Origin: Eledone cirrhosa
Taxonomy: Eukaryota
Direction: 5' to 3'
Length of the DNA stretch: 64,000 nt
Assembly: GCA_964016885.1 (NCBI GenBank)
Contig: OZ024741.1
Coordinates: 299,088,001-299,152,000, forward strand
Shown here: positions 1 to 64,000 of the stretch, piece after piece
Layout: each line of letters begins with the position of its first letter
How positions within the stretch are numbered: position 1 is the first letter of the stretch
Made by a program: the position numbers and the translations under genes
The notes under the pieces: generated by a model
The model's database searches: none
What the model was told of the DNA's origin: nothing
The model's input: only the letters and a program-made list of their open reading frames with translations

Positions 1-2125
1 ATAGTACTGACCCGTTATTTCGTCCATTTAGTTCCCCCCTGTGTTGGTTTATCCTTTCACCTATGCTACGAGCTGTCACACCTATGTATGTTGCTGTCAT
101 GTTTCTGCAAGTACCCTCTGTACATCTTATGCTATAGACTACGTTTCTAGTTTTACAGTTTATCCGGGGGTTCACTTTACATATGATACATTTCCTATTG
201 GTACAGTGGGTTTTCTTAAAAGGGTAGGTTTTGCTGATCAGGGATTTTATGGTGGTTCCTGGCTTTTCTACCACCTTTATTTTTAAGTGGGTCTTTCTCA
301 GGGCTTTTTTCTACACTGGTTAGCTAATTTCCCTCCAGGGGTGGCGTCCACAAACATGACACTCTGGTATCTCTGGTTGTCGTACCATGAGGTGGCTTTC
401 CCTATCTTATGTCTAGCCTTATCTTAGCTATTCCATGATTTGCTCCTGTATAATGGGCAAATTCCTTTCATGTCCAGTTCTATGAGGGTCTTATACTTTT
501 CCATGGCTCCTTCGTATACTCTGACTCTGTCTCTTTGGTTGTAGCCAGAGAACTGCATGCGGTTGATGAAGTGTTGGATGTGTTTTTCCATTTCTGTTGG
601 GTCGCACATGCGGGACACATTCTTCATCACTCGTACCACATCTGAAGATCAGAATATTAAACTTAGCACTACTGGACATTGCTGAGTTTTTGAGTATCAG
701 GTATTTGGAGGCCATGGCTTTAGCATAGTGTGAGTGGAGAATTTGGGCTCTCTCGTCTATAGTGTTAATCTAGAGTTCCGTGTCTAATACAGGTAGTCTA
801 TTTTTAGGGTGTTTGGAAGGGAAGTCGATAGTTACAGTTATACTAGTGGGGGTGTTCCTATAACTATATTGATATCGTCTACATAACGAGAGTACATGAT
901 GAGGTCTATGGAGCTTTCATTAAGGAGATCTTTAAGTCTCCTTTCCCACCATACCATGAAAAGGTTGGCAACATCACCAGCTATGCTGACGCCGATAGCT
1001 GCTCCCTCATTTTGGGTGTAGATTTTCTCATTGAACTTAAATATGTGGCCCTTTAGGGTAGTTTTGATACTAGCCCCTATTGCATGTGCGACCATTTTTC
1101 TTACCTGATCATTGTTTTGGGGGGTCCGTATAGCTTTGGTCCACACAATCCACCTTCCCATGGGAGTCTTTTTTGCCATTGAGGTTATGGTGGGGGGTCT
1201 ACCTCTTATAGGTCTACTAGGGCAGAAACATCTAAGGTCATGGCTGTCTAGGTAGTCAGTGTCGTAGGTAAATCTAAGTAGGAGGCCCAGTTCGTCTGTG
1301 TCGACGTCGCAGAACTCCACCTCACTCTCAATGATCATCTCCACACATCTTTTCACAGCAAAATCAATGTTAATGGATGGGTACAGTGACACCACACCCA
1401 TGCTGCCTATTATTCAGTTGGATAGGCTCTTGTTTTTGTTGCACTCACTGATTCTGCTGAGGAGGTCCTCTGTACTGTCACATACATCTGGGGACATCTT
1501 GATTATGGGGGGTATAACCATTGAGAGGAAGTAGGAGATCCTGTAGTTGCTAGCTATATTAGCTCCGCATACGGGTCTTGTTGGTGGTCCTGTTGTCGGG
1601 TCGTCGACTGTCTTGTGGTCTTTGCGGAGCCCATACAAGGGTGGTATGCCATTGTTAGACGCCTGGAAGTTGTTGGCAGTGCGTCTGCTTGGCTTTAGGA
1701 TGTCAGTCCACATCATCATGTGAGCGTTGAGGATTCTTTCTCTCCCATCGTGTGTTTGTTGTGCAATTTCGCTCGTGTTGGTGATGTGGGGTTGCATAGC
1801 CTCGATGTAGTTCGGCATGCTATCTATTGACATCCTACCAGACTTATCCGTGGGCAGACACACTACCTCACCATCCCTTGTGCGCTGCTTGAGGCTAACC
1901 AAGCCTTCTACAGGTTTCCTCCCAAGTTGTTGGGCCTTTGGTCTGCTCTGTCTCTTAGTATACCTGTCTACTATTTGTCTAATCTTATTTCTATCTATGG
2001 TGAACTGTGCCTCTGTCTCGTCATCTATATGTTGTGGTATGCAAACTCTTTTATTAAAGGGTAACCTCGTAGGATACATATTACCCATCTTATATGTTTT
2101 GTCAGCTGGGTTGAAAAATAGTTTC
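1..2125 (-). mobile_element. Penelope-like retroelement (probably Naiad-type), 5'-truncated and decayed: RT plus C-terminal GIY-YIG endonuclease, running off the left edge
   Basis: Minus ORFs 1414-2217, 838-1401, 491-715 and 424-639 give TDKSG, P-LYGLRKDHK, RPVCGA, SLYPSI, GAAIGVSIAG, YSRYVDD and MQFSGY. Bases 1-200 read C-x4-C-x2-C...NVVYSIRC...YIGVTARSIGERINQH. Contains stops, frameshifts and a deletion near 840. Confidence 0.93.
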
Positions 2126-2132
2126 TCTAAGG

Positions 2133-2233
2133 GGTGTTCTGCTATTAATTCTGGCAATATTACACAAATATGACCCTCCCCAAGTATAACAATATTTGTT
2201 TCGACACACGATTTCATATAAAAAACCTCGCTA

Positions 2234-2236
<3 letters not shown>
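2133..2236 (+). mobile_element. PLE 3' terminal segment, inverted relative to the PLE body at 1-2125, ending in (TA)n
   Basis: Near-identical to 39593-39696 and related to the Naiad termini at 24068-24170 and 27920-27957 (GGCAA...ATGACCCTCCC-AAGTATAACAATAT). Confidence 0.8.
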
Positions 2237-2288
<52 letters not shown>

Positions 2289-2292
<4 letters not shown>

Positions 2293-2418
2293 TTCTGTTA
2301 TTTTAATATTAATCTGTTATTTTAATAAATATTTGCTCTACGGTTCTTATATATTTGATATATTTATCCTTATCGAGCCCTCTTTGGATTTTAGTCTTCA
2401 AATTTATTATTATTACTA
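2289..2418 (+). repeat. Short (TA)n-embedded terminal element (family A)
   Basis: Shares GCCCTCTTTGGATTTTAGTCTTCAAATTTATTATTATTAC with 40033-40072; its TTAATCTGTTATTTTAATAAA occurs inverted at about 39987-40007. Confidence 0.75.
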
Positions 2419-3074
2419 TATATATATATATATACCAGTATGTATCGATTTAAATATATAAACACACACACGCACACAGACATATATACAGTGGTAGATG
2501 GGGATCTTAAAAAAGCGTGGGAACTTATTTATGTCATAAAAATGAGAAAAAATAAATCAAAATTTAGTATCGCTAATGTACAAAGTTTCGTGTTGAAAGC
2601 TGCAGGTGAAACTTCTCCTTGGAAAATATATGGGACTTAAATGTCAAGTGATGGATGTGATGCTTTTGAAAATAGGGGAACCTGTGGTGAATCATTAATT
2701 GCAGAAATTTCGCAGTTTGAGCTATTTCGAAATTTTATAAAGAACCAATTAGATGTTGAGATTTACATCTTATTATAAGTTTACAATGAGGAGGAATCTG
2801 GTGTGTTGTATCATGCTGTTCTTGAAAATACACAGTACTTTAAATATGAACACAATGTACATATGTTTTATTTAAATATAGTTTACATCATCATAAGCTC
2901 TTGCTGGTTTAGAAATCAAAGATACGATGACATATTTAAAACATTAAATCAGGTACATTTGTGTATGTAGGCACCGACTCGTGACACCGAGAGTCAGAGC
3001 TGCGCCGCAGTGATAAGCCATTTCTTCCAAAGAAGTAGACATAAAAAGAGAGAGGGTGATAGAAAGGAAGCGAT

Positions 3075-3193
3075 GTGGTGCTTTTATATATGGAACTCGA
3101 AAGAATGAAAGGAAAGGTTTGAACTCCGACTGCAGAGTCAACGAATACCGCAAAGCATTCAATTCAATGCTCTAACGTCTCTGACAATCCACC
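3075..3193 (-). mobile_element. Old degenerate copy of the main tRNA-derived SINE
   Basis: Remnants of GAATGAAAGG...TTTGAACTC...AAAGCAT...CTCTAAC...CAATCCACC match the reverse complement of the SINE consensus. Confidence 0.55.
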
Positions 3194-3724
3194 ATACCGT
3201 TTATGTTCACCGGCTCAACGAATGCGTGGATTACTTCAGAAATTCTTCTAATTGTTCTTCAACCAATTTATCTATGACATGCATGGTCAGAATATTTCTT
3301 TTAATAATTCAAAAGCATGTTTACTTGTTTACACCGTCATGGCTCACTAATGCCGGGACGTTTACTAATAGGGACAGCATAGTTCAACATGCTTGTTTCG
3401 CTTCCATTACTCATTTACTTCTTTATTCAATAGATCAATGAATAATTGTAGCCGTATGAAACTGGATAAGACGATTTGTTTTGACAGCGAAATAGCTCGA
3501 GGTTGAAGAAGAAATAGAAGATTCAAACGGGAAACGAAACCTGAGATTTGAAGAGCCTGCAACATTAGTTCTTTATTTTATTTACTTTCCATTTGTTTGG
3601 GAGAAGATAAAGACAAAGGTTCTGGCAAAGAAGTTAGTATAAAACGAGTTTGCACTTTTAAGGATTTCTGGAAAATTACTTCCATTGCACATTAGTAAAT
3701 GCTAATGTATCGAAAGTGGTGTAA

Positions 3725-3847
3725 ATGGACCTAGCAAGTAAGGTCCGATTGATGAATAAAAAAAATGACAATGAGCTTCTACATGACACGATGAAGGAAG
3801 ACATTGAAGAAGAGTCAGTTACATCAGAAGGAAACTGCAAGAAATGT
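3725..3847 (+). CDS. Putative first coding exon of an unidentified host gene (MDLASKVRLMNKKNDNELLHDTMKEDIEEESVTSEGNCKKC)
   Basis: ATG directly after an in-frame TAA, 41 open codons in unique sequence, then a GTATGT donor at 3848 (phase 0). No homology recognised. Confidence 0.4.
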
Positions 3848-3925
3848 GTATGTAAACACACATTAAAAAAATATTTAAGCATGTAAACATGTCTTATTTA
3901 CGATTCACTCCGTACATATAAATAT

Positions 3926-4040
3926 ATAACGAAGGAAGTGTGGTAAGGACTATAACGCACCAGAGTACTCAATACTTAGGGTAGTAATGTGGTAATAGGG
4001 AAATGTTTAACCCGACCGCAAAGCTCAAGCCGTCGAAATA
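3926..4040 (-). mobile_element. Family E foldback element, hairpin collapsed by deletion
   Basis: ATAACGAAGGAAGTGTGGTAAGGA...GAGTACTCAATACTTAGGGTAG matches 28022-28100 and the reverse complement of 34072-34150 and 61632-61711. Confidence 0.8.
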
Positions 4041-4093
4041 TAAAATATTCAATGATATTAAATCAATGGAAACTATATTTATAAAACCATATT

Positions 4094-4154
4094 TATTCTA
4101 TTATATATATTTCAAGGGTACCAAAACTTTGGTACGCTCTCAACAGATAAAATA
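4094..4154 (-). ncRNA. Hammerhead copy in the opposite arm, core mutated (CTGTTGA)
   Basis: Reverse complement of the 4242-4302 motif with A6 changed to U. Confidence 0.7.
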
Positions 4155-4241
4155 CAAAGTTTGTTTTATAAATATTGACATAACCAAGAGGAAGAACTTA
4201 ATGGTTCAAGTTTTTCCTGGATATTTATAAAACAAAATTTG

Positions 4242-4302
4242 TATTTTATCTGATGAGAGGGTACCAAACTTTTGGTACACTTGAAATATATATAATAGAA
4301 TA
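4242..4302 (+). ncRNA. Type-I minimal hammerhead ribozyme, intact core
   Basis: Stem I TATTTTAT/ATAGAATA, core CTGATGA at 4250, stem II GAGGGTACCAAA/TTTGGTACACTT, GAAA at 4283, palindromic ATATATAT stem III, AUA triplet; predicted cleavage after 4294. Confidence 0.85.
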
Positions 4303-4455
4303 AATATGGTTTTATAAATATAGTTTCCATTTATTTAATATCATTGAATATTATACTCCAGAAAATCTATCGAGTGCTTTGAATCAGTTATAAACATTTA
4401 TAGTTGTTGAATTACCAACAAATTGAATATCCGTTTTGCTTATATATAAAATATA

Positions 4456-4706
<251 letters not shown>

Positions 4707-4710
4707 ATAT

Positions 4711-4745
<35 letters not shown>

Positions 4746-5048
4746 TATATATATATATATGTATATATATTATATATATATATATATGTATATATATATG
4801 TATGTTACGAAAAGGTGATAACATTTTCAAGTCAATAAATATTATTCGTAAAGACGTATATCACATGTTTCACAAGTGACCAGTTCGGAGCTTTAATCTG
4901 TCACATTGAACACTAATATTAATTTGCTCGTTAGGCGCAATGTATATTAGAATCAGAATATGTACATCTCTACATGCGTTCTCTCACTCTCTCTCTATAT
5001 ATATACACATAAAGATATATATATATATAAACATATATATATATAAAG

Positions 5049-5091
<43 letters not shown>

Positions 5092-5097
5092 AACATA

Positions 5098-5380
5098 TAA
5101 TAAATGTAATCTGAGTTGATAACATTCGATTCGTTTGCAATTTTGCAAACAAGCCTCAATTTTATAGCCATGTCAGGAGAATGAACACTTCATTCTTGCT
5201 CTTATGTTGGCATGCGAACATAACAGCAAGAATGAAGTGTTCATTCTCCTGACAAGGCTATATAATTGAGGCTTGTTTGCTAAATTGCAAACGAATCGAA
5301 TGTTATTATTAATATTCGAAAAACTCAGATTACATTTATTGTATTCAACTATGTAGAGCGAAATTTTCTTTTTTATAAAC
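5098..5380. mobile_element. Asymmetric foldback element (arms about 5098-5200 and 5224-5340, extension about 40 nt)
   Basis: Inverted repeat of about 100 bp with one indel, flanked by TA/CA microsatellites. Confidence 0.8.
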
Positions 5381-5410
5381 ACACACACATACATACACAG
5401 ACCCCCCCCC

Positions 5411-5444
<34 letters not shown>

Positions 5445-5642
5445 AACATATATATATAAATATTTCCAGAATATTTGTGATTTTAGCACAAGGTTAAAAA
5501 TAAAGCTGTAAACAGGTAAACACAATAACAGGCATTAGACATAATTAAATCTGTCATATTTACCGAAAAATAGAAAGAAATGCACGTGTAAAATGTTATA
5601 TTATGCTCTATTTATATATACGTTTCATGAATAGGTAGGTAG

Positions 5643-7300
5643 GCATTAGCTTCCTAGTCTTTCTATCCGTTTCTTTTTGTTCAGTAACATTCCATTTCAG
5701 AATTCCCGCATTGTACCTAATAATTGTTTCTACTTTTGGCACAAGGCCAGCAATTATCCCAGTGCATTACTGGTACTTTATTTTATCGACCCCGTAGGGC
5801 AATGTTAACCTCGGCGGGATTTGAACGCAGACCATAAACGGCCGTAACTCTTTGCTGCAAAGCATGGCGTCAGCCCCTCTACCGATATTGCAAATCCGCC
5901 AGACACATATTTGTGCAGACTGTTTTTCTCCATCTGAACACAGTCCTCTATTCTGATAAGACCTCTTCCACCTTCAGATCTCCTTAAGTAGAGTCTATCA
6001 ACATCACTCCTCTTGTGGAAAATGTTGTAGATAGTCATTAGCTTCCTAGTCTTTCTATCAATTTCTTTTTGTTCAGCAACATTCCATTTCAGAATTCCCG
6101 CATTCTACCTAATGATAGACACAGCTCGAGAATTTACTGCACTTATGACATTCCTACTATTTAGATGTGATTTTAGGATGTTCCTTACTCTCCTTATGTA
6201 TTCAGATCTTATCAATTCCTTCATTTTATTGTTCTTGATGTCATCTGCCTCCAGAACAGCCAAATAGTTGTATCCCTCTTCATTGTTAATTTCCTTTATC
6301 ATCTCACCTGTTGATACCTGGATTCCGTAGCTTCTGTTCAATTTACCCACTTCATCACTAGGACTCCACACTTATTAACACCAAATTTCATACATATGTC
6401 ATTGCTGAAAATACGGACAGTGTTAACAAGTATATCCAACTGCTTCTCACTTTTCCCAAAGTGTTTTAGATCATCCATGAAGAGGAGGTGGTTGATAGTA
6501 AGCTCTCCTTTTCCCAGCTTGTATCCTGCTTTCACTTTTTGCAATATTAGTGACAAGGGTATGAGGGTAAGGACAAACAACAAAGCGGACAAACTATCTC
6601 CCTGGAAGGTAACTCTCTTAATCTTCACGCCCTTGTTTCGGTCTTTTATTATCAGAACTGTGGTACCTTTTGTCAACCACTCAGGTTCTTCACCCGACAC
6701 CAAGCCGTCATTGGACATGGCTGTCAGTTTTGGGTGGCGAGATGTTATATTTTTTATCCAATATCCTTGCACACAATCTGGACCTGGTGATTTCCACTTG
6801 GTTATTTTTTTGACTTGCTTTTTAAGAGTTTCAACTGTGAATCTCAAATCAGACTTTTGGTATCCTTGTTTGCTAAACTCCTTTTTAACAGTCTCAATCC
6901 ACACTGCCTGACTATTATGCTCAACATCCTGCTCCAGAATGCATTAGTCTGTTCAGCTTCAGGGATCACGTCATTACCTCTTTCTTTCCCTTCAAGCTGT
7001 TCAAATGACATCTTCTGGGTATTGTCAAACTCCGTTCTCATATCGCTTTATATTTGCGCTTTTTGCTACTATGCGTTGCTTCAGTTCCTCTATGATAAAA
7101 TTTAGGTCTTTTCCCTTAGTATTTTATTTTATTTTCAATCTATATTTAGTGTCTATGTTTTGTAATGTCCCATTTGGTAAAGACTCAAGCTTTCCAATGT
7201 CTTTTCTTATTTCCTTGATTTGACCATTCAGTCATTTCTTCCAACAGGGAGCACTTGCTGGGTGAGAGTCGTTCACATGAAGTTCCAGCCTCCTTTCCCC
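5643..7300 (-). mobile_element. R4/Dong-clade non-LTR retrotransposon RT fragment, decayed and interrupted by a SINE
   Basis: ORFs 6338-6904, 6105-6371 and 5805-6038: WKSPGPD, FQGDSLS, INHLLFMDDLK, FGVNKC, SDVDRLYLRRSEGGRGL. Confidence 0.9.
5720..5900 (-). mobile_element. Main tRNA-derived SINE (about 190 bp)
   Basis: Reverse complement of consensus GGCGGTGGATTGGCAGTATCGGTAG...GAGTTCAAATCCC...GGGGTCGATAAAATAAAGTACCAG...GCCTTGTGCCAAAAGTAGAAACAATT. Confidence 0.9.
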
Positions 7301-7478
7301 CGTTATTCGAACTGTTTAAGTTCGACATTTAAACACTCATATCGAGGATTAGTGAATTTAAGGTTGCACCATCACTAGTGTTTTTAGCGTGAAACCATCA
7401 TTTAAAAATAAAGAGAAAATTAAGCTCCGGTGCAATTTATGTGACATTTATCTATCATTATTTTTGTGCTGCCCTTTA

Positions 7479-7667
7479 GGGCGGTGGATTGGCAGTATCG
7501 GTAGAGGGTCGGACGCCATGCTTTGACGTATAGAGTTACGGCCCTTGCCATTCTGAGTTCAAATCCCGCCAAGGTTAACTTTGCCTTTCATCCTTACGGG
7601 ATCGATAAAATAAAGTACCAGTAATGCACTGGGTAATTTCTGGCCTTGTACCTAACGTAGAAACAAT
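7479..7667 (+). mobile_element. Main SINE with target-site duplication ATTATTTTTGTGCTG
   Basis: A-box TGGCAGTATCGG, B-box GAGTTCAAATCC; the 15-mer is repeated at 7457-7471 and 7666-7680. Confidence 0.93.
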
Positions 7668-7684
7668 TATTTTTGTGCTGTTTT

Positions 7685-7773
<89 letters not shown>

Positions 7774-7962
7774 CAGAGAGAGCGAAAGAGAGAAGGGGAG
7801 AATATCAATAATTTATACATAAGAAAAATCTTTTACTTGGGTTGTTTCTGTTCGACAACGATGGGATCCGGCAAATACATTTGGCTCGGAGTCGTCTGTC
7901 TGAGGACACTGGTTGATGTCCACTTTCTCCAAATCTATATCAATGCCGCTCGTACCTCTGGA

Positions 7963-8125
7963 ATAATAATAATAATAATAATAATTATAATAATTATAAT
8001 AATAATAATAATAAAAACAACAACAACAACAGCAATAATAATAAAGATTTCATTTAATAGCCACAAGGGCCGATATGTAGGGGACAATACAAAGACAGGG
8101 ACAGTGGAGTTTACAATAAGGTCAA
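7963..8125 (-). mobile_element. Solo 3' end of Tx1-like LINE with (ATT)n tail
   Basis: Matches 11285-11375 (GGCCCTTGTGGC..TAAATGAAATC on the minus strand). Confidence 0.75.
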
Positions 8126-8147
8126 GTAAAAATGCACAATGGCAAGA

Positions 8148-8838
8148 CTAATTTAGCCTTTTAAGGTCTCTTCTTTTCAACCAGTTCCATGTCTGTGGAT
8201 CTCTGAATTCAGTTTTCTCAAAGAAGGTACTATGAAGGGATTTTTTATGAAGGCTGCTCTTTCTCCTTGTTGATATTTCCTCCTTGGACATCCCCTGGTC
8301 TATTGTCCTCTCCTTCAGTACAATTCTGAGCATTGGCTCCGTACTATCACTCACGCATTTGTACAGGTTGTTTTTCTCCATCTGAACACAGTCCTCTATG
8401 CTGATAAGACCTCTTCCAGCTTCAGATCTCCTTAAGTAGAGTCTATCGACATCACTCCTCTTGTGGAAAATGTTGTAGATAGTCATTAGCTTCCTAGTCT
8501 TTCTATCAATTTCTTTTTGTTCAGCAACATTCCATCTCAGAATTTCCGCACAGTACCTATTAATAGACACAGCTCGGGAATTTACTGAACTTATGGCATT
8601 CCTACTGTTCAGATGTGACTTTAATACGCTCCTTACTCTCCGAATGTATTCAGATCTTATCAATTCCTTCATTTTTTTTGTTCTTGACGTCATCAGCATC
8701 CAGAACACCCAAATACTTTTATCCTCTTCAGTGTCAATTTCCTTTATCATCTCACCTGTTGGTACCTGGATTCCGTTGCTTCTGCTCAATTTACCCCTCT
8801 TCATCACAAGGTTTCCACACTTACTAATACCAAATTGT
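8148..8838 (-). mobile_element. Second R4/Dong RT C-terminal fragment
   Basis: ORF 8148-8807 is closely similar to 5901-6390 (KELIRSEYIRRVR, IDRKTRKLMT, SDVDRLYL). Confidence 0.9.
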
Positions 8839-8839
8839 T

Positions 8840-11280
8840 AGAAGGCAGCACTTGCCTCTCCACCCTTATTTTCCTCTTCAAGTGAAACTTGAAAAAGTTA
8901 ATTAGAGATTCGCCGAAGAGGAAAGTGTGTCTTTAACCCTTTCAGCCTTGTCCACCACACAATCTCTTTCGCCATGGCCACCAGGCAGATGATAACCGCC
9001 CGCCCTTTCTCCTCAAAGGAAGATGGCGAGACCATCTGCACAATCGACTCAGTCGATAACCGGATCAGTCCTACACGCGACAGCAACTGTTCGACATAGC
9101 CCCACATATCAGCAACGCTCGGGTACTGAACGAGTGCGTGCACGACGGGTTCGTCGCTCTCCGCGCATCTCGGACAGGCTCCGCTGACGACACTTCGGTG
9201 CCTGTAGAGCTTATCTCGAACCGGCAACGCTCCCCGGTAGCACTGCCAGGCCAGGGATTTTTGGAAGTTATCCATAGGCCCTGGGCTGAAAGTTCTCCGG
9301 AAGAGAGCAAACAGCTGATCTTCTTCGACGCCCAGGATCTCTTCGAGAACGTCGTCGCTCCTCCACTAGTCCTCTATAGAAGGCCGATGTGGATGTTCCA
9401 CCGATACTGGTGCCCAGCTGGCAGAGAGCACTGAGCGCCTGGAGACATTCCAGTTTCCAAGCGCTAACTCTCGGTCTTTTCCTGACCCAGGAATGCAGCT
9501 CCGTCAAGAAGACGAGCTTTGGAAAAACGTACCTGGCACCCCATGTCAGATTCTGTGAGGTCGGGGAGGGGTACCAGCTCCACTCTTTCACTTGTTCTTG
9601 TCGGTGATGGTTGCAGTGGAGTTTCTGTTGCAGCTGTAGTTGGTATTACTGTTGTTGTTGTTACTACTTCCACTGCTGCTGCTGTTGTTGTTGTTAATAC
9701 TTCCACTGCTGCTGCTGTTCTTGATTTCCGTGACGTGGGTATGGATGCCACGGACCTATCCTTCCTGCTTGCCTCCTGTCCTGCTGCTGGTAGCAGTAGA
9801 GCTGGTTTCTGAAGGAGAGGGGTTTTCTCCTTTCTCAGGGTCTTCTCATTGCAGAAGGCCCTGAGGTGAGTCTTCGACCCACAGCGAAAGCATTTCGGGC
9901 GTTTGCCCTCATCATTTAGGGGAAGTTGAGTGCCGTTATCGAAGTCTATCACATCCGGGATAGCTTTGATGCACTCCTGGTTGGTTTGAATTAACATCTC
10001 AATGGAGGCGCCGACCCAATCTTCTCGTAATTTTTTCTGTACTTGCAGTACAGTTGTTCTGTCCGCGATTCCGACGGGGACAGACGCGGCCAGCCAAGAA
10101 GGGGACGTCCCAGGGGGCCGGGGGGGGGGGGGACTTGTGTCAGTTTGACCCTCACAATTTTTTGCCCGCAGTAGGAGGGCACCAACACCATTTCCTCGCT
10201 CCTTAGGATTACTAAGGATTGAGCCTTTGCCTCCTGGGGTATGGCAAAAAGCACGTCCACGGTTATATATTTCTTGCCTCGGGTGTATGCGTTTTCCGCT
10301 GCCACACAGACCCTAAGGCTTTTTGGTTTTGAGCCTCTGTGGCTCTTTCAACCCTAAGTGATTTGTGCTTACTGTACAGTGCTGTTGGGTTTCGAAAAAT
10401 TCATCGGCTGCCTTGCAGATTGCTCGGTGTCCGGTTTTCGTCACCATCTTCCTTGCTTCCTGGAATTCCTCATTTGTTATAAGGATGGTTTCCAGGTTCT
10501 TTGCGATACCTGCAAACGAGATTGGTTTTTCTTTCTTGTTGTTGTTGCCGTCAGAGCTGCTGTTACTTTTGTTGTTGCTGCTGGTATTACGACCGACGCC
10601 GCCGCTGTTGCTGTTGTTGTTGTTGTTGTTGCTGCTGCTGTTGATGCTGCTGCTGTTGTTGTTGCTGTTGCTACTGTTGTTGTTTATGCTGCTGCTGAGG
10701 TTGCGGCTGTTACTAGTATTTTCCTCGAGACTGTTGCTGCTGCAGCTGATATTACGGCTGCTGCTGCTATTCTTCATGACGTCAGACGAATGAAATGGCT
10801 TTCCGTATTTACCGCAAACATCTTTCGTTGTTGTCGGCGTCGTGGAGAAATGTTCCACGGTATGCGCGTTCTCCTGATGAAGAACGCTACGAGAAACTAC
10901 ATTTTTTCTTTTTTTTTAATGGCGTCTTTTGCGAAAGAGGCGACAGAGGCGACACCACATTTAGAGGAGGAAGGGAGAGAGACAATCTTTTCTCTGACGT
11001 AATGACGATTGGGAGGAAGAAGACGGAAGGAGTGGGAGTGACTTGTGAAAATTCTTTTTTGTAGCCATGTTTTTTTACAGTTTAAAATGAATATTGGGCA
11101 CAAATCCCCAATAACTGGTTATTTAACCCCGAATGGCCAAATAGCAGGCAGAAAGGCCTCTCTCACGAGGAGGAGGGTCTCTTTATCTACAATTTGGTTC
11201 AAGTTTTAAACAATTTACAATTGTTATAACGGTTAAAAATTACAATACCTTACAGACCCGAGACACGGTCAACCATGGCA
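8840..11280 (-). mobile_element. Tx1-like LINE with large internal deletion (ORF1 joined to the ORF2 C-terminus at about 9545)
   Basis: ORF1 pieces 10313-10858, 9991-10305 and 9464-9997 with CCHC knuckle CFRCGSKTHLRAFC; ORF2 zf-RVT piece LAWQCYRGALPVRDKL...CPRC; EN and RT core absent. Confidence 0.88.
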
Positions 11281-11283
11281 TTC

Positions 11284-14200
11284 AATAATAATAATAAAAA
11301 TGATGATTTCATTTATTGGCCACAAGGGCCGACATATAGGGGACAATACAAAATACTGGGACAGTGGGGTTTTACAGAAAAATCGAGTAAACAATATGAA
11401 TAACAATAACAAAGTAACAATAAAAATAAAAGAAGAATTCACCAATAGGGGGATGACCAACCATGGTTCGCTCAGGTACCCCACCAATCCTGAACGACCC
11501 GACACTTCCAGAGCACCCGGGAAGGGCACCTCTCTCCTCCTGAAATTTACCCACCTACAGGCGCATGATGAGAGTAGGCCCAGTCAAACGGGCCATTGTC
11601 GCCAAATTCACCCACCTTTCAGCAAATATACTGGGGGACAGCACTTAGAGAGTGCTGGCAGCAAATGGACCGCCTCACCAACTGAACCTGACCCCTCCAC
11701 AAGAATCTGAAGAGGAGCCGTTCCAACTTGGCGAGGCGCGAACGTGGGCAAGGGACGACGGTCAGGTGGTAGTAGATGACGAACGCGATGTACGCATTTG
11801 CCACCCCCGCCCGACCTTTCAGTGATAGCTTCCTCTCAGCCTATTTCTGGGTGAGACTGGCTACCCTGCCCATCACCTAGTCCCAATTCTTATCCACCTG
11901 GAGGTCTGGCCCGAACCAAACTCCGAGCAACATTACCAGTCCGTCCGTCAAGCGTCCAACGACGATGTTGGACGGCATGGAGTTGCCTCTCCAGGTACCG
12001 AGTTGCAAGCCCACCGACTTTTCCAGGTTAAGTTTTGCTCCCATCAATCTTTCATATTCTTCCAATAAGTTGCCGACCACCTCTGAGGTGTCAGACACCA
12101 TCATGGTGATGTCGTCTACATAAGCCGACACAGCCTTTCCGCGTCCCAGTTCGAGCGGGATACCCTGCAACAGCTCCATCTTCCGCAGTAAAGGCTCGAG
12201 AGTTAATACTTTCAGAAGGGAGGAGAGAGGGCACCTTTGACGGGCCGATTGGGAGATCTGCAAAGGTTCCGAGAGGTGGCCATTGACTTTGACCACCGAG
12301 AAGATGCCGCTGTGCAGTTCAGTGATCCAGCTTCTGAAGAGGGGCCGAAGCAAGCCGCCTTGAGGACAGCCTCCAGGTAGCGATGGTCGATCATATCGAA
12401 TGCTTTCGATTGATCTAAATTGATCCAAGCCCCACCGAAGCCCGGTTTACACCAACCCTCTCTATGATGTATCGCATCAGGTGGAGATGGCGTGTATGGA
12501 CTTGGTTGGGATTGCGCAAGTATGCCCCCCCCCAACCAAAACCTCGACGACAAGCGCCAACCTATTCGCTAACAGCTTGGTCAAAATCTTAAACTCTGTG
12601 CAGAGTTATGGGCCTGAAATTGTCTAATGTGTCACTCTTGTTCTCGTCTTTCCTTATCAGCGTCATTATGCCTTGCTCACAGAACTGGGAATACTCCTGT
12701 TCTGCTGCCAGTTGCAGTAGAGCGCTTCGAGAAGATTAGAGAACAAATCTGGCATATATACGTAAAGCTCGTAAGGCAGGCCATCCAAACCGTGTGACTC
12801 GTGCCTCATGCAGCCGACAAGGGCATCCTGAATCTCGGGTGAAGTAATCGGCGTTTCGCACCGTTCAGCGTCGGTCGTCGAGATTTGCGGCAAGCCATCG
12901 AGGTAGAGACTGAAGTCCGCCACCGTCTCTGACCCGCCATTTCCCGTGAACAACCGAGCAAAATGTTGGCGAAAGGCCTCACACATCCGCTTGGAATCAC
13001 TCAGCTCGTGTCCGTCTCGGTCCATTAAAGACCGAATCATGGTTTTATTACCACCCTGCACCTCTTCCACGCGGGCCCATCGATCAGCTTTGGTTCCCTC
13101 GTTTCTCAGAGCACGCGCCTTAGCTCTGACAATGCAACCTTCGTGTTTCGCATTGAATAAATGATCTAATGCCATTCTCGCCGCTAGCACGTTAGTTGCA
13201 ATTCCACTGCAAATAGCCTCATACAACTTATCTACCAACCCCCCTTCTTTCTATTTGTCTCTAACGCTACTTCTTTGCTAAACGCTATCGACATTATTCT
13301 AATCTCTCTTTTGAGACCCCCCACGATCTATTTTTGACGACTTCCCCTGTCAACTTTGTCTTAACTAAATTGTTGACCTGGTCCCTGTAAGCCTTACGTG
13401 CCGGAAATGACATGTTTAGTTTCCAGTAACCAAGTCCTAACCTACGCGTCTTATCTGGGTCGACCATACAGATCACAAACTTGTGATCTGAATAGGCGAC
13501 CGTTTTAAAACGTGGACAGCTTACAATATTTCTTTCTATTTTCCTAATGAATATCCTGTCTATATACGATATGTATGACCCTATGCGGTTAGTCAAGGTC
13601 CACACTGGTGCATTAGGGAAATCTAGTCGGTACCTGTCAGACAGTTGGAACTAGCTGATCAGGTACTTGAGGCTTTTGCATCCCCCGCTCCTATCGGATA
13701 CTCCCACACAGTCCCAGCATGCGTCCAATATGCCGTTCCAGTCCCCCGCTAACAGTAAAGGGCGAGACGTACCTAGAAAGGCTTCCAGGTTTCTAAAGAA
13801 GTCCGACGGTCCTCTCCCAGTAGATGGCCACCAGTCTAAAGGCACCACCTTCGTTATTGCTCTTACCGGGTCCCGGAAGATCGACCTTACCTCGAGATCC
13901 AAGCCTTTCCTAAACAGGGGGCTAGTGCGCGCGTGTCGGAAATCCTGGTCTCGCTGACGGCAATTAAATCCATTTCTAGAGACCTGAGGTCATTGAGCGG
14001 GTGACCCTGCTTCCAGGACGATCCCAGGCCTCGTACATTTAAACTTCCTACTCTTAATACGGCCATGTTGGCAGGCTAAAAGACAGAGGAAAGTTTTACT
14101 TACCTTCCGGGCTCTTGTGAAGGTCGGGTGGTTCGACCTTTATAGTTGGGGGGGGGGGGGGCTTTAAAAGTCTTGAAGTGGGTTTTACGTTCGGGGTTCC

Positions 14201-15925
14201 CACGTCGCGAGGAAAGCTGTCTCGTATCTCTTTGTATAAATCGAGCGACATTCGCACCAGAAACAAATCTTCCGGCACGCGAAAAGTGCTCGATTTAAAA
14301 ATTGACCCTTCTTTTTGTATTTCTTCACTTTGTGCTATGAGGGCCATCAGTTCCTTGTTGGCCCTCCTGACGAGCACGAAGTTTTGTATGTTTTTTTGGT
14401 ATAATTTTATTTGTTTGCGTGGCTTTGGTGGTGATGGTTTTGATGGTTTTGTTTCGGTTGTGTCTGTGTTTGTTGCGAGTGCGGTGTCTGTGTTTTCAGA
14501 TGTTTGTGTGTGTATTTGTTCTTGAGTCCGTTTAGGTTGTTTGCGTTTGGGAGATTATAGTGATGGTGATGGTGGTGTTGATGTTGGTGTTGTTGGGAAG
14601 ATGTTTGCGTGGGTGGTGTTTGCATTTTTTATTGTGGGTGTTTTTGTGCTTTGGGTTTTTAGATTTTTGTGTTTCCTTTCTTGTATTTTGGGGGATTTTG
14701 GTTTTTCCTCATCTTCACTACTGGTAGATGAGGGCTCTGTGTCTGTAAGTGTGTATGTGTCTGTGTGTGTGTTTATGTTTTTATTGATGTGTGTATTTTT
14801 GGTGGGAGGGGGAATTTGACAACTTACCTCGTTTCCCCCCTGGTTGGTCAATGTTGGTGGTGGTCTTTCTATTGGTGTTGTTGCTGGTGGTTTTGCCGGT
14901 GCTGGTGATGGTTGTGGTCCTCGCCACGATGTCGGCAGCAGTGGAGCTCATCGACCCCTTCCATCTTTCAGCAGTTGAGAGCAGAAGGCTCGCAAATGGG
15001 TTTTTCCCCTCAAACAAAACAATGCGGTCTTTTACCCTCGGTCATAATGTGAATGACCGGACCAGTCCTCTCTGGCAGTTCTTGTTACTTTTATCGGGAC
15101 AGTATCCGTCCCCGCCACAATCACACATCCCAGAAGCCACCACATGTCAAGTCCTGGTGGGATTCTGGGAATGCGGAGACGGGCCGTTCTTTTTCCCATG
15201 AGGGAGGGTAAATTATGACCTTGCTGGTTTTTAGGGTGTCATAGCGTGTTTCTTAGCGAGCGCTTCTGACTTAAACATCACCGAAATAGTGCCCTATTTT
15301 CTGCCCCTCGCTATGTATTCGGTGTCTTCTCTGATGCACCTCAGCGTGACTTCGACATCTGCTTGTGCAATTAAAGCTGCTCATTTGGTTTGTGCTGAGA
15401 TGCATCTGCCATGCACCGTTCTGCGCTCCACTGCTTCAATAGCTTCTACCCGGACAGTTAAGTTGGCCGAGGTTTGCTCTTGCTTGATGAGCTTCCAGGC
15501 CTGGGTCAACTGTTCATCTTTGTTTGAGAGGTCCTTGCTGAAGCATGGCCTATTTTTGGCTGCTGCCGCAGCGAAAGTGTTCTTATTGTTGTCGTTGGTG
15601 TTGTTGTTGTTGTCGTTGTTATTATTGGTGTTGTTGCTGTTATCACTGTTGCTGTAAATCATTGTTGTCTTTGGGGCCGCCGTTGTTGTTGTTTTCGGTG
15701 CAGTTGGTATTGTTGCTTTTGGTGCTGTCGCTGTTTATGTTCTGGTTAGTGGTGTTAATTTCGTTGTTGTTTTCGTTGATATTGTTGCTGCTGCTACTGT
15801 TATTGCTGTTGTTGTGGTTGTCACTGTTGTTGATATTGTTGTCTTTGTTGTCGTTCTTTCTGTTCTTGGTGTTGTTGTCATTATTGCACTCGATGTTGGT
15901 TTTGCTGTCGTTGTTGCTGGTGCAA
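11284..15925 (-). mobile_element. Tx1-like LINE, decayed: ORF1 (about 14096-15925), ORF2 APE-RT starting at ATG 14066, deletion near 11630, (ATT)n tail
   Basis: GDWN, YIDRIF, SDHK, GYWKLN, GLDGLPYELY, LDQSKAFD, RQRCPLS, AYVDD motifs across minus ORFs. Confidence 0.92.
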
Positions 15926-15929
15926 CAAC

Positions 15930-16085
15930 CGAAAAACAATAAATTCCACAAAGAGAGGAAATGTCTTCTAATTGATGTATCGATCCCATCAGACGACAAT
16001 ATATCAAATGGAGTTGTTACCTAACTATAAAGATCTAGAGATAGAAAACAATGTCGATGATAAAATCTGAAACATCCGTCTTTGA
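15930..16085 (+). mobile_element. R4/Dong restriction-like endonuclease fragment
   Basis: HKERKCLLIDVSIPSDDNI followed by DLEIE. Confidence 0.65.
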
Positions 16086-16336
16086 TAATAGGTGCATTTG
16101 AAACGTTGAAAAATAAAATACACATACAAACACATATATAGGTAGATAACCAAATTACCTGCACTTACAAATACATACAGCATGCAGAAAATATATTTTT
16201 TTTTAGAAATAACATCACTAAAATCACCCTTGTATATAACCAACGCACAGAGATGTGTGCTTGGTAACGTATGCAATGAAAATAACACCAAGTCACTGCA
16301 CACATATTAGGAAGAGTACTCTCAATACAATAGAAA

Positions 16337-16420
16337 TAATTGTTTCTACTTTTGGCACAAGGCCAGCAAAGAACCCAGTACATTACTGGTACTTTATTTT
16401 ATCGACCCCGTAAGGATGAA
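16337..16420 (-). mobile_element. 5'-truncated main SINE
   Basis: 3' half of the consensus only. Confidence 0.85.
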
Positions 16421-16584
16421 ATACAATAGAAATAATAACACCAAAAACAACACTGTATATATATATATACAAAGCATAGAGAGCTCTGCTGGATAATGCA
16501 GTAACGACACGCAAAGAATCTAAGACAGCTGCTGCAGCAGCAGCAGTAGCAAAAACAACAACAACAACAACAACAGCGGCAGCA

Positions 16585-16639
<55 letters not shown>

Positions 16640-17987
16640 TCAGTAGCTGATAATTCTCCAAGTACGTCTTCTCGCTTTCCTCTTGACTAAAGGCAATAAC
16701 TCAATGATCTGGAGAAAAGCAACACCGATAGATTCTACAGATGTCCATGAACTGCCCACTGTTCTGTTGTCTTTGAAAATATCTCAACTTTAAACCATGC
16801 ATGTATTCGACAATTGAATGTTAATTGAAGGAAAATATTGAATAATCTCTGTCGTATTCAGTTACGAAATAATATTACTCTTGATTTACATCCCACTCCT
16901 AAAAAATATTTTTAAACTTAAAAAGATGAAGATAAAACTGTTCATATTAGTTAAAATCGAATTCATGTTGATTTAAATGCTAAATATTGCCAACAATAAA
17001 ATAAAATAACCTTCAATTTCTCGATTTCTCGGTAGAAACTAAAAATAGTATGGCGAGAGTTATAGTTTAAGATCACTCGAGAATTGAAAATGTTGATGCC
17101 TGAGAAATATGGAAAGAATTATAATTTAATCTTAACTCTTTTTGCTATGTATGGTTTGTATAATACAACTGTCAAGTGATAGAAATGCCTAAAGATTATA
17201 ATACATACAAGAAAATCTTCGAAAATCTATACAACTTGCCGTTTTTCTTCATTCCTAAATTCATGAAGTAACTCGAAAACTAATATATTATTTAATATAA
17301 AGAGAAATATAATTATATGATTATTGCATTCCACACTCCACGCTGAAAAATCTCCTAGAATGCACATCGTTCAAGGTAAAAAAAAACGAGAAAAAATAGA
17401 ATCTCTTAAGAAATTTGAAAACGACTGACATTAGAATAATACTAAAAAATTCAGTTTCAAAGTGGAATTTTTGTAAAATATTTTGAAGTTTCGCGTACAA
17501 TTCTATAGGCAACAATAAGAGTTATATATACGAATCTACAGACAAAGATTCCAAACAACTATATGTCCACAGATAGCAAGAACCTGTTCGTACTAGCGAG
17601 GGAACTCATAATTAGTGACTCGCCTTACTAGAAATACCAGCCAAATCTCCCCCACATCAATTTGATAGTCTTAAAAAGGGAGACATATCTATTGTTACAG
17701 ACACCTTAGGCTATATGGCTAAATAAGAGCTAAATAAATAAAGCACTATCAACAACTTATAATTCTAGAAATCTATTGTTTTAATAGAATAAAGATGCAT
17801 TGAATAATCTATTTCCGGATATACTAAGTCTGAAAATGAAATGTAACCCATAACGGTCAATTGATAGAATGTCTATTGTATCAGAGTTGATCTCGGCCAT
17901 AACATCAATTCGAAAAACTAGAAAGCATATTCACCAACAAAATAATAATAAGCAACACACACTATAACTATTAAAATCAACTATAAC

Positions 17988-18366
17988 AATTGTTTCTACT
18001 TTTGGCACAAGGCCAGCAATTATCTCAGTGCATTACTAGTACTTTATTTTATCGACCCCGTAAGGATGAAAGGCAAAGTTAACCTCGGCGGGATTTGAAC
18101 TCAGAATGGCAAGGGCCGTAACTCTATGCATCAACGCATGACGTCCGACCCTCTACCGATACTGCCAATCCACATAATAATTGTTTCTACTTTTGGCACC
18201 AGGCTAGCAATTGTCCCAGTGCATTACTGGTACTTTATTTTATAGACCCCGTAAGGATGAACGGCAAAGTTAACCTCGGCGGGATTAGAACTCAGATCAT
18301 AAAGGGAGGTAAGTCTATGCTTCAAAGCATGGCGCCCGACCCTCTACCGATACTGCCAATCCACCG
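17988..18366 (-). mobile_element. Two tandem main SINEs (17988-18172, 18175-18366)
   Basis: Two full consensus matches head-to-tail. Confidence 0.93.
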
Positions 18367-18392
18367 CAATGTGTGCATATTTATGTACCTGA

Positions 18393-18720
18393 ATGCGTAT
18401 GACTTAGTGCTAAGAGCGTTGTGCTTGCAATCATGAGGTTGTGAGTTAGATTCTTGCACCGGGTTTTGCGATGTGTCTTGAACAAGTGACTTTATTCCAC
18501 GTTGCTACAGTATACTCAGCTGTAAAAATGAGTTGCGACGTCACTGGTGCCAAGCTCTATCGGCCATTGCCTTTCCCTTGGACAAAACCAGTTGAGACTG
18601 GTTTGCATGGGCGATTGCCGGTCTTCCACAAACAAACTTGTCCGGCCCTGTGCCTCAGAGGAGAACTTTCTAGGAACAAATCCCAAGGTCATTGGTAACC
18701 GAAGGTGGTCTTTACCCTTT
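18393..18720 (+). mobile_element. Second tRNA-derived SINE family
   Basis: tRNA-like head, then CTTGAACAAG..ACTTTATTCCACGTTGCTACAGTATACTCAGCTGTAAAAATG; related copies at 36075-36375 and 37440-37692. Confidence 0.8.
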
Positions 18721-19289
18721 TATATATTTGTCCGTCAAGCACTAAAAGGGAGATGGCTGAGGAAGAAAGAGGGTGGTGAAAAACTATAGAAAACAGCGAC
18801 CAACATTCTAAGATTGTACAGTTGTGTGTGTTTATGTAGTGAACTGGCTTCACACATTGGTTATTATAATTGTGTTAGTTGGTGTGTGTCTACGTGTCTT
18901 GTGTGAGTGTATGTGTGTGAATATACAATATATTATCTTGGTTATCTATGTTAGTTGCGGATAGTTTATCCACAGAAATGTTTGTAATAAAAGAATTATT
19001 AAACTAAAAACCTGGTTTTATCCCTTTATATATATAAAATACTACAATTTAAATATATAAAATACAATTAGCCTTCATTTTAGCCGGTACTGGACCAGCT
19101 AGTAATGTATACGAGCCAAATTAATTTCTAAAATATACAGAAACAATTGAAAACCAACATAATTCATATGGAAAATAATTAGACCAAATGATGGAGGCAT
19201 TTTAAACTATAAGCGAAAAAATACAGATTAAAAATGACACGTAATTTTTAGAAAATCGAAAAATAAATTTCATCATTTACTACTTCCAG

Positions 19290-19327
19290 CCAGTGAGCTG
19301 TAGACGTAATTGGTACAGAACCAATAG
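19290..19327 (+). CDS. Putative 38-nt internal exon (PVSCRRNWYRTN-)
   Basis: Acceptor tttactacttccag, donor AG|gtaagt; open in phase 0, compatible with the exon at 3725-3847. Confidence 0.5.
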
Positions 19328-20471
19328 GTAAGTACATGAAGGAGAAATAAAAAAAATATATTTAAAACAGAAATTTATGCAATAAATCTTGTTTAAGACA
19401 CATCGACTAAGGACATACAAGTAGACAACGCGAGCGAAATAAAAAATAATCTACTCGACGAAAATGCGTAAGTAGAAATTGCAAACTGTCAGGCAAAAGA
19501 ATTTCTGGAAATTGATAATAAGGGAAAGAGAATCGCATAAAAAATATCTAAATGAATTGAGGAGTTGATATATTTATAAGTACACGTAAAAAACGTTGGA
19601 ATTAAGTGTAAAGGTGAAATATATTTAACCGGCAATAGTACATATGGTTGTATTTCAATGAAGAAGATAATATTTAATATTTAATGAAGTCATCTGTTCT
19701 ATAAGTGGCTTAATAGTTAGAGTGGTTCATTCACAATCATCAATCAATCAAGCTTCGATACTTGCATCGTTAAGTTCTTGAACAAAATACTTTATTTCAT
19801 ACTGCTTTTCACAGTAAGACTTACACCGAGTAGATAATGGCAACAATGGAAACATTGTTTATATGGTCCACTTTGATGGTCGGCTCCATTATTTAAACAT
19901 ATCTAGAGTAGACATTTTCTCAACTCCTTTTGTAAGTTTATATGTACGGCGCAAAGATTAATTAACATTTGCCAAGTTATTATATTCCATATCCACGCGA
20001 CATAGTATTTAAGGTGTTCAACTCACGGTTGTGAGTTTGATTCTCGGAGGCACGTTATGGCTTTGAGTCATTTTATGTGGCTCCAGGTCATTCAGTTGGT
20101 GAACATGAATCGTATCGCTAATTCAAAGAACTAGCAATGCCCAACACTGTGTTACGCTGTATATCGTTGATAATTTCATTGAAGGTACTTTTATGATTAG
20201 GCAGATCCAGGGCCCACATGAACTGGGACATACGTCGTCCGATTTGGTGGAGATCCAACATGATACTTAGGTAAGATCGTACTGTATGTGTATGTAGCAT
20301 GCAGTATGCTCTCCTGAGGTATTTTTCTTCAGCTCCATTGTTGATAATTAATCATAGTCATTCTCAACTATTTCTATATTTGCTGATGAGATTAAACAAT
20401 AGGAAAACTTGCCACGAGCTGGTTTTAGTAAAAAAAATCCTCTTCCAACAGCATTGTATGTATGTATGTAT

Positions 20472-21432
20472 GTCGGGTCACTCGTGAGTGCTACTGGTAA
20501 CATGTAACCCAGTACAACCTGTCGCATGGTCGGGTCGTCGACGACTATACCGGCAACCCCACTAAGTGAGGAGGCTGATTTTGGACACCCTGCAGGACAA
20601 AACACAAAACCTGACAAAGGGCGGAAGAACTCATGAGAGTCAACGGCCATCCGAAAGTGTGTAAATATGTATATACATATGTACCGCGCGGTTAAACGAC
20701 TGGGAGTGAAGGACCCCTAGCCTTTGTCAGGGCATTCTTCCAGGAGAAGGCAACTCAGGAAACTAGGATAACTCCGATTATAAAACCTGCGGCTCAGTAG
20801 TCACCGATGATGTTGATCTTTTCTTCTTTTCGGGTTATAGCTCAGAGAGTAGGAATTGGCTCAGTGCACAGTCTTTCCTCACTTAAAAAAATATATTCAC
20901 GCACAGGCATTGCCCGATAGAATTAATTAATAATTATTAATAATGGTATATGGTGCAATGGCCATACTCGATAACGAGGGGCAGCCATCATGTATGTATG
21001 TATGAATGATAGGTCGCTCTTCAGCGCTACTGGCAACATGTAACCCAGTACAACCTGTGCATCGTCGCGTCGTCTGCGACTAAACTGGCAACTCTACAAA
21101 GCTTGCTTGGTGAGTAGGATGATTTTGGATACCCTGCGGGATGAAAAACAAAGCCTGTCAAAGGCCGGGGAAAATTAGGATAGTCAAATGCCATCCATTA
21201 AAGTATGTACATATGAATTCAGTTGTTAAGGAGAGCATTGGAGTGTGTGACCCCCTAGGCTTCATTAAGACATCTCTCTAGCAGAAGCTCCCTTTGATGC
21301 AAAACCTGCGACTTGGTTTGCATTCAATGATGTAGAACAACTCTACGTTTTGTGTCAATGAATTCGATGTTCAGCGATGGCGATTGACCCCGTGCAAAAC
21401 CTTTCCTCACTTAAAAATCTTTCAAGCACAGG
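20472..21432 (+). repeat. Two diverged tandem copies (20472-20930, 21010-21432) of a repeat resembling an RTE 5' UTR
   Basis: Shared blocks GCTACTGG.AACATGTAACCCAGTACAACCTGT, GATTTTGGA.ACCCTGC, AAAACCTGCG and CTTTCCTCACTTAAAAA; both follow (TATG)n. RTE assignment is from recalled motif resemblance only. Confidence 0.6.
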
Positions 21433-21592
21433 AAACCATTTATATGTGACATTTTGCATTGCAGGGCATGGCTGGTCGTAGCCGGCAAGAATGTGCAAGT
21501 CCCTAGCAGGCCTAACAAACCACGTCCGTGCTACTCATGCTTAAGTATCAAGCGATGGCATTACTCGAAATCGCATTGCACCAATCATTCTC

Positions 21593-21654
<62 letters not shown>

Positions 21655-22582
21655 TATATGTGTATGTGTGTGTGTGGGGGGGGGCATGTGTGTGTGAAGT
21701 ATTTATTTATAGGATCAATGATATTCGAAATCAACAGTTTCAACCAATATCTATCTCCGAAGAGTTAAGTAATTCGCATGTAAAAGAGAGTTGTTTGGAA
21801 TTACCCTTCTTCGTTCAACGTTCCAGAGTTGTTAGGAGAATATTGCGTTTGTTGTTTTCCAATCAGGCAAAAGAATCGGAAAGAAGACTTTCCTTTAACC
21901 AATAACTTAGCTTTGTCAATATAACAACTTCATTGAAGTTTGACCATTGTGTATATATAATACGTTAATGTCTAACTTCAATGCCAAATCCTTTACGTTC
22001 TGGTATATTATCTACTTAGATTTGAAGTTTCGCTTAAACTTGGCATGAAACAGCTATGATTGTCATATATGATGTTATGGGACACGCTAAATTATTTGTT
22101 TTCATTCCACTCGCTGCAGCTTTTATAAGATGATACTGATTTCAAACAGATGCAAAAACTACTTTTATGAGATAGGAGTCGTCTAGTTTACTGCACATAC
22201 ATATTAGTATATTACAAGTTCTGTCTAATTTATTGATCTATGTAAGGAGAAATATCTAAATTCGATGGGAACCTTGATGGACCAAAAATAAAAAAAACAG
22301 ATTAACCCCATTGATACCAAAATACCTGAAACCTCTCCTGGCTCTATGATACAAAACTTTTCTAAGCTCATCTAAAACCATTCCGTCATGATTTTATTTA
22401 AGAACCTTTATTAAATTATATTCCAGACAGCAACTTAATAATAAGTTAGTTATTTTACTAAATCTTTCCAAATTCTTGATTATTCTCAAACGGGTTTGAA
22501 GATCTAGGGTAATGTATGAAATAAAAAATATAGTAATGAAAAGGCTCAATAACTTAGTCCGGGATTCAAACAGACACACACA

Positions 22583-22619
<37 letters not shown>

Positions 22620-22621
<2 letters not shown>

Positions 22622-22734
22622 GCAAAAAAATCAAAACAGAAATAACAAAGCAAATGACACAGTACAATAAAGAAATATATTAGTCTTACGCTTGATATAG
22701 TAGGAAAAGATCTTAACGTGTCGGACGCTAGTCC

Positions 22735-22738
<4 letters not shown>
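22620..22738 (-). mobile_element. PLE 3'-end fragment with truncated, mutated hammerhead (22708-22738)
   Basis: Minus strand TGA-A-GGAC-TAGC-GTCC-GACA-CG-TT; 5' core cut off by (GT)n, GAAA changed to GACA; ends in TA repeat. Confidence 0.5.
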
Positions 22739-22814
<76 letters not shown>

Positions 22815-22884
22815 CATATGATATAGTATTATATATCTCGGCAATTTTACCCGCCCTAGATAGATAACATTATATTATTGCATA

Positions 22885-23452
22885 AGGCGGTGGATTGGCA
22901 GTATCGGTGGAGGGTCGGACGCCATGCTTTCCAGCATAGTTACGTCCCTTTACGATCTGAGTTCAAATCCCGTCGAGGTTGACTTTGCCTGTCATCCTTA
23001 CGGGGTCGATAAAATAAAGTACCAGTAATGCACTGGGTAATTGCTGGCCTTGTGCCTAAAGTAGAAACAATTATATTATTGAATTGGCAGTATCGGTAGA
23101 GGGTCGGACATGCTTTCCAGCATAGTTACGATCTGAGTTCAAATCCGGCTGGGGATAACTTTGCCTTTCATCCTTACAAGGTCGATAAAATAAAGTACCA
23201 GTAATGTGCTGGGTTATTGCTGGCTGTGTGCCTAATATAGAAACAATTATATTATTGTCTCGGGCGGTGATTTGGCAGTATCGGTAGAGGGTCGGATGCT
23301 ATGCTTTGACGCATGGAGTTACGGCCCTATCCATACGGAGTTGAAATCCCGCCAAGGTTAACTTTGCCTTTCATCCTTACAGGGTCGATGAAATAAAGTA
23401 CCAGTAATGCACTGGTTAATTGCCGGCCTTGTGCCAAATGTAAAAACAATTA
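22885..23452 (+). mobile_element. Three tandem main SINEs
   Basis: Copies at about 22885-23072, 23083-23249 and 23262-23452, each followed by ATTATATT. Confidence 0.93.
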
Positions 23453-23749
23453 TATTCTTCTTTCGTACTGATTTCAACCATGGGTCTGTCTCTATGCGGG
23501 ATTCATTATAATTCATTTTATTGATTTAATTAGAACGAAATGCATCGTGGATAATGAAGTATAATTTGATAGCTTGGTCAGACATAATTACCTAAATGTA
23601 TTTCTCTTTTGTGCCTTCCAACCACTCTCAACGTAGACGCGTTTATGGACCCATAATATGGTCATGCTAAACGCTCAGGTCCTGAGATAATTATGGTATT
23701 ATAAGGGCTTAAAATACTCAAAGCGAGAGTATTTATATTTGTATTATAC

Positions 23750-23940
23750 ATAATTGTTTCTACTTTTGGCACAAGGCCAGCAATTATCCAGTGCATTACT
23801 GGTACTTTATTTTATCGACCCCGTAAGGATGAAAGGTAAAGTTAACCTCGGCGGGATTTGAACTCAGAATGGCAAGGGCCGTAACTCTATGTTAGAAAGC
23901 TTGGCGTCCGACTCTCTACCGATACTGCCAATCCACCACC
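23750..23940 (-). mobile_element. Main SINE
   Basis: Full consensus match. Confidence 0.92.
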
Positions 23941-24036
23941 ATTTGTATCATACATAATCATATTTTATAAGGGTCGATATACGCTTCTATTCTGAACCTC
24001 GTTGTATTAGTATTTTATATATAGATATATATAGAT

Positions 24037-24067
<31 letters not shown>

Positions 24068-24068
<1 letters not shown>

Positions 24069-26280
24069 TTCGTTTCTGAATTTGTTTAGCAAGATTCTTT
24101 ATCTGAAAACGTGTGTTGAAACCGATATTGTTATACTTTGGGAGGGTCATGTTGCCAATAAGAAACGCACGCACCAGTTGCTTTTAATTCAATTTATTAT
24201 AATACATTTATAAATTTTGGAATTTATAAATTTCCGGTTGGTTGGTTCCACAACCAGATGGTTGTTTATATATTGTCAAAGTTCTTTCGTCACACATTCT
24301 GTGACCTTTTCAGTGACTGGGGATTCTTTTCTTTGTTTTTGTGCCTCTCCTTTGTTCTGTCCTACGCCATCTTGTTTCTGTGTGTGTGTTGTGTGCTCAG
24401 TCTGTGCATGCGCCACATCCGGGTGTCTGTGTGTGTTTATATTCGTTTATTTATTTGTTTATTTACATGTTACTGGTTGGTTGTTTGTTCTATGTGCGTG
24501 TGTGTTTTCATTCTGTCCTTGATTGTAAGTTGTGATGTTGCTGTTCCACTCATGTTTTCTATTTAAATTTGGTTGGACTTCATTTATGTTTATTGCATCT
24601 GTAATTTGTCTAAACATTGCATCTTTTCTGTGTGTAGATTCTATTTTTATTTCTATGTTCTTTAATTTACCCTTATGTTCTATTTTAACATGTTGGTAGA
24701 GTACAGATGATTATTTACTATCTTGAAGGTCTCGCCAGTGTTCATTTATCCGTTCCCCTATGCTACGAGCTGTGTCACGTATGTACACTATATTTTTATC
24801 TCTACATTGTCCTTCAGTACATCTTATGCTATATACTACATTTCTAGTTTTACAGTTAATATGGGGGCTTAATTTACAGATTATACATTTCTTATCTATA
24901 CAGGGAAGTCTTTGAAAAGGGTATGTCTTGCTAATAAGTGTTTTTATGGAGGTACCTGGTCTTTCTACTATCTTAATATTGAGTTTATGTTTATCTAGGG
25001 CCCTTCTAAATTTGTAAGCTAATTCACCTCTAGGGGTTGTATCGATGAACATTACACTCTGGTATTTATTGCTATCATACCATGAGTTTATTCGATTAGC
25101 CTTATTCCTAGTTCTTTCTAATCTATTCCAAAATTTGCTCCTATACAAGGGGCAGGTCCCATTTGTGTCATTATTTACCATTTTTTCCCATTTGGTTCTG
25201 GCTCCTCTATACACTCTTATTTTATCTCTCTGATTGTAACCAGAGAACTGCATACGGTGGATGAAGTGTTGTATGTGTCTCTCTAGTTCTTCGGGGTTGC
25301 ACATGCGGGACACGTTTCTCATCACATGTACCAAATCCTCAATCAGTATGTTGATTTTGGTATGGTCCGAAACAGCTGAGTTTCGGTGGATCAGATATTT
25401 GGAAGTCATGGGTTTGGCATAATGGGAATGGAGGATTTGTTTTTTGTTATTAATGGTATCTTTACCAGAGCTCTGTGTCTAGTACGGGTAATCGATGGTT
25501 GGGGTGTTTGCTTCGGTAGTCTATAGTAACTCTAATACTCTGGTGGATGGAGTTAGCTATTTGCTGGATGCTTTCCATTGTGCTTTTCTCTAGTTCCTGA
25601 ATGTTCTCTAGTGGGGTTGTTTTAACTACGATGTCTATATCATCAACGTAGCGGGAGTACATTATCAGGTTTAAGGGGTCTTCTAATTGTTCTTTAAGTT
25701 TAAGTTTAAGTCTACTGTCCCACCATACCATAAATAGGTTAGCTATGTTGCCTGCAATGCTAACACCAATGGCTGCTCCCTCCTCTTGGGCATATGTTTT
25801 TCCATTAAATTTGAACATATGTTCCTCAAGGGTTAATTTTATGATGGCGCCCACCGCATGTGCAATCATTTTCTTTAGTTCATCGTGGTTTTTGGGGGTC
25901 CGTATGGCTCTGATCCACTCGTTCCATCTATCTGTGTGGGTTTTCTTGGCCATTGAGGTAATGGTAGGTGGTCTGCCTCTTGCTGGTCTTGTAGGGCACA
26001 GGTTGCTAAGGTCATATGTATCTAGATAATTATTACTATAGGTAAGTTTAAGTAGGAGTCCCAGCTCACTGGTATCAATCCCACGGAATTCAACATTGCT
26101 CTCACTGATCATTTCTACGCATTTCTCCACAGCAAAATCCACGTTAATAGATGGATACAGGGACATAACATCCATACTACCTATTATGCAGTCTCTTAGG
26201 TCCCTAGATCGGTTACTCTCGCCGATTCTGCTGAGGAGGTCCTCCGTGCTGTCACATACATCTGGGGACATTTCAATTAT
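24068..26280 (-). mobile_element. Naiad-like PLE, left arm of a 3.9-kb foldback (RT C-half, GIY-YIG, 3' UTR, long terminus)
   Basis: ORFs 25462-26298 (MDVMSLYP, GAAIG, YVDD, LPVLD) and 24711-25409 (MQFSGY, NVVYSIRC, VYIRDTARSIGER). Confidence 0.95.
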
Positions 26281-27949
26281 GGAAAAACATATGCCCAAGA
26301 GGAGGGAGAAGCCATTGGTGTTAGCATTGCAGGCGGCATAGCTAACCTATTTATGATATGGTGGGACAGTAGACTTAAACTTAAAGAACAATTAGAAGAC
26401 CCCTTAACCCTGATAATGTACTCCCGCTACGTTGATGATATAAACATCGTAGTTAAAACACCCCCACTAGAGAACAGCCAGGAACTAGAGAAAAATACAA
26501 TGGAAAGCATCCAGCAAATAGCTAACTCCATCCACCAGAGTATTAGAGTTACTATAGACTACCCAAGCAAACACGCCAACCATCGATTACCTGTACTAGA
26601 CACAGAGCTCTGGTAAAGATACCATTAATAACAAAAAACAAATCCTCCATTCCCATTATGCCAAACCCATGACTTCCAAATATCTGATCTACCGAAACTC
26701 AGCTGTTTCGGACCATACAAAAATCAAGATACTGATTGAGAATTTGGTACAGGTGATGAGAAACGTGTACCGCATGTGCAACCCCGAATAACTAGAGAGA
26801 CACATACAACACTTCATCCACCGTATGCAGTTCTCTGGTTACAATCAGAGAGATAAAATAAGAGTGTATAGAGGAGCCAGAACCAAATGGGAAAAAATGG
26901 TAAATAATGACACAAATGAGACCTGCCCCTTGTATAGGTGCAAATTTTGGAATATAATAGAAAGAACTAGGAATAAGGCTAATAGAATAAACTCATGGTA
27001 TGATAGCAATAAATACCAGAGTGTAATGTTCATCGATACAACCCCTAGAGGTGAATTAGCTTACAAATTTAGAAGGGCCCTAGATAAACATAAACTCAAT
27101 ATTAAGATAGTAGAAAGACCAGGTACCACCATAAAAACACTTATTAGCAAGACATACCCCTTTCAAAGACTTCCCTGTATAGATAAGAAATGTATAATCT
27201 GTAAATTAAGCACTCATATTAACTGTAAAACTAGAAATGTAGTATATAGCATAAGATGTACTGAAGGACAATTTAGAGATAAAAATATAGTGTACATAGG
27301 TGAGACAGCTCGTGGTATATGGGAACGGATAAATGAACACTGGCGAGACCTTCAAGATAGTAAAGAATCATCTGTACTCTACCAACATGCTAAAATAGAA
27401 CATAAGGGTAAATTAAAGAACATAGAAATAAAAATAGAATCTACACACAGAAAAGAGGCAATGTTTAGACAAATCACAGAGGCAATAAACATAAATGAAG
27501 TCCAACCAAAATTAAATTGAAAACATGAGTGGAACAGTAACATCACAACTTACAATTAAGGACAGAATGAAAACACACACGCACATAGAACAAACAAACA
27601 ACCAGTAACATGTAAATAAACAAATAAATAAACGAATATAAACACACATAGGGACCCGGATGTGGCGCATGCGCAGACTGAGCACACAACACACACACAG
27701 AAACAAGATGGCGCAGGACAGAACAAATGAGGGGCACAAAAACAAAGAAAAGAAATACCAGTCACTGAAGAGGTCACAGAATGTGTGACGAAAGAACTTT
27801 GACAATATATAAACAACCATCTGGTTGTGGAACCAACCAACCAACCTGAAATTTATAAATTCCAAAATTTATAAATTTATTATAATAAATTGAAGTAAAA
27901 GCAACTGGAGCGTGTGTTTCTTATTGGCAACATGACCTTCCCAAAGTAT

Positions 27950-27957
<8 letters not shown>
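26281..27957 (+). mobile_element. Naiad-like PLE, right arm (inverted, more 5'-truncated, short terminus)
   Basis: ORFs 26353-26616 and 26825-27520 (YIGETARG...EAININEVQPKLN); reverse complement of about 24125-25804. Confidence 0.95.
27761..27803 (+). ncRNA. Minimal hammerhead ribozyme in the PLE 3' UTR
   Basis: GTCA-CTGAAGA-G-GTCACA gaatg TGTGAC-GAAA-GAAC-TT-TGAC: 4-bp stem I, extra nucleotide after A9, vestigial stem III. The left-arm copy (24275-24317, minus) has CTGAAAA. Confidence 0.7.
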
Positions 27958-28021
<64 letters not shown>

Positions 28022-28025
<4 letters not shown>

Positions 28026-28212
28026 CGAAGGAATTGTGGTAAGGAACCAGATGGACCATAACGCCCTAGATTACTCAATACTTAGTTTAGTAGAGTGGGT
28101 AATAGAAAAAAGTATGACCCTGACGGCAGAGCTCAAGTCGTTTCGACGGATATTTCAGTCCAGAAATAGCCGTCGAAACGCCTTGAGCTCTGCCGTCGGA
28201 GTCATTCTTTTT

Positions 28213-28217
<5 letters not shown>
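28022..28217. mobile_element. Family E asymmetric foldback (hairpin 28102-28217 plus 80-nt extension) in (TA)n
   Basis: Arms of about 55 bp: GACGGCAGAGCTCAAG.CGTTTCGACGG / CCGTCGAAACG.CTTGAGCTCTGCCGTC. Confidence 0.88.
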
Positions 28218-28259
<42 letters not shown>

Positions 28260-28507
28260 CAATTAGGTTAAATCTATACCTGTATACCTGTATAACGTAT
28301 ACTGATTGATTAAACTACTCAACAAAGAAAGAGCAATGAACTGTTCAGGTCAGAGCATAATTTATACAAATTTAAACGATAAACGAAAACGTTGTTTCTC
28401 CACTAGATATATGAAAGGATGTTTTTCGTATATACTTTCAATCTGAACACACACACACATGAACACACACACGCACACACACACACATACATACATATAT
28501 ATATATG

Positions 28508-28575
<68 letters not shown>

Positions 28576-28949
28576 ATTTGCTATGTCTGTCTGGGTTTGT
28601 TCCTCATATATCTGGAAATGTTCGGACAAATTTCCTCCAAGATTCGGAATGTCAAAGACAATCATATGTATATATATTTTGCATTAGTTACTTTAACTTA
28701 TGAACAAAACGAGAAAAACCGAATTCTAATTATCTATAAATAACTTAAATTATATCTTTTCAAATGTACACCCACTAAATTGAAAATGCTGTAACTTGAG
28801 GAAAATATTCAATCTAATGCCCGAATGTTCATTTCCGCTGCTATGTCTATATCTAGGAAAAACATTCGAGACCTTTTCTACTTAACAGCTGATTGTAATG
28901 ATCGGTGGAATGCTGTGTCATTCAGAGAGTATATGTAATATATGTATGT

Positions 28950-29905
28950 TCTCTCTTTCTCTTAATTTCGACTATATTTTTTTGACCGGCCACCTTCCTG
29001 GTAGCAAGGTTGTAAAAGAAAAGAAATTGTCATCCCTTGAATCGCAAGAATGTTTTGCAAATCTTGAAGGTGCCAGCTATCGCAGCCATTTGTAGACTAT
29101 GAATTAGGGAGCTGCGTTCTTTGTCCGCAAATCCAAGTTCAGTCATACGTTTATCCAAGCGGGTTGGTATATAACCCGTAGCTCCAATAATTGTTTCTTC
29201 TTTAGGCACAAGGCCAGCAAATACCCAGTTCATTACTGGTACTTTATTTTATCGACCCCGTAAGGATGAAAGGCAAAGTCAACCTCGGTGGGATTTGAAC
29301 TCAGATCGTAAAGAGACGTAACTATGCTGGAAAGCATGGCGTCCGACCCTCTACCGATACTGCCAATCCACCGCCCGTAGCTCCAATAATGATGGGTATG
29401 AAGCTAAAGGTGTATCTTGGATACTGGATTTGTAAACTCCTCATCAATGGTCCGTAGATGTCCCCCCTCTCCTGTATTTTTCTGACAACGTTTACATCAA
29501 GTGGGCAGCTGATCTCCACAACAGAACACGTTTTCAATGTGTGGTCCCAAACAACAATATCAGTCCGGCTGTGCTTTAATTTGGTGAGAGTTTTTATTTT
29601 AAGGTTCCACCAGTATTCCTTAGTGCCATCTGTCTCAATATATTCTTCCTCGTTTGTTGTCAATTTTGTTTTCTGAAGTGCGATACAGATGGTTCTAGCT
29701 ATCCCATCGTGTCTTATGGGGAGGTAGTAGCGAGATGACATTCTTTCGCAGCTGGCAACAATGTGGCTTACATCCTCGATCTTTGTTTTACATAGCCTAC
29801 ATTTATTGTCAGCGCTGATGGCCCTCCCCTTTTGTGCAGCAGATATTTGGTAGGGAGTTCTTGCATTGCATAGAGATATCCCTCAAGGTGTGATGTCATA
29901 AACTT
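28950..29905 (-). mobile_element. R4/Dong LINE 3' portion (CCHC finger plus restriction-like endonuclease) with nested SINE
   Basis: CRLC...EDVSHIVASC, RHD, RTDIVVWD, VVEISCP, IPIIIGATG; reading continues after the SINE to KICKTFLRFKG*. Confidence 0.9.
29187..29374 (-). mobile_element. Main SINE with TSD CCCGTAGCTCCAATAAT
   Basis: The 17-mer is repeated at about 29175 and 29374. Confidence 0.95.
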
Positions 29906-30042
29906 GTATGTATGTATGTATGTATGTATGTATGTATGTATGTATGTATGTATGTATGTATGTATGTATGTATGTATGTATGTATGTATGTATGTATGTA
30001 TGTATGTATGTATGTATGTATGTATGTATGTATGTATGTATG
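29906..30042. repeat. (TATG)n tetranucleotide microsatellite
   Basis: About 34 perfect units. Confidence 0.97.
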
Positions 30043-30056
30043 CGTGTGTGTGTGTA

Positions 30057-30242
30057 TAATAATTGTTTCTACTTTTGGCACAAGGCAAGCAATTTCCCAG
30101 TGCATTACTGGTACTTTATTTTATCAACCCCGTAAGGATGAAAGGCAAAGTTAACCTCGGCGGGATTTGAACTCAGAATGGCAAGGGCCGTAACTATGCC
30201 TCAAAGCATGGCGTCCGACTCTCTACCGATACTGCCAATCCA
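30057..30242 (-). mobile_element. Main SINE
   Basis: Full consensus match. Confidence 0.92.
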
Positions 30243-30523
30243 ATAAGCAAGAAAGGTGGTTTCATTTTTACGTCCCTATTTATTTTGTTATACTTATTTA
30301 AAATACGTGAGGCAGTTGTATAACAACTGTCCTATGTGTTCTCTTCAGACAAAAATCCAAACGAGATGTTAAGTTCCATTGATATATTATCAGTCATACG
30401 TGTTATTCGCTTCACCGACCAGTAAGCATATGTCCAAAATTCTCAGGTAGCAGTTCCTATATATTCGGGAGATCGATATTCCAATTGGCGTTGGTGCTTG
30501 TGAACTGGCTAGGGTATAACTTG

Positions 30524-30555
<32 letters not shown>

Positions 30556-30580
30556 CGTGTGCGTGTGTGTGTGTCACATG

Positions 30581-30624
<44 letters not shown>

Positions 30625-30688
30625 CATGTGAAACACACACACACACACACGCGCGCGCGCACGCGCGCGCGTGCATACACATAATATG

Positions 30689-30739
<51 letters not shown>

Positions 30740-31380
30740 ATGTGTGTGTGTTTGTAGAGCAAGATTACATGGAATAATATTATCAACTAATACTAGTTTC
30801 AAGCTCAACATGTTAATGTCATTTTAGGTAGAAATAGAAATTCAGAAGAAAGGTTAGATAATTATGATGGAAAAGGTCAGCGACATATAGTAACCCAGAG
30901 CATATATAACAATATAAACTGACAGATTAGAACTCGTTTAAATAATTTAATTCCAATACATATTTAATCAATGTTTATGGCATAGCAAATTTAAAAGAGG
31001 ATAAAACATCATTATCCTCAAGTGCTGCATTAGAAGCACTATATATTACCGTTATTCAGTATACTTAAAAAAACGATTTAATTAAGAATGCCTGTCGTCT
31101 ACATTCTTAATTATGGTGATATACAGAATTTGATAATGTTTTATCTTCTACGAAATTGGACATGACATAAAACACAAACATTACTTAAATATAATGTTTT
31201 GAAACATGTAAACCCATTTAATAATTTAAAAGAATTTATATTCTACCCTCCTATCACGTCTTTTGTCCATGTTATCACTTAGTTCGTTGACGAATGTTGA
31301 TTGAAACGATTAACATTATTATATATCATAATTAATTGTTTCTATTATATATTATAATTAATGATATTATTAAAACAAAA

Positions 31381-31775
31381 AATAATTGTTTCTAGTTTTT
31401 GGCACAATGCCAGCAATTACCCAGTGCATTACTTGTACTTTATTTTATCGACCCTGTAAGAATGAAAGACAAAGTTAACCCCAGCGGGATTTGAACTCAT
31501 AATGGCAAGGGCTGTAACTCAATGCGTCAAAGCATGGCGTCCGGCCCTCTATCGATACTGCAAATCCACTGCCATTAAAAAAATAATAATTGTTTCTACT
31601 TTTGGCACAAGGCCAGCAATTACTCCAGTGTATTACTGGTACTTTATTTTAACGACCCTGTAAGGATGAAAGGCAAAGTTAACCTCGGCGGGATTTGAAC
31701 TCAATCCGTAAAGGGACGTAACTGTGCTGCAAAGCACGGCGTCCGACCCTCTACCGATAATGCCAATCCACCGTC
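31381..31775 (-). mobile_element. Two tandem main SINEs
   Basis: Copies at about 31381-31573 and 31587-31775. Confidence 0.92.
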
Positions 31776-31854
31776 CTTAAAACAAAAAAATAATGCAAGT
31801 TAAAACAATATCTAGGGGTGACAAGACTTTCGGACCACCCTGTACTGTCTTATA

Positions 31855-32190
31855 TATAGTATAAATTAAGTTGTATACACTTAGCATGTATGTGTAACCA
31901 TTGGTTGTGGAGTCCAGTTATGGCCACCACTGTAAGTGGAGGAGGCTCTTCCAAACTGACCTGTCATTTGGCAATCGGAAGAAAATACCCAAAATACATT
32001 GTCTGTGTTCCCGATGAGGGCCAGTTCGGAAGTGCCTCCTCTACGTAGAGTGGTCGCCATATCTGGACCTTAAAACCAATGGTCGCACATTCGTGTTAAG
32101 TTTATGAAATTCAATTTACTTTGTATAAGCTCTGTCGCAATTGCTTGAACATTGATTTATTTGAAGTGTTATCGACGAATACCTTACAGA
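31855..32190. mobile_element. Old asymmetric foldback with degenerate hammerhead (32004-32089, +)
   Basis: Diverged inverted arms about 31855-31970 and 32010-32127; TGTGT..CCGATGA-GGGCCAG...CTGGACC..AAAA-CCAATGG-TC-GCACA. Confidence 0.6.
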
Positions 32191-32212
32191 AACACACAAT
32201 CATTCACATGCA

Positions 32213-32286
<74 letters not shown>

Positions 32287-33099
32287 TATATATATATGTG
32301 TGTGTGTGTATCTGTCTGTGTATAAATACATGTATGCATAAGGTGTTGTTGCAGAGTTTCGGTATACGAAAACTTTGATAATTCATTCAATAGTCAAATA
32401 GTATTAATTTGTGGTTATATTCCATATGTAAAGAGCATCCAAGTCTTGCACACCCAACTCATTCATTGCTGAATGAGAAGCCTTGATAGTAGACGGTATA
32501 AACACAGTGATAAAGTTACACTTAAAAATCCCTAATCCTGTTTACTCCATCTATTATAAAACGACGAATTAGGCGTGAATACCAACAGACTTACTAATAT
32601 CAATGAAAATATAAAATTATATTTTTAGTAAAACCACACACACCGATATATTTTTCAAGTACCAAGTTGGTGCATGGAGAGCAATATCTCAGGTTACAGA
32701 CGAATCAACTCCGTAGGGACGATATCTATTGGTTAGATAGTTCTTAAAAGGAAAGCCTGAAGTTTCTCATTATTAAACGTGGAGTAATCTGCAAGATCAA
32801 AACAGATGTACGGTTCTACAGATGTCTTCACCATTATGGTTTATTCAAACTGTGAGTCGTAGCTCTTTTAGTACTTGCTGCTATTCAGTTCTAGATTAGA
32901 ATAGATTTAATGCATGTTGAATACATTTTAATACATTTATACACTTAATACATTTTTTTCTAAAATAATATTCGCAAATGGACCCATGATAGGAAGACAG
33001 CGACGAGAACATGTAGAGGATACATTTTCAAGTCAGTTAGTTGAACAGTCGTGATCGTGTGCTGATTGCCGTCCAGATATCAACCCTCTTGAGCACTTA

Positions 33100-33750
33100 T
33101 CAAGTTAGAGTTTTTTGTTGGTCCCAAAACATGTCTTTTTAGACATAGTTCTAGTTGCATTGAACAAGAAGAAGATAACATGAACATTAAATTTATAATA
33201 AACAAATGCAAAATTAATATTCTTGCTCTTCCTGTAAAAAGTATGAGGAACCTGCTCTTGTTCAAAGAGGAAAATGTGACTAGATCAACGTTTCATGTGT
33301 TTTTAATAAAACGTAACCATTGCAAAACAACATAGGTGGGCCCCCAAATCATATGTTATTCATTTCATAACCATTGGACAATGTTCAGTCCATGGTACTT
33401 GTTATATGCTGGAGCAGTTTTGTCTGTGCAGCAAAGTATTTTTCTAAATCTCAGGAAAACAACATCAAAATATCCAATTCTCTGAATTTCAAAATGTCAA
33501 ATCAGTCAGTGTTAAGCAAGAGAAATGTCAGCTCTCAGATAAACTAGATGCGAGTCTAATGTAAAATCATTGAAGTATCATAGAAGCAACATATTCTGCT
33601 TCCTTACGAATGCTTCTATTATCTCAGTGTTACCGTAAGAATTATTTTGACAAAAACAATCTTGAAGTTGTGTCACACCTAGACTGCATACTGCACACAC
33701 ATATTGGATATCATAGGAATATACCAAGCGAAAAAATAACATGAGATAAA
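33100..33750 (-). mobile_element. Highly decayed CR1/L2-like RT fragment
   Basis: Minus strand gives FDVVFLRFRK resembling DVVFLDFRKAFD; heavily interrupted. Confidence 0.35.
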
Positions 33751-33946
33751 TAGATCCCTACACAATTCTTTAAGTATGAAAAAAACACGTAGGACAGAGA
33801 AAGCAACTGAGATTCAAAGTAGCTATGTAGGACATTGAGGCAATTTTTTACGGTCTAGAAAATGTTTACGAATTGCACACATGCAGTTCATCTTTTGTCA
33901 TGAATGCTGATGGTACACAACTGCCTATATATATATTTATATATAT

Positions 33947-34150
33947 ATAGGAAAAGAGTCAGGACACCGACGGCTGAGCTCCGGCCATTTCGAGGGCTAG
34001 ATCTGAAATGTTCGGATCTAGCTGTCGAAACGGCCGGAGCTCAACCGTCAAGGTCCTAACTCTTTTCCTATTACCCACCTTACTACCCTAAGTAATGAGT
34101 ACTCTGGTGCGTTATGGTTCACCTGGCATCTTACCACACCCTTTTGTTAT
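33947..34150. mobile_element. Family E asymmetric foldback (hairpin 33947-34071 plus 80-nt extension) in (TA)n
   Basis: Arms of about 60 bp, 3-nt loop; extension matches other family E copies. Confidence 0.88.
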
Positions 34151-35952
34151 ATATATATATATATATATACATATACATCTTACACACACACACACCTACA
34201 CCCATAGATACAGAGATATGTGTATTTGTGTATGTGCATGTGTGTGCGCGCCTGTCTGAAGTAATAGGCATTATAGCAAACTATTTATATTTAATCAAAT
34301 TATAGACATTTATTCGTTGGTTTTTAACAAATAAAACTATTTTTTTCCTTCAATTATTGGCGATCATTTTTTTTTTAAAGCATTACACACGTTAATTATT
34401 TTAAATGGAAATTGAAAATTGCAATAACTAATTAAAACTCGGTTAGATTTTGATTGATAATAAAATTGAATATGTATTGCTTCAATTAGTTTTCTGTAGA
34501 AAAGAAGAACAAAAGAAGAATCTTTTAAAATGTATTTTCCACTGCGTCACTCATACAATTGGCCTCCACAAAATCTTGTCTAAAAAAAAAGCATCGAGAT
34601 AACATGGCAGAGAAGCAAGAACACAATAATTCATTTCAGATAATACTTCTTTATCCGATATAGAATTTTTTTAAAAACATGTCAATTATTCAGGCGAAGT
34701 GAAAGAAGGCTTATTATATTTTTTATAACTGGTGAAACTATAATATGTGGTCAAAGTCATCTTGGTAAATACTCCCTTAATGTCGTTGAATATTAGTTAT
34801 TCTTCGGTCTCAAATAATAGGATAAGCGGGGTCGTGATGGAATAAGCGGGAAGGGGGTTCGTAATAGAGAGGGATGTGAAATTTTTCTAGGTTGTCTCCG
34901 TTGATTTAAAAAAAACCCACAGCATTATTCGTTTATTCAATATATTGAGACAGCAACCCATCCTATTTATTTTATAACGTATATTATTTACAGTCATGTA
35001 CTTCTTCGTCGTTGTGTATGAAGATTTTTAATGTATAAAGAAAATCAATTGTCACAGGAATCTACAACATGAAATAAAATTTCGCCGGAGATAGATTAGT
35101 AAAATTTATTAAGCGGGACTGGAATAGGAACAAGATTGTTGAAAAAAAAACAACAAATTTATAAGCAGGGTGGGGACGATTATTCGAGAACCGAGAGTAT
35201 ATACTGAGTACGACATGTAGATAAGCACACGAGCAGAGGATCATATGGATTATGTGGCTCAACGCACACACACATGCACACGCACAAACACACACACATA
35301 TGCACACATACATACACACATACAAACACGCCCATACACACTCATACACACGCTACATACACACACAGTCATATATATACACAGATATACACGCACAGTT
35401 AAAAACACGCATACACACACACATATGCAAACCTATACAAATATACAAACACCAAACTCACTCATACACATACACCAAACTCACTCATACACATACACAA
35501 ACGAACATTTTCACTTGAACAAAAAATCACATATGCAGACATGTCTATACAACAGAAAAATGATATTAATAAATAAGTCATCTCTGTCGGTCTGTCTCAT
35601 GACCGTCTAACAATATAATATTTGTAGCTGTTTCTCAATTTTTCTTTACTCTCTCCCGTTCTCTGCGCTCGTCCCACACAGCATACATGTATATATATAT
35701 ATATATATAATACAAAGTATTATTTTGGAAAGGTAATACCGACAAGGAGAGAGTGGAAATCTAGTGAGAGATTTATTTGATTATATAATCTAACCACGTG
35801 TTTCATCAGCGATTAAATAATTGTCAACGAGAGCTAAGTAAAGATGGTTTTTCTAATCAATCACTCAGACTAGATAATCATTTCATAAGTTGGATTTTAT
35901 CAAACTCCCTTATCCTTTCACACACACACACATGCACACACACACACACACA

Positions 35953-35991
<39 letters not shown>

Positions 35992-36074
35992 GTGTGTGTG
36001 TATGTGTGGATGTCACTACTATTATAGCAGCCACAAAAATACAGATAATATATGTGTGGTACATATATATATGT

Positions 36075-36375
36075 AATCAAGAGGTTGTAGGTTTGAATCC
36101 CGGCCAGATGGTACGTTTTGTTCTTTAGCACGAAAACTTTGTTTCGTGCTGCTCCAGTTCACTTAGATGTAGAAATAAATTGCCACGTCACTGGTGTGAA
36201 ATTGTACCGGCCATTGATTTTACCTTGGACAACATCAGTGGTATGGAGAGGGGAGACTGACATGCCTAGGCCACTGCTGTTCATTCACAAACACACCTTG
36301 CCCAGGCTTGTGCCTCGGAGCTGAACTTTCTAGGTGCAAAATCATGGCCATTTGTGACAAAAGGGGGCCTTTGTA
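36075..36375 (+). mobile_element. Second-family SINE
   Basis: Shares GCCACGTCACTGGTG...CGGCCATTG...CCTTGGACAA and GAACTTTCTAGG with 18393-18720. Confidence 0.75.
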
Positions 36376-37360
36376 AGTGCGTGTGTGTGTATATGTGTGT
36401 GTGTGTAAGTATGCGTGTGCCCGCGTACATGCGTGTATACATACACACAAATATAACAATATTAACAAAGTAAAAGAAAAAATAGAGGAAAACAGATCGG
36501 ATACGTCTCGAATATTAAATATTTTTTCAAGAATATATTTAAAGAATATATTTGTATATGTTTTGTTATGTTATATCATATTGAATTGGGACATAAGATA
36601 TGAGATAAGTAGTCTTCGTTTCTTTTTTCTTATTGCTTTATAGATTAACATTTAAAAGAAATTTCTGTGTAAAATTAATAGTAATAATTTTGCGTCATAT
36701 TGCTATGATGCCAAGATTTGAATGTATATAACTTAAACAGGATGTAAGATATGAGATAAGTTGTCTCATTTTTTCTTTTCTCTTTGCTTTATTTTATCAT
36801 AGATTAATATTAAAATTGAGTAGAGAGGAAGAATGGACCGCGAGGCTAGCAACTTTACCTCATTTAATAAAAATTGCAACACAACGAAAGAAAGTCGCCC
36901 AATGAACGATAGGGAGCAAAAGATATCTATGATATAAAGGAAAGTTGTCTCGGTGTGTTCCCGGTTTTTACTCAGAAATTAGAGAATGAATACCCATAAA
37001 TATATATATTATTGTTTCTTATTCCGCCGGACAAGTAATGGTTACATATATTTTAGATATGCAAAACAGAAATTTTTATTCAGTTCAATTATAGTCATTA
37101 TCCCGTATTCATATAAAAAAATTGGTGCCTTTTTTGGAATTGTCTCTCTTTTCCCATTCTGTAAAGAAGGAGAGAAAGGATGAGAGAATGAACGAGAGAA
37201 GATGTGAGAGCAAGAGGAAACAGTAAAGAAGACGAAGAGTGAGAGGGAGAAATGGTAGAATATGAGCGGGGGAAATAGATGAAAATGAAAGAAAATTAGA
37301 ATGAAAATCGCATGGAAGGCATGATGAACATCAATAGAAGGCGAGTGTTTGAAAGAAGAG

Positions 37361-37439
<79 letters not shown>

Positions 37440-37441
<2 letters not shown>

Positions 37442-37692
37442 CTTGATCGACCAGCCAGTCGGGCGCCAATCGGCGCCGGTGGTCATAGCACGTCGTGCTG
37501 TTTTAGCCATAAGATAACGCCATCCCTCTGGCTGGGCCGGCAGGCCGGTACTAATTTCTACAGCTGAGTAAACTGGAGCAACGTGAAATAAAGTGTCTTG
37601 CTCAAGGAAACAACACATTACGCGGTCCGAGAATTGAACTCACAACCTTTCGATTGCAAGCCCAATGCTCTAACCACAAATCATGCGCCTCC
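37440..37692 (-). mobile_element. Second-family SINE variant with a different tail
   Basis: Minus strand GGAGGCGCATGATTTGTGGTTAGAG...GAGTTCAATTC...TCCTTGAGCAAGACACTTTATTTCACGTTGCTCCAG. Confidence 0.8.
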
Positions 37693-37719
<27 letters not shown>

Positions 37720-37724
<5 letters not shown>

Positions 37725-39696
37725 CACAGACTGAGCAACTTTATAGACATAGTAAGAAAACCAATTCTCAAACACATACCAAGCCTTGTAAGAGACGATC
37801 TGGACCTCTTAATCCACCTCCCCAAACATGTCAACAACGACACTATTATTGTGTCTTTCGATGTAGTGAATCTCTATACAACGATCCCACACCAGTACGG
37901 ACTAGAAGCAACAGGATTCTGGCTAGAGAAATATCCCAATGAGATACCTGGCAGAATAGAAAAAATCTTCATCACCGAGGGATTAAAATTTATCTTACAG
38001 AACAACTTTTTTTGATTTCGATGGTAGTACTTACAAGCAAATATCGGGGACTGCGATGGGTACAAAAGCCGCTCCAACTTATGCCAACTTAGTCATGGCA
38101 TACTTAGAAGTCCAGATATATCAACAGTCCAAATCAAAATACGGATTGAACTTCCACAAACATTTATCAGAGAATTGGAAACGCTACTTGGATAATTGTC
38201 TCATTCTTTGATCCCACACACTCAACCAACTGAATGAGTTCAAAAATTTAATTAACGGCATCAATAACCACATCCAATTCACAATGGAATACAGCCAAGA
38301 TCAACTCCCATTTCTGGACATCTTAATCTTAAAAAAAGACACAAATATTGAAACTGACATACACTACAAACCAACAGATTCCAAACAATACCTGCTATTC
38401 ATCTCCAACCATCCAAAGCACAAGAAGACGAACATTCCTTTTAACCTAGCAAGAAGAATTTGCACAATTGTCTCCAATTATGAAACGCGAAATAAAAGAC
38501 TTCAAGAATTAAAGGAAATTCTACTCGAAAGACAGTACCCACCATTACTAATAAATAATGGAATAGAAAGGGCTAAAGCAATAGGCATTGATGAATTAGG
38601 AAAACAGAAACAACTGCAAGGTACTACAATATGCTATCATATATGTCAACACACAACCCAAGAAATGCGGAAGCTTACAACACTATTCACAAGAACATCC
38701 CACTATTGAAACAAGAGCAAAGAATGAAAAAAGCCCTTGAAACACACAAAATAATCAAAAGCAAAAGACAACCAAAAACACTGAAAACATTACTCACCAA
38801 TGCCAAATTACCTACCACAAACCCACAACCAACTGTCAAAAAATGTGGTCGCTCTAATTGTGAGACCTGCACTCACCTCATTGAAGGCAACACCTATACA
38901 TGTCAATCAGGACTAAAAAATCACTTCACTTGCTCATCAAAAAATCTAAGTTATGCCATTAAATGTAAAGGGTGCAATAAAGATTATATAGGACAAACTA
39001 AACTCACACTCAAAAACTGAATGACAGTTCATCGCCAACAATTACGAGATCCAACCACGAGAGAGATACCACTAAGCACACATCTAGACATATGCGCAAG
39101 TCCAAGTCTTCCCATTTTACCTTTGCGCTGACAATACAAAAGAACAAATACGAATAAATAAGGAAAATATGTTTATTCAAAAATATAGACCAGCATTAAA
39201 TATGGTTTAATATACATTATGTCAACACCATAACATGCTAACCATACTCCCACACACACATAACACGCATACACACACACACATGACGCCCCCCACACAC
39301 ACAAATCCCTCCCCCATTTCTACTAATAGAATCACTTTCCTACAAACATACACACACAAAATATATATATTCTCTCCATCTTAACATACTCCCACACACA
39401 CACACATAACACCCATACACACACACACAGATGTGCAACGAAAGATTTATGATAAACTATATATATGCGTTTGTGTCTATATTGTATCTGTATTATTTTT
39501 GACCGTCGGTCAGTCAATGGCAACATTGAGGACCCAGTAAGTTAGATAAAAGACACAGAAGCGAGAAGCGAAAACCAACCAAACAGTGAGTGTGTTCTGT
39601 TATTAATTCTGGCAATATTACACAAATATGACCCTCCCCAAGTATAACAATATTTGTTTCGTCACACGATTTCATATAAAAAACCTCGCAAAACTA
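37720..39696 (+). mobile_element. Penelope-like element of a second clade (Neptune/Poseidon-like), 5'-truncated, flanked by (TA)n
   Basis: SFDVVNLYTTIPH, GTAMGTKAAPTYANL, WKRYLDNC, LPFLDI, SNHPKH, CGRSNCETC, YAIKCKGC..YIGQT; frameshifted. Confidence 0.92.
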
Positions 39697-39759
39697 ATAT
39701 ATATATATATATACATAAATACACACACGTTCTTCCTGTTCCGTATAACCATTACCAGT

Positions 39760-39800
39760 CCGAGCTGAAGATCCGCATAAGGTGAAACAATTGTTCTCGG
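39760..39800 (+). ncRNA. Minimal type-I hammerhead ribozyme
   Basis: CCGAG-CTGAAGA-T-CC gcataa GG-T-GAAA-CAATTG-TT-CTCGG: 5-bp stem I, palindromic ACAATTGT stem III, GUU triplet. Confidence 0.8.
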
Positions 39801-39926
39801 TATGGTGAACTAACTGTTGTGTTACTACTTTTCTCTTTCTCTCTCTGTCTCTCTCTCTCCCCCTCTCTCTCTCGCCCTCTATCTCTCTCCCACTCTCTCT
39901 GTCTCTCTCTCTCCCTTTCTCTCTCG

Positions 39927-39986
<60 letters not shown>

Positions 39987-40069
39987 TTATTAAAATAACA
40001 GATTAAAGTTTAAGCAAAGAATCGGTGCTTTAGCCCTCTTTGGATTTTAGTCTTCAAATTTATTATTAT

Positions 40070-40072
<3 letters not shown>
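39987..40072. repeat. Family A mini-element (inverted short end joined to long end) in (TA)n
   Basis: Both ends match parts of 2289-2418 in opposite orientations. Confidence 0.7.
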
Positions 40073-40120
<48 letters not shown>

Positions 40121-40249
40121 AATGTCTGTGTGTGCATGTGTGTATATTTGTGTTGCTACATACATACACAAAACTTAGAAACATTTTCTTCAGCTCTCAT
40201 TTACACCTGCGTGATGGAGGGCTGTGTGTAATGGATATTGCAGGGTCTG

Positions 40250-40720
40250 ATGAGCCAGACATAATACCGGCGCTGAAAGGAAGAGAAATGTGAGACAGTA
40301 GTACTTCAGTGAAAGTGGTATGAGGTTACCCAGTTCCGAGGTGCAGATGTCAATTTAATAGCGGTGACAATGTGAGTCAGTGGCTAGAGCGTTAGCGAAT
40401 TTATGCCAATCATACGAGTGATCATTTTCTAGGTATAGTCCAGAGGTACCATCCCATATGGGGAAAGACTGCTCCAGAGTCGCGGGTCAGAAATTTGTGA
40501 AAGTTAAAATGTTTTCTAAATCTAAAGAGAAGGGTCAGTATGTTAGATGCTGCTCTAGGTAGGTTTAGGATGTATGTCCGTCATGAAATACATTTGGTGA
40601 AGCTTAACACTTGGAGCTGCAGCCTGAATAACCTTTGCTTTATTTCTCCACCATGTATCTTGTATGCTACGGATCTTGCGGTACAAGGTAGCCTTCACCT
40701 CCACCAAACTTAGCTTTATC
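40250..40720 (-). mobile_element. Decayed LINE fragments (RTE-like and CR1-like)
   Basis: YRKIRSIQDTWWRNKAKVIQAAA (RTE-like); PIWDG...CTSELGNLIP (CR1-like C-terminus). Confidence 0.4.
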
Positions 40721-40829
40721 ACACATTCTCCCTTTTGATGAACGATACATACATTCATACATCCATATATGTACATTCATACATACATGCATATATATAT
40801 AAACATTCTCGTATTTAGGCAATCACTTC

Positions 40830-40877
<48 letters not shown>

Positions 40878-40894
40878 ATATTATGTAATTTAGG

Positions 40895-40971
<77 letters not shown>

Positions 40972-40976
40972 ACATG

Positions 40977-41110
<134 letters not shown>

Positions 41111-41427
41111 GAAACGTCTTTTAAAACTATCTTCTTAAATTTTATTCTTTCTTTGGTACCATGTCGAGATGTCACCATCTCTCTGGAGATAATTGAATTC
41201 CATGAACATTTTCCATTAAATAGCGATGTCGTCTTGCTATTACATTCAGCTGTCTCGATGTTCTTCTTATTGACCTTTACTCATTACTATGCTAGTGCCA
41301 TTTCTTCTACATTTACTGTAAATGATCTCAACTTAAAAAAAAACTTTGGTATTTTGTGCCTGATTTGTAAAAGCTTTTTGGTTGTGGCTTTAGAGACATT
41401 CAGATCCATTTGATTTTACCGGAATGG

Positions 41428-41780
41428 ACGCAGCATGTCCGAATGGTTAGGAATATCGATTCGAAACCTTTAGATCTCGGGTTAAATTCAATTGCGAAGC
41501 ATCTTAGGCAACAGACACTTACCTTTGCTTCAGGTCAACCGTTAACTTGTGAAAAGAATTTGGTTGACGGCAACTGCGTAGAAGCCCGTCAGATAGACTG
41601 TGCCTCTAATTCAAAGTACCAGCCCTGTCACACACATTGCGTCACGTAGAATAGCCATAATAATTACTTGAAGGATGTATGTGCATCTGCAATGCTCGGC
41701 CACTTACTGTTAATTTATTGAGCACACCATTCTTTTGATCGAACAACTCGAATACTCATCGTTCAAATCGACGGTGGTCC
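41428..41780 (+). mobile_element. Third tRNA-derived SINE family, degenerate
   Basis: tRNA-like head (CCGAATGGTTAGG...GGTTAAATTC) and TTTGGTTGACGGCAACTGCGTAGAAGCCCGTC tail motif. Confidence 0.6.
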
Positions 41781-42689
41781 GTTCAATTTGCTAGAAGATT
41801 TGCTAAATTAAGTTATGATCGTATTTATATATTCTTTTGTTGCAAGAAATGACTGGATGCGAAACCAAGTCTCTCTTTGAACCAGAATACTTTTTATAAT
41901 ACGTTATTATAAAACCTATCTTGACGAGTGGCCCTACCTGAAGATATACTGGATATTTTTCTGACTAAATATAAGTGTCAATGTCACTGAAGCATTGAAT
42001 TTTACGCGTGGCATTTTATGAGAGAAATCAGAAATGAATTTGACATCACAATAGTGCAGGTGTCGGCTTCCCCAAAACCAATCGAAGATATTTATATAAT
42101 ATCTATCGATCAGGTTGGTCTTTCACCTGTTTGTATTTTCGTTGTTGTAGTGGCAATGTGGCAACATGTCTCCGGTCGCAATTATTACTGTGTTACACCC
42201 CTAACGTATTTTTATTACTCTGAGCTATAATTTATCGGTTCATCGATATCCCTTCATCGAGTGCTTCATGCCAGCCTCAGAAGATTGATTTCAGAAACTG
42301 CTAATCGCAGCTGCAACTTCGATTTTACACACTATTATTATTATTATTACTATTATTATTATGGACGCACATGTGTGAAGAGAGTACAAGTCTGCGGGGG
42401 AAAAGGTTCGTAACTTTAAGCTGTTTTAAAGTATCATTTTTTGTATTTTCTTGTCGTTAACGAAACATAAGGTGCACCTCTTGGTTTCAAGGGAATGATA
42501 CCTCTCAATATTCGGGCTTTAAGCCTGAATATTCAGATTTATTTGAAAAAACTTCGAAAAAAATCGCTCCCCCCCAAAAAAAATATGGAAATGTTCGACC
42601 TTGAAACGGTAAACAACGTTCAGGTCAAAAGTTTAAAGGCAGCCACTGTATATTTCACCACAATTACGACGGCTACAGACATGCCTGTC

Positions 42690-43240
42690 GTCCACTCTAC
42701 TGAATGTGAAGGCAAAACTCAAAAGCTACCATCACAACCTTCTGTGTTAGAAGCAGTGTCATCTGAAAACGAATGAACATATGGTGGCTGCTGGGATGCG
42801 TAATCGAGGAGGGGACAGACACTACCTTCCTGGATATCAAAAGGACAGAGAGAGAACACTGGTCCGGAATGGATTTGGAGATTCTTCTCCAAATGAAACC
42901 GGAGGACATGAACAACACCCGGATTTTTCCCGCCAGCAGGACGGGACAACAATCCAACTAATCACTGGGGGGAGAAGGCTACACGGCTTCGTCTGCGGGG
43001 AAGCAACGCATCTGCAAGCCTTCTGCCCTCAGCGCAAAAATGTAGGGGTCGCAAACCTCCTTTGTTGAAACGCCAGTGTCAGCATGTAAAGCTGCACCAC
43101 CACCACCACCAAAAACAACACCAACAAAGACACGGACACCAACATCAAAAACAGCCGGACCACCACCAACACCGAAACCAATCCAAGGGGAAAACGAGTA
43201 AAGCTCTCCCACTCCGCCTACCCCCTCCCAATTATACACA
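42690..43240 (+). mobile_element. Tx1-like ORF1 fragment
   Basis: WWLLGCVIE..REHWSGMDLEILL and FVCGEATHLQAFC, homologous to 48600-48850. Confidence 0.8.
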
Positions 43241-43241
43241 T

Positions 43242-43447
43242 ATTTTCTTCGGAAGTAGGAATGTAATGCCGTTAACTAGCCATGATGGTATCTTTTCTGG
43301 CTCCTTAACCATTTCATTGTAAAGTTGGGCTAACAGCTCATGAGACTCTGTAAAGGCATTTATCCAAAAATTTGGTATTTTGTCTTTCCCTGGGGATTTC
43401 CATTTGCTGGATTTTCTAAGAGCTAAACGCAGATGTTCAACTGTAAT
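43242..43447 (-). mobile_element. R4/Dong RT N-terminal fragment
   Basis: Minus translation ITVEHLRLALRKSSKWKSPGKDKIPNFWI...PSWLVNGITFLLPK. Confidence 0.8.
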
Positions 43448-43754
43448 AATAATAATTATTATTATGCTGGGATTGGTGGTGGTGAAATTGCCGTTATCTG
43501 GATGTTTTATTTAGTGTACACAGAGGGGGGGGGGGTTAGGTGTGTGTATCTAGGTTGCAGTGGTGGTGGTGGTGAAATTGCTGTTACATAGCTGTTCTAT
43601 TTAGTGTAGTCAGAGTGGGTTTTCTTCCATTTATAACCATTTTCTTTTTTGAATATAAAATTTCCAGTACAAAATTGAATATTTGAGCCATATGCCAGGG
43701 TGTTATGGGTTCTTCTTCTTCTTCTTCTTCTTTTTCTTCTTCTTCTTCTTCTTC

Positions 43755-46700
43755 AAGGTAAGTGACCCTGTCTCACTTGCCCCGTTTTTCATCCAACATG
43801 GCCATACTCAGAATAGGTAGTATAAATGCACGTAGCCTGGGGTCATCTTGGAAGCAGGGTCACCTGCTTAACGACCTCAGGTCACTAAACATAGATGTGG
43901 TGGCCATCAGTGAGACCAGAATCTCCGAAGCACAAGCCTTCGCACTGATCTTCGGCGGCTACGATGTATACGCATCTCCCAGCCGTCCAGTATCGGGGAG
44001 GGGTTGTCGTCCTTTTTCGGAGAGGCTTGGATCTCGCCATACGGGCCATCTTCCTATATCCAGAAGGTAAGTCGGTGGTGCTGGACGTGACCGGCAGCGA
44101 AGGCAATGCTTTCAGGGTAGTAGCCGTCTACGCATAACAGAGGCAGGACGGACAGATTTCTTCAGACGTCTAGAAACCTTTCTTGGAACGTCCCGCTCTT
44201 TAGTGTTAGTGGGCGACTGGAACGGTATCTTGGATGCACGCTGGGATTGTGAGGGGCTAGTAGATAGGGGAGGAGGGTGCAAGAGCCTCACCAACCTGCT
44301 CAGACGTTTTGAACTGTCTGACAGGTATCGACTGGATCACCCGAATGTGCCAATGTGGACATGGACAAACCGCATCGGGTCATCCAGATCGTATCTCGAT
44401 AGGGTATTCTGCAGAGAACTAGATAAGGCTAGTATAAGTTGTCCACAATTTAAAATAGTCGACTACACAGACCACAAATTTGTCATCTGTGAGATCGACA
44501 TAGACAGACTTCATAGACAAGGGCCTGGTTACTGGAAGCTGAACGCGTCTTTCCCGGCACGCAAAGCCTACAGAGACCGGATTAGCGTATTAGTTAAGCG
44601 GGCGTTGACGGAAGCGGCCATCAACAACAGGTGGTGGTTCGCCCTGAAAAGGGCAATTAAAGTAGAGTCGATTAGGTTTAGCAAAGGAATAGTGATAGAG
44701 GAAAATAGAGTAGAGGGAGAGCTAGTCAGAAAGCTAGAAGAGGCGTTTAGGACAGGCATCGCAACCGACGTGCTTGCGGCGAGATTGGCACTCGACCAAT
44801 TCTTCAACGCAAAACACGAAGGCTGCGTTGTCAGAGCTAGAGCGCGTGCTCTGAAACGCGAGGGGACGAAAGCCGTCCAATGGGCCAGGGTGGTGGAGGT
44901 GCGACGTGGCAACAAAGCCACAATTCGGTCTTTGTCTGACCAAAACGGGTGCGTGTTGCTCGAACCCGAGCAGATGTATGAGGCTTTTCAGCAGCACTTT
45001 GCTGAACTGTTCGGGAGCGGCGGCGGGTCGAATCGGGGTGTGGACTTCAGTGCATACCTCGACGGACTGCCTCGGCTCTCGACGACCGCAGCGCAGTGTT
45101 GCGAAAAGCCAATAACAGCCGGTGAAATACGGGAAGCGATGCCTAACTACACGAGGGGTAAATCGCCAGATTTGGACGGTCTGCCCTACGAGCTTTATGC
45201 ATTTATGCCAGACTTGTTCGGTGACCTCTTGGCAGACGTCTACTGCAACTGGCAGCAGAGCGGGAGCATTCCCAGTTTTGTGAGCCGGGGAGCGGTGGCG
45301 CTGCTGAGAAAAGACCCGAACAAGGGGGATGTTATCGATAACTTCAGGCCCATAACTCTGCTAAACGCAGAGTTCAAGATTTTGGCCAAGGTGTTAGCAA
45401 CGAGGTTGGTGCTTGTCGTCGAGGGTCTGGTGGGAAGGCGGAGACATGCGCCATTCCGGACAGATCCATACACGACAACCTCCACATCATGCGATACATC
45501 GTAGAGAGGGTGGTTAAGGAACCTGGCACGGGTGGGGCCCTGATCAACTTGGATCAATCCAAAGTATTCGATAGCGTCGACCATCGGCACCTGGCGGCGG
45601 TCCTCGAGGCAGCCGGTTTCGGGCCCGTTTTCAGGGGTTGGATCGCTGCGATGTACAGCGACATCTGCTCAGTTGTGAGGGTGAACGGTCACCTGTCGCA
45701 GCCGTTCAGCATCATGCGCTCAGTCCGCCAGGGTTGTCCCCTCTCGTCCCTCTTGTACTTATGGGCTCTCGAGCCGTTACTGCACAAACTGAGGGCGATG
45801 AGGGGCATCCCACGCGAACTAGGATGCGGGAAATCCGAGTCGGCTTACGCCGACGACGTCACCGTGGTGGTACCAAGAACCAGACACGTCCAGATGCTCG
45901 GCACCGCTCTCAAGGAATACAAAGCGGTGACAGGAGCAAATATAAACCAGGAAAAGTTGGTAGGTTTGCAACTTGGCACCTGGAGAGGCAAGTCCATGCC
46001 GTCCGACAGCGTCCTGGTGCGTTGGACGGACGGACCAGTTAAATTTCTCGGGTTCTGGTTCGGACCGGACCTCCAGATGGAGAAAAACTGGAACGAGGTG
46101 ACGAGCAGGGTGGCCTCCCTGACCAAGAAATGGGCCGAGAGTAAGCTGTCCCTGAAAGGCCGGGCGGGGGTGGCGAATGCGTACATCGCATCCGTCATCT
46201 GCTACCGCCTCTCCGTCGTCCCTTGCTCCAGCCCATCTCTCACCAAAATGGAGTGCCTCCTCTTCCGCTTTTTGTGGAAGGGACGCGCTCCCATGGTCAG
46301 ACGATCCATCTGCTGTCAACACCCGTTGCGTGGAAGACTGGGCATGCCATGGCTGATGATGCGCAACATGTGCTGAAGCTGCGACATCTCTGGTGCTTCC
46401 TTGACGGGAACAGGTGTGGTCGCCGTTCGCCAGGCACGTTTTCCAACAGCTCGTCTCCTTGACGGAGCTGCAGTCCTGGGTCAGAAAAAGACCGAGTGAT
46501 AGCGCTTGGAAACTGGAATGTCTCCAGGCGCTCACTGCTCTCTGCCAGCTGGGCACCAGTATCGGTGGAACATCCACATCGGCCTTCTATAGAGGACTAG
46601 TGGAGGGGAGGAGCGACGACGTTCTCGGAGATATCCTGGCCGTCGAAGAAGATCAGCTGTTTGCTCTCTTCCGGAGAACTTTCAGCCCAGGGCCTATGGA

Positions 46701-47523
46701 TAACTTCCAAAAATCCCTGGCCTGGCAGTGCTACCGGGGAGCGTTGCCGGTTCGAGATAAGCTCTACAGGCACGGAAGTGCCGTCAGAGGAGCCTGTCCG
46801 TGATGCGCGTAGAGCGACGAAACCGTCGTGCACGCACTCGTTCAGTACCTCAGCGTTCCTGATTTGTGGAGCTTCTGTCGAACAGTTGCTGTCGCGTGTA
46901 GGACTGATCCGGTTATCGACTGAGTCCATTGTGCAGATGGTCTCGCCTTCTTCCTTTGAGGAGAAAGGGCAGGCGGTTTTCATTTGCCTGGTGGCAATGG
47001 CGAAAGAGATTGTGTGGTGGACAAGGCTGAAAGGATTAAAGACACACACTTTCCTCTTCGGCGAATCCCTAATTAACTTTTTCAAGTTTCAATTTGAAGA
47101 GGAAAATCAGGGTGGAGAGGCAAGTGCTGCCTTCTAGCAAGTTTGTTGAAAGGTGGGTGAATGTAGCGAGAATGGTCCGAGAGAACGGGACCGCTCTGAA
47201 TATACGCCTATAGTTTGGGAAATGGAAACATTGAAAGAGGGCGCTTGCCCTGGTGGTCAGGGTGGCCGTGGTCTTTGTGTGGTTTTCGCCACGAGTAACC
47301 CTCGGAGGTTTCCCCTTATTGGGGAATTTTTCATTGTTTCAATTTTCATTTTTATTGTTTATATATATATATGTTTCTATGTCCTTTTTTTTCTTTTCTT
47401 ATATAAATAATAAAAATATTTACACGCACAAAACCCACATCGTACCGTCCTGTACCGTCCTGTACCATCCTGTGCCGTCTGTAATGTTTTTCTGGATGTC
47501 AGCCCTTGTGGCGAATAAAGAAA

Positions 47524-47573
<50 letters not shown>
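43755..47573 (+). mobile_element. Tx1-like LINE, whole ORF2 (ATG 43798 to about 47212, frameshifted), 3' UTR and (ATT)n tail; ORF1 absent
   Basis: SINARSL, ISETR, GDWN, SYLDRVF, TDHK, FRPITLLN, LDQSKVFD, RQGCPLS, YADD, zf-RVT. Confidence 0.95.
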
Positions 47574-50500
47574 GGCGACTACGTAGTAAATCGTATCATC
47601 GTGAGCTCCGCAAAGGTTTGTTGTTTTCAGTTGTTTAAAATTGTCATTTATGGAAAAAAATTTTATTGTTAACTGTATATGAGTGCACATACATTGTTTT
47701 CTGAAAAGGACACTCAAAAGGATTGGGGCCTTGAGCCCAAAATTTAAACTTTTATAATTATCAAACAAAAAGAAAATTTCTTTGGAAAATCATGGCCGAC
47801 TCAAAGCTGAACCCAGTAGCTGAGAGCCTTCCTCACAAACTAACACCTCACACTGACACCACCATTGTAAATATTACTACGTTTGCCAACCCTAAAAATA
47901 TAAGCAGTAGCAATATTTTAAATTTGTCTCAGGCAGACATTCATTTCCCGCCATTACCAATGACTGCAGGTGTTGAAGCCACCACCCCCACCACCACTAC
48001 AGCGACAACAGAAACAAAAGAAAAAAAAAATTAACTCGTGATATCGAAATGAATTCAACCAAAATGAACTCTTCCACACCGAACACCACTGACGCCACCA
48101 CCACCACAACTGAAACTAAAATTAACAATAACAAAAATAACAATGACAACAACATCAACAATGAATTTAAGATAAATACCCTGTCTTTTGAGAGAGTAGC
48201 AAAAATATGCGAAACGATCCTGGTAACTCACGAGGAATTAGAAGAAGCCAAAAGAATGGTAAAGAAAGATGGGTACAGGGTCAGACTCCCCCCCCACCTA
48301 ATAAAATGGAGCATCGTTGCCTATCTACCGTGTCTTATCGGACAATTAACATAAAATCGCGCCGAGTGAAACGGGCATCCGAGTCCCAAATCCAAAAAGC
48401 TTTGGGACATGTGTGGGCAAAGAAAACCCACATCAGACGTGGGCAGAAATATGGAACCGTGGACGTGTTCTTTGAAACACCACAGGAGGCCAGAGAACAT
48501 CCATGGCCCCATTAAGAAGTGACGACTTCACACTCGTCCCAAGATATTGTGGCCAGAGACTCGTAAAGAACAGGGTGACCCACGTTCCTCCGGCCATCGA
48601 AATTCCTTGGCTAATGGCTGCTGTCCTCGAGGCCAACACCAAGATAATCGAAATAGCGAAAGAAAAGCAGGAGAACTGGTCCGGATCTGGGATGGAGCTC
48701 CTGATCGAAGCGGATAAAAGCATTGAGGAGATCCCATAGATAATAGACCTCACCTACGGCAGCCACCTCACCGCAATCGTCGAGAGCAGAAGGCCTAGGT
48801 GTGTCGTTTGTGGCGAAGGAACCCATCTAAAGACTTTCTGCCCTCAGGCTAAAAGGTTGAGGCCACCTCTCTTACCCACCACAGTGACTCAACCATCAAC
48901 ACCACCAGCAGCAGAAATAGCAGCAACAACTGTAGCAGCAACAACAGAAGCAACTGTAACAGCAACAACCGCAGCAACAGTAGCAAAACCAACACCACCA
49001 CCACCCAACGCGCCAGAACTAGCACCAGCGCTTACACCATCCACCACGCCACAACGAAAACTAACGCCTGTGGAGGATTTTCCACTCCCCGGCCTATCGC
49101 AACTGGAGACAGATTGTGACGACGAGGAGTGGGAAACGATATCAGGAAAAAAGAAAAAAAGAAACCAAAAAAGAAAAAAACTCTCTTCCTTCCCCCTCCA
49201 AAAACAAAATACAGAGGGAAACAAATAAACTATCAAACAAAAAAGTTAGAACAGACATGCCACCATCCACACCAGCATCACCAACCCCATCGCCCCAAAC
49301 ACCAACACCATCACCATCATTAACCCCAACACCACATTCACCTACACCACAAAAGGCACCAACATGCGAAACAGAAACAAACCCACAAAAAACGCAAACA
49401 AAACAAAACAACCAAAACGATACACACTACACAGCATTAAATTTGAACAACAACCAATTATTACACTACATCTAACTCAACACCAGCATCACAGAAAAAG
49501 ACTACACAACAACCCAAAAGTTCACACCACTTCCATACATACAAATCACTCGCATCACACAGAAAACGTACATGACACTGAAACAAACATTTCCCAAAGA
49601 CATCGGAGACTTCCGACAAGCACTCTCCAGGAGGATTTATAAGGACATCCTTCTTGAGGAGGCCACAAACAGTGAAAAGGATGGAGAAACCGTCCATCCT
49701 CTACGAGAAGTAATGTAAGTGGTTTTTCCCATCTTTTCCACTCCATTTCAACATGACCTCACTCAGAGACGGACAAGCTTTCAGGTTAGTGGCCGTCTAT
49801 GCCCCGACAGGAGCAGGGCGGCCTGATTTCTTCCGGCGTCTGGAGACCTTTCTTGGAACGTCCCGCTTTTTGTGTTAGTGGGCGAGTGGAACGGGATCTT
49901 AGATGCACGCTGGGACTGTATGGGATTAGTGGATAGGGGAGGAGGGTGCAAGAGTCTCGCCAACTTGCTCAGGCGTTTTGAACTGTCTGACAGGTACCGA
50001 TTGGATTTCCCGAATGTGCCAATGTGGACTTGGACAAATCGCATAGGGTCATCCAGATCATATCTAGATAGAGTATTTTGTAGGGAAATAGATAGGTCTA
50101 GCATAGGATGTCCACAATTCAAGATAGTCAGCTACACGGACCACAAATTCGTGATCTGTGTGCTTGACTTAGATAGGCTTCATAGACGAGGACCCGTCTA
50201 CTGGAAGCTAAACGCGTCCTTACCAGCGCGCAAGGCCTACAGAGACCGGATTAGCGAACTAGTTAAGCGAGCGTTGACGGGTCCATCGTCAACTACAAGT
50301 GGTGGTTTGCTCTGAAAAGAGCAATTAAAATAGAGTCCATTACGTTTAGTAAGGCTTTAGCAATAGAGAAAAATAGAGCAGAGGGAGAATTAGTTAGAGA
50401 ATTAGACGAGGCGCTTAGCAAAGGCATCGCGACCGACGTACTTGCGGCGAAATTGGCCCTTGACCAATTCTTCAATGCAAAGCACGAAGGCTGCGTTGTC

Positions 50501-53132
50501 AGAGCTAGGATGCGTGCTCTCAGACACGAGGGGACGAAAGCCGTTCAATGGGCCCGAGTGGCGGTGGTGCGTCGTGGCAACAAAGCCACGATCCGGTCTT
50601 TGGTGGACCACGACGGGCGCATGCTACTCGATCCCGGGAAAATGTGTGAAGCTTTTCAGCAACACTTCGCACAGCTGTTCGGGGGCAGCGGCGGGCCGGA
50701 TCGAGGGATGGACTTTAGTTTCTATCTCGACGGACTGCCGCGGCTATCGGCCACTGAGGCGCAGTGCTGCGAAAAGCCGATAACAGCCGCTGAAGTACGG
50801 GAGGTAATGACTGACTGCACAATGGGTAAATCGCCTGGTTTGGCTGGTCTGCCCTATGAACTTTACGTACTGATGCCAGACTTGTTCGGAGGCCTCTTGG
50901 CGGACGTCTACTGCCACTGGCAACAGAACGGGAGAATTCCCATCTCTGTGAGCAGGGGAGCTGTGGCGCTGCTGAGAAAGGATCCGAACAAGGGGGATAA
51001 CATAGATAATTTCAGGCTCATAACTCTGCTAAACACAGAGTTCAAGATTTTGGCCAAGGTGCTAGCAAAGAGGTTGGCGCTTGTCGTTGGTGGTCTGGTG
51101 GCAGAGTCGCAGACATGCGCCATTCCCGACAGATCCATCCACGACAACCTCCACCTCATGCGATAGATCGTAGAGAGGGTAGCTAGGGAACCTGGCACGG
51201 GTGGGTCCTTGATCAATTTAGATCAGTCGAAATCTTTCGATAGGGTCGACCATCGTTACCTAGCGGCAGTCCTGAGGGCGGCTGGCTTTGGGCCCGTCTT
51301 CAGAGGCTAGATCGCTGCCATGCACAGCGACATCTGTTCTGTGGTGAGAGTGAACGGTCACCTTTCGGAACCGTTCAACATCATGTGCTCAGTCCGCCAA
51401 GGATGTCCCCTGTCGTCCTTCTTGTACGTATTGACTCTCGAGCCATTACTTCACAAACTGGAGCCGTTGGGGGGGGGGGGGGGTCCCGCGCGAACTAGGG
51501 TGTGGAAGATCCGTGTTAGCATATGCGGACGATGTCACCGTAGTGGTGTCGAGCGCCAAACACATCGAGGCGATCGGCACTACACTAAGAAAATACGAAG
51601 CGGTGACAGGAGCAATGATCAACCAGGAAAAGTCAGTGGGCCTGCAGCTCGGCACCTGGAGTGGCAGGTCCATGCCGTCCAACAGCGTCGTCGGGCGCTG
51701 GACGGACGGACCGGTTAAATTGCTAGGGGTCTGGTTCGGTCCTGACCTCCAGACGGACAAAAAGTGGGACGAGGTGACGAGCAGGGTGGCTTCTCTCACC
51801 CAGAAATGGGCGGAGAGGAAGCTATCCCTGAAAGGTCGAGCGGTGGTGGCTAACGCGTACATCGCGTCCGTCATCTACTACCGCCTGAACGTCGTACCTT
51901 GTCCTAAGCCCCGCCTGACTCCGCTGGAGCGTTTGCTCTTTCGCTTTTTGTAGAAGGGACGCGCTCCTAAGGTCAGGCGGTCCATCTGTTGTCAACACCC
52001 GCTACGTGGAGGGCTGCGCATGCCGTGGCTGATTTTGTGCAGACACGCGCTCAGGATACGACATCTCCAGCTCTTCCTTGACAGTGATCAGGTGTGGTCG
52101 CCGTTTGCTAGACACGTCTTTCCCCAGCTCGTCTCCTTTACGGAGCTGCAGTCCTGGGTCAAGCGAAGACCGAGAGGGAGCGATTGGAGTCTGGAATGTC
52201 TTCCGGCGCTCACAGCCCTCGACCAATCGGGCAATGTGATCGGTGGAAACTCCACCTTGGCGTTCTATAGAGGATTAGTAGAGGGGAAGAGAGACAACGT
52301 ACTCTAGGCGTCGACGAAAATCAACTAGCCAAACTCTTCGGAAGGACTTTCGGGCCGGGGCCTATGGACAACTTCCAGAAATGCCTGGCCTGGCAGTGCT
52401 ACCATGGAACTTTGCCAGTTCGGGATAAACTCTACAGGCATGGAGGTGCCGCCAGCCGTGCATGTCCGAGATGCGCGCAGGGCGACGAAACCGTCCTGCA
52501 CGCACTCGTCCAGTGTCCGAGCATTGCTGACTTGTGGGTTTATGTCGAACACCTGCTGTCACGTGTAGGACGGATCCAGCTAACAGCTGAGTCCATCGTG
52601 AGGATTGCCCCGCCCGTCTTCCTGTAGCCGGAAAGGGCAGGAAGTTTTTATCTGTCTGGTGGCCATGGCAAAAGAGATAGTATGGTGGACACGTTTGAAA
52701 GGGCTGAAGACGAGCACTTACCTCTTCGGTAATGCCCTGATTAACTTTTTCCAATTTCATTTGAAAAGGAAAATCAGGGTAGAAAGGGAAGTGCGCTCTT
52801 CCCAGCATTTTGTTGAAAGATGGGTGAGAGAAGCAAGTATGGCCCGAGTGAATGAGCCTACTCTGAGTATGTGTCTGTAAATTAAAGGTGGAAAACTGGG
52901 AGAGGACACTTGCCCTGGTGGTCAGGGTCACTGTGCCCTTTTAATGGGCTTTCTCCACAAATGTCCCTCGGAAGTCTCCCCCCTATTGGTGAATTTTTTA
53001 TTGTTATTTTTTATTACATCCTCTGTTTTTTTTACACGCAGAAATGCCCATTTGTACCGTCCTGCACTGTCCTTAATGTCTACTTTATGTAAACCCTTGT
53101 GGTTAATAAAGAAAGCATTATTATTATTATTA
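47574..53132 (+). mobile_element. Near full-length Tx1-like LINE: ORF1 about 47792-49720, ORF2 49753-52880 (deletion in the EN domain), (ATT)n tail
   Basis: ORF1 CVVCGEGTHLKTFC knuckle and Thr/Pro-rich region; ORF2 motifs as in the upstream copy; several stops and frameshifts. Confidence 0.95.
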
Positions 53133-53134
53133 CA

Positions 53135-53165
<31 letters not shown>

Positions 53166-53200
53166 AAATATTATCGTTTATATATATATGTATGTAAATG

Positions 53201-53231
<31 letters not shown>

Positions 53232-53294
53232 GATGGTCATTTGCAATTGGAACACATGTATCCTTATATATGTGTTCATTCCCCTCATATATCC

Positions 53295-53353
<59 letters not shown>

Positions 53354-53356
<3 letters not shown>

Positions 53357-53395
53357 CGTTTCTGAATTATTGGCAACATGACCCTCCCAAAGTAT

Positions 53396-53403
<8 letters not shown>
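53354..53403. mobile_element. 50-bp remnant made only of the two termini of the 24068-27957 foldback PLE
   Basis: TTTCGTTTCTGAATT matches the left end at 24068; ATTGGCAACATGACCCTCCCAAAGTATAACAATAT matches the right end at 27923-27957; (TA)n on both sides. Confidence 0.88.
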
Positions 53404-53490
<87 letters not shown>

Positions 53491-54011
53491 TTTATATACA
53501 TATAATACTATAATATAGTTTCGCCAGAAGGACTCACGTTAATAATTTGAAAATAGGAAATATCATTACAGACTGAAAACAAAATTAAACAAGGTGATGC
53601 TATTAAAAGGTAAAAAAGTTATACTAAATTTATAACATTTGTGTCTCATAAATTTAGATGTTAAAAGTAATGTAAATTTGTAAAAAACGTCTTTTGGAAT
53701 TATTAAATTTCGTAAGTTGATATACCAGGAGAAACCAACTGTATTATTTGAGAATTCTCTAATTCAATTGATTGTATCTCTATTAAATGTATTTTGTCTT
53801 TAGCTTTGGTAATTTACGGGTCTCCTAATGGTGGAGTATGAAATTGAGAGTTCATTTAAAAGGTTACGTATTGATATTGCGTTACAGAATTAGAGAGCTG
53901 AGTTTGGATGATAAATATATTACGTTATATGATAGGCAAGTCTACGTAGATATGCAAACTAACATATACACAGACACACACAGACACAAAGAAACACACG
54001 CACCCCCCTCC

Positions 54012-54143
<132 letters not shown>

Positions 54144-54799
54144 GTGTGAACGTATGTGTTTGTGTGTATGTGTAATACATCTGTTTAAATTGCTCCTTGT
54201 CTACTTATGTGGTACATAAATCTACTCTAAATACAGGCGAAATATACACATTGAGTTAAAATGCCTTCGAATATATACGATTTACAATTTCTTATCAGAC
54301 CTTTTTGGAAGTTTATTTCTCTTAAATTCTCGTTAGTCTAGAATTATTAAGATAAGAAGAGAAATCTCTATCTCACAAATTTTACATCGCCGTTATATTT
54401 ACCTGCATTGCTTCTATGAAGGTATTGAACATTTCTACATGATATGAAACAATTTCAATACTTTCCGCAAGTATGATCTTTAGTAACCTTATTGTTGCTT
54501 CGACACTAGCTCAGACCACACCGAGCATACCTAAGATCAAAGGCGTTTCAACCATAGTGTATCGGACCCACGTTTATACATTTACGTTTATATTTTACTG
54601 CTTTCAGTCTTGAAGTTGGATGCTTTGCTCAAATAGATAATCAATAACATCGAACACCGAACATCGTACTGATATATTGGTACCTGCTTTATTAGTTTAG
54701 CAAAAATGATTCAGGTTCATAACCAATATTATTTGGTATTTTGTCCGATGTTCAAACGAATCTGCCCACCACTGATTTGTTCATATTATTTATTTTCCA

Positions 54800-55227
54800 G
54801 GGCAGTGGATTGGCAGTATCGGTAGAGAGTTTGACGCCATGCTTTGCGGCAAAGAGTTACGACCCTTTATGGTCTGAGTTCAAATCCTGCAGAGGTTAAC
54901 TTTGCCTTTCATCCTTACGGGGTCGATAAAATAAAGTACCAGTAATACACTGGGATAATTACTGGCATTGTGCCCAATGTAGAAACAATTATTAATTTTC
55001 CAGGGCGGAGGATTGGCAGTCGCGTTAAAGCGTCGGATACCCTGCTTCGTGACATAGAGTTACGTCCCTTTATGTTCTGAGTTCAAATCTCGACGAGATT
55101 ACTTTTTGCCTTTCATCCTCCCGGATGAAAAAATAAAATAAAGTACCGATCACGCACTGGAATCGATTTAATTGACTTTTCCCCTCCCCTGCAATTGCCA
55201 GCCTTGTGCCTAAATCAGTAACCATTA
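54800..55227 (+). mobile_element. Two tandem main SINEs (the second an older, longer variant)
   Basis: Copies at about 54800-54992 and 55002-55227; ATT..TTTTCCAGG precedes each. Confidence 0.9.
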
Positions 55228-56739
55228 TATATTTTCTAGATGGTAACATATGATTAGAGGGAAATTTTGCTGCTATTTCTAGAAAGTTGTGCGACAACAA
55301 ACAGGCACTGTAATTCGATCGATTACTGATCTTTATTCACAAGTAGGCATACATTATTGAGATATGGTATTCTAAATGAGGATTATGCAAGAATCATCTT
55401 TTACGTTACATTTGATGTTAAAGATAATAATTTCTTAATTAGATATAAGAGTTGATGGAATTACAGAAGAATGGAAATAAATGTTTGTGGCGTTTATGCC
55501 GTGCATTTTAAGGAGGAGGAACAAAGTACATTTAATTTTCTATTGAAGAGCAGTCCGTTCTAGCAGAGAATTAATGCTAGGCCTTAGATTCCGCTTTGCT
55601 GAAAACATGCCATAACATTAATAACAAAAGTGGCGCATCTTGCATGGGAATAGAGAAGTAAATGTAATTTTGAACATTACACATGTTTTTCTACTGTTCT
55701 TAACAACGTAAGAGAAGGGAAATAGCGATAACCAGAAATTCAATCTTAGTGGCTGATTCAATTTATATTTAGCTTAGTTCTATTGTTCTATATTAGCTAC
55801 TAATAGAACCGTATATTAATGCATACATATACAATATGTTTATGTTTAATAAATATACATAAGTCTCTCTGTTGGGAATTTTAAGTTGTGGTTATGTCAC
55901 AGTTAACCACGTGAGAAAGCCAGACAATAAGCTTTTGTAGACCTTTGCAAAAAATACATATATGGCGAGGTCATTTGTATATAGGGTAGGGTTGACGGGT
56001 TTGTATTAATTATAAGTAAAACTAAACCAGCAAGATTTATAATAGATGCGTAAATGAAAACATAAAACAATATAAGTTCTACTATACGTATTTTAAGCTA
56101 TGATTGTATCACAATCACCCTAATAATTTAGTGAGAAGGCTCAAAACTAGTATTTCAAGAATTTCATCGGTTTTCATTAACGTTTACTCATTCGGTATTG
56201 AGACAAAATAAGCTAGAAGCTTAGATACATTTTTGCAATATGTCACTATTATCAATCACGCTGGCTGCGTTAGTGTTAACGTTAATATACTAACTATGCC
56301 ACATATATCCCTGCTTATGTAGGATTTGTATTATAGGTAAAGGTAAGGGCGTGTAACTCTTGATGGATTCGTAGAGACAATTTCCTAATATCTTGGTGGG
56401 ACTATAACCAGTTTTTTTACATAGAAAAAAGAGAGAGAAATGAGCGGGAGTGGTCGACAAAAAGTAATAAAGAGATAAAGAGGAATAGCGAGTCCCAATA
56501 TTGAACTGGTAATTTATTTATGAATCATATGATCTTTAAATAATTCAAGTGTTCATAACAATTTATATAAATAATAAAAACAAATGGAAATGGGTAAAAA
56601 AGGGTAGAACTGGCTGTATAGGAATGTAAAGAAAATGAATATAAATGCCATAAATGAGAAATGGAGGGAAAAAGCAAGATCTATTAGGTCACGGTAGAAG
56701 GAAAGGGGGGTGAGGAGATGGTGACAGGTGTTTCGCCCA

Positions 56740-57045
56740 GGTCAGAGTGGTGTTTCGGCTGCGCCCCAAAAATGCAAAGGCATTTCCGCGGAAAATGGCC
56801 AACACAAGTTGCAACAGCCACCCCTCCTGGTGGGGTCCTTCCCCAGACGGGCTACTGGCGTTCCCATTTTACGGAGAAGGTTGTCTATATGGGCTCCAAG
56901 GATGGTTGATGTCTCGGTAGTGACCTGTGCAAACTCGAATGGATGAAAGGCGGGATTTGATATCTGCGTGCAGTTAGTTGGAACAAATATCGAGGTATTT
57001 CTAATCCGATGCCCTAACGACACTGCCAATTTGCCGCATTGCTTA
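56740..57045 (-). mobile_element. CRE-clade LINE 3' fragment (restriction-like endonuclease C-terminus)
   Basis: FEFAQVTTETSTILG...LLRKMG...DP then, after a frameshift, WLLQLVLAIFRGNAFAFLG, resembling the CRE motif DPRE...SLAIQRGNA. Confidence 0.65.
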
Positions 57046-57151
57046 CTTTATAGACATGGAAAATTAAATAGTATTTTTTCGATGGATTTCATTTGCTTTG
57101 ACAGATAAACAGTAAAAGAAAAGTTGAAATAACTATGCCTCAATACATATA

Positions 57152-57283
<132 letters not shown>

Positions 57284-58787
57284 TAATTGTTGGTCTTCGT
57301 ATCTAATACATAACTATCCTATTTCGAAATACTTGTCTGTTTCTTAGCTTACACGCGCCATACTGGCTTCAATGAAACACAATAGAGAATTCACACTGTC
57401 CTGAGATTCCCTGCAATAAGAAATATTATTGTCAAGGATATATAAAGCAATTAGTGAAGTAACAAAATTAATTTAACTATAAACAGTTAGCAGCATAATT
57501 GCTACCCTAGCATCATATCACGTGATCACATATACACACAATTTAGTAAATATATCGTATTGAGATTACACAGCGCTGCCTTAAAGAAAGATGCATTAAA
57601 TAATTTAGTCAGTTGAACTGAGTCTAAGGTATGACAAAATAGCCATCTATTGGCATGCAATAATAAGGATTGATTATACAGGCTTCATCCTTAAAGTTTG
57701 TTTATGGAGAAATGAATATTCATACAATTTGCGATGGCATTAGTGATAGAAATAATGTTAATAGTCCAATTTTACTGAACATTTTACTATAATAAAGATA
57801 TGTGTACTGGAGCACTAACATCAACTCGTTTGTATCTTTTAATTATTTCAATAAACCTGTCGATTTAATCATGGTTCTGTAATGTGTGGTGATAGTTAAT
57901 TTCTAATTTTCACATGTCATGGATAGCAACTGATATTAACCGAGCTGTGTTTGACTCGACATCGCAATAATGATTCTAGAATGGCTGTCATTTTTAATGA
58001 TATTTAAAATTTATATTTAAACCGTTCGTGTTATACATTGGAAGCCGTCTATAATGAAAAGCATATGAATTATGAACGAGTCTACTGCTCTATCACAGTT
58101 TATAGTTGAAATATCTCTTCCATTTCAATCAAATGAGAGTTGATTTGATAAGAACGGCGTTTGGCCGCTCACTTGACGCCCCCTCCAAGCCCTTCTTTGA
58201 AAATAAAATGCCGTCCTCCCATTGAAGAACATCAAGAAAAAATAAAATGTAGCTAGTTCCTTAACTAACTTAAAGTGGGGGATCTAAGTTAAGAAGCAAA
58301 ATCCTCACCAGTACATACCACAAAATCTTGTTTAGAGTGAAAATATATGTTCAAAAGTTTTATTGTGGTAATAAAGGTGAAACACGTAAGATATTATAAA
58401 TCAAAAGAAGAAAGTACATTGTAAGATTAATCTGTTGAAAGAGTAAAATGCCCTTAATTTTTAATGAGTGATAGTGGTGCCATTCAAACACAGGACGTAT
58501 TTTTTGCATTTTACACATGACGTAGCACCTCGCTTTCCAGTTTGCACAACAGCCGATTTCTTTGAAAGAAAGAAGAAAAATCGACTGCAGTCCTAGACTG
58601 GTACTTTAGTTATTGATTTCAAAATGAAAGACAAAAGGAACCTTGTCGAAATTAGAAATCAAAGCGCAGTGAGCCGTAAAAAATACGGTAGCCTTTTTAA
58701 TCGGTTGTCCGAACGACTCTGCCGATTTGCTGATTTTTTATTTAGTAGAGAACGTTAAGACATCATAATATTCTTATCTTGTTTCAG

Positions 58788-58879
58788 GGCATGGTAGCTT
58801 GTCAATAGTGGGCCTAATGAATGGAACAATGAATAAAAAACATTCGGTTTGGAATGATTATTTACTGAGTCATTCTTGA
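58788..58879 (+). CDS. Possible terminal coding exon (-HGSLSIVGLMNGTMNKKHSVWNDYLLSHS*)
   Basis: Strong acceptor ttcttatcttgtttcag, 29 open codons in phase 1, then AT-rich unique sequence with several AATAAA. Confidence 0.35.
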
Positions 58880-60389
58880 ATGATTACTGTGATACCTATT
58901 CAGACACCACTCGGATCACAGCAGCTTCTCATGACATATGAAAACTATAAAACAACCGCCAGTATATTGATAGTGACATAGAGTAATTAGAATCAAAGAG
59001 AGATTCGTTTCGAAAGAGTTATGTAGATTTTAAACTTCACTGAACGTTTTTATAGTGTGAGAAATAATTACGTTGCTTTCCACCACAACTCAATGCCACA
59101 GGGTATTATATAAAAAAAACATTTCTTTCAGTTTAAATACAATATCATCAATAAACATTTTATTTCATGTACGATTCCCATATTTCGTCACTAATTAGCA
59201 ATATTTCTTTTCGTTTTATTTGTTAATAAACATTACAACTTCAAAACCAGACATGGTATATACCCTACTTTAAAGACTGTAATGAAAGATAATTTGGTAT
59301 TGTGTGAACAGTGGTTATTTAAAGACGTAATTTATCTGTAAATAGTATAAAACTCGGCAATGTTTCACCACAAATGGTTCTGAATCGCAGTGAAATTTAG
59401 TGTTCATTAATTTGAACATGTTTTATTACACGCCTGTCACTCAAGAACAAACTGGTTTGATGGAATAAATACCTTTTAAAGAGAAAGCAATTAACAATAT
59501 GATTAAAGTGAATCTGAGATTTGAGATAAAAGGTGTGAACATTTAGAACTTACGGTTTTCCCCCATGTTTAAATATGTTTAATTGAAAAATATTCGCAAG
59601 AGATTTCGAAAGAGAAATTTAGAAAAAAAAAAAATACATAGCAAAATATATTATTCAAATTGTTTGATGGATTGGAAAGATTTAACTAATTTTCGAAATG
59701 AGCTTAATTACCTTTATTTTTTTTATTTCTGTCTAAAAGACAATTTAAAACTTTCATTTTATAGCCATATATTGGAATGTATCTTGATAATTGGAAGCGC
59801 AGGAGTTATGCATAAGTTTCGTGTTCTATCAGAGTTTATGCGCATTTTAGTAGATGTAATATGCCCTAGCTTTCAATAAAAGTAGGATTTATTTGATAAA
59901 TAACTTCGTTTTAGACTTGAAATAACAACAAAAACAGAAAATGAACTCTGCAGGGTATTGTATTGTACTTAACTAATTTTCTAAATGAGCTTAATTACCT
60001 TAATTACTCTGCGAGGGTATTGTAGCAGTGAATAAAAAGTATTAAGTTAGGGTTTGAAGTAAATTTAAATGTTATTGCTGGGACTACGCGCGGTCATGTA
60101 GGATTTATGTTTAAGATTAGGCCCCACACAAAAATCATCTTAATGCCGTATTTTTCTGTTCGTATGTATGGCCACGTAACTCCCGACGGAATTATAGGGC
60201 GACCGTATTAACACACAGCGTGTCTAAGACATACTAAACACCCGTTGGAACCCATCGCTCAATGTCTGAACACAAAATATTTAGAATGAGAGAATGGAAG
60301 TGAGAAAGATATATAAAGGACGAACGGAGCCTTCTACTAGATAGGTACTTTTTTTTATCGAGCCCAATACTTGACTGATTTCTTTACTT

Positions 60390-61110
60390 CAACTTGTCTT
60401 TCTCTATGAATTGTTTGTGTTTGACATATGAATGTGTGTTCGTGCATGTGTGTTGTGTATGTGTGTTCGTGCATGTGTTTGGCATGTGTATGTGTGTTCG
60501 TGCATGTGTTTGGCATGTGTATGTGTGTTCGTGTATGTGTCTATGCTCTGTGTGCGTGTTTGCATGTCTACTTCTCTATTGGGGCCTTCCTTTATATTTT
60601 TCTTTTTCTTATGTCTTCTATACTCTCCTCAGTTGTTAAGTTCTGCGGTATCGCTGTTATTATACTTATTAAAGGTTTTCTGTCTCGGACTACTCTCTAT
60701 TATATCATACATATGTCATGCTTAATTTGTCTGCGTGTTGTGTCTGTTCTGTGCGTGAATAGGATCTTTACTTCTATGTTAACTATTGATGGCCGCTGTT
60801 CGAATTTGTCATGTTGGTAGGCAACAACGAGCATTTCTCCTCTTTGAGTACTCGTCAGTGTCTCTTTATCCTCAATTCTATAATACTGGATGTCTATTTG
60901 ATATATGTCGCTGTTTCTGCACCACCTATCTGTACACTTTACCCGGCAGACTACATTCCTAGTTTTGCAGTTCAACTGTTGGTTTACATTATACAATATG
61001 TAGTTTCTATCATTACAGAGTGTTTTCTTAAAAGGGTATGATATATTGATCAGGGGTTTAACGGGTGTTTCTGGTTTTTATACTACTTTAATTCGTAGGT
61101 TCAGATCATC
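60390..61110 (-). mobile_element. Decayed Naiad-like PLE 3' fragment (GIY-YIG region plus UTR with a tandem repeat of about 30 bp)
   Basis: IKVVKTRN..TPLTPDQ, NCKTRNVVCRVKC, YQHDKFE, NIEVKI, RQIK align with 26825-27520. Confidence 0.8.
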
Positions 61111-61197
61111 CGAGGCACTCCTAAATTGATACTCTATGTGTAACGTCGTCGAAGATGAGACTGACATATGTTGCTTATATATATATATATATACACG

Positions 61198-61275
<78 letters not shown>

Positions 61276-61337
61276 TGTGTGTGTGCGTGTACATGTGTTT
61301 GTATGTATGTGTGTACGTGTATATATATATATATATA

Positions 61338-61430
61338 TTGGTGTAATGGTAGCACAGTGGTCTGGATGACCAAAGATGTGGGTTCGACTCCCATGTACGT
61401 CAATACTCATCTTTTCCCATTTATCTGAGG
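61338..61430 (+). mobile_element. tRNA-like head (SINE fragment or tRNA pseudogene)
   Basis: A-box TGGTGTAATGGTAGCA, B-box GGGTTCGACTCCC, stem TGGTC/GACCA; no acceptor stem. Confidence 0.6.
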
Positions 61431-61552
61431 GTTCTAAACCTCATTATCAGGCTAAAACGTCTTTAGTCAAAAATACAGTGAAAGCTATACTATTTTCTAA
61501 TTTCAAACCTGCTCACTGTTTCAAAACATACTTACTTGTCATATATATATAT

Positions 61553-61707
61553 ATAAGAAAATGTTCAAGACCCCGACGGCAAATCTCAAGCCGTTTCGAC
61601 GGCTATTTCTGGGACTTAAACATTTTCTTATTACATACACTACTACCCTAAGTATTGAGTACTCTGGTGCGTAATGGTCCATCTAGTTCCTTACCACACT
61701 TCCTTCG

Positions 61708-61711
<4 letters not shown>
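61553..61711. mobile_element. Family E foldback, most of one arm deleted
   Basis: Left arm 61553-61616, right-arm stub AACATTTTCTTAT, 80-nt extension; (TA)n flanks. Confidence 0.85.
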
Positions 61712-61776
<65 letters not shown>

Positions 61777-61780
<4 letters not shown>

Positions 61781-62485
61781 TAAGAGGAATTCCAAATTTG
61801 TCTGATTTACTCGTTTTATTTACAATCCTTTAAAATATATATAATATGGTATTATAATGAAATAGTATGATAGAATATTAAATTCTAAGTGTTAATTGAA
61901 CAAGTACTTTCATGCTTTCGCAATCTTCAGGTTCATGATATGTGGTGACAGTCGAGTTTGCAATTTTCAACTGTAATGAGATGGGTAAATTTACTACCTT
62001 TTATACATTTTATACAGAGAAAAGTGGCTCCAGAATGCAAAGCCCTGTAAACTGTATTTCGACCAATCAGTGTGTAGTTTCACTGAATTACTACAGCTGA
62101 TTGGTTTAAGCGTCACGGCTGGTTGAGCATGCTAACGACCAATAGTCATACCCAACGTATCAATTGTTTTGCTTTTTGAAATGATGAAAATAGCATTTTC
62201 TATTAATCATCACCATCAACATCACTTTTATTATTATTATTATTATTGTTGTTGTTGTTGTTGTTAGTGGTCGTGGTCATAGTGGTAGTAGAAGTAATAC
62301 CCCTAGGCGTTATTATTGTTCATTTAGCTTGGGTTTGAATTTATCAATAAAATTCTTTTCTTTGATTTTTCTCTTGATTTCACTTGGGCTGTGTAATTTG
62401 TAGAATGGGAATATTATAAATATTCCCTGACCACATGTTGCCAGGTGGCCGCTTAGGGGTATCTGACGGACATTTGGGTGTGACT
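61777..62485 (-). mobile_element. PLE 3' fragment (endonuclease C-terminus plus UTR) ending in (TA)n
   Basis: PNVRQIPLSGHLATCG...FPFYKL...RKIKEKNFIDKFKPKLN resembles the C-terminus at 39050-39200. Confidence 0.8.
61897..61935 (-). ncRNA. Minimal type-I hammerhead ribozyme, intact core
   Basis: Minus strand TGAAC-CTGAAGA-T-TGC gaaa GCA-T-GAAA-GTAC-TT-GTTCA: 5-bp stem I, GNRA loop II, palindrome AAGTACTT. Confidence 0.88.
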
Positions 62486-63650
62486 TTGTGTATATGTGTG
62501 TGTGTGTGTGTGTTGAAAGACAGTTTAGTCTGGCACGGCCCTTTTTTCTGCAGATGCTTAACGACATATGATATAGAAGGAATTCTTATTCCATAACTAT
62601 TTTTGTTCATAGAATTGAATTAGTTAGCTATACCTTCATTAACAGTTTATCGTAAAGAAGTCAAAGATAGTTTTACAGAAAAATAAAGTAATGAGAAACG
62701 AGGATGATATAAACGTGGTTGAAATATAAATACTAAAACATGTTGAAGTCTAATGGCAATTTGTATGATGCTTTCAGAAAAACATAAAGTGTTTTCAGTA
62801 AATGTTTCCAACTGTGGTATTTAAACCTAATAGAATGCTCTCTTTCAGGTTATAACATTCGAGTGGAAGATTGGCTGAATCTATTTCATTCAATAAGCAC
62901 TAAGTAGATTTGACCAATAAAAACTATGTAATGAAATCCGCTTTACATTTCTTTCCAAATGATTTCTGCAGAAGTCATCCATTTTGCATGTAGCATAACA
63001 ATGTCCAGTTGCCGTTGTTGTCATTGCAATGATAATGATGATGATGATGATCATCATAATAATCGTCATAATTATCATCATGACCATCATCATATCTTCT
63101 CCTACCTCACCAGTACCTAGCCCATAAACATCTGCGACATCAGCTGCTACAAACTCCATAAGCTGCTGTATTTTTGTATCGATCATCGTCTCCTTCATCG
63201 TCATCGTTGTTGTTACAAATGACGTCACAAGAAGAACACACCGCCATAATAGATTTCGTTTGTATTACGAGCAAATCGGATTAATAATAGGGTCTGGACT
63301 TAGAGAACTAAAAAATAAAGTAGAGTGGCCTAAGCAGAAAATAAACAACTGTGATCAAAGATAATGATTGCTTACTAAATTTATATGTCACAAATATTAC
63401 AGTGGGGAAGGTTTTATGGGACCTTCTTGCCTAAATGTCATGAACTGAGTAAGTAATGGGAATTGGTTTCAGTTAGGAATTAAAAGATCGATAAGGACAC
63501 TCCAAATGTAAACCAATAACTTGCGAATGGAATTTAGTAGCTAGAAGGCCACTGTAAACTCACGCACACATGGCACACATACATAAAACTTTCACATTTG
63601 AAATTATAGTCGCTACAATGCAAATAGCTATAATAATAGTGGAATAAATT

Positions 63651-63992
<342 letters not shown>

Positions 63993-64000
63993 ATTCAGGA

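What the first reader, a model, noticed from the sequence alone, without database searches (positions are those of the whole stretch)
4044..4440. ORF-less hairpin with two opposed hammerhead ribozymes, one intact and one core-mutated
Seen: the + arm has a complete type-I hammerhead (8-bp stem I, CUGAUGA, long stem II, GAAA, palindromic AUAUAUAU stem III); the - arm has CUGUUGA. Established: PLE-associated minimal hammerheads with palindromic stem III cleave as dimers. Inference: a transcript could either self-cleave or fold back into 130 bp of dsRNA that masks the ribozyme. It lies about 400 nt downstream of a putative exon on the same strand, so it could act on an intron.
Basis: partly seen in the sequence, partly recalled or inferred. 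Interest (0 to 1): 0.75.

Follow-up and report, generated by a model that had tools for sequence, protein, structure and literature searches.

The report
Head-to-head Penelope retrotransposon ends
This hairpin is two cut-short ends of a very common Penelope-type jumping gene joined back to back; each end carries the element's own predicted self-cutting RNA motif, which is predicted to be shut off here because the two ends would pair with each other, so it is an ordinary example of a known insertion shape.

Summary
In detail: 135-bp arms, 95% complementary, with a type I hammerhead motif on + (predicted cut 4294/4295) and a CUGUUGA copy on -. It is not a bespoke RNA switch. 4044-4440 is one copy of a high-copy repeat (2255 candidates, 40 scored, 91-97% identical). 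In longer copies the repeat lies about 1.1 kb downstream of an RT plus endonuclease ORF with Hydra-clade motifs (DKT, CxCX5C, CxxC).

The window holds a sense end with a 94-nt tail (4221-4440) joined head-to-head to an inverted, tail-less end (4223-4044). 15 of 29 sibling loci have the same shape, and it is published, including for Hydra-clade Penelope-13_HM. The A6U change is sporadic (1 of 69 other segments).

On either strand the antisense arm is transcribed first, so folding predicts no ribozyme in a read-through RNA. Opposed copies also cannot form the dimer in cis. The fold covaries across subfamilies, so it was likely selected in the active element. The upstream exon is unsupported, and no RNA holder was listed. 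The scan has reported the same kind of thing on other DNA. Verdict: new family member of a known kind; low interest.

The parts
4221..4440 (+). Sense 3' end (pLTR) of a Hydra-type Penelope-like element, 5'-truncated, with tail; followed by (TA)n
4044..4223 (-). Inverted 5'-truncated copy of the same end, without the tail; includes the so-called spacer
4242..4302 (+). Type I hammerhead motif, core intact: stem I 4242-4249/4295-4302, CUGAUGA 4250-4256, stem II 4257-4282, GAAA 4283-4286, palindrome 4286-4293, predicted cut 4294/4295
4221..4321 (+). Extended fold with 13-bp distal helix (4221-4233 with 4309-4321)
   Evidence: 12 of 13 pairs with probability 0.94 or more in the isolated segment
4094..4154 (-). 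Second hammerhead motif with A6U at 4143 (CUGUUGA, 4146-4140), predicted cut 4102/4101
4176..4223 (-). Family hairpin just upstream of the ribozyme (CCAGGAA...TTCCTGG type), the junction hot spot; 3-nt microhomology at 4221-4223
4347..4440 (+). 94-nt tail between the family's two fixed 3' ends (after 4346 and after 4440)
4441..4559 (.). (TA)n tract, the likely insertion target
   Evidence: (35 of 40 tail ends are followed by TA repeats)

Best explanation
4044-4440 is a truncated head-to-head insertion of a high-copy Penelope-like retrotransposon end, likely of the Hydra clade and likely inert, whose predicted ribozymes would be masked by arm-to-arm pairing. Shown: it is a dispersed repeat; long copies place it downstream of an RT plus endonuclease ORF on the coding strand; the family has two fixed 3' ends followed by (TA)n; inverted 5' copies are common; junctions cluster at a hairpin upstream of the ribozyme; the fold covaries between subfamilies. 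Inferred: the endonuclease cut a (TA)n tract, copying started at the two fixed sites on uncleaved element RNA, both copies stopped near the hairpin, and they were joined 5'-to-5' through palindrome and microhomology. Inferred: in the active element the hammerhead works as a dimer on tandem transcripts, cutting about 200 nt upstream of the ORF start. Inferred: this copy has since drifted, and A6U is one such change. If read through, it would make about 130 bp of double-stranded RNA instead of cleaving.
For:: 2255 candidates, 40 scored; the 39 other places match at 91-97%; in L040 and L049 the order is RT/endonuclease, 3' UTR, hammerhead on one strand; same order in L064, L065, L066 and L069, with the hammerhead about 1.1-1.3 kb past the open frame; L065 also has an inverted end at its 5' side; in L070 an upstream copy runs on into the ORF start (MELF...RWRAF) 54 nt after the tail end; 35 of 40 tail ends and 25 of 28 short ends are followed by TA repeats; 15 of 29 loci have a head-to-head arm (10 of 24 after removing five loci whose score was helped by junction sequence in the query); 24 of 29 sense arms start within -59 to +6 of 4221; all 13 scored inverted arms in those loci keep CUGAUGA; core positions deviate at 13 of 775, non-core at 105 of 6450 (0.017 vs 0.016); 95.6% of cells paired, 7 of 21 pairs with two-sided change. 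Literature.
Against: No tree against reference elements was built, so the clade rests on motifs read by eye; Pfam found no family in the L064 and L065 ORFs. The ORF-bearing copies L065, L066 and L070 are a sister subfamily (about 90% identical over the end). The tail is 94 nt, against the 30-40 bp in print. No target-site duplication can be read, and the left TA tract is reduced to a few bases. The 29 loci are the best-scoring of 2255 candidates, not a random sample. The covariation set is 13 hand-picked related sequences; two of five measures did not beat the shuffles (72/500 and 452/500). The neutral-decay test has little power. No cleavage was tested.
Confidence: 0.92

Rival explanations
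1. The insertion has been co-opted as a host RNA switch that either self-cleaves or folds into dsRNA within an intron.
For: The + core is intact. The isolated + segment has a stem I probability of about 0.18 and the open hammerhead fold is only 1.4 kcal/mol above its minimum. A transcript starting inside the junction would not be masked.
Against: Read-through folding gives zero stem probability on both strands, including growing prefixes. There is one sense motif per strand, and the stem III duplex is worth only -3.2 kcal/mol. The same shape occurs at 15 of 29 sibling loci. The exon is unsupported.
Confidence: 0.03
2. The short fold-back unit is itself a non-autonomous mobile element (MITE-like or retrozyme-like) that spreads as a unit.
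For: Most high-scoring copies are short and similar in size. Summed contig depth falls roughly tenfold or more upstream of the junction hairpin (the tool warns this is no copy number).
Against: Junction positions and sequences differ between loci, as independent events would give. The same end is contiguous with 3' UTR and ORF in other copies. No tandem array of the unit was seen in the loci fetched, and retrozymes are defined as tandem.
Confidence: 0.04
3. The palindrome is an assembly artefact or arose after insertion by local fold-back repair.
For: Long palindromes beside (TA)n are hard to assemble. No contig in the public runs spanned this locus.
Against: The arms differ at 7 of 135 positions, each with its own private changes. 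The inverted arm holds 48 nt of family sequence absent from the + arm. It ends at the family's second fixed end. Opposite-strand joints at the same hairpin occur in contigs of another data set (three joints, one contig each).
Confidence: 0.01

Closest known systems
Hydra clade of C-terminal EN+ Penelope-like elements (Craig et al. 2021, PMC8557442), especially Penelope-13_HM and Hydra-1_Obim
   Same: DKT, RWK-like (RWR) motif, CxCX5C linker, C-terminal endonuclease with CxxC, (TA)n targets and a sense-strand hammerhead near the 3' end. The supplement lists Penelope-13_HM with a 5'-truncated inverted copy and two hammerheads on opposite strands.
   Different: The hammerhead differs from that of Hydra-1_Obim (stem III acca-a-tggt there), so this is another family. 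The 3' UTR is long (about 1.1-1.3 kb; element about 3.5 kb against 'generally under 3 kb'). The tail is 94 nt.
Inverted pLTR plus tail structure of EN+ Penelope elements (Arkhipova et al. 2013, PMC3846280)
   Same: Head-to-head inverted pLTR, shorter than the direct one, overlapping it at the junction, a palindrome at the junction, and a tail on one end only.
   Different: Here the body of the element is missing, the tail is longer, and no target-site duplication is readable.
Minimal and palindromic-helix-III hammerheads of metazoan PLEs (Cervera and De la Pena 2014, PMC4209133)
   Same: Long helix II, short palindromic helix III, predicted dimer. The paper also notes pairs 100-700 bp apart on opposite strands in Schistosoma.
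   Different: Helix I is longer (8 bp plus a 13-bp distal helix). The usual G10.1-C11.1 closing pair is G.U, A-U or U.U in this family.
Poseidon element of Anolis, two internal reverse transcription starts (Frangieh et al. 2024, PMC11167929)
   Same: Two fixed 3' ends bounding a tail, AT-rich targets, and a hammerhead upstream of the start sites.
   Different: There the ORF starts inside the hammerhead and priming is described as non-homologous. Here the ORF starts about 200 nt after the cut site and both ends abut TA-like element sequence.
Non-LTR retrozymes (bioRxiv 10.64898/2026.07.22.740005)
   Same: Non-coding, type I hammerhead, PLE-derived.
   Different: Retrozymes are tandem head-to-tail arrays. 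This is an inverted pair with one motif per strand.

Membership tests
EN+ Penelope-like element | RT plus GIY-YIG-type endonuclease ORF linked to the repeat on the same strand | tested here: met
   ORF then UTR then hammerhead in L040, L049, L064, L065, L066, L069. Domains were read from motifs; Pfam gave no hit. The window copy itself has no ORF.
EN+ Penelope-like element | pLTR from partial tandem: the end repeated upstream of the ORF | tested here: met
   in L070 the same end runs into the ORF start; L070 and L072 continue with the same sequence.
EN+ Penelope-like element | Inverted 5'-truncated copy with a tail on one end only | tested here: met
   15 of 29 loci; tail 94 nt, longer than the published 30-40 bp.
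Hydra clade | DKG motif changed to DKT | tested here: met
   KSDKTNNLY in L064, L065, L069.
Hydra clade | CxCX5C linker before a C-terminal endonuclease | tested here: met
   CNCRIKSNC, then YVGAT, in L065, L067, L069.
Hydra clade | N-terminal RWK motif; CxxC and CxH at the C terminus | tested here: met
   RWR variant in L070; CKLC in L065; CRH read by eye in another frame past a break in L065.
Hydra clade | (TA)n insertion preference | tested here: met
   35 of 40 tail ends, 25 of 28 short ends.
Hydra clade | CCHH motif absent from the endonuclease | tested here: inconclusive
   Not seen by eye; no alignment to reference endonucleases was made.
Hydra clade | Phylogenetic placement of the RT | not tested
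   Reference proteins were seen only as cut text in a supplement and were not available to the tools.
Type I hammerhead ribozyme | Core CUGANGA / GAAA / UH with three stems (+ arm) | tested here: met
   stem III is 3 bp with a 2-nt loop as a monomer, 8 bp as a dimer.
Type I hammerhead ribozyme | Core intact (- arm) | tested here: not met
   A6U at 4143. A6C lowers Mg-dependent cleavage strongly in other hammerheads; I found no data on A6U.
Type I hammerhead ribozyme | Stem covariation among homologues | tested here: met
   24 cells with two-sided change (0 of 500 shuffles as high); stem III ATATATAT, ATATGTAT, ATGCGCAT stays self-complementary. Related sequences can beat such shuffles without structure.
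Type I hammerhead ribozyme | Self-cleavage | not testable with these tools
   No assay was possible.
Non-LTR retrozyme | Tandem head-to-tail units each with a hammerhead | tested here: not met
   two motifs on opposite strands, no array.

The most novel reading that the evidence does not exclude
This family preserves, at thousands of loci, a readable footprint of how Penelope-like elements make inverted ends: two target strands prime at two fixed internal sites through TA microhomology, both copies stall at an RNA hairpin just upstream of the ribozyme, and the palindrome joins them. The product silences its own ribozyme and supplies dsRNA against the family.
Probability: 0.3. Interest if true: 0.4.

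Novelty: new member of a known kind. Interest (0 to 1): 0.13.

Why it matters
For this locus, little: it is one decayed copy among thousands. It is a caution for genome scans, because opposed hammerhead pairs in (TA)n-rich animal genomes are a by-product of Penelope-like insertion. The family as a whole could be useful. Its two sharp 3' ends, 94-nt tail and junction hot spot give genome-scale material for the open question of how inverted ends and tails form.

Tried and rejected
Rfam scan: no hammerhead family; miRNA hits are hairpin artefacts below gathering score. Pfam on the family ORFs: nothing. Naiad clade: rejected, since the endonuclease is C-terminal and the motif is DKT. RNA search: no RNA holder listed. 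The four runs listed are contigs of unrecorded kind from one study and may include the window's own sample; none spans the locus. Genome search with the divergent L064 hammerhead: nothing, not even itself, so uninformative. First pair count used a structure string that was off by one column and is discarded (corrected). Single-copy region 2480-3830: five short frames gave no Pfam match below E 0.05, one frame had no paralogue, and the Atlas gave no answer. Earlier-findings search by sequence: nothing. Paper search for A6U: none. Paper search for twin priming in Penelope-like elements: no listed title addresses it (listing only).

Full report
OBSERVATION. The hairpin is real: arms 4041-4175 and 4221-4355, 135 nt, 95% complementary, folding at -174 kcal/mol. 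A loose type I hammerhead scan of the whole window, allowing any base at core positions 6 and 7, gave two hits: + at 4250 (CUGAUGA, cut after 4294) and - at 4146 (CUGUUGA, cut after 4102). Rfam reported no hammerhead family. Stem I continues past an internal loop into a 13-bp distal helix.

IT IS A HIGH-COPY REPEAT. A search of the own genome (3.0 Gb) with 4200-4440 gave 2255 candidates; 40 were scored and the 39 other places match at 91-97%. Copies end at two fixed points. One corresponds to 4440: of 40 such ends in 66 loci, 35 are followed by TA repeats, 2 continue into the element, and 3 have other sequence. The other corresponds to 4346-4351: of 28 ends, 19 are followed at once by TATA, 6 after 3-5 more bases, and 3 are otherwise (44 further anchors continue into the tail). 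Duplicate loci, the window's own locus, its neighbour and the loci were left out of these counts. The window's + arm ends at the first point and its - arm at the second (4044). The 94 nt between them is a tail on one arm only.

THE PARENT ELEMENT. Following the repeat upstream led to a 3' UTR and then to RT and endonuclease frames. A protein search found 40083 candidates, 150 scored. Of ten long-frame loci fetched, L064, L065, L066 and L069 have the hammerhead segment on the coding strand 1.1-1.3 kb past the open frame; L065 also has an inverted copy at its 5' end. L040 and L049 link the window's own UTR type to the same protein at 77-81% identity. In L070 an upstream copy of the end runs into the ORF start 54 nt after the tail, which makes the end a pLTR and puts the predicted cut about 200 nt before the start codon. 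The protein has RWR, DKT, CxCX5C, a C-terminal YVG-type endonuclease and CxxC. These are the stated marks of the Hydra clade. Pfam found nothing and I built no tree. That the host is an octopus is my inference from genome character and the likeness to Hydra-1_Obim (by eye); no call names it.

THE FOLD-BACK SHAPE IS ROUTINE. Of the 29 other loci, 15 have an inverted arm head-to-head at the 5' side; 14 of these carry both hammerhead boxes on both arms. Five loci scored better because the query held 21 nt of junction; without them the count is 10 of 24. In 24 of 29 the sense arm begins within -59 to +6 of 4221, across a family hairpin (-12 kcal/mol in L022). Palindromy makes these coordinates approximate, and the loci are the best-scoring copies, not a random draw. 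In the window the spacer is that hairpin, belonging to the - arm, with a 3-nt overlap at 4221-4223. Other hammerhead families or subfamilies in the fetched loci also occur on both strands close together (L021, L028, L070, L076). In contigs of another data set, summed depth drops upstream of the hairpin and three opposite-strand joints involve it; the tool warns that depth is no copy number.

THE CORE CHANGE IS SPORADIC. Among 69 other segments of 88% identity or more that cover the box, 62 read CTGATGA and 1 reads CTGTTGA; all 13 scored inverted arms among the 29 loci are intact (one arm at 87.9% fell below the cut). In runs X1-X3, over 99.9% of summed depth at 4143 has the canonical base. The + arm differs from the column majority at 7 of 220 positions and the - arm at 3 of 135. 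Core positions deviate as often as non-core ones across copies (13 of 775 against 105 of 6450), which fits neutral decay after insertion but is a weak test.

THE FOLD WAS LIKELY SELECTED IN THE ACTIVE ELEMENT. Across 13 hand-picked motifs from this and related subfamilies, 95.6% of cells pair, 7 of 21 pairs show two-sided changes, and slid controls reach 38-63%. Three of five measures beat all 500 shuffles and two did not. Stem III stays self-complementary as it changes, as a dimer would need.

HOW IT WOULD BEHAVE IF TRANSCRIBED. In a 4030-4450 transcript of either strand the predicted probability of stems I and II is zero, and the growing RNA pairs arm to arm from the moment the second arm appears. 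The isolated + segment has a stem I probability of about 0.18. The stem III duplex is worth -3.2 kcal/mol, and a strand-swapped active dimer scores -47.6 against a cofold minimum of -50.3. Opposed motifs are on different strands and cannot pair as a dimer in cis. These are predictions. Only an RNA starting inside the junction could escape masking.

HOST CONTEXT. 3460-3830 is single-copy, but 3831-3900, which holds the best donor-like site, matches 24 other places. Five short frames from 2482-3880 gave no convincing Pfam match. The neighbourhood is mostly retroelement remnants. An intron is neither shown nor excluded.

COMPARISON WITH PRINT. PMC8557442 (abstract, passages, section 11, parts of the supplement) describes inverted 5'-truncated copies and one-sided tails as typical, and lists Penelope-13_HM with an inverted copy and hammerheads on both strands. 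PMC3846280 (passages, section 11) describes head-to-head pLTRs with junction palindromes and proposes self-priming on an antisense template. PMC4209133 (parts 1-2 of 4) reports dimer-dependent, weak cleavage and opposite-strand pairs. PMC11167929 (parts 1-2 of 4) shows two internal start sites bounding the tail, and that uncleaved RNA is the template. The retrozyme preprint was read in part 1 of 5; its supplements are closed. PMC7151607 and PMC3088659 (passages) show that A6C lowers activity.

MECHANISM OF THE JUNCTION. Simple fold-back of one cDNA does not easily explain this copy, because the tail-less arm carries the hairpin and the tailed arm starts after it. I therefore favour two primed cDNAs joined at the palindrome. 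This is inference; the antisense self-priming model of PMC3846280 is not excluded. Both ends abut TA-like element sequence (AATATTATA after 4346; TATAAAT after the tail in L070), which suggests microhomology priming. The short end lies in the loop of a weak hairpin (-2.0 kcal/mol), a lead from an earlier scan note that I checked only this far.

VERDICT. A new family member of a known kind, in a known insertion shape. I reached this reading before consulting earlier scan notes (stated); one search then showed eight similar unreviewed reports on other DNA, which are not independent support. Interest 0.13.

Noticed in passing
window 700-2235 (-): Degraded Penelope-like RT of another family (frames 838-1413 and 1414-2235; YVDD, DKS motifs). 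Its end near 2080-2236 matches 10 of 66 fetched loci, and it abuts (TA)n.
   Followed up: partly
window 5119-5306: Second palindrome, 94-bp arms, no spacer, 95% complementary, beside (TA)n; no hammerhead hit; matches L019. Probably another head-to-head repeat end.
   Followed up: partly
window 3916-4040: Very abundant repeat directly left of the element (15 of 66 fetched loci; high depth). It may have displaced the left TA tract.
   Followed up: partly
window 4560-4700: Remnant matching L010 and L070, the loci that hold hammerheads with an ATGCGCAT stem III; no intact core here.
   Followed up: partly
L073:9128-9257 (about 750 bp left of the window start): Another tail-less copy of the same end, 88-90% identical, between TA tracts.
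   Followed up: partly
L073:5692-7120: A different hammerhead family with a very long stem II: three + copies about 556 bp apart and one - copy. The tandem same-strand spacing is retrozyme-like and could allow dimers.
   Followed up: no
window near 61930 (-): A compact hammerhead motif (CUGAAGA, 4-bp stem II, cut triplet ending in U) resembling those listed for Hydra-clade elements; found only.
   Followed up: no
window 2480-2970 (+): Single-copy stretch that reads like a coding frame broken by two stops; no Pfam match of weight and no paralogue for the one frame searched.
   Followed up: partly
window 5635-6943 and 8148-8837; 9000-15700: Degraded non-LTR retrotransposon copies (RVT_1 hit at 6341-6943) and other RT-like frames.
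   Followed up: no

What the first reader, a model, noticed from the sequence alone, without database searches (positions are those of the whole stretch)
53354..53403. A 50-bp element that is only the two ends of the 3.9-kb PLE foldback
Seen: 15 nt identical to the left terminus (24068) fused through shared ATT to 35 nt matching the right terminus (27923-27957), in (TA)n, 25 kb away. This shows the short and long end positions are reproducible in an independent insertion. Inference: either an extremely abortive two-ended integration or microhomology-mediated collapse of a palindrome.
Basis: partly seen in the sequence, partly recalled or inferred. Interest (0 to 1): 0.7.

Follow-up and report, generated by a model that had tools for sequence, protein, structure and literature searches.

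The report
Shortest two-ended Penelope retrotransposon insertions
This 50-base piece is one of hundreds of tiny insertions made of just the two ends of an abundant Penelope-type jumping gene, likely left when copying began from both sides of a cut TA repeat and stopped almost at once, which gives a testable clue to how these elements insert.

Summary
The piece is not unique. The genome holds about 14,400 long (A) ends and 16,800 short (B) ends of this Penelope-like family in (TA)n. There are 435 matches of the mini form, and 16 of the first 100 carry this exact joint. Lengths run from under 30 bp to 5.7 kb. End pairs are A+B in 48 of 51; no A+A or B+B minis exist. A and B lie 60 nt apart at the start of the ORF, each at the only two AATATCG words in the unit. 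Joints carry 2-5 nt of microhomology in 63 of 69 (null 19%), some with templated inserts. Subfamily markers stay linked across the two arms, even where the arms do not overlap. Best reading: two cDNAs primed from both strands of one cut, probably on one RNA, cut short and joined by end-joining. Later collapse of a longer copy is not excluded. The tail and two start sites are published, and this scan already noted two-ended footprints on other DNA of this genome.

The parts
53354..53368 (-). A stub: 15 nt, antisense copy beginning at the long (tail) end, ORF position +83 back to +69
   Evidence: Identical to 24068-24082; position in the ORF from natural copy L250/L005
53367..53400 (+). B stub: 34 nt, sense copy ending at the short end (ORF +23); holds the ORF start codon at 53378-53380
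   Evidence: 34/34 identical to the left-arm internal copy, 33/34 to the right terminus; the ORF of L250 starts here
53367..53368 (.). 2-nt microhomology (TT) at the joint
53298..53353 (.). Left (TA)n target flank, 56 nt pure
53401..53487 (.). Right (TA)n target flank, 87 nt pure; its first TAT equals the letters that follow B in the element
24068..27954 (.). 3.9-kb head-to-head copy of the same family: antisense A arm 24068 to about 26280, sense B arm about 26279-27954; inverted repeat about 1.68 kb at 95.7%; RT and GIY-YIG-type ORFs broken by stops and frameshifts
24068..24127 (-). One-sided 60-nt tail (sequence between the B and A start sites)
27761..27805 (+). Minimal hammerhead-like motif about 170 nt upstream of the start codon (predicted; no Rfam hit)
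   Evidence: motif match; one search found no hammerhead family

Best explanation
The 50-bp piece is the short end of a length continuum of A+B insertions of a Penelope-like retrotransposon (likely Neptune-type), and it likely formed when both strands of a cut (TA)n each primed a cDNA, one at each of two fixed start sites 60 nt apart on probably the same RNA, and the two very short cDNAs were then likely joined by microhomology-mediated end joining. SHOWN: fixed A and B ends; strict A+B pairing; both sites lie in the first 83 nt of the ORF and share AATATCG; (TA)n targets; microhomology and templated inserts at joints; marker linkage between arms; the same joint on two subfamily backgrounds. 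INFERRED: endonuclease cleavage of both strands, probably staggered by about 12 nt; pairing of the TA primer end with ATAT in the RNA; one RNA rather than two; Pol-theta-like joining; early stop or trimming at insertion rather than later deletion; strand displacement (or a second RNA) for long copies whose arms overlap.
For: Counts: 14,435 A ends and 16,836 B ends, controls 0. Pairing: inward-facing neighbours under 7 kb in the first 32 Mb of C1 gave 48 A+B, 3 A+A, 0 B+B among 95 A and 100 B ends (p 2e-11 against 1:1). Minis: 435, 59 and 95 matches for three A+B patterns (partly overlapping) against 0 B+B and 0 A+A. Joints: of 88 minis, 69 simple joins, 63 with 2 nt or more of overlap against 19% for random joins; 19 scored as inserts, 7 with 8 nt or more copied from the adjacent A end or TA flank. 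The exact joint occurs with marker T (10), C (4) and A (1), and C occurs in at least 9 joint classes. Arms of one insertion: A arm C gives B end C in 29 of 32, against a background of 8 of 100. Short inserts scored at two different sites, mostly with non-overlapping arms: B-arm C goes with A-arm allele A in 10 of 17 and with allele T in 0 of 49 (hand count, 29 of 95 rows uninformative; p 9e-8), the same haplotype as in long arms (46 of 47 C arms). AATATCG occurs exactly twice in 4,139 nt of L250, at B and A. In a sister family the tail ends sit at other TA/TAT words, and it also makes minis (4). Duplicated interrupted flanks: 10 of 152 against a shuffled mean of 1.0, four of them 12 nt. Frangieh 2024 (PMC11167929): the purified PLE protein cuts and extends both strands and uses two adjacent internal start sites.
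Against: Deletion inside a long palindrome gives the same joints and keeps the same linkage. One-ended A stubs running into TA are common: about 22 of 31 distinct C1 loci by hand count, 2 of 4 inspected being clean A-only, against 58 two-ended matches on C1. Collapse predicts such stubs too. Breaks at TA repeats repaired by MMEJ are documented (PMC13645644, abstract). 3 of 32 arm pairs are discordant. Absence of A+A and B+B minis could partly reflect instability of perfect hairpins. Several loci with an interruption near the joint show no flank duplication. Frangieh reports no primer-template homology and no strand difference in start site in vitro. The RNA fold around the sites is not significant (z -1.6). 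No empty or longer allele was examined.
Confidence: 0.65

Rival explanations
1. Post-insertion collapse: a longer head-to-head copy broke later (hairpin or TA-repeat fragility) and microhomology-mediated repair deleted everything but the two ends.
For: It predicts the same microhomologies, templated inserts, A+B ends and marker linkage. One-ended stubs exist. MMEJ at TA-repeat breaks is known (PMC13645644, abstract only).
Against: Near-perfect palindromes persist in numbers: 21 of 50 simple long copies have near-symmetric joints. Minis are not detectably older: 16 of 88 vs 8 of 54 have an edit in 17 unselected letters, p 0.65, weak power. The TA flanks survive on both sides (6 nt or more in 74 of 83). 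Many minis keep 32-40 nt of B while lacking most of the tail outside the stem, which is not the stem-base pattern expected from hairpin slippage (my inference).
Confidence: 0.17
2. Dual priming: two separate RNAs, usually from the same active source locus, are each primed by one strand of the cut.
For: It explains long copies with overlapping arms without strand displacement, and the 3 of 32 discordant pairs. The idea is proposed for L1 (PMC2837659, passages).
Against: Two free RNAs should give A+A and B+B as well, unless the protein dimer is asymmetric; these are nearly absent. Joint positions of the two arms are correlated (rho 0.53, n=50; pooled from three selections, 7 complex rows dropped, partly driven by natural palindromes).
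Confidence: 0.12
3. The mini is its own non-autonomous family (MITE-like), copied as a unit from one founder.
For: The exact joint recurs (15 of 88). Local tandem copies exist.
Against: 37 joint classes among 88. The same joint occurs on both C and T backgrounds. It has no terminal inverted repeats. Its A stub is antisense, so an RNA of the mini lacks the paired start sites (inference).
Confidence: 0.03
4. Assembly collapse of a palindrome between TA tracts.
For: The flanks are long (TA)n; this locus was not spanned by reads.
Against: About 20 raw reads in each of X21, X22 and X23 cover the A-arm side of the stretch, and a contig of X19 matches across the joint. Another mini joint (24098 to 24161, 4 shared letters) is reported in all four runs.
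Confidence: 0.02

Closest known systems
Typical EN+ Penelope-like insertion: inverted 5'-truncated copy with a one-sided 30-40 bp tail (PMC8557442 passages and section 11; PMC3846280 passages)
   Same: Head-to-head arms; a tail on one end made of the next codons of the ORF; terminal repeat containing the ORF start; microsatellite targets; palindromes at some joints.
   Different: The tail is 60 nt. Arms shrink to under 20 nt, so no inverted repeat remains. These papers (passages seen) describe the tail as optional and propose endonuclease resolution or self-priming on an antisense template, which cannot make non-overlapping arms in one step.
Poseidon of Anolis in vitro (Frangieh 2024, PMC11167929; main text read)
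   Same: Two adjacent internal start sites early in the ORF that bound the tail; both strands cut and extended; AT-rich target; dimer predicted.
   Different: There the start site is not homologous to the cut DNA and does not differ between strands. Here both sites share ATAT with the target and are paired strictly one A with one B. Their model invokes second-strand synthesis and does not treat two-ended stubs.
L1 twin priming and dual priming (PMC2837659, abstract and passages)
   Same: Both strands prime cDNA; inverted pieces joined at microhomology; very short variants known.
   Different: In L1 it is a minority route with a variable second site and non-overlapping arms. Here the second site is fixed, it appears to be the normal route, and long arms overlap.
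Theta-mediated end joining (PMC12426944, passages)
   Same: Short microhomology plus small inserts templated from the flanks.
   Different: Enzyme involvement was not tested; RT template jumping could give similar joints.

Membership tests
EN+ Penelope-like element (parent family) | Single ORF with RT and C-terminal GIY-YIG endonuclease | tested here: met
   RT motifs, with Pfam RVT_1 E 4.6e-5 below the cut-off; C-terminal VIY..YIGET..R..EH motif read from translations; no Pfam GIY-YIG hit; frames broken in all copies seen
EN+ Penelope-like element (parent family) | CCHH motif with the two cysteines between GIY and YIG | tested here: inconclusive
   By eye: one Cys just before the GIY-like motif and two between it and YIG, two His after; not aligned to reference PLE endonucleases
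EN+ Penelope-like element (parent family) | Terminal repeat includes the ORF start; partial tandems | tested here: met
   L005/L250 read through both end sites into the ORF; ATG 23 nt before B
EN+ Penelope-like element (parent family) | Inverted 5'-truncated copy with one-sided tail | tested here: met
   48 of 51 pairs A+B; tail 60 nt rather than 30-40
EN+ Penelope-like element (parent family) | Hammerhead ribozyme in the terminal repeat | tested here: inconclusive
   Core motif with stems I and II matched; Rfam gave no hammerhead hit at E up to 1; activity untested
Neptune clade | CX2-5CxxC linker between RT and endonuclease | tested here: met
   C-X4-C-X2-C in three copies; feature taken from PMC8557442
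Neptune clade | Placement in an RT phylogeny | not tested
   No reference PLE set was at hand
Hydra clade | Under 3 kb, CxCX5C linker, DKT motif | tested here: not met
   Unit about 4.0 kb, CX4CxxC linker, DKS motif; features
MITE / non-autonomous unit | Terminal inverted repeats and one uniform founder sequence | tested here: not met
   No terminal inverted repeats; 37 joint classes in 88; same joint on two marker backgrounds
L1-type twin priming (works like) | Two inverted non-overlapping pieces of one RNA within a target duplication | tested here: inconclusive
   Met in layout for minis; not met for long copies, whose arms overlap; target duplication only partly visible; single RNA inferred from linkage

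The most novel reading that the evidence does not exclude
For this clade, insertion is obligatorily two-ended: one protein dimer on one RNA pairs each cut (TA)n strand with its own ATAT-containing start site, one A and one B, makes two cDNAs with no conventional second-strand step, and leaves the host's theta-mediated end joining to fuse them. The hundreds of 20-100 bp stubs are frozen records of the first few dozen nucleotides of that reaction.
Probability: 0.45. Interest if true: 0.7.

Novelty: new variant of a known kind. Interest (0 to 1): 0.47.

Why it matters
How Penelope-like elements make their inverted, tailed insertions is a stated open question (PMC8557442, PMC11167929). The stubs bear on it because their arms do not overlap: fold-back copying and arm-to-arm gene conversion cannot explain them or their linked markers. 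They give three predictions for the existing in vitro system: A+B pairing, primer-template ATAT homology, and both arms from one RNA. Inserts this short are also likely to be missed or misread in repeat annotation (inference).

Tried and rejected
Rfam on 23900-28100: only two spurious mir-297 hits on TA/CA runs. Pfam: weak RT hits only. RNA fold of 401 nt around the start sites: not significant, no shared structure claimed. The age script was faulty (all distances zero) and was redone, which showed no difference. TA flank length, A side vs B side: no difference (median 20 vs 20). Orthologous site: the run search found two holders from one sample, possibly the assembly's own source, and only small shares elsewhere; RAD reads and short contigs were not expected to span the TA tracts, so the allele test was not done. 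The 'shared ATT' joint was rejected. Derivation from the 3.9-kb neighbour in particular is unsupported: the mini equals the common family sequence. Literature searches found no description of ultra-short two-ended PLE stubs. The library lacks most subscription papers, and I read no supplements; Fig. S2 of PMC11167929 could bear on this. PMC9977147 (passages) reports de novo PLE insertions of median 128 bp, described as 5'-truncated. The retrozyme preprint 10.64898/2026.07.22.740005 and PMC13282606 (passages) added nothing on mechanism. A sequence look-up in the scan's notes gave nothing. No fold, complex or protein-database search was run.

Full report
OBSERVATION. Window 53354-53400 is 15 nt identical to the left end of the 3.9-kb element (24068) and 34 nt matching its right end (1 mismatch; none against the internal copy in the left arm), overlapping by TT, between pure (TA)n tracts of 56 and 87 nt. 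The 3.9-kb element is a head-to-head pair of a retroelement with RT and C-terminal GIY-YIG-type motifs. Its inverted arms are 1.68 kb at 95.7%, and the left end carries 60 extra nt. I call the long end A and the short end B.

THE FAMILY. Exact patterns find 14,435 A ends and 16,836 B ends abutting TA, with reversed controls at 0. In the first 32 Mb of C1 (95 A and 100 B ends from the listed matches), adjacent inward-facing ends under 7 kb were A+B 48 times, A+A 3 and B+B 0, with lengths 45-5,725 bp and median 574. About half the ends were unpaired, as expected when exact patterns miss mutated ends, though some copies are one-ended. A near full-length natural copy (L250) shows that the B stub holds the ORF's start codon, with B at +23 and A at +83. 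A hammerhead-like motif lies about 155-170 nt upstream (no Rfam hit). The CX4CxxC linker and about 4-kb unit fit Neptune rather than Hydra; no phylogeny was made.

THE MINIS. The joined pattern has 435 matches, control 0, and 16 of the 100 listed have this exact joint. Two further patterns add 59 shorter forms and 95 with a longer A arm, partly overlapping with the first. The mirror patterns B+B and A+A give 0 and 0. I fetched 94 of the 100 listed matches and dropped 6 tandem or segmental duplicates, leaving 88. Of these, 69 are simple joins, and 63 of the 69 have 2-5 nt of microhomology, against 19% for all possible random joins. 19 were scored as carrying inserts; some of those are point mutations near the joint, and 7 copy 8 nt or more of the adjacent A end or TA flank. 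That is the signature attributed to polymerase theta (PMC12426944, passages). The form is real DNA: about 20 raw reads in each of three other samples cover the A-arm side of this stretch, one contig matches across the joint, and another mini joint is reported in all four runs.

NOT ONE CLONAL FAMILY. A C/T marker in the B stub splits the exact-joint class (10 T, 4 C, 1 A) and C occurs in at least nine joint classes. Joints therefore arose repeatedly at the same few microhomologies.

BOTH ARMS FROM ONE SOURCE. I examined 69 copies selected for C in the A arm; 32 had a callable B end, and 29 of those were C. Background at B ends is 8 of 100. Unselected copies were T/T in 25 of 26; the other, C/T, is the same locus as one of the three discordant selected copies. 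Gene conversion between arms could do this. But in short inserts a second marker in the tail is linked to the B marker: C in 10 of 17 with allele A and 0 of 49 with allele T (hand count, 29 ambiguous rows left out; Fisher p 9e-8). Long arms carry the same haplotype (46 of 47). These are different sites, mostly in non-overlapping arms, so conversion or fold-back copying cannot explain the link.

START SITES MATCH THE TARGET. AATATCG occurs twice in 4,139 nt of L250, exactly at B and A, so each end shares ATAT with the (TA)n primer. In a sister family (window 838-2236 and 39625-39698), tail ends fall at +67 before TA and at +81 before TAT. Six of eight fetched read-through loci end at +81, one continues into the ORF with TAT and one diverges. 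This sister also has minis (4). Flanks show matching interruptions on both sides in 10 of 152 insertions (a few loci counted twice) against a shuffled mean of 1.0 (maximum 5 of 300 shuffles). Four of the ten are 12 nt, but several loci contradict a duplication, so a 12-nt stagger is only suggested.

MECHANISM. Frangieh 2024 (PMC11167929; parts 1-2 of 4, the whole main text) showed that a PLE protein cuts and extends both strands and starts at two adjacent ORF-internal sites bounding the tail. The genome data extend this. One strand primes at A and the other at B, probably on one RNA. The two same-sense cDNAs can meet only at chance complementarity, and the host joins them. The minis are the cases where both stopped or were trimmed early. 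Long copies with overlapping arms would need strand displacement or a second RNA, which is not shown. Their joint positions are correlated (rho 0.53; 21 of 50 within 30 nt vs permutation mean 9.8; 7 of 57 complex rows dropped), partly because natural palindromes act as hot spots.

AGAINST. Deletion within a longer palindrome yields the same joints and linkage, and TA repeats are fragile and repaired by MMEJ (PMC13645644, abstract). One-ended A stubs are common: about 22 of 31 distinct C1 loci by hand count, though only 2 of 4 inspected were clean A-only. Minis are not detectably older than long copies (16 of 88 vs 8 of 54, p 0.65), and symmetric palindromes persist, but neither point is decisive. 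No allele comparison was possible. The in vitro paper reports no primer homology and no strand preference. An earlier model has self-priming on an antisense template (PMC3846280, passages); it cannot give non-overlapping arms without a further deletion.

NOVELTY. The element class, inverted layout, tail and two start sites are published. Six searches found no account of ultra-short two-ended stubs, of strict A+B pairing or of arm linkage; supplements were not read. The scan's own unreviewed notes report two-ended footprints in other families of this genome (consulted after my reading was formed; not counted as support). What this case adds is the non-overlapping minimal class, the cross-arm linkage there, the absence of A+A and B+B, and the shared start motif. 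Verdict: real, a new variant of a known kind, interest 0.47.

Noticed in passing
window 838-2236 and 39625-39698: Sister PLE family (about 70% identical in the ORF) with the same B site but different tail ends (+67 and +81); it also forms minis
   Followed up: partly
L009, L011, L020, L026, L027, L123, L130, L140: Recurrent perfectly symmetric joints at natural palindromes 141, 150 and 162-166 nt from the A end (overlap 14-35 nt)
   Followed up: partly
L122, L131, L132, L146: B arms with internal tandem duplications or jumps, suggesting template switching during synthesis
   Followed up: no
L084, L085, L272/L273, L277/L278; joints: Minis duplicated locally in tandem, either within kb-size repeat units or separated by short TA
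   Followed up: no
L109, L114; joint 24125-24125: A second B end facing outward just past the TA flank, i.e. repeated insertion into the same tract
   Followed up: no
L250:1-5260: Copy whose sense arm stops about 75 nt before B, followed by a tract of over 2 kb of interrupted TA repeats; its ORF has an Asn/Thr/His-rich low-complexity stretch before RT, recalling the N-rich inserts of rotifer Penelopes (PMC3846280)
   Followed up: no
L305:1500-1640: A stub of this family joined through TA to a piece of the sister family: either chimeric or nested
   Followed up: no
window 2376-2430 and 40032-40080; also left flank of L137: Another repeated end abutting (TA)n, unrelated to A or B; possibly a further TA-targeting element
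   Followed up: no
window 60700-61092: Diverged fragment of a related GIY-YIG region
   Followed up: no
window 8898-13250 and 44071-52940: Several broken copies of an unrelated LINE with endonuclease/RT frames, in both orientations
   Followed up: no
window 17975-18364, 22890-23456, 23746-23936, 29186-31773: Dispersed SINE-like repeat of about 190 nt, some copies in tandem
   Followed up: no
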